Shown here: positions 1 to 64,000 of the stretch, piece after piece
Layout: every line of letters begins with the position of its first letter
How positions within the stretch are numbered: the stretch's first letter is position 1
Source: Azolla caroliniana
Lineage: Eukaryota; Plantae; Polypodiophyta
Direction of reading: 5' to 3'
Assembly (NCBI GenBank): GCA_043228905.1
Contig: JBHGNT010000009.1
Span: forward strand, 2,294,001-2,358,000
Length of the DNA stretch: 64,000 nucleotides
Notes under the pieces: model-generated
What the model was told of the DNA's origin: nothing
The model's database searches: none
Seen by the model: the letters and a program-made list of their open reading frames with translations, nothing else
Made by a program: the position numbers and the translations under genes

Positions 1-588
1 GATATCACACGCAAGAAGACGAAAATATGTTGCGTAAGCTCAGGCTAGCCGATCTCCTTGGCACAATCTGCATATCTTGTTTATTGTTGTTCTTACACTA
101 TCAGTATCACCAAAACTAGCTTGGAATTCATTAATAAAGGTATCAAAGTTATCTAGTATTGGGGACTTCTTCTCTAGCAATGGTGCAAACCATGATAGTG
201 CGGTTCCTGTCAATAATTTCCCAACTAACCCTCCTCAACTTGCGTCAGTTGGATATCGGTTGGGATTCATATGAATTATAAGGCATACCTGATTTAAGAA
301 TCCACGAAATTGAGACCTTGTACCATCAAACTTTGTTGGCAAACTAAATTTGAGTTCCTTGAACAAATTCCGAGAGGTTGAAGCTTGTTGTCAAAGAGAT
401 AACACAATGGCTTCAAGTTGTTGGACATGTTTCGAGAGTTCCTCATGTTGTTGTGCCTTTTCAACACTCACTTGCTGTAAGTTGCCAATAAGTTTTTGAT
501 TCTCTTGTTCTAATGCGACAAATTTTGTTGTTAGGAGGTCAAGTTCAGATAGAATACACATATACTCTTGTTTACTAACTATCTCCAT
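1..588 (-). pseudogene. Degenerate gag of a Tcn1-like chromovirus (runs off window start)
   Basis: MEIVSKQEY...LPTKFDGTRSQFRGFLNQV...WFAPLLEKKSP aligns with the gag at 48984-49988; several in-frame stops. Confidence 0.85.
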
Positions 589-596
589 CGTGAGAA

Positions 597-1060
597 GAAG
601 ATTTGGCTAGATACTCGGGATTTTTTTTTTGAGTGGATTCCGTTCAAACTGTTGCGACCCAAGCTTCGAAGAAGATGTCGACGTCCAAGAAAAGAAGATA
701 ATAACAAACATGAAGACAATAACAAGACAAGATGACAAGAATTTGTATTACCGTAAACCAAGATTACAAGGTGTTGAACCGGAATGGTTCAACACTAAGC
801 AGATCTTTGACTTATATACTATACATAAGATTTGGCTAGATACTCGGGATTTTTTTTTGAGTGGATTCCAGTTCAAACTGTTGCAACCCAAGCTTCGAAG
901 AAGATGTCGACGTCCAAGAAAAGAAGATAATAACAAACGTGAAGACAATAACAAGACAAGATGACAAGAATTTGTATTACCGTAAACCAAGATTACAAGG
1001 TGTTGAACCGGAATGGTTCAACACTAAGCAGATCTTCGACTTATATACTATACATAAGAT
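597..1060. repeat. Tandem duplication, 2 x ~229 bp, covering leader, PBS and U5/R of the Tcn1-like LTR
   Basis: atttggctagatactcggg at 601 and 830; near-identical copies. Confidence 0.9.
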
Positions 1061-1243
1061 TGTGCATGATTGTCATTTGGTATGCCAAGTGGCCCGCCAT
1101 TTGGCGATCATCTATTGTGTCTACTCCATAGTTCTTGAATAGTAATAATATGAAAATACATTTGTTCATTAAGATAAGTTGTTGTAATGGTTAGAGTGTA
1201 AGACCCTTGTTATAGGTCACAAGTTCAAATCTTGATATTGACA
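879..1243 (-). mobile_element. 5' LTR of the Tcn1-like element whose gag is at 1-588
   Basis: TG...CA ends (tgttgc...ttgaca); TATA-like motif and palindrome at 1000-1024; self-priming PBS-like 12-mer at 865-876. Confidence 0.7.
1173..1238 (+). promoter_or_regulatory. tRNA-like Pol III A/B-box cassette at LTR end
   Basis: TGTTGTAATGG (1180)...AGGTC-ACAAG-TTCAAAT-CTTG T-arm-like hairpin. Confidence 0.5.
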
Positions 1244-2048
1244 TTTTGTGATACTTGATGATGATTGACAAAGTTTGGAAGTAGACACGAAGACTTAAGA
1301 AAACAAAATGGATTTATATGTACTTACATGACACTACCATTCGCTCATCTAATAGTCATTGGACTTTAACTAGCTTTGGGTGTTTCGTGTTGGCTCCCTC
1401 ATAATCTTTGAAGCATGGGGTTAAGGTGTCCCAAGTCCTCTAAAAATCATGTAGCAATGTGTTGAATTCATGGAATTGGACATTCGTACCATGTGATTAG
1501 AACAATTAAGATATCTCTATGCTTGAAGATTTAAGAGTCATAAATACCTATTAGTCTCTCAATTTACCACAATTGACCAATGTCAAAATTTTCACGTTTT
1601 TGATATGATACAAAGAAGTTTGACAATTTTAAACCACTTTTTGAGGTTTGTCATGAATGACTAAAATATCGGGCATTGGTGCCAAACACTTTGGAGGAGC
1701 CATGTTTTTGTGGTTTTGGTTGAAGTGTTGATAAAGTCCCGATAGAACTTCAACGACATGAAGAATCAAAAGTTCAACTAGTGCACAAAGGAACGAGCAC
1801 ATATTCCTCAATAATGGAGTTCAAAAACATTATACCAATGTTCTTCTTTGACAACAAATGTGGGACAATAGATGAGACCATCATATCAAAGGAACTATTG
1901 TGACAAGGATGCATGATTTGGTAGTACAATTCATGTACTAAGAACCTTCAACATTTGCCACATTGACATGGGCTAGGTTGGAATTTTATTTAGGCATTTG
2001 TCCATGGGGAGTTCGCATCTATGAAACTCCATTTTATGTAATGGTTTC

Positions 2049-2159
2049 ATAAATCGTAGGAGTCTAAATATCTTGTCTTATCTTTAGTGACTTCAGGTAT
2101 TAATAGTCAACATGAAGTCACTAAAGACAAGACATAATATTTAGACTCTTATGACTTAT
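2049..2159. repeat. Long inverted repeat (MITE-like or hairpin RNA)
   Basis: taggagtctaaatatcttgtcttatctttagtgacttca / tgaagtcactaaagacaagacataatatttagactctta; ~45-bp arms, ~17-nt loop. Confidence 0.85.
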
Positions 2160-2892
2160 CAGTAATTGAACATACATTTGAACAACATTGCATACTTGAC
2201 ACTCACTTAGGTCATAGATTTTTACATAGTCCTCGATATGGTTCTAGATTAATCCTTAAAGATGGAAGTCTTGTACTTATACATCAAACTAATTTGTACC
2301 AATGAGTATTGACATGCGGTTGAACAACGTTGCATGCTTGCTACTTAGCTGGCCCCATTGATCAATCCTACAAGAGCAATAATAATGGTTGATGAGGAGG
2401 TGAAGAAGATAGATATTGTTTTATTGTCCACCAAAGATTGACAGTGATCTATGAGATGGGGCCTACCCCATGGCAAGGATCAAACTTGGGTTCTCTCAAA
2501 CTTATGACTCTGATGTTGCTGTGTAAACCACCAAGAGTGGCCATCTGGGTGATGTGTTCCATGTTGATGAATTAATAGGCCAACGATACTACCAAAGTAA
2601 GAGTAGGCTTCCCCCTCCTAATTAACTAACTAATCAATTAGTAATCCCAAATATCTTCTCTAACTTTAACTCTACGAGGATGGTATAGGATAATTAACTA
2701 TGTTCCTTGTAGTCTTCATTCAATGCATTGTTGTACAGTACTTAGCTTACAATACACGTAGAATACATATGCAACTATTCAACCTTTTTTAAAAATGCTT
2801 AGAATACGTATTTTATAGACAAATATGTTAAATACATTAAAAACTTCTTAAATTTTAAAGTTTTATTAAATAATAATTTTTATTGATCCTGA

Positions 2893-3112
2893 TTTCATGC
2901 TTAGGTAGATGCGTGAGGGATTTTGCTATTGACACATTGGTTGATGAGGGTATGATGGTTATGTTTTTCTATATGAGTTCTTGTATCCTCTGGGCATCTT
3001 TTCATGCTTAGGTAGATGCGTGAGGGATTTTGCTATTGACACATTGGTTGATGAGGGTATGATGGTTATGTTTTTCTATATGAGTTCTTGTATCCTCTGG
3101 GCATCTTTTCAT
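2893..3112. repeat. Tandem duplication, 2 x 107 bp
   Basis: ttcatgcttaggtagatgcg at 2894 and 3001; copies look identical. Confidence 0.9.
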
Positions 3113-4758
3113 TAAATTATACTGAGGTGAATCTTTTATCAAATAATAATAATAATAATTTTAATTTAGTTTAAGCTTTTTGAAAATGTTAAATACTTGT
3201 TAAATACGTAGAATACATCAAATACTTAGAATAAGTAGAATATATGTATGAGATCATTGTAGACCACATGATTCGACTTGTACTCGCCAATGATGAAGCG
3301 CACTAGTTTATAGCTATAGGCACCTACTTAAATTAAGTAGTCAGTTTAAAAGGATATGTACGTAGTCTCATATTTTTGAACTCAGTTGGAGGGTGATTCC
3401 CCGATTTATGTATAAGCCACCGTGTATAGTCTTTCTGTAATAATCTCTCCTAACTAATGGGAAAGTAGCGTCTTTTTGGACAAAAAGAAAGTAGAATATG
3501 TGAGATATTATATAATGGAAGTTCCAAAACATAGAATATACGTTCTTTAATAGCTATGATTTAATGTAATAAATTATAACTACTACTTCCAGTTAACATT
3601 ATGATAAATTCACATGCTATGACTATGATTGTCATGTTCTTCCTTCACTCAATAGATTATAGTTGTTGCTTATATTGTTTATGTATTAGGGTTGTTGTCT
3701 TGTGACTTTATGCTCAAGTCTCACAGATTGTAATTGCCGCTATAGTTATGGTATATATATTATATATTTTTGTTTACAAAAGAAGGCTTTGCAAATGAGT
3801 GGAGATACCATATACAAATCCGACCAATTTTAAGAATCACAACTCACTATACAATCATTGTTATGGAGTGATCCTCATTGTATAGGTCAAAAATGACCGT
3901 TGAGACTAGGTTGTCCCAACCCAAGGTTGCGACTTCTTTGGAAATGGGACTAGGCCCCTTGGTATTTTGCAAACTACCTTACCATGCAATAAATTCTCAC
4001 TCTCTCAAGTTCCATCTTGGATATAGCGAGTCTTGTAGAAATCTTACCAATTTTAAGGTTAACCACCCACTATACAGGCATTTTTATATATTCTCTCTCT
4101 CTTCGTAATTAGATTACCCTAGTGGTAAGTCGTTTACACGAATAACACTACATCTTGTAGGTTCAAAACCCCATTTTCTCACCTCTCTATTACTCCATAG
4201 GAGTCTCTTATTTCACTAGATGCCACCGTGCAGGGCCTAAAATTGACGGGTTAGTCTTAAAGTTTTTTGACGGGCATTTTTTAAAGATGTATGTCATATG
4301 ACAGAAGATTGCAAAAACTTAACATGTCATTTGACATACAGATTTTAGACATGAAAAGCATAGATGATAGTAATGACTTAACAATAATAGAAACAATGGT
4401 AAGTAAAAGTTTTAGTTTTAACTTAAAACCTATGTACTAAAAGTATTTCATTTCAATATAATATAAACAGTTAAGTTATTGCTTAGATAATACAAAACCT
4501 ATATTGTATTATATTACATAATGTGATAGATGGTAACTTACATATTTAAAATGTTAAAGTTGGATATGTTGCTGAACAACTATATGTAAAATCAATCATT
4601 TTCAAGTGAAACAATAACTTGCTACCCTAATAGAAGTACTTACTCACCTATTTTCTATATCAATAAGTTATTACTAAGTTCTAACCTTAGTTTTTTAATA
4701 AAGCATAGATGATAGTTATAACTTATTAGTAATAACTTAATAATTATAAAAAGGATGA

Positions 4759-4858
4759 NNNNNNNNNNNNNNNNNNNNNNNNNNNNNNNNNNNNNNNNNN
4801 NNNNNNNNNNNNNNNNNNNNNNNNNNNNNNNNNNNNNNNNNNNNNNNNNNNNNNNNNN
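4759..4858. other. Assembly gap (100 N)
   Basis: Run of N; standard unknown-size scaffold gap. Confidence 1.
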
Positions 4859-4859
4859 A

Positions 4860-5452
4860 CTCGTATGCCTTTATGAGGAGGAGAGGTGCATGGGCAAGCC
4901 CGAAACGCTCCCTTGTCACGAGACGGCCGAACGTACAAGGAAGACACAAACACACACACAAAATGCTCGTACGTCTTTATGAGGAGGAGAGGTGCATGGG
5001 CACGCCCGAAACGCTCCCTCGTCATAAGACGGCCGAACGTACAAGGAAGACACAAACACATACGCAAATGCTCGTACACCTTTATGAGGAGGAGAGGTGC
5101 ATGAGCAAGCCCGAACGGTCCCCTCGTCACAAGACTGCCGAACGTACAAGGAAGACACAAACACACACGCAAATGCTCGTACGCCTTTATGAGGAGGAGA
5201 GGTGCATGGGCAAGCCCGAATGGTCCCCTCGTCACAAGACGGCCAAACGTACAAAAAAAAGAAGCAAACACACACACAAATGCTCGTATGCCTTTATGAG
5301 GAAGAGAGGTGCATGGGCAAGCCCGAACGTACAAAAAGATGTCACAAACACACGCACAAAATGCTCGTACGCCTTTATGAGGAGGAGAGGTGCATGGGCA
5401 AAGCCCGAACGGTCTCCTCGTCACAAGACAACCGAACGTACAAGGAAGACAC
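4860..5452. repeat. Tandem repeat, ~105-bp unit, about 6 copies, abutting the gap
   Basis: ctcgtaYRcctttatgaggaggagaggtgcatg-type unit at 4860, 4966, 5071, 5176, 5283, 5364. Confidence 0.95.
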
Positions 5453-7183
5453 GAATAAAGAAAGAAGGAGAGAAAGAAACACGAATGATATCGACCAAAG
5501 AGATAAATACGTGTTCGATTCCAATGCAAGAGGACCCTTTATAAAATAGGGTTTTGTTTACAATGGCAACTTATAGTTAACCACAAGCTCAATCAAAACA
5601 TAAATATTAAATGCCCTTAGAGACAAAAGCAAATCCGAACACGGCGAAGATGAACACACGAGCACCACCAAAATGCCAATCCCAACGAACCACGACTACC
5701 CGAACGACGAGCACACGGGCTCGCAACGACAAACGGGGCGGAGCAACGTCGAAGCAACGAAGGTTGGGCTCACGAGCACTTCGAGTGCCGACGTGAAGAA
5801 GACGAGCATGTGGCGATGGGGGGATGAAGGGGTATGAGATAAAGAGAAGTGGTGAATAAGGAGATGAAGAGCTTCGAAGGAAAATTGGCGATAGTCTCCT
5901 CCTCCCAAAAACGTCCTCCCGAATGACCCCCCTCGATCTCCTTTTATAGGAGAAAAAGAAGGGGGGGTCACCAAATTTGTCTTCAATGAAAAAGGAATAA
6001 AATTCCTTAAATCACACTGCATTGTAAGTCCAAATTCAAACCGTGTACCTCTAGCTAATAGTCAATGTGACTATCCACTAGCCCACTAACTCTCTCTTAT
6101 ATAATATATAATTCTATCTCTATAAATTCATAGCTTGTCTCCCCTCTACCTTTTATCTCTCCTCTCTCTTACTTTTTGCACGAGCTTCTATACCTCCATT
6201 TGACCCTTTCTTTTCCTTTTTATTTTGCATATGCACAATTAATCGCTTTCGTGCACACACACATTGCACATGCACATTTTTGACCCCCCCCTTTCGACGA
6301 TTTTTCCCATTCTCGAGCATGCCACATCACAACAGCGGGCGTGGAGGATCCTTCTCGGGCCCTCGATCTTGTTTCCGGTATCCATCCCACATAGTCCGTT
6401 TACGCGCGCGCGTGTTCTCGTTCCTGGCACCTCCGTGTGCCGTCTTCCGCCTTCCTTGTTTGGCACCGCCTGTGTCGAACATCGTCCCTTACTCGTGCTT
6501 CTCTTTGGCCCTTGATGGCCACACACACGTTGTCGTGAAGAAAATCGTCCCTTAGCGCAATCGGTGCATAGCGCGCGCGAACCGGCTCTTCACGCGTGCG
6601 CGCCCTTTAATGTATATAATGGAGAATTAAGTACGAAAGCATATCCTAGGTAGCTAGATTCGGTAGGTAGGAAGTTAATGAGGGAAACGGCTCCCTTCTC
6701 GAAGCTATAAAAGAGAGGGAGACGCGGGGAGAGAGGGATCGCGCATTGAGGAGGACGAAGTGCTGTCGGACCGTAACTGAACGCTTCTCCTCTGTTTGTT
6801 CTCTATTGCTCTTCTCTGCAGGTTTTCGGGAGGCTCGCGCTGCTTCGAGGAACGCCCGTGTGCTTCCGGCAGCACCTCCATCCTATCCCCTTTCGTGCGC
6901 AGACGAGCAGGCATCGACATCTGTTCGCCGGCTTGTTCGGTTGTAACTGCTCGCGTGCTCTGTTGTCTTGTGTCATTTGTTAATATACAAACATTCGTGT
7001 CTCTCTGTCTTTGTGTCCATTCGTGTCTTTTGCGTTGACGGGCCGTGTCCCTGTGTTTCTTTGCTCATACGTAACCGATCGTCTCTCTCTTTCTCTTTCC
7101 CCTCCTATCACCTGCTCTTCGGTTCAAGACCCCGGTGGTCCCTCCTCGTTTCTCCACGCACGCGCGTAGTAATGCGACATATT

Positions 7184-7201
7184 TGGTGAACCCGACGTGA
7201 A
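7184..7201 (+). promoter_or_regulatory. Primer-binding site for tRNA-Trp
   Basis: TGGTGAACCCGACGTGAA is complementary to the plant cytosolic tRNA-Trp 3' end (TTCACGTCGGGTTCACCA); identical copies at 22299, 26281, 34492 and 51207-51224(-). Confidence 0.9.
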
Positions 7202-7223
7202 CAAGGCGGTAGAGGAGCAGAAG

Positions 7224-9349
7224 ATGAGGGGGTCGGATCTTGCAGAGGCCATGGCTTCGGCCGTGGACCGGATAGTGAGCGCGCGCGAGGGCACCGGCGC
7301 CCTTGACAGAGCTATTGAGGCGATCGTCGGTATGATCGGCTGGTTCAGTGGAAAGGATGCCACGAGTTATTTGGCGTCCTACCGGGCGGAGATGTTGATG
7401 AGGGATATTCCGGAAGAGAGGCGTCTTGCCGGATTCCCTCGAGTGGCGATGCCGGGCATCCATGCGGAGGTGCTCGAGGTCCGGGCGAAGAGCCGGACCT
7501 GGGAGGAGTTCGAAGGACGGCTCCTGGAGAAATACGGGCTGGATGACGCGCTTCGACTTTCGAAGCGGGGCTTCATGGAGTGGGTGGAGTCCTCCGACAA
7601 AGGAAGAAATGCGTCGGCACTCCTCCGGGAGTTTGAGGATCGATTTGCGCGCCTTTCGGCGCTCGATCGGACCGTTCTGGACACAAGTCGTGTCCTACTG
7701 TTTGTCAAATCGGTTGACGCACGGGATCGGGAGCAAGTGGGCTCCTTATTGGAAACCGAAGACGGGTTGACGGCCGACTAGGCCGCGGTAAAAAGAGTCT
7801 GCGGCCGTTTTGACAAACGGTGGTAGTGGGCTGATACAGGGGCGACCGGTGCGGGTCTTGTCGCAGCAAGGAATCTCGAACCGATACCGCAGGCGCGATG
7901 GGAAGAGACCCGGGAGTGGCTCGAAACCGGTTCGGCTTCGACCGGCGTGGTCAGAGGCTCGTCCGGGGGAACAACTTTGGAGGAGTTGACACAGGCGGTA
8001 AAGGATCTCCATATCGCCCAGGCTCGGAGGGAAGGCGGCGAACAGGCTCGTGACCGACAGCTTCCGACAGGAAATAGGTGCATGTGGTGCGACGAGGTCG
8101 GCCACATCCGGAAAGACTGCGGGGACTTTGCGGAGGCTTTGAGAAGCCGGGTAGTGTACCTGTGGGAAGGTTGGGTGCACGCCAATGATACCCGGAGGGC
8201 CCTGAACCGAAACGACGGGCGAGGAGGAATGAAAAGGCTGATGGAAGAGGCGGCAGCCCGGCACGTGGAGACCGTCCACTACTCGGCGTCGGCCGGTATT
8301 CGGGTCGGTGGTAGCGAGGCCCGGAAGGAGAGCAAAGCCGGGTTCTAGCCGACGGTGCTGGAAGGCCTCGCCAGTGGCCGACTAAAGAAGGACGAGGCGG
8401 ACCGCGCGGAGAAGCGGGTCCAGGAGGTAACCGGGTGGAGTGACCCGGTCGAAGAAAAGACGAGTTTCGTTGAAGCAGCTTGCCAGAACTACGAGGCTCT
8501 GGTTGAAGACAAACGGGTAGGTAAAACCGGAGGGGCCGGACCCTCACAGAGATACGAAACCCGATTCAGGCCGAAACAGAATGAGGCCGGTGAGACCAGT
8601 GCCCGGGATAACCACAAGAAGGGCGGATACCGGTTGGGCACGGAGATCGAAAGCACCATGGACCTACGAAAGGTCCTGGAAGAACGAATCCTCGACAGCA
8701 AGGTGGAACTGTCGTTGCGGGAGGTGCTCGGAATCGCCAAGAAGGAGTTCCACGACTCCATCCTAAACTTGGTGAAGAGGAAGAGGTTGTCGACGAAGAC
8801 AGAGCCGGAAAGGCCGGTGGAGGTGCGGATGACGCACATAGAGGACATGGTGCTGGAAGACGAGTGGGCGGAGAGCCACTACTCGAGGCCACACTGGGCC
8901 CGAGCGACCACGGAAACCCCGGTGAAGATGGAGATGTTCAGGAACCGGTGGTGGCGCTGGTGGACCACGGTTCGGAAATAAACCTCATGTCCATGGACTT
9001 CTACAAGAAGGGGAAATGGCCGATCAACACCAAGCACAGGTGGAAGATACGGGCGGCGACGCGCGCCACCGAGGAACTACACGGGGCCTGCCCAAACGTG
9101 CGAGTCAAGATCGGCGACGTCGAGATAGATCAGCACTTCTTTGTGCAGGAGACGTCCTTGCACCCGATCATACTGGGAGAACCGTACATTACGGCAGCGC
9201 GGATGGAGACCAAGGTGCTGGACAACGGGTCGGCTTACGCGAGGGTCAAGAGTCAGGATGGGCGTCATTCGGTCCAGTTCCTGACGGTGCGACTGAACCA
9301 CGAGCGAAACCGCGAGTCCCTCGGTGGCGAGAACCGAGAGGATTTTTAG
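7224..9349 (+). pseudogene. gag-protease of element A
   Basis: CCHC knuckle CMWCDEVGHIRKDC; protease ALVDHGSEINLM...IILGEPY; premature stops and a frameshift near 8930. Confidence 0.9.
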
Positions 9350-12300
9350 AGAGGGCTGTCAAAGCGTGGGGCCGCGACAGTCCGGACACTCCGGGAATAC
9401 CCCACAAATGTACAATAGAGGCGAAACCGAAGAAACCTTGTAGCATAAGTAGGAAGTTTTGTTTCTCCGACAACGGAGGGTGTACGATAGTCGGCGTCGT
9501 TGGCCGAGAAAAGACAAGGGCGGAAGAGCGACTTCGGGCGTGCGGAGTTCTCGGGCCCAGCGAGGAAATCAACGGAGCCGTGGAGGCGGTCTCCTTCGAC
9601 GATACCTTGGGAATACTGCGAGAGGTGGTCTTAAAGAGGACCGGACGATACCGGTTTGTTCAGAAGAGATGTACGAAGTCATCACGGACTTCAGTCGGGG
9701 GCTCCAGTCGAATCGGACGACCCGGGTTAACACAAAGTACAAGACTGTGGACCGGAAGGTAAGGCCAGTCGCAGCACCCTTACCGGAGGGCAGCGAGTTG
9801 CGAATCAAGGGGGTCGTGTCGGACCCCAGTTTATGAGATCCGGCCTGCATAGGACACACCTTCACCGACAGAACGCTATGGGAGCTCAAAATGAGTGGGG
9901 GCGGGTTCCTACTGCCGGCGGAAGAAGACCGGTTTCGGAGAATGCTCGGAAGGCACGAGAAAGCCTTCGCATTCTCACCGGAAGAGATCGGGTGCGTAGA
10001 CCCGACAGTCGTGAAGCCGATGGTGGTATTCACGGTACCGCATGTGCCGTGGAATCTCAAACCAATTTCGGTACCGAGAGCTCACATCCCGGAGCTGATG
10101 GAGCTGTTGAGCAGAAAATCGATATGGGCATCCTCGAACCGTCGAGTGCCCCGTACTCTAACCGGTGGTTTACCGTACCGAAGAAGAACGGGACGTTGCG
10201 CTTCATTCAAGACCTGCAACCGGTCAACAGAGTGACCATTCGGAACGTAGGAATCGGACCAATGATAGACGAGTTCGCGGAAGCCTTCGCCGGAAGGTCG
10301 ATCTACTCGGTCGGTGATCTGTACTCGGGGTACGATCAGTTCCAACTAGCCGTAGAGAGCAGAGACATTATGACGATGCGGACTCCTCTCGGCCTAGTGC
10401 GGATGTGTACCCTGCCACAAGGAGGGACGAACTCAGTGGCCCACATGGTGAATGCGATGAACAACATGCTGAGGGATTGTATCCCGGACATCACCATGCC
10501 ATTCTTGGACGATATCCCGATCAAGGGATGTCTGGTGGAAGACAAGGACGAAACGATCGGGCTGGACGGATGCCGGAAATTCGTGGCGACACACATTGAC
10601 GACTGCGAGAGGGTGCTGCAGAGGCTAGAGGACGCGAGGCTCACCTTCTCCGGGGAGAAATCGGCCTTCGGGCAATGAGAGATCATGGTCGTCGGACATC
10701 TATGCGGACCGTATGGCCGGAAACCGTCTCCGGCTAAGGTGGAAGCCATCTCCACAATGAAGCCCGACTGTAGCTCGGTCACGGAGGTACGGAGGTTCTT
10801 GGGAGCATGCGCGTTCTACCACATATGGATCCCGCATTACGCCCACGTTGCCGAGCCGCTATACGGGTTGCTGAAAAAGGGGCGAAAATTCGAGTGGTGA
10901 GACGAGCATACGGAATCAGTCCGAAAGATGAAGGAGGCTCTTGCTGTAGCTCCGTTACTCCGGAAGGCTGTCTACGAGAAAGGCACTCCCATCTACATAA
11001 CGGTAGATACAAGTCTGACCGGGATCGGATGGGTCGTCAACCAAGAAGATAAGGACGGCATTCGGTTCCCAATCCGGTTCGGCGTGAAGGTCCTCAGCGA
11101 GCGACAGTGAGGATACGCCCAGGTTAAACGTGAACTCTGGGGTATCGTTTCAGCGGTGAAGGCCGATAAAGACTATCTGATCGGGATAGAGGTGATTATC
11201 GAGACAGACTGCCTGCCGATTCTCGGTATGGTTTCCAGATGCGCAACCCCGGACCTGGCAATGCTCAGGTGGATAGCGTACATCAAGTCCCTGGATCCGG
11301 AAATACGACACATTTCCGGGAAAGACAATGCCATGGTCGACATGCTTTTGAGGGCACGATTCAACGACGAGGGCGGCATGGTTTCGGAGGACAAGGAAGT
11401 CGGCGTGGACTTCTTCGAGGCGGCCTACATAACAACCGAGGGAGGGAGCACTCCGGCGCTTAATGATTTCGACGAGAGCAAGTACAACGGGGAGTGGCTG
11501 CAGATTGGGGGATTCTTAAGGACGATGATGCCGGACGCATCATGGACAAAGGACGAGGCCAACCGGATCCGGAAGAAAGCGTACCGATTCTTTCTCCGGG
11601 ACGGATACTTGTGGAAGCACCCGAAGAAGAGAAACGGCATCTCGCTCCGAGTAGTGGCGATGAAGGAGGAACAGGAGGAGTTGCTAAAGGCCTACCATGA
11701 CAGCCCCTGGGTTGGACACCGTGGGACGTGGGCCACGTTCAAGAAACTAAAGGGGAAGTACTGGTGGCTGGGACTGTACCGGGACGTGCATCGGTTCGTG
11801 ACAACTTGTGAGAGCTGTCAGATACACTCCATAGTCCGACATCGGGACGAGCTTCACCCTACATACCCTCCGGCCATCCATTTCAAATGGATGGTAGATT
11901 TGGTGACGATGCCGATGGGTGTAGGGCAGATGCGATATCTGGTGCTGGCCCGGGAGGACCTGACGAACCAGGTGGAAGGCCGAGCCCTGCAGAACAAAAC
12001 GACCGCGGTGTTGGTTCCTGATCGAGGACATGATATGCCGGTACGGGTGCGTCGGGAAGATCGTGGCTGACCGCGGGGAGTTGGACGCCGAAGAGGCCGA
12101 GGAGCTGTTCAACCGGTTAGGGGTCAAGCTGTCGCTCACCACAGCGTACAATCCGGAGGCGAACGGGAAGGTGGAGCGCGGACACGGACCGATCGTCAAA
12201 GCGCTAGTCTGGGCGTGCGGAGGCCAGGTTGGGAACTGGCCACGACTGTTACCTTATGGCTTGTGGGCGGACCGGACGACGCATAGTTCGGTAACTGGGT

Positions 12301-12860
12301 TCATGCCGTCAGAGCTCATGTTCGGACAGAAGCAGATCATGCCGATGGAACTGACGATCTCCTGTTGGGCGACAGTGGACTGGAGAGACGAGATGAGCCG
12401 GGAAGAACTGCTAACGGCGCGTATACGACAGCTCGAGTGGAGGCCAGAGGACGTGGAACGAGCGGCGGAGAGACTTCGGACGGTGAGGATGAGGAACAAA
12501 GCCCGGTTCGACCGAACGCACCGGCTCCAACCAAAGAAAATCGAGGAAGGCGACTGGGTGCTAGTCTACGACAGTAGCCTCGACAACCAGCACCGAGCAA
12601 CACGGAAGTTCGCAAAGCGGTGGTTCGGGCCTTACGTGGTAACGAGCACCAACGACAACGGGATGTATCAGCTGGCGGAACTCTACGGTACGAGGATGGC
12701 GATACCGGTGGCGGGGAAGCGGATCAAAGCGTTCAAGAAGCGCCACGACGGCGAACCGGATCTAAGAGGCCTGGACAGCGACGACGAACAGTCCGAGACG
12801 GAGGACGAACCAATGGACGAAGAACCGGAACTTGGACCGGTTTTCTCCAACCAGAACCCA
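9340..12860 (+). pseudogene. pol (RT-RNaseH-integrase) of element A
   Basis: LPQG and PFLDD (RT); TVDTS/ELWG/TDC (RNase H); H-H-C-C zinc finger and core (DRGE, NPEANGKVER) of integrase; multiple stops and frameshifts. Confidence 0.9.
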
Positions 12861-13552
12861 ATTTTGGCGCATACCGGTGGATGCGCGGTTAGGTGGGGGC
12901 GGATGTTGTGAAGAAAATCGTCCCTTAGCGCAATCGGTGCATAGCGCGCGCGAACCGGCTCTTCACGCGTGCGCGCCCTTTAATGTATATAATAGAGAAT
13001 TAAGTACGAAGGCATATCCTAGGTAGTTAGATTCGGTAGGTAGGAAGTTAATGAGGGAAACGTCTCCCTTCTTGAAGCTATAAAAGAGAGGGAGACGCGG
13101 GGAGAGAGGGATCGCGCATTGAGGAGGACGAAGTGCTGTCGGACCGTAACCGAACACTTCTCCTCTATTTGTTCTCTATTGCTCTGGTCTGCAGGTTTTC
13201 GGGAGGCTCACGCTGCTTCGAGGAACGCACGTGTGCTTCCGGCAGCACCTCCATCCTATCCCCTTTCGTGCGCAGACGAGCAGGCATCAACATCTGTTCG
13301 CAGGCTTGTTCGGTTGTAACCGCTCGCGTGCTCTGTTGTCTTGTGTCATTTGTTAATATACAAACATTCGTGTCTCTCTATCTCTGTGTCCATTCGTGTC
13401 TTCTGCGTTGACGGGCCGTGTCCCTGTGTTTCTTTGCTCATACGTAACCGATCGTCTCTCTCTTTCTCTTTCCCCTCCTATCACCTGCTCTTCGGTTCAA
13501 GACCTCGGTGGTCCCGCCTCGTTTCTCCACGCGCGCGCGTAGTAACGCGACA

Positions 13553-14240
13553 ATGTCTTCTGTTCCACTTTCAGATGTGCCCTTTCAGGCTCGGCACACC
13601 ACTCCTTAACCGAGTGTCCCCAACAGCTTACCGGAAGATCACCCTTTTCGCGTGTTGGCCAGCATGGACTGCTTCGTTCTTGTAATGCCTCGGCTGGTCA
13701 GTGCCTCTGTTGTTGCCACCTTTGTCCCCTTGACGCCACCTTCCATCACCCTCGGTCTCACGTTGCCACGTCGACTGAACAACCAGGGTCTCTAGGCAGG
13801 TGTGAAGGATCCTTCTCGGGCCTCCGTTTTGTTGGGTCATCGACTCATGTACCAAGCGCGTCCAATCTTTGTCTTGCCGACCCTGCCGGTTGGGCCCGTA
13901 TCCGGTTGGTGACCGTCTCGCCGGCCTCATACCTCCTTTCGCTCTGCTTTCCGTCATCCGATCGCATTCACCTGCCGCCACCGATCTTTCCTATAGGACT
14001 CACGCCGGCTCTCGAGCCGACCGCCGGATTGGTGTGAGGATCTCCGTGAGACCTCCCCTCTTGCTATCTTGGTTGCTCGCCTTGCCGCCGCCACTGTTCC
14101 TTACTCTAGGTCTCACGCCGACTCTCGGGCCAACTGCCGGAGTGTCTAGAAATGGTGTGTGTAAGGTCGCGGCTGCACCGCTTGTCATAGCCCCTACCTC
14201 CGTGTCGGCCTCTTCTGCTGGTCACGTTCACCTGTCGCTA
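13553..14240 (-). mobile_element. Fragment of a non-autonomous Phygy-derived element; host of element A (left part ~6310-6530)
   Basis: 13858-14240 is near-identical to 39423-39810; shares the repeat modules. Confidence 0.75.
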
Positions 14241-14705
14241 CCAAGAAGCAGAAAATTGTAGATCTATGGATGTTGCTAGCACCCATTATCGTACCGCAAG
14301 ATGTACCAGGGTATTTTTAGCAAACAAATGGCCTCCAGCAGAATCTATTAAGCTAATATGGCACATGCTAATAACTACATTGAGGGCCCAATATGAGCGG
14401 ATTGATGGAACAGATGATGCTTCAGATTTAATGAGGCTGAAATTCAGAAAACGATGGTGTACTACACCGATGGCTACAGAAATTGGAGTGGAGATACGAT
14501 GGCAGTACGTAGTACCGAGATGGTTGTTCCCCCCTCCCATTAGATGATAGAGGGTCATGAATGACACGACAAACATGGGCTATTTAGTGTAAGATAAATA
14601 AGTGATGTAGTCCATATGGAAGTAGGTAATGTCTAAAGTTGTGTATTGTATGTCATTTTAACTAATGGAGTATATTCTTCTTTTGGTAAAAAATAAAATA
14701 AAATT
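14241..14705 (+). mobile_element. Possible 3' remnant of a LINE (ORF2 C-terminus plus A-rich tail)
   Basis: Trp/Pro-rich C-terminus KFRKRW...IRWQYVVPRWLFPPP followed by a short UTR and an A-rich run at ~14688; resemblance only. Confidence 0.35.
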
Positions 14706-15930
14706 ATATAATCACGAGATTTTATGATAAGGGTTTTATTCTACACATTTTGTAAATCGACCAGGCCAATTAATTAAATTGAAACTCAAAACAGAATCTC
14801 TTAGTAATTGAAGCAGTTTAATATATCTATACATCTAACCTTAAAACCAATACTCAATTTTTTCAAATCCAATTACAAACAACATTGAACAAAAAATTAT
14901 ATAATCACGAGATTTTATTCTACACATTTTGTAAATTGACCAGGTCAATTAATTAAGTTGAAACTCAAAACAGAATCACTTAGTAACTGAAACAGTTTAA
15001 TATATCTATACATCTAACCTTAAAACCAATACTCAAATTTTTCAAATCCAATTACAAACAACATTGAACAAAAAATTATATAATCACGAGATTTTATGAT
15101 AAGGGTTTTATTCTACACATTTTATAAATTGACCAGGTCAATTAATTAAGTTGAAACTCAAAACAGAATCTCTTAGTAATTGAAGCAGTTTAATATATCT
15201 ATACATCTAATCTTAAAACCAATACTCAATTTTTTCAAATCCAATTACAAACAACATTGAACAAAAAATTATATAATCACGAGATTTTATTCTACACATT
15301 TTGTAAATTGACCAGGTCAATTAATTAAGTTGAAACTCAAAACAAAATCTCTTAGTAACTGAAGCAGTTTAATATATCTGTACATCTAACCTTAAAACCA
15401 ATACTCAAATTTTTCAAATCCAATTACAAACAACATTGAACAAAAAATTATATAATTACGAGATTTTATGATAAGGGTTTTATTCTACACATTTTATAAA
15501 TTGACCAGGTCAATTAATTAAGTTGAAACTCAAAACAGAATCTCTTATTAATTGAAGCAGTTTAATATATCTATACATCTAATCTTAAAACCAATACTCA
15601 ATTTTTTCAAATCCAATTACAAACAACATTGAACAAAAAATTATATAATCACGAGATTTTAATCTACACATTTTGTAAATTGACCAGGTCAATTAATTAA
15701 GTTGAAACTCAAAACAGAATCTCTTAGTAAGTGAAGCAGTTTAATATATCTATACATCTAACCTTAAAACCAATACTCAAATTTTTCAAATCCAATTACA
15801 AACAACATTGAACAAAAAATTATATAATCACGAGATTTTATGATAAAGGTTTTATTCTACACATTTCGTAAATCAACTAGGCCAATTAATTAAGTTGAAA
15901 CTCAAAACAAAATCTCTTAGTAACTGAAGC
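14698..15930. repeat. AT-rich satellite with alternating 193/179-bp monomers (372-bp higher-order repeat)
   Basis: ttatataat unit starts at 14704, 14897, 15076, 15269, 15448, 15641, 15820. Confidence 0.95.
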
Positions 15931-16416
15931 ATACATCACAAGCATATGCCACAATTCCTTAATAGTCGTCGCAAGCTAATAATTCAACCATTATTTTTAC
16001 AGGCATGACCATAAAGTATTTTATGGTAAGTTATACCGTAGTATTTTACACATGAGGATAACTTGTGAGGGTTAAACCTCCTCACTTGCCAACCAACCAC
16101 AACCTCGAAGATTAAAAAGAGGGCAACCTCTCCCTCATACAAATGAGAAGGCAACCCCCAATTTGAGACCACCCAATTTGAGACAAACCTCCTCACTTGC
16201 CAACCAACCTCCTCATACAATTTGAGACCACTACCATCACTAATTTTTAGATAATATATTGGATGTATTGATCCATAAAAAGCACCACTAAAGATAGCTA
16301 TGGATCAAAATTTCTATACATAATGCAGACACCCCCTAGTTGATCATACTCTAGTAGCAGCTTTATTAACTATGAGGCACTTCTTTCAATGATCTTCTCT
16401 CTAGTCCTTGGTAGCC

Positions 16417-17697
16417 ATGGACCTGATGATGCCTTGCAATGCTCGACTCCAATTTCGTTACCATCACGCGATGATTGCTGCGGCCATCCTATTTCTAGCT
16501 TCTTTAATGGTGCTCTATTCAGGGTCTAGTGGAGGCCTTCGGTCCGTGTTGCATGACATGGTGTCGGTGATTCGGGACAGCTACTGCGTCCGGGAATGGG
16601 CGCCGCACCAGCATTTCTGGCATGACATGGATGCCCACCCTCTCCCAGCCTGCACCATGGAGACCTGTTTCAACCGCTCGCGTTGCGATGCTTCCGACAT
16701 TAAGCATCTCAAAATCTACGTCTATAAGCACGAGGAATGCCACTACCGACATGCCGAGCATACGGAGCTTCCCTACTATTTCCGTGCTTTATCGGAGTCT
16801 CCCTGGGTGACCGATGATCCGGAGTCCGCATGCCTTCTCCTGGTTCTGCTCCCGCCCAAGCCATCGGGAGAACCGCATTGCCCGTTCCGCTCTTTGCCGC
16901 ATTGGAACGGGGGCGTAAATCACGTGATTGCATCGTTGTCCGACACGCTGCCATCGGATATCATCGCAAATCCTGCCTCCATTGGAATGGCCTCTATGGC
17001 TGCATCGTGTCTTCAGCTGACTTCGTTCCGCCCCGGATTTGATGTCAGCATCCCTTTGCCGGGACTGTCTCACTTCCGGCATCTCGCACCGCTTCCACCA
17101 CGGGCGCGCAAATACTTCCTTACATTCAAAGGCAAACGCTATATTGGAAACAAGGAAGGCAATTTCCGCAGCGATCCATCGTTCCGCTCCTTAAACAACC
17201 TTCGGGATGTGATAGTTGTGACCTCGTGCAACCATACGACAAACAACAGGATTCGCGCCCGATGTCCGCACCTCAACACCGGGTGCGACGATGATGAGGC
17301 CATGTTCACGAAGTACAGGTATGAGGAGCTAATGAATTCCACATTCGGCCTAGCGCCAGCGGGGAGGTCGTCATCGTCATATAGGATCATTGAGGTGATG
17401 AGCGCCGGGGCGATCCCAGTTATCGTGTCCGACAATTACGTGGAGCCATTGGAAAGTGGCAAGTTGATGATCGAGTGGGGTCGGTGCGCATTGAGGTTCG
17501 AGACGATCGACATTGTTAGCATATTGCCGGCACTCCGCGCCATGTCCGAGGAAGAATTGAGAAGCAGGCAAGCCTATTGTGTGAGAGTGTATGAGGAGTA
17601 TTTGAAGGATGACAATGCTCTCCTTGGGTCCGTCGTTAGGTTCCTCTTCCTACGCCTTAACTTTACTAACAATAACACCACCTCTAAATCTAGCTGA
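16417..17697 (+). CDS. Exostosin-family (GT47) type II membrane glycosyltransferase, intronless
   Basis: gccATGg start; N-terminal TM (AMIAAAILFLASLMVLY); LKIYVY, WNGGVNHVI, FRPGFDVSIP, RKYFLTFKGKRY, STFGLAPAG, AGAIPVIVSD motifs; intact 426-aa frame. Confidence 0.9.
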   Translation: MDLMMPCNARLQFRYHHAMIAAAILFLASLMVLYSGSSGGLRSVLHDMVSVIRDSYCVREWAPHQHFWHDMDAHPLPACTMETCFNRSRCDASDIKHLKIYVYKHEECHYRHAEHTELPYYFRALSESPWVTDDPESACLLLVLLPPKPSGEPHCPFRSLPHWNGGVNHVIASLSDTLPSDIIANPASIGMASMAASCLQLTSFRPGFDVSIPLPGLSHFRHLAPLPPRARKYFLTFKGKRYIGNKEGNFRSDPSFRSLNNLRDVIVVTSCNHTTNNRIRARCPHLNTGCDDDEAMFTKYRYEELMNSTFGLAPAGRSSSSYRIIEVMSAGAIPVIVSDNYVEPLESGKLMIEWGRCALRFETIDIVSILPALRAMSEEELRSRQAYCVRVYEEYLKDDNALLGSVVRFLFLRLNFTNNNTTSKSS

Positions 17698-19659
17698 AGG
17701 ACTCTACTCATGACATTCTTATATTTGTCCTCACACCCCTTGGTCTAGTCTTGTCCATCACAATCTATGGCATGTACCTACTTAGTCTCGTTGCTTGGGC
17801 TTACTTCTTAGGCCTAGTTATATAGCATGACTCATGAGTACCTCGTAACTTCACACAATGAGCAAGTAGGATAGTTGGCTTGACATTTTAAACTCGACTT
17901 GATCATATGTGTATGTTGTTGACACATGTTGTGAATGCTGTGTGGCCAATATTGCTTTTGGGATCATACGGTGGGGATCAAGATAAGCCAAACATGTGGA
18001 AGCCAATCTAAGAGATTTGAAGACATTAAAGTGAGACACGTCAAATAACATGTTTATCACACTTTACAGCTCTAAAGGTAAAATAATTGTTTATCTTTTT
18101 CTTTATGTCTCCTACAAAATAAATGCTTGTCTTTTCGTGATGTCTCTTAAGACCACATCACAGCACAAATATTGTTGGTCTGAAAAAATTGTTGTTAGTG
18201 GTAGACTGTAGTTAGAGTACATAGTGGAAATCGTCACTTTGAGGGTCTTCTTTTGACCCCATTATTGTATGGTTTCACATAATTCAAACATAAAGAATAG
18301 AAACCCAATGTTGTTAAAACAATACTACATGACATGTTAACATGCACATAATTATCAATTGCACAAGTACGTTGAAGATGTCAAATCACTCATAAATGGA
18401 GAGTAAACCTAAAATTCAAAAGCATGGATAATTCCTTGAAAAGTAACACTCAAAAGGGTCACCTAAGTAGTTTAAGTGTTTGTCAAGCTTGCATGAGTAT
18501 ATATTGAATCATGAGAAACTTTCTCATTGTTCTAATGTGATTTTCCAATGATTCCTTCATGCTACATAGTTGTGAAGGATCATATGGATATGTAAGTGGT
18601 GTGGGCATTGAGTGGGTGCTCACCACTCTCTAGCATATCTAACAAGGGACAGTAATCTGGTTGAACGAACTGAATCAAACCTGGCTCTCTCAAAACTTCA
18701 CCAATACAAGAATCAAGATTACCACAACAAATAGCTTAAAGCAATATATTTTCTTAGTTTAAACATAAAAAAGGAAAAGAACCTTGTATTTCCTCAAGTA
18801 GGATAAAAAAGAGAGAGGCTGAAGAATGATTAAGAATGGTGTCACGATGTATCCTCAAGTAGGATAAAAAATGAAAAAGAAGAAGAATTAAAAAGCCTAT
18901 AATTTTGCGTTTGGCGCAAAGCATAGGAATGGAAATAAAACCTTAAATCCTTTACATTGCTTATTAGCTATGCAAAAATTCCTATGTAGTTTAGCTGTTT
19001 GGCCTCTATGATCTTAAATATTTATGATCTCAAATAGGGTTATAAAATAAACATTTAGAACAAATAATAAGGTTGCATTAAAAGAATAAAAAGAAATCCA
19101 GGTAGATTCAATGTTTCATTATGCATGCTCAATTATTGAGCTAATGTTCATGATATCCCCACACACTTCTTGTTCTTGTCTAGTCCTTCCTTGCTCCCCC
19201 TTCCTTGGTCCTCCTTCCTCGATTGTCCATGTCAATTGTATATTTCACATCTCATGGATCTTGTCCTTCCATTCACTTCGATAATGCTCTTGTCATTGCA
19301 CTTTCCTTTTTTATTGTTACTTCCTCATTCGTACTACCATTGCTTAAATAAATATAGAGAAGTTTTAAGGGGTAAGTTACATGAATCGATCAACTTGCCA
19401 AAACGGGCCAAGGTACAAAAAAAGCAAATCGACCCAACCAAGGCCCCAACTACTCAATCAATTGATCTCGAAAAAGGGGAGGATGATTTGACATCACCGA
19501 AATCCTATTTAAGGGGCAAGTCATCCCAAAGGACTCATGAAAACAAAGATTCAAATAATGTCGATCGACCGAATGAGCTGAACTAAGGATTCGAACTGCC
19601 CAAGTGGCACCCAAGAGATTCAGACGAGTTCAAAGACCGATAGAGTTTATCAACTGGGC

Positions 19660-19990
19660 CTCGACTACGTCAATTACATGGACGCATGTGAACCAAGCTT
19701 TTAGGAGGAAGCTATAGCCATGTTGGATGACAACACTTGCCTACAAGCCATGAAATCCAAGATGGATTCCATTCATCAGAGTCAAACATGGGAGATGGTT
19801 GAATTACCAGCTGGAAGGAAGTTGATGCCTTGCAAATGGGTCTTTCGATACAAATATGTATCTGATTTAGAGAAGCCCAAATACAAAGCTCGACTTGTCG
19901 CAAAAGGGATTCAAACAAGAACGGGTAGACTACGATAAGATATTCTCACTAGTAGTCAAGATGACCACCCTTTGACTCCTACTTGGGGTC
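19660..19990 (+). pseudogene. Ty1/copia RT N-terminal fragment
   Basis: TWEMVELPAGRKLMPCKWVFRYK...[10 protein letters not shown]; stops and a frameshift. Confidence 0.85.
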
Positions 19991-20626
19991 ATGTTAGTAG
20001 GAAAAGCATTTATAATACAATGAGTTGTGTAAAGTTTACTAGACAAAGAAATAGTCTATTAATGTTGACTTCAAGATATAAGTCAATGACACCATCTACA
20101 ACTAAGATCTACAAGAAAATTGTTACCATCTTTTGGACTAATGAGAGTATGGTATCAACGAATAAGATAGATTTGTGCAAGAAATGATTTAGAGTCCATA
20201 TAAGGAGCATCTTGTTCACCTTCTTGATGTATCTCATCTATTTACAATCTACGCCAATATTAATATTTAAATTATCACTTAGTTATTCTTCTTTGAGCTT
20301 GTTTGTTATAATAATTAGTGAATTTAACTATTAATGGTTTTTCATTTTAGTGATTTGTCACCTTTGACTTATGCAATATTGATCTAAATTAGCCATGCAC
20401 TAAATAAGTAGTTCTTAAACTTGTAGATAATCTAACAATACTCGCTATTATTTAAGTTTATGTGCTTGAGTTAATTGTGAAATAGCTAAATTATTTGGTA
20501 AGTGTCAAAATTCTAGTTATCGTGTATGTAACAATCACTACTTTAAAGTTAATTAACTACTAGGCTTCTCTATCACTTAGATAGTACTTGGATAACATGT
20601 ACTAACTAATTATCTAAGCCAACTTT

Positions 20627-21659
20627 TGTCACGGACCAGTATAATAGAGTAGAACAAGACGAGAATATGAACTAGGAGAGAGAAAAAGAACAAGAACGTG
20701 ACTTATCATTCTGTAACTGGTGTTGTTCACCTTGATTAGAATCAAGGTGCACCTGAGTATTTGTACAAGAAGGTAAAGGTATGTATGCTAGCTACGAACA
20801 GAGAATGCATGAGGATGCATGCAAGCTAGGAATAGAGAATGCATGCAAGCAAGCTAGGAAAAGAGAATGCATGGAAGCAAGCTAGGAAAAGAGAAAGCAT
20901 GAGCATGCATGCAAGCTAGGAACTTCCAACGTTCAATCTACCATACATGAAGTTGAATTTTATACAAGGATGCATAGATAGATGTAGCTAAGTTGGTAGG
21001 GTTGCCCAATGGAGACCAAGAGGTCTTGGGTTCAATCTTTACCTTCCACCGTGGTGTGGCATATGTTTATGGCCTTATTCTCCCTGGCCTAAAGCCACCT
21101 CCGAAGATCTGCGACAGACTTCAGTGGGTACCGTTCATGAAAATTGTGAATGGCTTCAGGAGATACATTTTGTAAATTTTCAACTGGTTCCCACGTGGCA
21201 TCCGAAATGGGGTAACCTTTCCATAAGACCAAATATTGAAGTCGTCGTCGTCGTCGCAAGCTGGAGTCAAGGATATGGTCAACCTCGTACTCCTCCCTTG
21301 TTGATAATTGCACGTTTGGTGGTGGAGGAGGTTGTCATCCTAGAATTCGAGAAGGATGGTATAGTTCAAGGAGAGAGACGTGGATAAAATTGTGGATCCC
21401 GAAAGTTGGGGAAAGCGCTAACCGGAATGCGACTGGGTTGATTCGCTCAATGATACGGAAGTGACCTAGGTTTTTGTAGTCTAGCTTCACGCAAGGATGA
21501 GTCATGGTGATGTGGCAGCGTAGCAACCAAACCATGTCACATACTGCAAAGGTTGGTGTAGGCAAGCGATGACGGTTAGCATGATCCTTATATTATTTGT
21601 TAGAGACACGGAGCTCAAGGGAGAGGTCATGATGGACATCTTGTAAAGTGCGGGCATGC
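20627..21659 (-). mobile_element. 3' end of a Tcn1-like chromovirus: 3' LTR (~20627-21074), PPT, integrase C-terminus with chromodomain
   Basis: EEYEVDHILDS...QYLVLWKGYPISDATWEP chromodomain (21089-21313); KLDYKNLGHF (GPY/F-like); 26-28-bp tandem repeats in the LTR. Confidence 0.85.
20978..21050 (+). promoter_or_regulatory. tRNA-like Pol III A/B-box cassette in LTR (second copy ~24513-24585)
   Basis: TAGCTAAGTTGG (20985) and GGTTCAATC(C/T) (21029); T8-to-G53 distance 45 nt. Confidence 0.7.
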
Positions 21660-24310
21660 TGTCGTGGAGAAAACCGCCCCTAGGAGGAATCAAGGGGAGG
21701 AGGCGTGACCCAATTCTTTTCGTGTGTGTGTGTGTGTGTTTATGAATTGTACATAGCTAGGAATAGATCGGTTGATGTACATTTGTACTAGGAAGGGTAT
21801 TAATTGTCTAGGAAATCGATGCGTATCTCTATGCGAAAGGATAGAGAATAAAGTTGATGTGTTTTGATGTAACGGTCTCCTCGGCGACCCATAAAAGGGA
21901 GGGGAGAAGAAGAAGATAGGTATCGTGTTTTGGCGAGGAGGAAGTGTTGTCGGACTGGGGACCGAGCTCTCTCCTCCTCAACCGTTGCTCTCCACTATGT
22001 TTCTGTGTCGGTTTCCTTTGCTGCGTATAAGGCCGTGTGCTTCTAGCAGAAGCTCCACCGTACGTTCCCTATGTTGTCCATGTGTGTGCGAGGAACCTCC
22101 GTTTTGGGTCTATTGCCAGTTTGCCGGTTGTAATCGTTGTTGACATTGTAATTGAATCTTCCGTTCCCATCTCTCACTCTCTCTCTCTCTCTGTGTTTTT
22201 GTGAATCCCTCTCCCTCTTCTTTCTCACGCCCCTTGGTTCAGGGCCCCCGTGGTCCCGCCTCATTTCACACATGAGAGCGTAACAACAAGACATTATTTG
22301 GTGAACCCGACGTGAAAGAAGGCGACAAAGGAGTTGAAGATGAGGGGATCTGAGCTTGCTGAAGGTATGGCAATAGCCGTTGACCGGCTAGTGAGCACTC
22401 GTGAGGGAACGGGTGCCCTTGATAGGGCCATAGAATCGATGGTCGACACCATAGGCTGATTCGGTGGGAAGAATGCCACGAGCTATTTGGAGGCCTATCG
22501 GGCCGAAATGATCATGAGGGATATCCCGGAGGATAGGCAACTGTCCAGATTCCCTCGAGTGCTGACGCCGAGCATCCACGCGGAGGTGCTCGAGATGTTG
22601 GTCGGATGCCAGGCTTGGGTGGAGCTTGAGGGGCGGCTCCTCGAGAAGTACAGGTATGACGATTCGCTTCGACTGTCGAAGCGGGACTTCATGGCTTGGG
22701 TTGAGAACCCTAGGAAGGGGAGGAACACGTCGGTGCTCCTCCAGGAATTCGAACAACGGTTCGCTCAGCTGTCGCCACTGGATCGGACCGTGCTTGACAC
22801 GACCAAGGTCTTCCTGTTTGTCAAGTAAGGGCTCGTGCTGGGTCTCCTATTGGAGACGGATGAAGGCCTCACGACCGACTAGGCCATGGTCAGAGGGGTC
22901 TGCGCCTGCTTTGACAAGCGGTGCGAGTGGAACGATGAGGGCTCGATGGCGTCGGGGGCCGGTCCCGGCGAGGAAGCTCGAGGAGCCGATATCGGTGCTG
23001 CCTGGGAAGGAAGAGACACAGAATCGGCTCGAGATGGCCCCTACCTTGAGTGGAGTTGTCCAAGGTTGTTCCGGAGGAACAATTCTAGAAGAGTTGATGC
23101 AAATGGTGTGCGACCTCTAGATCACACAAGCACGGAGGGACGGCGGCGTTCAACCTCGTGATTGGAGGCCACTGACGGGGCAGCGATGCATGTGGTGTGA
23201 CGTTGTCGTTCACATTTGGAGAGAATGGGCGGATTTCGCAGAGGCACTCCGGGCCAACGTGGTGTACCTTTGGAATGGGCGGGTACATGCCGACGACACA
23301 CGAAAAGCCCTAGAGTTGAACACCGGGCACGGCAGGATGAAGCGCTTGCTGGAAGAAGCCATGGTGCGAGATGGAGAGGCCCTCCACTACTCTGCGTCGG
23401 TGGGTATCTTGGTCGGGGGCGGCGAAGGTCGGAAGGCGAAAGACTCCGGATTCTGGTCGCTGGTGTTGGAAGGCCTCTCCAAGGTAAGGCTAAAGAAGGA
23501 GGAGGCAGACCGTTGTCGAGTTGTTACGCACGTGCGTGTAGATGGGGTGGGACCACGGGGGTCTCAGACTAGGGAGGAAGGGATGCTGAGAAACCCAACT
23601 TCGAACACGTCCTGGAGGCAACCGAACATGAGAGAGAGAGTGAGAGTGAGAGAGCTTGCACGCGCTACACCGACTCTTATGCACGGGAAACAAATGGGGG
23701 GTGGAAACACCTGACACTACCAGAGACGCGGATGTGCACAATCAAACATATATATATATTTCAATGGAAGAGATACAACCCCGGTTTCGAGCCGGACCAA
23801 GGTAGGTTACAACCGCAGTCTGTTGCGAAGCCGCCAATCAGGGAGCTCACGGCTTGTTGCGCCGAGCGGGGTCTTGCACAGGAGACCGAGCAGAAGCAAA
23901 TCCTAGACAAACATGAACTCTCAACCCTCGCGAGGATGAAGAAGAAGAAGAAGGAGAAGAAAGAAAATACCTAACCCTAAGTCTAACGGTATACCCTCCT
24001 AACTCAAAATGGGCAACCCCTTCAAAAAGGGCGCTCTCTTTCCTTTATAGAACAAGGAGAGGGTTGTGTAACAATGTGGGATAAATCCCTTATTACATGG
24101 GATCCTCTGTCCCGAATTAACTACTGTCTGGCGGCATGATGGCGCCCCTATCCTTTACTTGATTTGTACAAGGGTGAGTGCACATGCTCCACCCCGTCGA
24201 TTCTTCCGATATTCTCTGATTTCTCACTTTAAACCGCACGTCCACTGGTTTGTGCCAAATCTGGAGAAAGGCGAAAGATTCGGGCCGGTGAGAAATCTTC
24301 ACGACATCCG

Positions 24311-25197
24311 ATAGAGAATGCATGTAAACAAGCTAGGAAAAGAGAATGCATGGAAGCAAGCTAGGAATAGAGAATGCATGTAAGCAAGCTAGGAAAAGAT
24401 AATGCATGTAAGCAAGCTAGGAATAGAAAATGCATGAGCACGCATGCAAGCTAGGAACTTCCAACATTCAATCTACTATACATGAAGTTGGATTTTATAC
24501 AAGGATGCATAGATAGATGTAGCTTAGTTGGTAGGGTTGCCCAATGGAGACCAAGAGGTCTTGGGTTCAATCCTTACCTTCTACAGTTGTGTGGCATATG
24601 TTTATGGCATTATTCTCCCTGGCCTAAGGCCACCTCCGAAGATCTGCGACCGACTTCAGTGGGTAACGTTCATGAAAATTGTGGATGGCTTCAGGAGATA
24701 CATTTTGTAAATGTGTAACTGGTTCCCACGTGGCATCCGAAATGGGATAACCTTTTCATAAGACCAAATATTGAAGTCGTCGTCGTCGTCGTCGCAAGCG
24801 GGAGTCAAGGATCTGGTCAACCTCGTACTCCTCCCTTGTTGATAATTCCACGGGTGGTGGTGGAGGAGGTTGTCGTCCTAGAATTCGAGGATGATGGTAT
24901 TGTTCAAGGAGAGAGACGTGGAAAAAATTGTGGATCCCGAAAGTTGGGGAAAGCGCTAACGGGAATTCGACTGGGTTGATTCATTCAATGATACGGAAGG
25001 GACCTAGGTTTTTGTAGTCTAGCTTCGTGCAAGGATGAGTGATGGCGATGTGGCAGCGTAGCAACTAAAACATGTCACAAACTGCAAAGGTTGGTGCAGC
25101 CAGGCGATGACGGTTAGCATGATCCTTATACTATTTGCTAGAGACACGGAGCTCAAGGGAGAGGTCATGATGGACATCTTTTAAAGTGCGGGCACAC
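24311..25197 (-). mobile_element. Second copy of the Tcn1-like 3' fragment (partial LTR plus chromodomain)
   Basis: Collinear with ~20832-21659, with scattered substitutions. Confidence 0.9.
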
Positions 25198-25505
25198 TTG
25201 ACGGTTCTGTCCAGAGGAGTCGAGACTGACTTACAGTCGGCCATCCCGAATTTGAAGAGCATACTCAACATGTAGTGACGTTGGCTGATCAATATGCCTT
25301 CGGGGGTACGGATCATTTCGATCCCGAGGAAGTAATGAAGGTCCCCCAGATCTTTCATGTCGAACGATGCCGCAAGCTGGAGCTTCACGCGGTCGATTTC
25401 ACATAGGTCGGCACCGGTGATGACCAAGTCATCAACATATAGTAAAATACTAACCGGTCCGAGTCGACCTTTCCGGATGAACAAGGAAGAGTCCGATTTT
25501 GACGT

Positions 25506-28500
25506 TGTCGTGAAGAATTTCGGCCATAGGAGAAAACCGGGAAACATTGGCTACATCGGCGGGGTGCAACGTGTGTACGCACCCATGTACATTTAGTGTG
25601 AATATCGAGGGCGCCTTTATGGCGCCCAAGAGTAGTCAAGTCGGGAGAGACGATCCCATGTAAGTCGGGATTTGTCCCACATTGTAACACATCCCTTTCC
25701 TTGATCTATAAAAGGAAGGGAACGCCCTTTGTGTAAGGGTTGCCCAGTTTGGATTAGAGGCTATACCGGTAGGTTTAGGGTTAGGTTTCTTCTACTTCTT
25801 CTTCTTCCCCTTCTTGTTCATTTAGGGTTGGCTGCAACTTATCTCCTGTGCAAGACCCCGCTCGGCGCGACGAGCCCGAGAGCTCCCTGACGGCGGCTTG
25901 ACAGCAGACGACTGTTGTAAACTATCTTGGTCCGGCTCAAAGCCGGGAGTGTATTCTACTTATATATATATACATATACGTTTGCGTCTGTCTGTGTATA
26001 TTGGCGTCTTGTTGGTGTCGGGTGCTCCCCTCTTTCCTTGCGTTTCCTGTACAAGAGGGCGTGTGTGTGCGTGCGCGCGCGCGTGTGTGTGTGTGTGCAC
26101 GCGCGTGAGACGGTGTCAAGCACGCTCTCTCACTCCCTCTCTCCCTTCGGCTGCTTCCGGTGCGTTTCAGGGGTGCCCTAGAAACGGTGAAGTGCGACTT
26201 CCTACGCTCCGTCGCTCCCTAGTCCAAGACCCCCGTGGTCCTGCCTTTCTCCACGCACGCGTGTAACAACGCGACATCTTTGGTGAACCCGACGTGAAAG
26301 GTGGCAAGGGAGGATGGAGTCGGAAGACGACGACCTTGCGGAGATGGTGGCCGAAGTGGTGTTGGAGTCGGCACGAGTGGTGATGAGGCGAGAAGCAGCG
26401 CAACAAGCGGTTGGGCGAGTGGTCGAAAGAGTCGGCCGTTTCAACGGGGACAAAGTCCCATCTTACTTGGAAGCCTACAACGCGGAAATGGAAGAGCATG
26501 GCGTAGACGAGGCGTTGAGGCTGGAGTTCTTCTACCGGGTCGTAGCTGTCCGGATGCATGCGGAAGTAATGGAGCTCCGTGAGGCTCGTGGTTCGTGGGA
26601 GGCCTTCGAAGAGGCGCTCCTGAAGGCATACGGAGGACGACGGAAGAGCCGGGGACGACACCACTTCGACCAGTCGGTAGCATCGGCAAAGACCCACCGG
26701 GGTGCGACGAAGGCGTTCTGGGCGTTCGAGCGACGACTTGCTCGGCTCCAAGAGCGGGAACAAGGTTTGGTGGGGGCGGACAAAGTCCTTTTGTTCGTCA
26801 GGTCGATCAACCGAGCGGAACGGGGAGCCATCAGGATTGAGCTCGAAGACGATGATGGAGCGAATGGGCTTACGGAGGATTGGTCAAAGGTCGGAAGGGT
26901 GTGCCAAAGGCTAGACAACGAGCGAGCCGAGAAGGCTAAGAGGAAGGTATGCGACGGCGTGCCATCACAGCAGGAAGAGGCCGGACGGCAGGGAGAGTCG
27001 GCAAGGGTCGGCGTTGGGGCCAGGATTGCGGAGGCGTACGCAGCGCTCAAAGCGATGCTCGAGGAAGAGGGAGGATCGAGGCCAGAAGCTGAGACCGAGG
27101 AGACGGACTTGCCCCACGCGACGGCGGAAGATCGGTACGACGGTACCACGGGAGAGGGTGCAGAATGAAACGCCCTCTCGACATGCGGAGAAAGATCGAC
27201 CGAGGACGAGGTCGAGGACGGTGAGGCGGCGATCGCCGAGTCGAGCGGAAATGAGGGAGGTCGGGCACGGAGGCCCGAAGCATCGAGCGGGGAGAAGATG
27301 GGTGGTGGTGCCGCGACCTTACGCACACCGGGCCTAGAGACTCCGGCAACCGGCCCGAGAGCCGATGTGAGACCTAGAGTGACGGGCGGTGGCGGCGGCA
27401 AGGAGGGCGACCACGACGGCGACGATGTGGGAGAGGGTACAGAGCGAGCGACCCTCTCGACTGGTGGAAAGAGGACGGCCAAGGACGAGGCCGAGATACC
27501 GATCGTGGAACCGGAACGTTGGGACCAGCGGTCTCGGGCGTGTCAGCCCGAGATCCCGGTCATTGGAGAAGCAAGCCGAGACGGGGCTTGCTCGATCGGT
27601 AAGAAGACGACTGCCGACCACGAAGAGTCGGTGGCTACGGACAAGGGCGTAAAACGGACGGGTGATTCTTTGTGTCTTCCCACACTTGCTCCCGAGACGA
27701 TGGCAGTCGGGCCCGAGTACCCACGTGAGTCCGAAGCGGAGGAAGGCGGCGGTGGAGGGCCAAGAATCATCGGCGAGACGATACGGGGAAGGAGCGGACG
27801 AAAGCCCACGGACCCGATTCCGGAGAACTCGGCATTCGGGCCCGTATGCCCATGTCAGACCGAGGAGATGGATGGCGGTACCGAGGAGTCCTGGCACGAT
27901 GCCAGCGAAGTCGGATGGGGAACGGCCTGCGAGGAGGCCGAGGGCGGACGCGGCACGAGGTTATCGGCATTCCGATACGGGTGGTGCATGATCTGGTCGT
28001 GGATCGTTCGATCGGGTCCGGTTTCGGCATGAAAGTGCCGATATGAAAGGGGGTGCGGGACGAGCCGCCCTCTTTTACATGGGGAGAAAGACCGACTGAG
28101 CGAAGGTCGAGATTACGAACGAGAACCGGGCGGAGCGGACTCTTGGATAACCATTCCGGGAGGGAGGAAGAGAGCAGGCCTACGAAGAGGCCGAGGACAT
28201 GGTACGTCGGTACCACGGGAGAGGGTGCGGAGTAAACCGCCCTCTCGGCATGAGGAAAAGGACGACCCGGGACAGGGTCAAGAAGGCGACGAACGCCTAC
28301 GGAGGATCCTTCACACCGGTTCTAGAGACTTCGGCAGTCGGCAACGCGGTCGACGTAAAACCAAGATACTGACGGTGGCGGCGAGGTGACGAAGGCAAGG
28401 GCTACGGAAGGGCGATCGACGGAGGATCCTTCACACCGGTTCTAGAGACTTCGGCAGTCGGGAACGCGGTCGACGTAAGACCAAGATACTGACGGTGGCG

Positions 28501-30623
28501 GCGAGGTGACGAAGACAATGGGCATAAGGAAGTCCGGTCCTACGGGATCCCCACACTTAACCGGAGACTCCGGCAGTTCGGCCAACGTGGCAACATGAGA
28601 CCGAGAGAGAAGGTTGGTGGCGGCGGGAAACGGGACCCGACTACGCGGAAGACACGAGGAGAGTCCGGGCGGGACTCAAACAAAAGACACCCGAGTTTTG
28701 GCAAGCATAAAAACGGAGTCCGGTCCTATGGGACCCTCACACTGATCCGGAGATTCCGGCAGTTCGGCCAACGTGGCAACATGAGACCAAGAGAGAAGGA
28801 CGGTGCTGGCAGGGAACGGGACCCGGCGACACGAAGTTCGGAAGAAGCCGGTAAGGGCAAACATGGAGAGGTGTGTCAGGCCAGAAAGGCACACCTTGGG
28901 CAGAACAAGAGTCTCGCGAGTGGCCATCACAGGCCGGATCGAAGCGTGACTACGGGACGGTGTTCGGCGCGGGCGAGGCCGAACGAAGGAAGCGGAAGAC
29001 GGCACAAGGGAGGTGCCGAGAACGAAGGGACAAGTGCCTAGTGGACTGCACAGGGTCGGAACCAGGACGGCAAGAGAGGCCGGAGGAGGATCCTCAACCC
29101 TCGCTCCGTAGATCTCGATAACTCCGTCGAAGTAACAAAGACCGACACGGCAAGCCGGGGTGACAAGATGGTGGGGGCGAGGGGACGACGACAAGCGAAA
29201 GACCCAGGACCTGTTGCAGCAGCACGAAGACGGGAAGGGACAAGCGGGCTACTACGGGGTTTTCCTCGGATGCAAAGGACACCGGTATGCGGGTGAACAA
29301 CGATGCACGATCAGGTCGGAAAGGGGCCGATGAGGAGTGTGACACGGCAGTACCAAACAACAGACGAGAGTAGGTGGCACACGGAGGTGCCGGAGCGGAA
29401 AGGCGAGCGCGGAGAAGGCCGGAAAGGGATCTTCCACACTGTTCCGGAGACCATGGCGGTTCGAGCCGACGTGGCGATGTAAGACCATGGAGAAGGAAGG
29501 TGGCGGCGGAAGGACGAAGGCGACGCGAAACACCATCGGGACATCACGATTCGACAACTGAGGCCAAGCGGGCTGCCACGGGCATTCCTCTAGCGGAGGG
29601 CATCGGGCATACGGTGGGAAGCGAGGCGTTCATACGGCCGAACAAGGGCCAACGGAAGTACGCGTACTACGGAGATCGCGGCAGAGGACCCATCGACGGG
29701 TCGAACGAGCCTACGGGGAAGCGAGCGCGAAGGAAGACTCGAAGCCGCCGGATCAAACCGGCAGCGAGCCGAGATGCGGATCACGGGAGACCGGTTTCTC
29801 ACCGGCCGAAATCGCTCACCCTTCAACCAGATTGGCACGTACCGGTGGACGTGCAATTAGGTGGGGGCGGATGTCGTCAAGAATTTTGGCCATAGGCGAA
29901 AACCGGGAAACATTGGCTACATCGGCGGGGTGCAGCGTGTGTACGCACCCATGTACATTTAGTGTGAATATCGAGGGCGCCTTTATGGCGCCCAAGAGTA
30001 GTCAAGTCGGGACAGACGATCCCATGTAAGTCGAGATTTGACCCACATTGTAATGCTTCCCTTTCCTTGATCTATAAAAGGAAGGGAACGCCCTTTGTGT
30101 AAGGGTTGCCCATTTTGGATTAGAGGGTATACCGATAGGTTTAGGGTTAGGTTTCTTCTGCTTCTTCTTCTTCTCCTTCGTGTTCGTTTAGGGTTTGCTT
30201 CGGTTCAGCCTCCTGTGCAAGACCCCGCTCGGCGCGACGAGCCCGAGAGCTCCCCGACGGCGGCTTGATAGCAGACGACTGTTGTAAACTATCTTGGTCT
30301 GGCTCGAAGCCGGGAGTGTATTCTACTTATATATATATACATATACGTTTGCGTCTGTCTGTGTATATTGGTGTCTTGTTGGTGTCGGGTGCTCCCTTCT
30401 TTCCCTGCGTTTCCTATACAAGAGGGCGTGTGTGCGTGCGCGTGTGTGTGTGCGCGTGCGTGAGTCGGTGTCAAGCACGCTCCCTCTCTCCCTTCGGCTG
30501 CTTCCGGTGCGTTTCAGGGGTGCCCCAGAAACGGTGAAGTGCGACTTCCTACGCTCCGTCGCTCCCTAGTCCAAGACCCCCGTGGTCCCGCCTTTCTCCA
30601 CGCACGCGCGTAACAACGCAACA
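25506..30623 (+). mobile_element. Non-autonomous Phygy-derived LTR element B (partial gag plus repeat modules, no pol)
   Basis: LTRs 25506-26276 and 29872-30623; PBS-Trp 26281; PPT; perfect TSD ACGT. Confidence 0.93.
26314..27168 (+). CDS. Truncated gag-like ORF of element B
   Basis: GRFNGDKVPSYLEAYNAEM...SWEAFEEALLKAY...KVLLFVRSI...GLTEDW matches the N-terminal gag of element A; no zinc knuckle. Confidence 0.7.
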   Translation: MESEDDDLAEMVAEVVLESARVVMRREAAQQAVGRVVERVGRFNGDKVPSYLEAYNAEMEEHGVDEALRLEFFYRVVAVRMHAEVMELREARGSWEAFEEALLKAYGGRRKSRGRHHFDQSVASAKTHRGATKAFWAFERRLARLQEREQGLVGADKVLLFVRSINRAERGAIRIELEDDDGANGLTEDWSKVGRVCQRLDNERAEKAKRKVCDGVPSQQEEAGRQGESARVGVGARIAEAYAALKAMLEEEGGSRPEAETEETDLPHATAEDRYDGTTGEGAE

Positions 30624-33600
30624 ACGTGACAAAGCCCATCCGATGCAGTTGTTGCGTGATCTTCGCATTCCAGGCACGCGGGGCTTGCTTCAGTCTGTAA
30701 AGGGACTTCTTCAGTCGGCATACTGCCGAGGAGTTCGTTCCAGAGTGAAATCTGGGGGGATGTACCATGTACACCTGTTCCTCAAGGTCACCTTGTAGGA
30801 ACGCATTCTTTACATCCATCTGATGTAAGTGCCACCCCTTCACCGCAGCTACTGCGAGCAAAACACGGACGGTCGTCAGTTTCGCGACCGGCGCAAACGT
30901 CTCATCGTAGTCGATGCCGTGTTTCTGCGTGTAGCCCTTTGCCACTAGACGAGCCTTGTAACGGTTGACCGCGCCATCGGTGTTTTACTTGACCTTGTAC
31001 ACCCACCTACACCCGATCGGTTTTACCCCTCTTGGTGCGTCATCCAGGTCCCAGGTCTCGTTCTCCGCCAATGCGTGCATCTCTTCCTCCATCGCGGCAC
31101 GCCAATTCGCGTCTTGAGCCGCTTCTGCGTAGCTCTCCGGCTCACGCACTTCCGCTACACGAGTCATGTACGCATAATGATGCGCCATGTACTCGTTGTA
31201 TCCGAACCGCAAAACAGGATTCTTCTGGCGAGTAGATCGGCGTAATCTCACATTAGCCGATGTCGAGGCCTTCTCGGTCGATGCGGTCTTCACCTTTAAA
31301 GACCCGTCACCGGTTCCCTCGGAGTCGGACTCGCGTCATTCTGACTCGTTCCTATCCGTGCCGGAATCCGACACCTTCTTCTTCGCTTTCTCTTTGCGCG
31401 TAAGCCGTCTCCTCGGCTTCCTGCGCGGGGAATGCACGACCGAGTCTCCACTACTCGCCGGCTCTTCATCAGACTGGTCGTATTGACTCAGTCGTCCAAT
31501 CGGTCCACTTAAACGGAGTGACATCGGACTCTCTTCGCGGGTCTCGATTTCGGGCTCATCCGGAGGTATCTCGGCCTCGCTGACCTCATCGTCAAAGCTC
31601 GGATTGGAATTGGGGTTTGGAGTCGGGGGCTGGTACCAGGACGCGGACTCGTCAAACACAACGTCGCGGCTAACACGCGCTTGTTTGGTGCGAGGATTAT
31701 AGCACTTATAACCCTTCTGCTCGTCCGAGTAACCGACCAAGATGCATTTCTTGGAATTTGCGTCCAGCTTCCTCCTTTTCTTCTTCGGTACATGCACATA
31801 CGCAATGCTACCGAACACCCTCAAGTGTCGCAAGTTCGGCTTCGTTCCGAAATACAGCTCGTGCGCCGACACTTTGTCTCCGATCCGGTTCTGGATGTAT
31901 ACCGCGGTCCTTACCGCCTCAGCCCAGTAGAACTTGGGCAAGCTCTTCTCCTCCAACATTGCCCGTGCCGCTTCCACAACTGACCAATTCTTCCTCTCGG
32001 CCACGCTGTTCTGCTCTGGCGTGTATCTACAACTGAATTCGCGCCGAATTCCCATTTGTTGTAGATAACCGTTGAATTGACCAGAAAAGTACTCTTTCCC
32101 GCCATCCGACCGCAAGCACTTGATCTTTCATCCCGTTTCCGTTTCCACGAACCCTTTGAGGTCCCGGAAACAGTCGAAGACTTCGCTCTTCCTCTCAATG
32201 ACGTAGATCCACGTGTGCCGCGTGTGGTCGTCGATGAAGGAGACGAAATATCCGCTCCGGCCAAGACTAACGTTTTGTGCCGGGCCCCATACATCAGAGT
32301 GTATAAGGTCGAGCTTATTCCAGCTCCGGTTTTGCTCGTTGGGGAAAGGAAGTCGGTGTTGCTTCCCGAGCTGGCAGGCTTCACAAATTTGTGCCTTTCG
32401 GCCACTAAATTTGGGCAATCCGAACACTACCTATTTCGAGAACAGATCTTGAAGCCGCTGGTAGTTGACGTGGCCTATCCGCTTGTGCCACAAGTCGATG
32501 TCCGACTCGGTTTTTCTTCCCTTCGCGAACATTGCGGTGCCGCCGTCAGTGGAGTCGAGGATGAACATCCTCCCGTCTGTGCCCCCTTGCGCAATCACAC
32601 GACCTTCTTCCTCAATGAAGCACCCGAGGTGTGTAAACCGAACCTCCATCCCTTGGTCGACGATCTGTCCGACCGAAACCAAGTTCTTCGTGATTGTCGG
32701 AACGTGCAACACGTTCATGAGTTTCCCTTTTTGCCCGACATGGCTAAGGGGAACTTCTCCGACATTCGCGATCGGATGCGGAGTGTCGTCTCCAGTTGCG
32801 ACTACTCCAGGTTGTATCAGTTTTTCAAGGTACGAGAACCACTCCTTATGGCTCGTCATGTGGTTTGACGCGCCGGAGTCTACGTACCACACCTCGTCCG
32901 ATCTCGGGGTGATCCGTTTCATTGACTTTGCTTCGTGTCTCGTCACGAAGGCAGACCCTTCTCTGGCTCTCCTGGAGTCTTCGGCGTAGTGTGATCGCTG
33001 CCGATTTCCCTTGTCGGTATGTCCGGAGCCATTTCCGGAACCGGTTCTCTCCGAATCAGCGCGCTTCTTCCAGCACTCACTTTCCCTGTGGCCTTTCTTG
33101 CCACAGTACCAGCACTCCGCGATGGCCTTCCCTTGCCGGTTCTCATCGCTTCGACTCCACCTGTTTCCGGAGGGTCCGGAGTTGCTGTCGGCATCACTTC
33201 GGTGCCTTCTTCCTTGATCTCGTCGGCCGCCTCCTTTGCGCGCTGACTCGCCTCGTCCTCCACATCCACGGGGCCTATCTCCCTCCGTGTACAACATTTT
33301 GTTGTCGGTGTGCATGCTTGTAAACGCACCCGTGTGGTTCTCCTCTACCAGAAGCATTGATTGTAAGTCGAAAAAGGACAACGTATTCTCTCGGGTACAC
33401 ACAGCCGTCCGGAACGCTCCGAACTTCGACGCCAAACCTCCGAGACAGATCTGGACCATCTCGCTCTCCTCAATGTTCACCTCTATGGAGGCGAGGGAGT
33501 CACAGATATCCTTGATCTTCGAGGTATAGTCCGCCACCGACAAGTCGCGTTGTCATAGGTTGCTCAACACCTGTCGGAGCTGAAGCTTCCTGGTTGTGGT

Positions 33601-33768
33601 GCTCGCGGCGAAGATCTTCTTCAGATTTTCCCACGCACCCTTCGGCGACTTTGCATCCCGAACATAGCTCAATAGCTGTTCGCCCACACACGACGCGAAG
33701 TAGTATAATACCCTGCTCGCCGATTGCTCCCACGACGGGAAGTCTCTATGTGTCGATTCGGGTGCCGC

Positions 33769-36700
33769 TATCGTGAAGATTTTCGTCCACGAGCGGAAAC
33801 CCGAGCAACGAGAGCCAAAGAGCGATGTGCAACATTGCACACGTACATAATGTATTTGTAATAATAATAGGGGAAAAGGGTATGGTGCTAGAAATGCCCA
33901 TAAGATCCCTAAGGTATAAAGGCGATGTGGTCTTGTGCGCACATCCACGCAAGAGAGAGAGAGAGGTACTATGCGGTACATAGGTACCTAGTTGTTTGTG
34001 AGGAGGTGGGGGTTAAGGGGCCATTAATCTCACCCTCCCCAAATCAAGGCAAATATCCCCTTTGAATGAAAGGGGATATTTTAGTCTCGTTTTTGTAAAC
34101 GGTCTTCCCTCCTTGTGCTATAAAAGGAGAGGGAAGGCACCATTGTGAGGGTTGCCTATTTTGAGTGTGCGAGGTATACCACATAGGTCGAGCGTTAGGG
34201 TTAGGGTTAGGGTTTCTTTATCTTGATCTTCATCTTCGTCGGTTAGGGTTTCGAGTAGTCGTTTGGTGCGGCCTATGCGGCCACCATTTTGTAATCGTTC
34301 ACTTCGTTTTAATATATCTTGTTGATCATCTTGTCTCCATCTTCCTCTTGTTCGATCTGATCTCTTGTTCATTCTTCTTCTTCTCGAGCAAAGCTTCCAT
34401 TCCACGTCCGATTCCTTCTCCTCTACTCCTTAGTCCAAGACCCCCGTGGTCCCGCCCTTCTCCACACACACGCGTAACAACGTGACATCTTTGGTGAACC
34501 CGACGTGAAGAGGCGGCAAGGGAGGAAGGAGATGGAAGGCGGAGACATCGCGGAAGTAATTACGAGAATGGCAAGGGATTTCGCAAGAAGGAGAGAAAGA
34601 CGGGAAGAGGCGTACAAGTACGATCGACGCGAGTTCGATCTATGGGTGTCGTCGGCAAAGGCTCCTCGAAGCGCAATGAAGGCATTCCGGGAGTTCGATC
34701 TCCGGTTTTCCCAACTTTCGGTCCGGGATCAAGAATCGGTGGGGGCGGACAAGGTCCCACTATTCTTGAAGTCGGTCAACGAAAGGGGGAGAATGGCCAT
34801 TTTTCCCTACCTCGAAGACGATGAAGGGGCGTACGGCCTCACCGAAGATTGGAACGAGGTGGAATGGGCGTGCATACAATGCGATGAGAGGCGGTCGGCC
34901 ACAACGCGGCCCGCAAGCGGCGGAGAAGAGAGAGCGGCAACCGACTACGCACTACCGCCGGAAGAGAGCTCAACGCAAATCGGTTCGGAGGAGCTCGACA
35001 TCGAAGCCTTGGTGCGGGAAGCATACGAGATCATAGAGGCACAAATCGAAGCCGAAGAAGGGTTTATTGCGGAGTTGGGCCCGAGCGGAACGAAGGATGA
35101 GGAGGCCGAAAGAGGATGGTACATCGGTACCACGGGAGAGGGTGCGGAGCGAGCCACCCTCTCGACATGCGGAGAAAGATCGACCGAGGACGAGGTCGGG
35201 ATGGTGAGGCGGCGATCGCCGGTTCGAGTGGACATGAGGGAGTTAGGGCATGGAAGCCCGAAACTTCGAGCAGGGAGAAGACGGGCGGTGGTGCCGGGAC
35301 CTTACGCACACCGGGCCTAGAGACTCCGGCAACTGGCCCGAGAGCTGGTGTGAGACCTAGAGTGACGGGCGGTGGCGGCGGCAAGGCGGGCGACCACGAT
35401 CGTGACATGGGAGAGGGTGCGGAAAGAGCGACTCTCTCGTCTTGTGGCGAATGGACGGCCATGGGGGCCGGTAACTACGGATTCGGGACATGGCGGCCCG
35501 AAACACCGAGTGAGGAGGAGACAAGAGGTGGTGCCGCCACCTTACACACACCGGCCCTAGAGGCACCGGCGGTCGGCCCGATTGCCGGCGTGAGACTTAG
35601 ATCGACGGGCGGTGGCAGCGGCAAGGCGGGTAACCGAGACAACGGTAAGGAGACCGTAGAAGAGGAGGCGGCAAGCGTAATTGATGCTTGCATATACGGA
35701 GGCGGGGTAGCCACAGACGATGATGTCCGAATGGAGGTGGCTACGGGCATAACATCGATGAGCGGCGGCGTTGCTACCTTACATGCACCGGTTCAAGAGA
35801 CCCTGGCGGCTGGCCCGAGTGCCCGCGTGAGACCTAGGGTAACGAACGGTGGTGGCGGCAAGGCGGGCGACCACGGCGACGATGTGGGAGAGGGTGCAGA
35901 GCGAACGACCCTCTCGACTTGTGGAAAGAGGACGGCCATGGATGAGGCCGATATCTACGAAGCAATGGACGCCACTTCGAGAGTGGGCGAAAGTTTTGGG
36001 ACGCGGTTGCCCGAAACGTTCTACGAGGATTTCGCGAGCATACTCGAGGCTTGTGAAATCGAGGAAGAAGAGGAGACGAGCGGCGGTGCCGCGACCTTCC
36101 ACACACCGGTCCTAGAGACTCCGGTAACCGGCCCGAGAGTCGGTGTGAGACCTAGAGAGACGGATGGTGGCGGCGGCAAGGCGGGCAACCGAAATGACGA
36201 AGAGGAGGTTCGTAGCGGAAGGAGGCGAGATCCCTCGACACCGGGGCCGGAGACTTCGGCGATTGCGCCCGAGCGTGGACATAAGACCGGAGAGATGGGC
36301 GGTGGCCGTGAGGATGAGAGGCCCGGAGTGGGCACGTGCGAAAAGACCGAAGGAGAGGTCCGGAGCGGCATCGAGGAGCGAGTCGGGAACTGACCTGACC
36401 GAAAGATGAGCCGGTCGGTAATCCGACCCGACCGGGAGGCGAAGCAGAAGAAGAGTGAAGCGGGGTCCGGTCAACCGGGCCCAAACTGAAGAAGAACCGG
36501 CGAGGCCGGATTTGCGCAGACAAACATGTACCGGTTACGATTACGGAAGGGAGCCGACCAAACCGGAACTCAATCGACCGAGACCGATCTGGGCGAAGGC
36601 TAAGTCGGCATGATTGGAGATCGGGGAAGACGGGTCACAACACGCGACGAGAGTCGGTGAGCGTATTGAGGAGGCCTAGTGGGCATGGTGATCACGGCTT

Positions 36701-38844
36701 GCTAGAAGACCAAGAGCGAGAGGGACCTTCCACACCCATTTTAGAGACTTCGGCGGTTGCGGATCAACGTGAGACCGGAGAGACGGTGGGTGGCGGCGAG
36801 GAGTTGGAGGCCGAAGCGGACAAAGTTATCGGAGCGGGTATCCGGTATGAGATGATGGACGAGCGGGTCCAAGATGGCGAGCCCGGGTTGGAACGGGCTA
36901 CGGTGACAAAGGAAGAAGTGGCTGACGCGGAGGTCGGGTCTACGGCGGATAAAGGGCGTAACACGAAGCATGCATTACGGTCGGTGAAGGGCCCAAGAAC
37001 GAGCATGCATTCGAGAGAGCGTCAACGAGTGACCGGAAACGGTGGACCGATTGAGCCTTTGAGAGGCGAGGACTCGGTGGTGGACCGAGAGTGGGAGGAA
37101 CCCTCCACACCTACCCGTGAGGCATCGGCGGTCGCGGATAGAAAGGAGAACGAAGAAACGGTGGGTGGTGGCGAGGAGTTGGAGACCGACGCGGAGGTCG
37201 GGTCTACGGCGGAAGCGCGACATGAGACGCATGCAATACGGCCGGTGGAGGGCCAAGTCACAAGCATGCATACAGCGGATGGGCGACAACGATTGACCGA
37301 CGATGACGGTCGGGTCAAGCCTTCGAGAGGCAAGTGCAGGACGAAGGACGGCGTGGCGAAACACCAAGACCGACGACATGGGCCGAGCGCGATCGGCATG
37401 AGTGGAGAGTCGAGTCTTGAGAACCGAAGAAGGTGCGCGGAGAGCAACGGGCTACGTGCCGGGAAGAGGAAGCGCGGCTTCCCGGAGGGCATGCCAGGCC
37501 AAGCGGGCCAAGAGGGCGCAAGTCGAGGCGAAGCGGTAACGAGAGCCTCGAGGGACACCGACACGGAGGTCGGGATCACAGTACGTTGTACTGCGAGAGA
37601 GCACGGCAAACAACGGGGAAAGCCTATGGAAGGCAAGCACAGAGCGGTGAGAATCGGCACGCCGAGGTGTGCGGCACGCAAAGGGCGAAATCCGGCATGT
37701 GACCGGGAGCGCATTCGGAGGATATACGAGGCAGACAAAGGAAGAGCAACTGGGTCGGCGACGGCGTTCGAGAGGACTGAACGGGGAGGAAAGCACGGGC
37801 ATCAGATACGGCGGGTCGGATGTAATCGTTGGTTCAAGGACCCATGGTGGACGTGGCGGATCGGGTGGAGGCAACGACTCGGCGAACATCGTCGAGTGTG
37901 GCGGATCGGATGTCGCCGACGGTTCGAGACCATTCGGCGAGGATGGTGGACCGGAAGGCGGCGGTTGTTCGTGTGGACGGGGTGGTCTTGCTCGAAGTGG
38001 AGGACAAAACCGGGCGGGCCCACGAGGGCGCTAAGGACTCGGCCGGTCGTCGTGGCCGAAAATCTCGTGTTCTCTCCCCTATGTTTTGGCACATACCGGT
38101 GGATGTGCGGTTAGGTGGGGGCCGATGTCGTGAAGATTTTCGTCCACAAGCGGAAACCCGAGCAACGAGAGCCAAAGAGGGATGTGCAACGTTGCACACG
38201 TACATAATGTATTTGTAATAATAATAGGGGAAAAGGGTATGGTGCTAGAAATGCCCATAAGATCCCTAAGGTATAAAGGCGATGTGGTCTTGTGCGCACA
38301 TCCACGCGAGAGAGAGAGAGAGGTACTATGCGGTACATAGGTACCTAGTTGTTTGTGAGGAGGTGGGGGTTAAGGGGCCATTAATCTCACCCTCCCCAAA
38401 TCAAGGCAAATATCCCCTTTGAATGAAAGGGGATATTTTAGTCTCGTTTTTGTAAACGGTCTTCCCTCCTTGTGCTATAAAAGGAGAGGGAAGGCACCAT
38501 TGTGAGGTTTGCCTATTTTGAGTGTGCGAGGTATACCACATAGGTCGAGCGTTAGGGTTAGGGTTAGGGTTTCTTTATCTTGATCTTCATCTTCGTCGGT
38601 TAGGGTTTCGAGTAGTCGTTTGGTGCAGCCTATGCAGCCACCATTTTGTAATCGTTCACTTCGTTTTAATATATCTTGTTGATCATCTTGTCTCCATCTT
38701 CCTCTTGTTCGATCTAATCTCTTGTTCATTGTTCTTCTTCTCGAGCAAAGCTTCCATTCCACGTCTGATTCCTTCTCCTCTACTCCTTAGTCCAAGACCC
38801 CCGTGGTCCCGCCCTTCTCCACGCACGCGCGTAACAACGTGATA
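33769..38844 (+). mobile_element. Non-autonomous Phygy-derived LTR element G
   Basis: 719-bp LTRs 33769-34487 and 38126-38844; PBS-Trp 34492; PPT; perfect TSD CCGC; partial gag 34532-35320 and repeat ORF 35116-36393. Confidence 0.93.
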
Positions 38845-39422
38845 CCGCGTCATTAGCTCCTTCGACATAACTCTAGTAGCCATGCCCGAGCAGGTACTGG
38901 TGCATCTTGTAAGACCAAGACGCGTAGCTGGTTCTGTCGAGCTTCTCTGTTGGAAGCGAGCTCGCCATGCCTCTATCCATCGTTCTTCTTGTTCTTCTTC
39001 GTCAAGCTGTGTCGGCTGCAGAGAGGTTCTCAACCCTCGCGCTCTGATACCATGTAAAAAGTAACGTGCGGAAGCAAGTATGAAGACCGAACAGAAGGAA
39101 GAAAACTCAGGTTTAATGGAGAGCTTGAGCTTACGCAGTATACGTGGGAGAGATAGAGAGAATGAGAGAGAAAACACAAGAACTATATTCAACAAAAGAT
39201 CTTGATTCACTACTCTATACATATGTGTGTTCCATGAACACTTTTATACAAGTCCTCGAAGGACTGACTGAAGTACTGACCGTACTTCAATGCTCTTTAA
39301 GAGCTCCTACACTAACTCCCAAATATATTCCTCACAGCCTCCCGGTTTACGCACTCGGCCTCACCGATCCGGTCCTCGGCTTCTTCAGCCGATCCGGCCA
39401 ATGTTGAGCTTGTCTCTCAACA

Positions 39423-41837
39423 ACGTCCAATCTTTGTCTTGCCGACCCTGCCGGTTGGGCCCGTATCCGGTTGGTGACTGTCTCGCCGGCCTCATACCTC
39501 CTTTCGCTCTGATATCTGTCATCCGATCACATTCACCTGTCGCCACCGATCTTTCCTATAGGACTCACGCTGGCTCTCGAGCCGACCGCCGGATAGGTGT
39601 GAGGATCTTCGTGAGACCTCCCCTCTTGCTGTCTTGGTTGCTCGCCTTGCCGCCGCCACCGTTCCTTACTCTAGTTCTCATGCCGACTCTCGGGCCGACC
39701 GCCGGAATGTCTAGAAATGGTGTGTGTAAGGTCGCAGCTGCACTGCTTGTCGTAGCCCCTACCTCCGTGTCGGCCTCTTCTGCTGGTCATGTTCACCTGC
39801 CGCTACCATCGATCTCTCCTATAGGACTCACGCTGGCACTCGGGCCGACAGCCGGATCGGTGTGAGGATCTTCGTAGACCGCCCATCCGCAGTCCTTTGC
39901 CTTCGTCCCCTCGCCGCCACAGTCCGTCACTCTAGGTCTTACGCCGGCTCTCGGGCCAACCGCCAGAGACTCTAGGGTCTTGCTTCTTTGTAAGTCGAGA
40001 GGGTGGCTCACACCACACCCTCTCTCATGGTATCGACGTACCGTGTTCACGGGCTCTCTCTCTTCTTCTAGAGTTATCTGGAAGTCCATTCCGCCCCATT
40101 CTCATCCGGGTCCGCCCGTCATTCTTTGGATTGCCGGGTCCCGTTCTCCTGTCGCCACCGATCTCTCCTATAGGACTCACGCCGGCACTCGGGCCGACAA
40201 CCGGATCGGTGTGAGGATCTCCGTAGGACCGGTCTTCGTTCTCCGCTTCATCCCTTGAACTTCTCCCGAGCTCGTCGTCGCTCTCCTTGTTGTGCTCCCG
40301 CCTCCATCTTCCATCTCTTTCGGTTCGACGTTGCCACGTTGCCACGTTGGCTGAACTATCGAAGTCTCCAAACAAGCTGTGCGTTAACCGATTTCACAGC
40401 GTCTTTCGGCGACTCGTTCGGGACCACCGACCCTTTTAGTGGTGTCGGTGGAAAGCATCTAGTCTGTGATGAATCAAGCCCCGCTTGGGCTTGATTCTCC
40501 AATGTCCGGAGTTTCGGCTCCGATGCCGATCCTGCCGGACACGTTCTGAACCCTTGATCACCTTCCTTTCGATTCCCGACCTTCGCCCGGTCGGTCTTTC
40601 TCCCCTCTAACGTATCGGCACCTTCATGCCGATTCTGGCCCCAGTCGAACAGTCCACGACTGGACCGCGCTACATCTGAATCGGTGCGTCGCACGGTTTG
40701 GTCCCCGGTCGGGTGGTTTCTTGGTCTCTTCATCGACCTTCTCGCGGGCCATTTCCCATCCATCTTCCCTAGCATCGTGCTAGGACTCCTGGACACCGTC
40801 ATCCATCTCCTCGGTCTCACATGGGCGTAAGGGCCCGAATACTAGGTTCTCCGGAATCGGTTCCGAGGGCTCTTGTTCATTCCTTCCCGGTATCATCTTG
40901 CCGGTGATTCTCGGTCTCTCGCCGCCGCCTTCCTCCTCTTGGGGCTCACGTGGGCACTCGGGCTCGACTGCCATCATCTCAGGAGCAAGTGTGGGAAGAC
41001 ACGTAGAATCGCCCATCCTATTTACGCCCTTCTCCGTAGCCATCGGCTCCTCGTGGTCGGTGGTCGTCCCCTTTCCGATCGCGCAAACCCCGCCTGGGCT
41101 TGCTTCTCCAATGTTTGGAGTTTCGGGCTGACATGCCCGAAACTGCCAGTCCCAACGTTCTGATTCTGCGATCGGTATCTCGGCCTTGTCCTTGGCCGTT
41201 TTATTTATGCAAGCCGAGAGGGCGTTTTGTTCCGCACCCTCTCCCATGGTACTGTCGTACCGATCTTCTGCCATCTCGCGAGGCAAGCTCATCTCCTCGG
41301 AGTCGGCTCGCGGCCTCGATCTTTCCTCTTCCTCGAGCATTGCCTCGAGAGCTGCGTATGCCCCCGCAATCCTGGCCCCGAAGCCGAGCCTTGCCGACTC
41401 TGTTTGCCATTCGGCCTCTTCCAGCTGTGATGGCACGCCATTGTGTGCCTCCCTCTTAACCTTCTCGGCTCGCTCGTCATCTAGCTGTTGACATACCCTT
41501 CTGACCTTCGACCAGTCCTCCGTAAGGCCATTCGCTTCGTCCTCGTCTTCGAGCTAAATCTCGATGGCCTCCGGTTCCACTCGGTCGATTGACTTAACGA
41601 ACAACAGGACTTTGTCCGTCCCCACCAAACCTTGCTCACGATCCGTGAGCCGAGCAAGCCGCCGCTCGAACTCTCGGAACGCTTTCGTTGCTCCCCGGTA
41701 GGCCTTCGCCAATGCCACCCACTGGTCGAAGCCGCGTCGTCCCCGACTCTTCCGTTGTCCTCCATATGCCTGCAGGAGTGCCTCTTTGAAGGCCTCCCAC
41801 GAATTATGACCTTCTCGGAGCTCCTTCACTTCTGTGT
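39423..41837 (-). mobile_element. Internal fragment of a B-family non-autonomous element (H)
   Basis: 40700-41837 is homologous to 26560-27930; repeat modules at 39550-40230. Confidence 0.85.
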
Positions 41838-42837
41838 TGTCAAGGAAATCCTCGGGGATGCGTAGAAGTCGGGTAGGACCACGGGGGTCTCGAACCAAGG
41901 AATCGAGAAAACGAGGAGGGAGGAGTTTGAGGATCGCGTAGGTCTAGAGACCGCGGGGAAACAGGTAGGGCTAGCGAACAAGAGAGGGTAAGAGAGTCGT
42001 GCATAGACGCAGACACGGGCAAGACACTGAGAACAACGTCTATTAGGCAGAGAAGGTTTCTATTAAACAACACAGGTGCGCGGTGCTGTGGGTGATTACA
42101 ACCGGATCAGAGCCGGTGATGGTGCACAGAGCTTGCCAATAACCAGACACAAAGGTACGTTGGCACGCTGAAGGTCGATCCCCTGGACGGGAGCAGTCGG
42201 GCGTCTGTCGCGTGCAGGGGAAGCACCTTCAGAAGATTTGTCCTTACTCTCCTCTCTGTATATCCTCTCCTCTCTAAAAATGGCATCCTGAAGACAGTCG
42301 AAGGTCGTCCCTTTTATAGCACAAGGGGCGATCGTTACAAGCATACATGACGTGTCGCTTTCCCTTCCAAGATTCTTTCTCCTGATTCACTCCCCTCGTA
42401 ACTCTCCCTACATATGCGATGTTCTATTTTTTCTTTAATGCTCTAACTACTTAGTGCCCCTCCGTATACTAATGCCTAGTACTTTCCCTATTTAATTCTC
42501 TCGAGGCGTGCATTCGCGTAAACCGGTGTTCCTGCGCATTTCACCTTGTTTCTACCTATGGCCCGGAATCTTCACGACATCCACCCCCACTAAACAGCAC
42601 ATCCTCCGGTATGTGCCAGATTGTGAATTTAGTGGAGGGTTCCGGTGTTGTGTGGCGCATGACACACGTGCCAAACATTGTGATGTGCGCGTCACAAGCG
42701 TGGACAAGCATCAGGCCTCTATCCGCTAGTGGTTATGGAGGATTGATGATGGGATCGTTCAAGATAACGGAACTGCGGAAGGACTAATGCAAGCCAGAAG
42801 TATTAAAGATAAATTGATAGATAGATACAGGTGGGAA

Positions 42838-42910
42838 TTCCTATTCCCGGTTTGAACCTTTGACTTCAAAATTGAGATAGAAGACACCTTGCCAACGAGA
42901 TAACTAGAAC
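42838..42910 (-). promoter_or_regulatory. tRNA-like A/B-box cassette in the LTR of element C (copy ~51423-51495)
   Basis: Minus strand TATCTCGTTGG (42902)...AAGTC-AAAGGTTCAAACC; T8-to-G53 distance 45 nt. Confidence 0.55.
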
Positions 42911-45205
42911 TTATTAATCAATACATTGTCTCCTATCCTGGAGGTGTAAGGTTCAAACCCTTACTTGCACCTCATTGTATACGTTAAGCTTATTTTATAT
43001 ATTTGTATAATGAACACCCAAACACACATCACACGTACACATTAATGTGTTAACATACACGTCTAACCATCACTCCTTTTATACGTGTGCACATTGCACC
43101 AAGTTCTTGATTTCCCTCGTTTCATGCGATTTTCCCACTGTTGCCGAAAATCTTTACGACATCCACCCCCACCAAACCGCACGTCCTCCGGTACGTGCCA
43201 AGAAGAGAATGTGAGATTTTGGCTACAATGTGAGATTCCTCCACGTCCTCATTGACCTCACTCACGTTTGTGGGTTTCGCCTTACTATCTTCATTGTTGA
43301 GATCATCGAGTTCGAGACCCTCACCTTGTCTTTTCTTGAAGATCTTTAGTCTTTTTCCTACAATCGATATGGCCAGCCTTGATCCGTCTAGCTCCACATA
43401 TGATCCGAACCACCTTCTTGCAAACTTTCTTGTCGTCTTATGTTGGTTGTCAAAGCTATTGTTGCAGACCAATACCCAACCTTCTTCTTCGATCTTCTTG
43501 GGGTGTTGACAATGTGTCTTCTCAAAACGAATCTAAAAACCGGGTGCTTCTTCTAATTAGCCAATCCTTTTCTTTGAGATGGGAGATAGAAATGTTGGCA
43601 ATACAACCTCCTCTATTTAGTTGAACATCCCACCATCTTGATACATCTTTTCCTTCCTTCCTGTGTGTTGTCTTTATAATCACTTCTTTCCTTTCTTCTT
43701 TACAAATAATAACCATCCATTTTACCACAACCTCATCTACTTACATCATCATTATAATAATCCTTTGAGTTAACGACATCTTTGATCACCGAATCTTTTT
43801 TTACAAATAAGCATCATATTCAATATCATCTACCCTAAAATTATCCTTCCCAAACACACTCACAACACCAATATTATCGTTATACATATCCCAAACCATC
43901 ATAGCATTTTCTAGATTATCTTCAATATTATCAACCTTAATCCCATCCTTCCCACACATGCTCACAACATCAACATCATCATTATACACATCCCAGATAA
44001 CATTTCCTAGATTTTCCTTGCTTATACCCGTGTGATCATTATGTAACCCCACATCCACATGGACATATTTTTGTAGAACATCCTCATCATCACAAGTACC
44101 TATTCTATTTTCATAATGGATATCCTCATGAATGTCACCATTTGATCTAGTGAAACTCTTATAAAATCTATCACGAAGAAAACCAAGGCAACCTAAAACA
44201 CATGATTTCTCTTCGTCACTCTCACCCTCATCATTACCCCTATCATAACCAAATCCACAGAAAGTGCACAACTTTCTATCATCATAACCCTCATTCTTCT
44301 CATGGCACTCACTCTCACCGTTAATAATGCATTCTCCCTTACTATCATCAAGCCCTAAATCGTGTGTTTCATTTCTATCATCACATTTAAATGTAAAGTT
44401 TTCGTCTTTTTCTAACTCCTCTTGTTTGTGGCTCTTATTAAACCTATCATAATTGTCATCAAAATTTAAACCATGAGAGTTTTGATCCCAACCTTTCTCA
44501 CCATCATGGCTTCCATCGAGTGTTTTTTCATTAGCACAACCATGAAGAGCTCGACATTGATTTCTCCTCTTGTGTTTATAGTAATCTTTGACACAATCAG
44601 AACTTTGTAGATCTTGAGCAGTCTTTGTGAGTTTGTAATGATGTTTGTCTTTGTCATAATCGTGTAGATCTTGATCTTTCTCTTCAAGCCCACATTCTTT
44701 ATCTGATGTCTCTTCATGATTGCATCCTCGAGTATCTTGGTCTTTCCCCTTGTGCCCACGTTCTTCATCACATGTCTCTTCACGACTGTGTCCTTGAGTA
44801 TCTTGGTCTTTCCCCTCGAATGTGTCAGGAATAGTACTAAACAGAGATAGGATTAGTACTAAACAGAGAGAGAATTAGTACTAGAGAAGGGAAGTACAAT
44901 TAGAACTAAGGGGACGGGACTGCGTAAGACTCCCGAGAGAGGAAGAGAGAAGAGGAGAGAGAGAGAGAGATAGCAAGGACAAGAGATGATGATAACATAT
45001 TATATATTATAAGAAGAGTAAGTACAAAAGGGCTATGAGGCTAAAGACTAGCGTTGAACCAATTTGGTTCAACATAATGCCTAGTGCCCTCTTTTATAGT
45101 GTTCTCAGGAGTAATCCTGAAGCTTCTAGAATGTTCTAGAGAAATCTGGAATATACATTAATTTCCTATAATAAAATGTAAATTAAAATAATATCCTACA
45201 TATTA

Positions 45206-45276
45206 CAATAGATGATAGAATGGTCAAGGGCTCGACCCATATAACCTAAGGTCATGGGTTCGAGTCTTGCCATATC
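45206..45276 (+). promoter_or_regulatory. tRNA-like A/B-box cassette at the U3 end of the Tcn1-like LTR (copy ~50441-50511)
   Basis: TGATAGAATGG (45213)...AAGGTC-ATGGGTTCGAGTC; T8-to-G53 distance 45 nt. Confidence 0.65.
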
Positions 45277-48200
45277 ATGACACTATCCCCCCTTTAAAAC
45301 AACGAGTGTCACGAGTCGTTTTGGATGGAGGACCCGGTTTGTGTGGATATTGCCGATGGAAGTCTTCAAGAAGCGCACGAGCATTGGTCACATTCTCGAT
45401 CGGTTCCCAAGTACGTTCGCTGGGACTATAGCCTAGCCAATCGACTAGATAGTAGAGCTTGTTGCGAACAATCTTGGAATCAAGGATGGCGGCAACCTCG
45501 TACTCCGGTCCATCTTCAAGCTCGATCGGGGGTGGAGGTTGTATAATACGCCCTGGGATGGTGCTCTCGTGATAGGGTTCGAGGAGAGAACTATGAAACA
45601 CCGGATGTATCCGAAGTTGAGGAGGTAGATCGAGACGAAAAGTGACATCATTAATCTTCCCGATAATACGGAAAGGACCTAATCGCTAATAATCCAACTT
45701 CTCACATGGGTGAGTAGTCTTGATGTGTCGTCGTAGCAGCCACACCCGATCTCCAATGTTAAAACTAGATGGAAGTCGACGACGATCCGCGTAGACCTTG
45801 TCTGTTTGTTGAGCTTGCTGGAGATGAGTAGATAAATCTGCTTGTATCTTGTGTAACTGCTCCAAACGATCCTCCGTGCAAGGATTTGTGGACACCTCTG
45901 GGGTTTCAAGTACACTCCACCGAGGGTGACATCCCGTATAAGCATAAAATGGCAAAACTTTAGTCGATGTGTGGATAGAGTTATTATAGGCAAATTCGGC
46001 AAAGTGGAGAATATCTACCCAGTTATCCTGATGATAGTTGAGAAAGCACCGCAGATACTGCTCCAGCGTTTGATTTGTTCGTTCGGCTTGGCCGTCGGTT
46101 TGTAGGTGGTAGCCGGAGGAGAGGTTACAAGTGACCTTGAGCATTTTAAAAAGGTGCTTCCAGAATTTTGACACGAACTGGGGTCCACGGTCTCTGACGA
46201 TACTATCAGGAAGTCCATGATGCCAACATACTTCACGCATGACAATTTCGGCGGTGTCTTCATTGGAGATTTCCTTAGTACATGTTAAGAAATGAGCCAT
46301 CTTCGTATATCGATCTACCACTGTTAGAATCGCATTGAACCCCTTAGAGACTGGAAGATCTGTGATGAAGTCGAGAGCAATGGATTGCCATGGCTTGCTT
46401 GGAATTCGTAATGGTTCTAATAAACCATAGGGATGATGCCTTGGCATTTTCGCTCTACAGCATGTATCACAAGTCCGAACAAAATCTTCGAGAAATTGTC
46501 GCATACGGGGCCACCAGAATGATCGTTGTACTAAATCTAATGTTTTAGTACTACCAAAATGCCCAGCTGTATATGTGTCATGACAATTTTGTACTACTCG
46601 ACGGCGGCAAGAACCATTAGGAACATACAAAAGTTCTTTAAAGAAGAGTAACCCATCAGGGTATTTGAATTGCCGATAGTCCGTACTTGGTGGTTGTGAC
46701 TGTGAACACGACGCTCGAGAGGGATCAATTTGTGCTAGTATAGCTTGGGCGAAAGCATCTGTCTTCAGGTCCGCACGTATGATATTGATAACGTGGGAAT
46801 CCATGGGCATGCCAAAAACTTGTGTTGCTTGCAGTCGTGCCGGTCCCAAGATTACTTGCTTTTGGTTATCGAAAGCCAGCTCGCCGGGATGCGGTGTTAG
46901 ATATGAACGCCGTGATAATGCATCTGCCTTCCCTTGGTGCTTCCCCGAACGATATGTAATTTTGAAGTCAAAACGCGTGAGGAAGTGGGCCCACCGAGCT
47001 TGACGTCGATTTAACACACGAGCATCCTGAAAGTAGGCAAGGTTTTTATGGTCACTGAATACGGTGACTTGATGAGAGGATCCCTCTAAAAAATGCCTCC
47101 ATTGCATAAACGAGTCCACTATTGCCAATAGCTCCTTATCATGAATTTCGTAATTGATTTCGGTGGCGTCAAACTTGCGTGAGTGAAAAGCCACAGGATG
47201 TAGCTTCTCATCATGACCCCGTTGTGACAGAATGCTCCCCAATGCGAAATCCGATGCGTCAGCTTCGATAATGAATGGTAGTTCCGGATCGACATGAGCT
47301 AGAATTGGAGCCGATATAAACGCCTTTTTAAGACTCTCGAAAGCCATATCTGCTTCTTCAGACCAAACGAACGATTGTCCCTTCCTGGTAAGCTGTGTGA
47401 GAGGCAGAACGAGCTTTGAGTAATCTTGTATAAACTTCCGGTAAAAATTGGCAAAGCCTAAAAAGCATTGCACATCTCGCACTGAGCGCGGAGCCTGCCA
47501 TTCTACCACCATCTTGACCTTAGCTGGGTCCATGGAGATGCCTTTTGATGAAATGACGTAGCCTGAAACTACATTTTTCTAGCTTTGCGTAAAGACCATG
47601 TTCTCGAAGTCGTTTTAGTACTAACAGTACATGAGAATCATGCTCTTCTTCGGTCTTTGAATAAACTAGTAGATCATCCAAGTAGATGATCAGACACACA
47701 TCCAAGAGATCTCAGAATATATCATTTGCCATGTGCCGGAAGACGGTTGGCGCATTAGTGAGGCTGAACGGCATGACCGTATACTCGAAGTGCCCATATC
47801 TAGTGCGGAACGCGGTCTTCCATTGATCTCTTGGTCAAATCCGTAAGAGGTTATAGTTCCCCCCGTAAGTTGATCTTTGTGAAGAATCTGGCACCATTGA
47901 TCCGTTCTAAAAGACTTGAGATAAGGGGAAGTGCATACCTATTGCGGATTGTAACTTTATTCAAGCCACGGTAATCTACCACCAGACGAAGTGAGCCATC
48001 CTTTTTCTTGACGAAGAAAATGGGTGCGCCGGCTGGAGATTTCGAATGTCGAATGAATCCATTCTCCAAATTCTCCTCTATATAGACTCGAAGGACTTCT
48101 AGTTCGGTTGGTGACAAATTGTAGATCGGTCCCCATGGTGGCTCTTTCCCCGGTTGTAAATCGATGGGGTAATCATATGGTCGATGGTGAGGAAGTGTAT

Positions 48201-48810
48201 TGGCTCGTACTTTATCGAATACATCGGCATAATGATGATACTTCTTTGGAAGTTGAACGGTGGACTCCTCTTTAATGGTGTCGGAGGGTTTTAGTGATAT
48301 TGCGAAGAGAAACATTTCTTCCTTGCGTCCTTCTTCCCGCAACTGATGTAGTGAAATGGTGGCAATCTTCTGAGTAGATCCTCGGGTTTGTTGACACTGG
48401 ATTTCTCTTGTTCTCCAATCTATGTCTGGGTTATGTAACTCGAACCATGGTAATCCCAAAACGATGGGATGTTCTGGGATACTAATAATGTTAAATGATA
48501 CTACACATGCTAAGTTATCTAGGACAATATTAACAGGTTCAGACTCTTCTATGATATTTCCGGAAGCAATGGGACGACCATCAATGACAACTACAGAGGC
48601 TGGACACAGAAGTTTTCTAAGAGATATCTGATGAGCTTGGGCAAAATTCCTATCCATAAAGCAAGAATTAGCTCCGGAGTCTAGAAGTGCTAAGACGTGT
48701 ACTGGAGGGGTACTTTTAGTACTAACTGTTACTTGGGCTACGAACACATTACTAACTTGCTTAGAGGGAATGGAACCACTAATGGGCTGCACAGATCTAG
48801 GGCTATCCAA
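45275..48810 (-). pseudogene. pol of the Tcn1-like element (PR-RT-RH-IN-chromodomain)
   Basis: ORF pieces 47851-48810, 47520-47705, 45686-47533, 45275-45601 (EYEVAAILDS...YLVDWLGYSPSERTWEP), broken by stops and frameshifts. Confidence 0.93.
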
Positions 48811-48983
48811 CCAAATGGCTCCTATTTTGGCTGGACTTAGTTGTTTAACTCTTCTTCTAACTGACTAAGGATATCAAATTTGTTCGCTAGATCTAGGCTA
48901 TTAGTACTATTAGTACTATCAGAAATCCCTACTGTAATAGGCTCGGGTTTAGTACAATTAGAACTAGCAACTATTTGGTTTAC

Positions 48984-49988
48984 CTATCTTCTTGGCCTAT
49001 GGGGACAATTTATTGCAATGTGTCCTGGTCCACCGCAGTAGAGACATAGTTGATTTGTTCGGCGTCGCTGCTTTTCTTCTTCGGATAATGGTCCTCGACG
49101 ACGTGTAGTGTCAATCTCCATCGGAGTCGGAGTATTCACTAAAGGCGCATTATAGTACTCCCTGGGTAAAGGTTTTGCTACCATTGAGGTGTAGGTGGGC
49201 TTTGATCTTGCCCTCGGCATCTGTAGCTGTCGTTTCGAACGTTGCTCAAAGAGGCGGTTATCACATCTTACCGCGCGGTTGATTGCTTCTGTTAAGGACT
49301 TTGGCTCTTCAGGGAAAGTCAAGAGTAAATCCTTGACATCGTTGTGTAAACCATAACGAAATTGCTCCATCAACACTTGATCATCCCAAGGGATGTCAGC
49401 GGCGAGTAGACGGAAATCTGCTGCATATGCAGAGGCTGGACGGTCTCCTTGGCGTAATTGCCGGATTTTGTTGATTGTGGTCCTTATGCTGTTAGTATCC
49501 CCAAAGCATGCTTTAAACTCACGTATAAACTCTTCAAAGTTGTTGAGTAATGGAGACTCCTTTTCCAATAGTGGAGCGAACCATGCCAACGTTGAGCCAC
49601 TTAACAGCGTCCCTATTAAACCCACTCGTGATGCATCGGTAGGATATCGGGAAGGATGCATTTGAATAACTAATCGTACCTGATTAAGGAACCCTCTAAA
49701 TTGCGATCGTGTTCCATCGAACTTCGTGGGAAGGCCAATCTTGGGTTCCTTATGAATCCCTTGTGTTCCAGGGCCTTGTTGTTGCATTGCTACGATGGTT
49801 GATTCGAGTTGTTGCACGCGTAATGCAAGTTCCCCATGTTGTTGTTGCGATTGCTGCTTTTCTAAGGAGATTTGTTGAAGATCCCCCAACAACCGTTGAT
49901 TTTCTTGTTCCAAAGCAAGGAACTTCTCTTTCAACCATTGAAACTCCGAGAAAACAGATCGATATTCTTGAGCGCTAACTGTGTCCAT
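48984..49988 (-). CDS. gag of the Tcn1-like element
   Basis: MDTVSAQEY; coiled coil; PTKFDG capsid motif; CLYCGGPGHIAINC knuckle. Confidence 0.9.
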   Translation of the reverse strand: MDTVSAQEYRSVFSEFQWLKEKFLALEQENQRLLGDLQQISLEKQQSQQQHGELALRVQQLESTIVAMQQQGPGTQGIHKEPKIGLPTKFDGTRSQFRGFLNQVRLVIQMHPSRYPTDASRVGLIGTLLSGSTLAWFAPLLEKESPLLNNFEEFIREFKACFGDTNSIRTTINKIRQLRQGDRPASAYAADFRLLAADIPWDDQVLMEQFRYGLHNDVKDLLLTFPEEPKSLTEAINRAVRCDNRLFEQRSKRQLQMPRARSKPTYTSMVAKPLPREYYNAPLVNTPTPMEIDTTRRRGPLSEEEKQRRRTNQLCLYCGGPGHIAINCPHRPRR

Positions 49989-52900
49989 GGGATGAAAAGA
50001 AAAGAGAAATAAGAGATTAGTATGAAGGGAGAGAGACAGAAGGGAAAATTGGTTCAAATTGTCAGGAATAGTACTAAACAGAGATAGGATTAGTACTAAA
50101 CAGAGAGAGAATTAGTACTAGACAAGGGAAGTACTATTAGAACTAAGGGGACGGGACTGCGTAAGACTCCCGAGAGAGGAAGAGAGAAGAGGAGAGAGAG
50201 AGAGATAGCGAGGACAAGAGATGATGATAACAGATTATATATTATAAGAAGAGTAAGTACAAAAGGGCTATGAGGCTAAAGACTGGCGTTGAACCAATTT
50301 GGTTCAACATAATGCCTAGTGCCCTCTTTTATAGTGTTCTCAGGAGTAATCCTGAAGCTTCTAGAATGTTCCAGAGAAATCTGGAATATACATTAATTTC
50401 CTATAATAAAATGTAAATGAAAATAATATTCTACGTATTACAATAGATGATATAATGGTCAAGGGCTCGACCCATATAACCTAAGGTCATGGGTTCGAGT
50501 CTTGGCATATCATGACAGAATGTATGTTCTTCCTTCGATGTCTCTTTGTGATCACATCCTTCTTCAGTGCATATCTCTCTTCTCTTGCGTTTGCAATGAT
50601 CTTCCTGATGACAATCATAATCTCTCCCTTTAAGATTGTGTTCTTTGTCACATGTTTCTCCTTTGTCGAGCTTGCAATGATCCTCGTAACGACCATAGGC
50701 ATGTTGATTTCGATCTCTCTCTTCGAAACCTTCTTCTTCATTGAATGCCTCTTCACGATCACTGTGAACATATCCATGTCTCTGGTCAAGCCCATGTTCT
50801 TCGTCGCGTCTCTCTTCCCAACCGCATCCTTGAATATCTTGATCTTTTCTTACAAGCCCACATTCTTCGTTGAATGTCTCTTCATGATAGTAATCACGAA
50901 TATCTCGATCATCTTCATCTTCATCATTGTTGAGAAGCCCATGAAAAGGTTGAGGTCCGAATCTGGATGTCATAACTGCTTCATATCAATCCGGAACTTC
51001 TTGATATAATCTTTCGGCTTGCCTTGCCAACTTGAGATAATCCATCGCTCTATCCTTATCATCCTGCAACATCATTTCAATGGCCTTCTTGATAAATGCA
51101 AGCATTATCAGTCTTGGCCCACCTTCTCTTCTTATAGACTCTTCTAAGTCATAAGCATCCAAGACCGCATCCATCATTCGTGATGCCTCCATTACCACCT
51201 TGTGTTTTCACGTCGGGTTCACCAAATAGATGTCGTGTGGCGCATGACACACGTGCCAAATGTTGTGATGTGTGCGTCACAAGCGCGGACAAGCATCGAG
51301 CCTCTATCCGTTAATGGTTATGGAGGATTGATGATGGGATCATTCAAGATAACGGAACCATGGAAGGACTAGCGCAAGCCAGAAGTATTAAAGATAACTT
51401 GATAGATAGATATAGGTGGGAATTCCTATTCCCGGTTTGAACCTTTGACTTCAAAATTGAGATAGAAGACACCTTGCCAACGAGATAACTAGAACTTATT
51501 AATTATTATTGATTGCATACATTGTCTCCTATCTTGGAGGTGTAAGGTTCAAACCCTTACTTGCACCTCATTGTATACGTTAAGCTTATTTTATATATTT
51601 GTATAATGAACACCCAAACACACATCACACGTACACATTAATGTGTTAACATACATGTTTTACCATCACTCCTTTTATATGTGTGCACATTGCACCAAGT
51701 TCTTGATTTCCCTCGTTTCACGCGATTTTCCCACTGTTGCCGAAAATCTTCACGACAGCGGGCCATCGGTTACTCGACCTCCTCTCCTGAACTGGTGCTT
51801 TCAGTTCCCGAGTCCGGTTCCTCCTCGTTTTGTCTCTTGAAGGCTTTTATCCACTTCTCGGCCACCGGAGTCGTTATTTGCATCCCGTCGAGCTCCGCGA
51901 GATGATACATGGCATTGTCGTTGACACTATTTACCACGTACGGCCCGAACCATCGCTATGCAAACTTGCGTGTAGACCTATGCTGGTTGTCGAGGCTGCT
52001 GTCGTAGACTAACACCCAATCGCCTTCCTCGATCTTCCTTGGCTGGAGCTGGTGCAGTCGGTCAAACCGGGCTTTGTTCCAGATCCTTGCTTCTCTCACC
52101 CTCGTCGTGGCTCGTTCCACATCTTCCGTTCTTCACTTGAGTTGCCGGATTCGTGCCGCTAGCAACTCTTCTCTGCTCATTTCGCTAGCCCAATCGATCG
52201 CTGCCCACGAGGTGATCGTTCGCTCTACTGGCATGATGGGTTTCTGTCCGTACATTATTTCCGCCGGCATGTATCCTATCACCGAACTGTGGGTATTCCT
52301 GTCCGCCCATAACGCGTACGGGAGTAGCCTCGGTGAGTCGCCGACTCGACCGTTGCACGCGCGTACAATGGCCTTTACTATCGGACCGTGGCCCCGTTCA
52401 ATCTTTCCGTTTGCCTCCGGGTTGTACGCCGTTGTGAGGGACATTTTTATGCCTAACTAATCGAATAGTTCCTCGGCCTCTTCCGTGTCTAGCTCGCCTC
52501 GGTCAACCACGATTTTTTCCACGCACCCGTATCGGCATATGACATCTTCGATCAGAAACCTGCATACTGCCGTGGTGGTCTTGTTCGTTAATGCTCGCCC
52601 CTCTACCTGGTTTGTTAGGTCCTCTCTAGCCAGCACTAGGTATCGTTTCTGACCCTCCCCCATCGGCATCGTCACTAAGTCGACCATCCATTTGAAGTCC
52701 ACGGCCGGGGAGTATGTTGGGTGTAGCTCGTCGCGGTGTCGAACCACCGAGTGCATCTGGCAGCTTTCGCATGTGGACACGAAGTCGTGCACGTTCTTAT
52801 ATATACCCAGCCACCAGTATTTCTCCTTTAACTTCTCGAATGTGGCCCATGTACCCCGGTGTCCAGACCAAGGGCTTTCGTGGAACTCCAATATTAGCTT

Positions 52901-55900
52901 CTCTTGATCATACGCCCGCGCTATTACCCGGAGTGGCACGTCGTTTCGCTTTTTTGGGACCCTCCAGATCTTCCCGTTCCATAGGAAGTATCCGTATGCC
53001 CTTTTTCGGAGTTGTCCCGCTTCCTCCCTAGTCATCGAGGCATCCGCCATCATTGTTTTTAGAAATCTTCCGATTAGAAGCCACTCCCCATCGTTGAACT
53101 CATTCACGGGTGGAGCGCTCCGCCCTTTTATCCTCATCCTGGCCGATTCGAAGAAGTCTGCGCCAACTTCTTCGCTCTCTGATACCATGCCGTCCTCATC
53201 CTCAAATCTTGCCGTAGAAAGCATATCGGCCATGGCGTTGTCTTTACCTGAGATGTGTCGTATCTCCGGGTTCAGGGACTTGATGTACGCAATCCACCTG
53301 AGCATGGCTAGGTCGGGAGTTGCGCATCCGGAGACCATACCGAGAATCGGCAAACAGTCCATTTCGATAATTATTTCTGTTCCGATTAGGTAGTCTTTGT
53401 CGACCTTAACCGCCGAAATGATACCCCACAGTTCGCGCTTGACTTGGGCGTACCCTCGCTGTCGCTCCCTCAGTACCTTCGCACCGAACCGGATAGGGAA
53501 GTGCATGCCATCTTCGTCCTTTTGATTCACGACTCACCCGATCCTGGTCGAGTTGGTGTCCACAGTGATGTAGACCGGAGTTCTTGGTGCGTACTCCGCT
53601 TTGCGCAAAGCCGGTGCCGCGGTAAGCGTTTGTTTTAGTTTCCCGACCGCCTCCTTATGTTCCGTCATCCATTCAAATTTACTGTTCTTCTTCAGCAAGC
53701 CGTAGAGTGGTTCGGCGACGTGCGCGTAATGAGGGATCCATATGTGGTAGAAGGCGCATGCCCCAAGGAACCGCTAGACCTTTGTGATGGATCCGCACTC
53801 CTCCTTCATTGCCGAGATGGCCTCTACCTTGGTCGGCGATGGCTTCCGGCCGTACGGCCCACATAGGTGGCTAACCACTAATATCTTCGGTTGTTCGAAA
53901 GCCGACTTTTCTCCTGAGAAGGTAAGCCGTGCACCCTCGAGCCTCTGTAGTATCTTCGGCACCTGTCTGCACCGATCGACTCATCCTTAGCGTCTTCCGG
54001 ACACCCCTTTATAGGGATGTCGTCTAAGAAAGGCATGGTGATGTCCGAGATGCAGTCCCTGAGAACTCTGTTCATTGCGTTCACCATGTGTGCCACCGAG
54101 TTGGTTCCACCTTGTGGTAGGGTACACATTCAAACTAGGCCGAGAGGGGTCCGCATCGTCGTGATGTCCCTACTTTCCATGGCGAGCTGGAATTGGTCAT
54201 ACCCCGAGTAAAGATCTCTGACCGAGTATACGGACCTTCCGGCGAAGGCTTTAGCGAACTCATCGATTAACGACCCGACCCCCGTATTGCGGATGGTCAC
54301 TTTTTTGACCGGTTGTAAGTCCTGGATGAACCGCAACGTACCGTTCTTCTTTGGTACTGTAAAGCACCGGTTAGAGTAGGGGGAACTTGACAGTTCGAGG
54401 ATGCCCAACTCCACTTTCTGCTTAAGAAGCTTCATCAGCATTAGCATGTGAGCTCTCGGTACTGGGATCGGCTTGAGACTCCATGGTATGTGTGGTATTG
54501 TAAAGATCACCATTGGCTCGACGATGGTCGGGTCGACACACCCGATCTCTCCTGGTGAGAATGCGAAGGCCTTCCCGTGCCTCTCGAGCATTCTTCTGAA
54601 CTGTTCCTCTTCCGTCGGCAGTAGGAAGCCACTCCCACCGATCTTTAGCTCTCGTAACGTTTTGTCGGTGAAACAATGTCCTATGCCGGCTGGATTTTGT
54701 AGGCTCGGGTCGGTAGCGACCCCCTTTATTCGTCCCCAACTGCCCTCCAGTAAGGGGGGCGCGACGGGCTTCACCTTCTGGTCCACAGTCTTGTATTTAG
54801 TGTCTACTCAGGCGATCCGATGCGCCCGGGTTCCTCTTTCGAAGTCCGCAATGACTTCATACATGTCGATCGAGTTGACCGGTATGACTTGGTCTTCACT
54901 TAGGCCTCCTTCGACTACCTTCCCGATTTCCCCCAAGGTGTCATCGAACGAGACCGCCTCCACGGCTTCCCCAATTCCTTCGTCGTGGCTTAAGGCTCTG
55001 CACGCCTTCAAGCATACCTCGGCCCGTTTCTTTTCTCTCCCGCTGATACTGGCTACGGTACACCCCACGTTGTTGGAGATCAAAACTTTCCTACCTATTT
55101 TATGGGTGTGGGGAGTTTCCTAGTTGTCCGGACTATCGTGACCCCACGCCTTGATAGCCCTATCTAAAAATCCAACTTATCATCATTTCCGAGGGTGTCC
55201 CGGTTTCGTTCGTGGTTCTTTCGAACGGTAAAAAATGGGACAAAATGACGACCGTCTTGACTTTTTACCCTCGCATAGGCTGAACCATTGTCCAACACTT
55301 TCGTCTCCATTCGAGCTGCTGTGATGTAGGGTTCCCCGAGGATGACCGGGTGGCGAGGACGTTTCTTGCACAAAAAAGTGCTGGTTTATGTTGACATCTC
55401 CGACACTCACCCTAACGTTCGGGCATGCCCGGTGCCGCTCTTCCGTGGCTCTTGTTGCCGCGCGTATCTTCCACCCATGTTGATCGGCCAATTTCCCTTT
55501 TTGTAGAAGTCCATGGACATTAGGTTGATTTCCGACCCGTGGTCGATTAATGCCACCACCGGTTCCTTGACATTCCCGATTCGAACCGGGGTCTCTGTAG
55601 TAGCTCTTGCCCAGTGCGGCTTGGCGTAGTGGCTCTCCGCGAGCTTGTCTTCCGTGGCAATCTCGTCGAGGAGTGCCGCCCTCACCTCAACCGGCTTCTC
55701 GGGTTCTGGTTCCGTCCTGAGTCGCTTTCTCATCACGAGGTCCACGATACTATCGTGGAACTCCCTTCTTGCTATACCGAGCACTTCCCTAAGTGTGAGT
55801 CGAAAGGTTCGTTGTTTTCTCGATTTCCAAGCTTACGCGGAAGCTTGGAAACCTGCCTTTCTCCTTCTCCTGGGACCCGGTCGAAGTGACATCATTCTTC

Positions 55901-56136
55901 TTGGGCGTGCTTTGGGTGTCATACCTCCCCGAAGGGCCTGCTCCCCCGGTTTTCCCCGCTCGTCTTTCGTCGATCAGGGCCTCGTAGTTCCTGCACGTGG
56001 CTTCCACAAAGCTGGTGCTTTCTTCAACGGGGTCACTCCACCCGGTAACTTCACGCACACATTCTTCTGCGCGCTCCGCTTCCCCCTTCTGTAACCTTCC
56101 TCCGGTCAAGGTCTCAAGAATAGCCGGCCAAAACCC

Positions 56137-58085
56137 AGGAGATATCCTCTAAGAGAGAGAAGGGCCCCCTGGAGATTTCCGGATGCAGAGCATGTTCTGC
56201 TGACCGATGAGGGAGAGTCGGAAAGCTTTGAAGAAGCGGAGGATGACACCCACAGCCGCAAATGGTTAAGTGCCATGCAGGATGAGATGGATTCCCTGCA
56301 TGAGAACTATACGTACGAACTGGTGGAGTTGCCGAAAGGAAAGCGGGCACTCCGGAACAAGTGGGTGTACAAGTTGAAACCGGGAGATGCCGGCAACCCC
56401 CCGAGATACAAAGCCAGGATCATGGTGAAGGGGTTCCAGCAGATGAAGGGCGTGGACTTCGACGAGATATTTGCCCCGGTAGTAAAGATGACCTCCATCC
56501 GGATGGTGCTGAGTATAGTGGCAAGCATGGACCTCGAGGTAGAGCAGCTAGACGTGAAGACGACATTCCTTCACGGTGACCTCGAAGAGGAGATCAACAT
56601 GCAACAACCGGAAGGATTCGTGGAGAAAGGGAAGGAGCACCTGGTTTGCCGGTTGAAGAAGAGCCTGTACGGACTGAAGCAGGCTCCCCGACAATGGTAC
56701 CGGAAGTTCGACTCCTTCATGACCGATGAAGGGTACCAGAAGACTCAGGCCGATCACTGTGTGTTTGTGAAGAAGTTCGAAGGAGGCGACTTCTTGATAC
56801 TCCTCTTGTATGTGGACGACATGTTGATCGTCGGACGGGACCAAGCCAGAATACGGATGCTAAAGAAGGCCCTCAACCGGACCTTCTCAATGAAAGACTT
56901 GGGTCCGGCAAGACAGATGTTGGGGATGCATATCATCCGGAACCGGCCAATGAAGCAATTGTGGCTGTCACAGGAGAAGTACGTGACAAAGATGCTTCAG
57001 CGGTTCAACATGTTGGAAGCGAAACCGGTCGGATCGACACTTCCGGCAAACTGCAGATTATCCGGTAAGCAAAGCCCGAAGACGAAAGCAGAGAAGGCTG
57101 ATATGATGAAGGTTCCATATGCCTCTGCCGTCGGGAGCTTAATGTACGCAATGGTGTGTACCCGACCGGATATAGGATACACAGTCGGAGTGGTGAGCCG
57201 GTTCATGAGCAATCCTGGCAAGGAGCACTAGAACGCGGTCAAATGGATACTCTGGTACTTGAAGGGCACTTCGAACATGTGTCTCCGATTCGGCTCCGGT
57301 AAACCTCAACTCGACGGTTTTACCGATTTGGACATGTCGGCTGATGTGGATACCAACCAGTCTACATCCGGGTACGTAATGACATATGCAGGGGGAGCTG
57401 TTTCGTGGCAGTCGAGGCTGCAGAAGACGGTTGCGTTGTCAACCACGAGTACATGGCGGCTGTCGAAGCCGGCAAGGAAATAATATGGATGAAGGACTTC
57501 ATCGAAGAGCTCGGTATCCGTCAAGATGAATAACAGCTCTATTGCGACAGTCAAAGTGCCATCCACCTTGCTAAGAATGCGGCCTACCATTCCCGGACGA
57601 AGCATATCCAGCGAAGGTATCACTGGATCCGGGAAAGAGTAGATGACCAAGACTTCGCGCTTACGAAGATCCACACGGCCGAGAACGGGTCATATATGCT
57701 GACCAAAGTGTTGATACCCGACAAGCTAGAAGCATGCCGGAAGCGGATCGGACTAGTAAGACATCCCATCCTAAAGTGAAGGGGGAGTTTGTTAGGAAAC
57801 AAGTCCCTCCGGATGGGAAGTGAGGAGACCCGGTGAGAACCGGATGACGAGTACCCAACAAGAGCCGGATGGTGAAGACCCGGCTATGGAGAACCGGATG
57901 ATGTAGGCCCGGTGAGGAGTGCTCACAGATGAAGGGACATATTCGTGAATATGTTTCTGAGAGTCCTTTGAGGCTATATTTGTAAATAGCCGAAAAGTCA
58001 TATTAGTATAAATATGACTTAGGGCAAACTTATAGTGTATGTTGTCATTCTTGTTGGTGCAAGACTAGAGAACGCGTAACAGTGT

Positions 58086-58130
<45 letters not shown>

Positions 58131-58405
58131 GAGGTCGTTGCCTCTGTTGTAACCGTCGTCTGTGGCGAAGATCGTGAGCACGAGGTCGTTGCCTCCGTGA
58201 GCTCACTGTTATAATCATTGTGATATAGTGATAGTTTGGAGTCTGTGGACTCCCGTGGTTTTTCCCTCTCAGGGTTTTCCACGTTAAACATCCTGTGTAC
58301 TCTTCTCTCCTTTGTGTCGTGCGTTTCATTATCCGTTTTTTCTGTGTTCGATTTTAGACTTGGTTGTGACCGAGTGTTGTGGAAAGGGAGCGTGCATTCC
58401 TGTCA
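56137..58405 (+). mobile_element. 5'-truncated Ty1/copia (RT-RNaseH, PPT, 3' LTR 57790-58405)
   Basis: QLDVKTTFLHG, SLYGLKQAPRQW, LLYVDDML; PPT AAGTGAAGGGGGAG; LTR TGTTAG...TGTCA with a (GA)n tract. Confidence 0.9.
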
Positions 58406-61400
58406 ATCTTCATACCAAGTATGTGTCTTGCCAGACCGAGGTCCTTCATGGCAAACTTCAACCGCAGTTGCCGAACAAGTTCGGTGAGCTCTCCGGCATG
58501 CCGACCAGAGAGTAGCATGTCGTCCACGTAGATGATGAGGAAGACGGGAGACCCGTCTTGAGCTGTTTTGGTGAAGAGACAATGGTCCTCATCGCTCTTT
58601 GAGAAGTCGTTGAACTTCTTGTACCACTGTCGGGGTGCCTATTTCAGGCTGTAGAGACTCTTCTTGAGTCGGCAGACTAGATGTTCCTGGCCGGATGCCA
58701 CAAATCCTTTCGGCTGCTCCATATAGATTTCCTCTTGTAGGTCACCATGGAGGAATGTCGTTTTTATATGTAGCTGAATCAGCTCCAAGTTATCGGTGGC
58801 CACGACGCCAAGCATGAAACGAAGGGTCGTCATTTTCACCACTGGTGAAAAGATGTCGTCGAAGTCGACGCCATATTCTTGTCGAAATCCCTTCGCAACT
58901 AATCTGGCCTTGTACTTTGGAGTGGTCGAGTCGAACGTCTCTTTTAGTCGATAGACCCACTTACACAGAAGAGCACGTCGATTCTACAGTAATTCAACCA
59001 AGTCCCAAGTCTTGTTTGCCCGAATGGAGTGCATTTCCGACTCCATCGCCAAATGCCATGTGGTTGAATCAGCAGATGCCGATGCTTCTTCGTAAGACGT
59101 TGGTTCATCGACGTCAGTAAAGAAAATTCCGGGAGAGTACCTCTCTGGAGATTGCGACAGTCTCTCGGATCTGCGAGGTATGATTGGACTAGTCGCACCG
59201 GGTGTCAATGTCATATGGTCGGGAGCCGAGCCATTCGGCTGTGCCGAATCAGTGGATTCAGTGCGAGAGTTGTCGGTTACCCGTGAAACCAATCTCGTGT
59301 TGTGGGCTGGGCCGTCATGAAGGGTTGGCACTTCGGAAAATATTACCCTTCGGACTTCAATAGGCCTTTCGGCCGTTTTATGCACAACCGACTCATTGAA
59401 CACGACGTTCGAACTTCAAACGATTTGTCTGTGCTCGAGGTCCCAGAGTCGGTGTCTGATCTCGCCGTCGGGTCCATATCCAAGAAAAACACATTTCCTT
59501 GACCTTGGTTCGAGTTTCCGGCGGTCGTCTTTCGGTATGAGAGCATACGCCTCGCAACCGAAGATCCTCAGTTTATCATGATTCGGCTTACTGCCGGTCC
59601 ATATTTCCTGAGGTATTTGAAGTCCTAGAGGTCTACTTGGCGACATATTTATTATGTGTACTGCCGTAAGTAGAGCCTCCGCCCAGAAGCCATCCGACAG
59701 TCCGGAGTGTTGGAGCATGGATACTACGCGTTCTTGAATCGTCCGATTCATGCGTTCAACAATTCCGTTCTGCTCCGGACTATAGGGTGTCGTATATTCA
59801 CGTCGGATGCCGCGTTCTCGATAGAATTTGACGAATTCTTCAGACTTGAATTCTCCTCCATTGTCGGTTAGGAGACATTTTAGTTTCCGACCACTCTGAT
59901 TTTTGACCATTGCAAGCCATTCGGAGAAGATCGAGAACACCCGATCTTTGGTTCTAATGGGGTAAGCCCACACCTTCCGAGTCGAGTCGTCAATAAAACT
60001 GACGAACTACGAAGCACCGCCAAGAGATTGATGTGGCATTGGGCCACAGACGTTCAAGTGGACCAAATCGAGGGGACTCGATTCTCTTGGTGCTGATGTC
60101 GGGTGTGATGTGGCTACTTGTTTGCTGTACTAGCAATGCTCGTAGAATTGGTGATCCAAGAAGGAGAGTTTGGGGATGTAACCGGCTTTGGGTAGGTGCG
60201 TTATGCCGGCCTTGGTGAGGTGTCCAAGTCGTCCGTGCCATAACGATGACACGGGGATATCAACCAAAAATAAGGCACCCTCTTTGAGTGTGACATATAA
60301 AGGATACAAGGAATGTACCTTTGGTCCTTGAGCAAGCAAGAGGTTCCCTTTGTGGAGTGTCCACCCTCCTGATGAGAATCCGCCACGGATGCCGGCTTCG
60401 CCAAGTTGTCTGATTGAGATCAAGGTCTTGAAAGCTCAGGAACGTGTTGGATGTTGTGTAGTACGAGTGTAGAGCCTCCCGGAAGATTGAGCTCTACGGT
60501 GCCGATTCCGATTATAGCACAATGCTACGAGTTTCCGACTCGAACTGAGTCGGAGTGTTTGTCCGAGTATTGCCAAAACTGAGATTGGTGAGGTGTCACA
60601 TGATATGATGCGCCCGAGTCCAGGAGCCATGTGGTCGATTCCTCAGTCATAAGCAAAACTTCTGATTCGATTGGGTTCTCTATGGGCAATATGTTTGGGT
60701 CGGTCGTCAAACTTTCGGCTGAAGAGCCGACGTAGTTGACCTCCTCATGCCAGCTACTCTTCTGATCCGCTCTGTGAGCTTCGTCGGTTTTTGCTTTGAG
60801 TGCCCGACAGTCGGCTTTGATGTGTCCCGGTTTCTTGCAGTAGTTGCAGATTCGGTTGTCCCGGGACTTGCTTTGGCTTCGCTGATTGTTCGGCGGTCGG
60901 GAAGAACTTCTTCCCCGGTTGTTCGATCGGTCGGTTGAACCTTGTACTACGAAGCTTCATCTGTCGAGTCTTTGGCAAAAGACTTTCTCCGAGCTGCTTC
61001 AGTCAAGATTGCGCTCGTGACTTCGGAGTACTTAACGGCAACTGTTGAAGCATTGCACACGGTTGTAACGAAAGTTTCCCATGAAGAGGGGAGACTACTC
61101 ATGAGTATCATTGCTCTGAGTTCATCCTCGATTTCTGTCCCCTGAGACGAGATTTGGGAGCTTATGCTTTCGTACTCGTTGAGGTGTGCCTGAACCGAAT
61201 CAGATTCTTTCATCCACAAGTTGTAGAGGCGCCGGATCAGAGACATCTTCGTTGCGGCAACCTTCTTTTCATAAGTTTCCGATAGTGTTTTCCAAAGTTC
61301 AAACGTTGTTGTGCATAATTGCACTGTGAAGTACACTGACTCTGACAAGTGAATTCGAATCGTGGCGCGGACGATTCTGTCCAGCCTTAGCCACTCATTT

Positions 61401-61929
61401 GCCTTGTATGCTTCTGGAGGATTTTCATTCTCAATCAGGTGTATCTTACCCTTGACTATGAGATAGTCCTACATTTGTTCCTTCCAGAAGTTGAAGTTCG
61501 AACCGTCGAACATCCTTAGACTAATCTTCAATGAGCCGGATGTTGATGCCATCTGCTTCGGTTTCGGTTGGTAAGATTCAGTTCGGAGTTGACTACGAAC
61601 CTTAGTGGGGAGCAGTCAGTCGGCTCACCCGATATCGTTCTAGTCGGTTTCGAACCCGAGTCGGTTTGGTTTCGGATACTTGTTGCTGAACTTGCTCGGA
61701 GTGACTCCTGTAACTTGAGGGACAGAACCGACTGATCTTCCCGAATGTTGCCGAGTCGGAGTGAGCCCGGTTGGTTCCGATTGTATGCTGAATACCGATT
61801 ACACGGAACCGATTCTGCTTCGGACAACTTCAATGATGAGAGGGATGGATCCAACTGATCCTCTTGAATGTCGATCAGCCGAGTGAAGCACGAAGTGGTT
61901 GTTGCCAAGAGACCAATCTGTAGCGGGTG
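58406..61929 (-). mobile_element. 3'-truncated Ty1/copia (gag from 61552, PR, IN, part of RT)
   Basis: FDGSNFNFWKEQM, WLLDSGASYH, TDNGGEF, YVDDM, MKDLG; only ~11 bp of 5' LTR remains (61919-61929). Confidence 0.88.
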
Positions 61930-62114
61930 TCTCGGACTAGGGAGGAAGGGATGCCGAGAAACCCAACTCCGGACACATCCCAGAGGCAACCGAACACGAG
62001 AGAGAGAGTGAGAGAGAGAGAGCTTGTGCGCGCTACACGGATTCTCTTATGCACGGGAAACAAATGGGGGGTGGAAACACCCAACACTACCAGAGACGCA
62101 GATGTGCACAACCA

Positions 62115-62145
<31 letters not shown>

Positions 62146-63138
62146 TTCAATGGAAGAGATACGACCCCGGCTTTGAGCCGGACCAAGGTAGGTTACAACC
62201 GCAATCTGCCGCCAAGCCGCCGATCGGGGAGCTCACAGCTCGTTGCGCCGAGGGGGGTCTTGCACAGGAGACCGAGCAGAAGCAAACCCTAGACAAACAC
62301 GAACTCTCAACCCTCACGATGAGGAAGAAGAAGATGAAGGAGAAGAAGAAAGAAACTACCTAACCCTAAGTCTAACGGTATACCCTCCTAACTCAAAATG
62401 GGCAACCCCTTCAAAAAGGGCGGTCCCTTCCTTTTATAGAACAAGGAGAGGGATGCGTAACAATGTGGGATAAATCCCTTATTACATGGGATCCTCTGTC
62501 CCGAATTAACTACTATTCGGCGCCATGATGGCGCCCCTATCATTTACATGATTTGTACAAGGGTGAGTGCACACACTCCACCCCGCCGATTCTTCCGATA
62601 TTCTCCGATTTCTCACTATGGCCCGAAGTCTTCACGACACCGCGTTGAACAACGGATCTGGGACGTCACCGGATGGGACGATCTGGTTGAAGAAAAGACT
62701 AGCTTCGTGGAAGCCACATGCCAGAACTACGAGGCTCTGGTAGAAGACAAGCGCGCGGGAAGGGCTGGAGGGGATGTTCCCTCACAGCGGTAAGAGACCC
62801 GGTTCGGACAAAAATAGAACGATGTCGGCAACACCGGGGTGCTAGATAAAACGAACGGGCCGGTTACCGGCTGAGCACGGAGATTGAGAGGTCAACGGAC
62901 CTACGGAAGGTCCTCGAGGAGTGGATTCTCGACAGCAAGGTGGAGCTATCGCTGAGGGAGGTGCTCAGAATCGCCAAGAAGGAGTTCCGTGACTCCATTA
63001 TGGACTTGGTGAAGCGAAAGCGGCTCTCGACGGAACCAGAGCCGGAGAAGCCCGTGGAGGTGCGGACGACGCACCTAGAAGACACGGCCCTAGAGGATGA
63101 GTCGGATCGGCGTACACACGCATGAAGAGCCAGGACGG

Positions 63139-63874
63139 TGTCGTGCTATTACGCGCGTGCGTGTAGAAGGGCGGGACCACAGGGGTCTTAGACGAGGGAA
63201 GAAGGGAAGCCGAGAAGATGATTCCGGACGCGTTTCGGAAGCAACCAGATGAGGGAGAGAGAGAGAGAGAGAGGAAGAGAGAGCGTGTGCACTTGACACC
63301 AACTCATGCCCTTATGTACAGAAACGGAGGTAAGAGGACGCCAAAACACCCACACAGACACCGATACGTAGAACCCTCCGCACATATATTACAAGATGAA
63401 GATACAATACCGGCATCGAGCCTGACCTAAGTAGCTCAGGTTGCAACAGTCATCTACTACCAAGCCGCCGGTCGGGGAGCTCTCGGGCTTGTCGCGCCGA
63501 GCGGGGTCTTGCACAGGGGATAGGGCAGCAAACAGAAACACTAGAAGTCCCGGCTTGATGCACAGAACGACGAAGAGGAAGAAGCTGAGGAAAGAAGAAG
63601 AAGAAACGAAACCCTAAAACAAGAGGAAGAGAAAGAGATGGTGTCTCTTAATCCAACGGTATACCCTACGAATGCAAAAATGGGCAACCCTTCTACAAGG
63701 GACCATCCCTTCCTTTTATAGAACAAGGAGAGGGATGCGTTACAATGTGGGATAAATCCCGATTTACATGGGATTCTTCGTCCCGACTTATACGAGGGTT
63801 AGTGCACATGGTGCACCTCGCCGATGTAGCCAATATTTCCCGGTTTCCGCCTCTGGCCGAAATTCTTCACGACA
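63139..63874 (-). mobile_element. Solo LTR related to the element B LTR
   Basis: TG...CA ends; perfect TSD ACGG; similar to 25506-26276. Confidence 0.92.
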
Positions 63875-64000
63875 ACGGGCAGCGCTCCGTTCAATTTTTG
63901 ACGGTGAGGTCGAACCATGAGCGTAACCGTGAGACCCTCGGCAGCAAGAGCGAAGGGGATTTTTAGAGAGGGCTATCAAGGCGTGGGGTCGTGATAGTCC

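Follow-up and report, generated by a model that had tools for sequence, protein, structure and literature searches.

Pol III promoters within LTRs have hitherto been described for small non-coding elements. The closest described system, Helenus/TRIMp3, is reported to carry in both LTRs a tRNA-derived segment which is conserved at boxes A and B and is non-functional as a tRNA, and a SINE origin with several independent births has been proposed for it (PMC10886601). Helenus elements are described as non-coding and 311-1263 bp long, with the Pol III promoter proposed to drive the element; their autonomous partners, in the words of that account, must use Pol II promoters, and 'not a few' Repbase LTRs are said there to have tRNA-like parts, the analysis itself being limited to TRIMs (PMC10886601). 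Cassandra, as presented in the same source, likewise has a Pol III promoter within the LTR of a plant retroelement, of the 5S type, in a non-autonomous element whose own transcript it drives (PMC10886601). Promoters of tRNA genes bind TFIIIC, upon which TFIIIB is loaded (PMC5911963). According to the studies concerned, tDNA barriers in fission yeast require TFIIIC as well as Pol III and work in either orientation (PMC2040200), and in budding yeast sites with a B box alone serve as boundaries (PMC3395662). The relevant passages of a review of plant barriers name TFIIIC and tRNA genes for yeast and animals alone (PMC9540200).

Here we describe tRNA-type promoter cassettes in the LTRs of protein-coding retrotransposons of Azolla caroliniana. 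The window, i.e. the whole 64-kb stretch of DNA analysed, comes from a genome of 523 Mb and is crowded with nested LTR retrotransposons. Six sites in it contain tRNA-type A and B boxes 43-45 nt apart, the distance between T8 and G53 being 45 nt at five of them and 43 nt at the sixth (Table 1). The spacings of 45, 45, 45 and 43 nt noticed in a first-pass annotation of this DNA were reproduced at every site it had named, and the comparison with shuffled controls that it had proposed revealed an excess of boxes at fixed spacing. In 1000 doublet shuffles per LTR, with both strands scored, the observed boxes were rarely matched (p <=0.001 at five of the six sites, and p = 0.016 at 42902, whose A box has 3 mismatches). 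A strict scan of 864 kb, made up of the window, 200 kb adjoining it, 200 kb near matches to family A and 400 kb at round-number positions, found 35 cassettes vs 1-4 in ten shuffles; genome-wide, the cassette motif has 11,414 exact matches and its reversed control 22.

Table 1. Retroelement parts, cassettes and related features in the window.
Feature	Position	Strand	Remarks
Family D 5' LTR (Tcn1-like)	650..1253	-	3' part duplicated in tandem; gag at 1-590
Family D cassette, antisense	1173..1243	+	A box 1180; T8-G53 = 43
SINE 3' half with its own antisense tRNA-like segment	4108..4227	-	A box at 4115 on +; spacing 46
Family B 3' LTR (Tcn1-like)	20627..21074	-	broken integrase-chromodomain end precedes
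Family B cassette, antisense	20978..21050	+	A box 20985; T8-G53 = 45; homologous to dispersed-SINE head
Family B second 3' LTR, truncated	24311..24609	-	
Family B cassette, second LTR	24513..24585	+	A box 24520; T8-G53 = 45; both boxes mismatch-free
Element C 3' LTR (Phygy-like, non-autonomous copy)	42646..43161	-	516 nt; ~250 nt of most copies missing
Element C sense cassette	42849..42909	-	A box from 42902; T8-G53 = 45
Element C orphan B box of antisense cassette	42950..42959	+	A box gone with deletion
Element A, Tcn1-like Ty3/gypsy chromovirus	44823..50517	-	5.7 kb; target duplication GAATG (5 bp); frames broken by stops
Element A 3' LTR	44823..45282	-	460 nt; 97% identity to 5' LTR
Element A 12-nt LTR segment complementary to PBS	45054..45065	-	34 nt past TATA box
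Element A putative TATA box, LTR Pol II promoter	45091..45098	-	~115 nt from cassette T8; function inferred
Cassette in element A 3' LTR, antisense to A, outer U3 edge	45206..45278	+	A box 45213-45223; B box 45257-45266; T8-G53 = 45
Element A polypurine tract	45283..45295	-	
Element A primer-binding site	50046..50057	-	complementary to A's own predicted 5' end
Element A 5' LTR	50060..50517	-	
Cassette in element A 5' LTR, second copy	50441..50513	+	A box from 50448; B box 50492-50501; T8-G53 = 45
Element C 5' LTR, identical deletion	51231..51757	-	sense cassette from 51487; orphan B box 51546-51555

Other features of the window include an AT-rich tandem array whose units alternate between 179 and 193 nt (14695-15931), an exostosin GT47 glycosyltransferase frame (16405-17697) that is the sole non-transposon Pfam match among 26 frames scanned, and a 100-N gap adjoining a 105-nt tandem repeat (4759-4858), which may stem from assembly.

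Element A encodes gag, protease, RT-RNase H, integrase and a chromodomain, and its cassette occupies the first 75 nt of U3. The Tcn1 clade is described as having a self-priming PBS, a chromodomain with aromatic residues, a 5-bp target duplication and LTRs of ~450 nt (PMC6317226, PMC2864245), all of which find their counterpart here. Rather than a tRNA-type PBS, element A has one that matches a segment of its own LTR, which is the self-priming layout given for the clade in PMC6317226, and it is predicted to be self-primed. A search with PF00385 lists the family-B copy at C9:2315131, and the aromatic-cage residues Y, W and Y can be recognised by eye in the chromodomain of element A. On the other hand, the accounts of the clade in these two sources describe no Pol III boxes in the LTRs (PMC6317226, PMC2864245). 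The element A cassette is also pseudo-symmetric, in that 45213-45282 contains weak A- and B-like words (score 5-6) on the sense strand of the element, 43-45 nt apart.

Families B and D are relatives of element A with a similar layout, and in all three the cassette lies antisense at the outer U3 edge and points outward, as the annotation had it. The two family-B sites, which it had taken for one LTR pair, belong to two 3' ends, each consisting of integrase, chromodomain and 3' LTR. The family-D LTR contains a 235-nt tandem duplication (598-1061) that may be an assembly artefact.

Element C belongs to another lineage, with 22-24% identity to element A in pol, so that what had been counted as four unrelated families falls into two lineages, the three chromovirus families A, B and D being homologous. 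We call this second lineage Phygy-like, a placement made by element features and not by a reference tree: its target duplications are 4-bp NCGN (CCGG, GCGT, GCGC, CCGT), and a search of its loci for a chromodomain gave no match. The Phygy non-chromoviruses, described from a moss, are likewise short elements with a 4-bp NCGN duplication and no chromodomain found (PMC6317226). In the C family, whole LTRs were recovered from 27 of 30 loci, and the full-length LTR reads, in order, a near-perfect antisense cassette, a TATA box and a sense cassette ~70 nt past the TATA box. The PBS of the lineage we take to be that of tRNA-Trp. The copy in the window has lost the middle of both LTRs, and since C elements carry the deletion in both, they transposed after losing the antisense A box. 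The site at 42902, listed by the annotation with the others, is in fact a sense cassette in the middle of a deleted LTR, with a twin at 51487. The middle of the C LTR could conceivably derive from a Tcn1-like LTR, with which it shares a promoter motif by eye; the cassette bodies of the two are, however, unlike (0.28 identity between the boxes).

Some of the cassette-bearing Phygy-like elements have long reading frames for gag and pol, and the identity of their LTRs reaches 99.9%. When Phygy-like LTRs were selected by PBS only, the antisense cassette was present in 4 of 10 clusters, and in an 11-row integrase tree the 7 sampled elements without a cassette fall on one side. Loci selected by the motif added further coding Phygy-like families, all with the cassette antisense in U3 and two with an extra sense cassette. 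In three families (C, L416 and L417) the TATA region lies between divergent cassettes, which are dissimilar in sequence and equal in spacing. In the L417 LTR (L417:383-1480), one sense cassette is accompanied by two antisense cassettes in tandem, of which the outer is shortened, and L416 has an additional outer B box. Cassette-less Phygy-like LTRs of the window have a B-box-like word (7121-7131, 22236-22246 and 26222-26232) ~55 nt before the end of U5, which differs between families and is accompanied by no A box.

The elements described here share with Helenus/TRIMp3 a tRNA-like sequence with boxes A and B in both LTRs, but they are not members of that group. They are 3.4-8 kb long and most have gag/pol, whereas Helenus is non-coding and shorter than ~1.3 kb; the cassettes reside in protein-coding Ty3/gypsy elements of 5-8 kb that possess a TATA box, the main cassette pointing away from the element. 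Sense cassettes, which could drive the element as proposed for Helenus, are confined to some Phygy-like LTRs, where they form a second copy. Our literature search returned no report of tRNA-type cassettes in autonomous LTR elements, although subscription journals, Repbase entries or the supplements of PMC10886601 may hold one.

How widely the cassette is distributed was assessed on copies selected by their chromodomain, with the LTR ignored: 158 matches, of which 149 had a PPT and 122 were distinct, in a pool that is non-random in containing 30 family-A loci. Within this pool, an antisense B box (<=1 mismatch) lies within the first 90 nt of the LTR in 91 of the 95 clade I (Tcn1-like) copies, and the full antisense A and B pair in 67 of 95, while no sense cassette (0/95) was found in the first 150 nt; the outward antisense arrangement is thus a clade-wide one. 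In clade II chromoviruses, by comparison, the outer U3 edge contains an antisense B box in none of 27 copies. LTR ends with a Met PBS, from copia and clade II elements (30 ends in 22 clusters), contained no cassette, three matches near them falling in neighbouring elements. A PPT-TG pattern has 2907 matches in the genome, and none of the 32 pattern matches in viral contigs is a relative. The tie to a heterochromatin-targeting chromodomain that the annotation had drawn does not hold, as the cassette is missing from clade II chromoviruses and present in a lineage without a detected chromodomain; its occurrence in two very distant lineages indicates that the module arose at least twice, untied to the chromodomain.

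Metagenome data extended the survey to 80 loci, of which 7 were excluded beforehand and 9 lost for a short flank or lack of a PPT, leaving 64 usable LTR starts. With putative host-lineage and other-host labels assigned by contig series, the host-lineage LTR clusters have the full pair in 18 of 32 and a B box in 28, the remaining 4 lacking even a good B box; in other-host clusters the full pair is absent (0/8) and a perfect B box occurs in one of 8. Unlike their host-lineage counterparts, then, other-host Tcn1-like relatives mostly have no cassette. In the exception (L327), a poor A box goes with a perfect antisense B box that lies 33 nt inside the LTR; the B box could be a sign of older origin, or chance. 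Integrase trees place the host-lineage copies in two subclades, both with cassettes. The best tree parts the two, and grouping them together is not rejected (p-AU 0.186), so that gains within the Tcn1-like subclades number one or two; across both lineages the sequences point to an estimated two to four. In the abundant family E the B box is perfect, and no A box occurs at canonical spacing. In this family and its kin (L063-L090, L301, L316, L317), the B box lies within an 8-bp hairpin at the extreme LTR end, the A box is weak, and the D-loop-like GG is ~7 nt farther off than it is in the other families.

A probable source of the cassettes is a dispersed SINE of ~215 nt, of which a first look gave ~1900 candidates. 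Its 5' end is fixed, its head resembles a tRNA, and a second tRNA-like part, in antisense, is followed by a GA tail. At the 30 loci compared (L381-L410), the head is common to all, as in a tRNA-derived SINE, the two tRNA-like parts are convergent, and most copies end in an A or (GA)n tail. The usual site is within GA microsatellites, and a look for target-site duplications gave a flanking repeat at 7 of the 30 loci, in most cases GA microsatellite. A reading of this element as a Helitron with a CTAG end was discarded, since the sequence continues to the second tRNA-like part and the GA tail. Two cassettes of family-B type have the SINE head as their nearest neighbour, at 0.76-0.80 identity, closer than any other LTR cassette. 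The cassettes were likely captured from tRNA-derived SINEs, and we infer that transfer went from SINE to LTR, which agrees with what has been proposed for Helenus (PMC10886601).

Such a source raises the question of whether the cassettes are relics: SINE heads captured repeatedly into U3 during reverse transcription, copied along with successful lineages and decaying without a role. The 76-80% likeness of one lineage's cassette to the SINE suits this view, and so do the places where the cassette proves dispensable, namely the clusters without a B box, the cassette-less Phygy-like branch, family E without its A box and other families with A-box decay, and the deleted C LTRs, which kept moving. 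What speaks against it is the pattern of conservation. Over 18 families, which were picked on box score so that box identity is biased upward, mean identity reaches 0.81 for the B box, 0.69 for positions 44-52 and 0.59 for the A box, vs 0.34 in the anticodon arm and on the 3' side and 0.29-0.36 upstream. A comparison of variants within families, free of this selection bias, found consensus-breaking shared variants in 2 of 52 critical columns vs 102 of 697 others (Fisher p 0.035), and any variant in 3 of 52 critical columns (p 0.095). The boxes are better conserved than the flanking U3, and the spacing is 44-45 in 23 of 27 cassettes. Orientation and promoter-side position are furthermore alike in two distant lineages. 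A module that is fixed and conserved across families speaks against sporadic SINE insertion, an alternative already named in the annotation, and we regard relics without a role as unlikely. Judged by these comparisons of sequence, the boxes and their spacing are under selection, clade-wide, in two distant autonomous lineages.

The cloverleaf, by contrast with the boxes, has decayed to background, as the annotation's description of eroded stems had suggested. Watson-Crick pairs in LTR cassettes are near chance (38/126 in the acceptor and 22/90 in the anticodon stem, vs 152/168 and 99/120 in host tRNAs), which fits the silence of ARAGORN and Rfam, neither of which called a tRNA anywhere in the window. 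The AT fraction at -35..-21 of T8 is 0.81 in Tcn1-like cassettes (n=18), 0.82 in Phygy-like ones (n=8) and 0.79 at host tRNA loci (n=13), dropping to ~0.6 beyond -66 in all three alike; upstream, CAA occurs in 4 of 26 cassettes and TATA-like words in 9 of 26, in each case vs 8 of 13 host tRNA loci. The cassettes have the layout of a type 2 Pol III promoter, with boxes at tRNA spacing and an AT-rich upstream zone, and the retention of these together with the decay of the stems is the pattern of a DNA promoter and not of a folded RNA. The host has tRNA-Lys, tRNA-Ile and tRNA-Arg genes in tandem arrays, variant copies included (L031-L039, L048-L050).

The primer site of yeast Ty3 is bipartite, and on this model the 3' U3 of the genomic RNA might, in packaging or strand transfer, bind a tRNA through its complementarity to the D and T loops. 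Every scored U3 cassette is antisense, the orientation that such pairing needs, and conservation falls on the equivalents of these two loops. Beyond the boxes, however, no family matches the sampled host tRNAs, which cover five nuclear isotypes (best match 0.46-0.58), and no parent was found among 39 host tRNA sequences; Tcn1-like elements are predicted to be self-priming, and the AT-rich upstream zone and the sense cassettes would be left unexplained. We consider pairing of this kind very improbable.

The reading we prefer, with a probability of about 0.5, is that the cassettes are SINE-derived Pol III promoters, gained at least twice, that may owe their retention to a role as TFIIIC/TFIIIB platforms next to the Pol II promoter. 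TFIIIC would bind the A and B boxes and load TFIIIB on the promoter-facing side, and the bound complex would keep the enhancer/TATA region of U3 open or insulated, perhaps in only those few copies or cells, or at those few times, where transcription of the element takes place. For the genomic RNA, the predicted source is still Pol II transcription directed by the TATA box, any Pol III transcript from the cassette being a short by-product. The cassette sits antisense in U3, about 115-260 nt upstream of the TATA box, and in this orientation TFIIIB would come to lie on the side of the Pol II promoter. The parallel is with yeast tDNA and ETC barriers, in which A and B boxes or a lone B box form a TFIIIC platform beside heterochromatin regardless of orientation; these are described as host loci with demonstrated occupancy and barrier activity (PMC2040200, PMC3395662), whereas here the platform would belong to a mobile element known from its sequence.

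It is possible, on the other hand, that the Pol III transcript is itself the product, a short antisense U3 RNA that tunes the element as a source of siRNA, as a decoy or by interference with the 3' LTR promoter. Both boxes and the AT-rich upstream zone are retained, as a transcribed Pol III gene requires, and the homologous SINE head must presumably have been transcribed for the SINE to spread; yet neither the body of the RNA nor its fold is conserved. Of 18 families, 8 have the predicted T4 end within the LTR and another 8 have it 9-192 nt past the LTR; in 2 there is none within 300 nt. The annotation's antisense RNA across PPT and integrase is consequently not supported as a conserved product, its predicted terminator being unconserved, and we doubt that a transcript is what selection maintains.

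As for insulation, DNA decay sets limits. In 36 copies of family A, transitions at CG sites amount to 0.071 in the cassette, 0.114 in inner U3, 0.084 in R/U5 and 0.076 in integrase, vs 0.004-0.010 for transitions at A/T sites; CG and CHG sites of the family-A LTR decay at the rate of those in integrase, ~8x background (family E has too few sites). This undiminished decay indicates that the bulk of copies are methylated through the cassette; it argues against the cassette as a constitutive insulator or a general shield from DNA methylation, and the missing footprint is also what relics would give. The annotation's idea of a protected promoter survives in part, as the divergent cassettes around the TATA box suit a boundary or platform and protection from methylation is not seen. 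Insertion targeting to Pol III genes was rejected, a cassette lying within 600 nt in 1 of 32 family-A flanks.

A more far-reaching version of the platform reading, which we offer tentatively, is that autonomous LTR elements of this plant lineage have repeatedly taken Pol III promoters of SINE origin into service as chromatin boundaries that travel with the element, with an outward-facing site ahead of the enhancer and in some families a second past the TATA box. If so, every insertion would bring its own insulated promoter, and more than 11,000 such B boxes would make up the main class of TFIIIC sites in the genome. What is new here is a stable, selected promoter-region part in protein-coding elements of two distant lineages. 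Families with, without and with half a cassette coexist as natural controls, which provides a handle on a possible barrier role of TFIIIC sites in plants and on how silenced retrotransposons retain a usable promoter.
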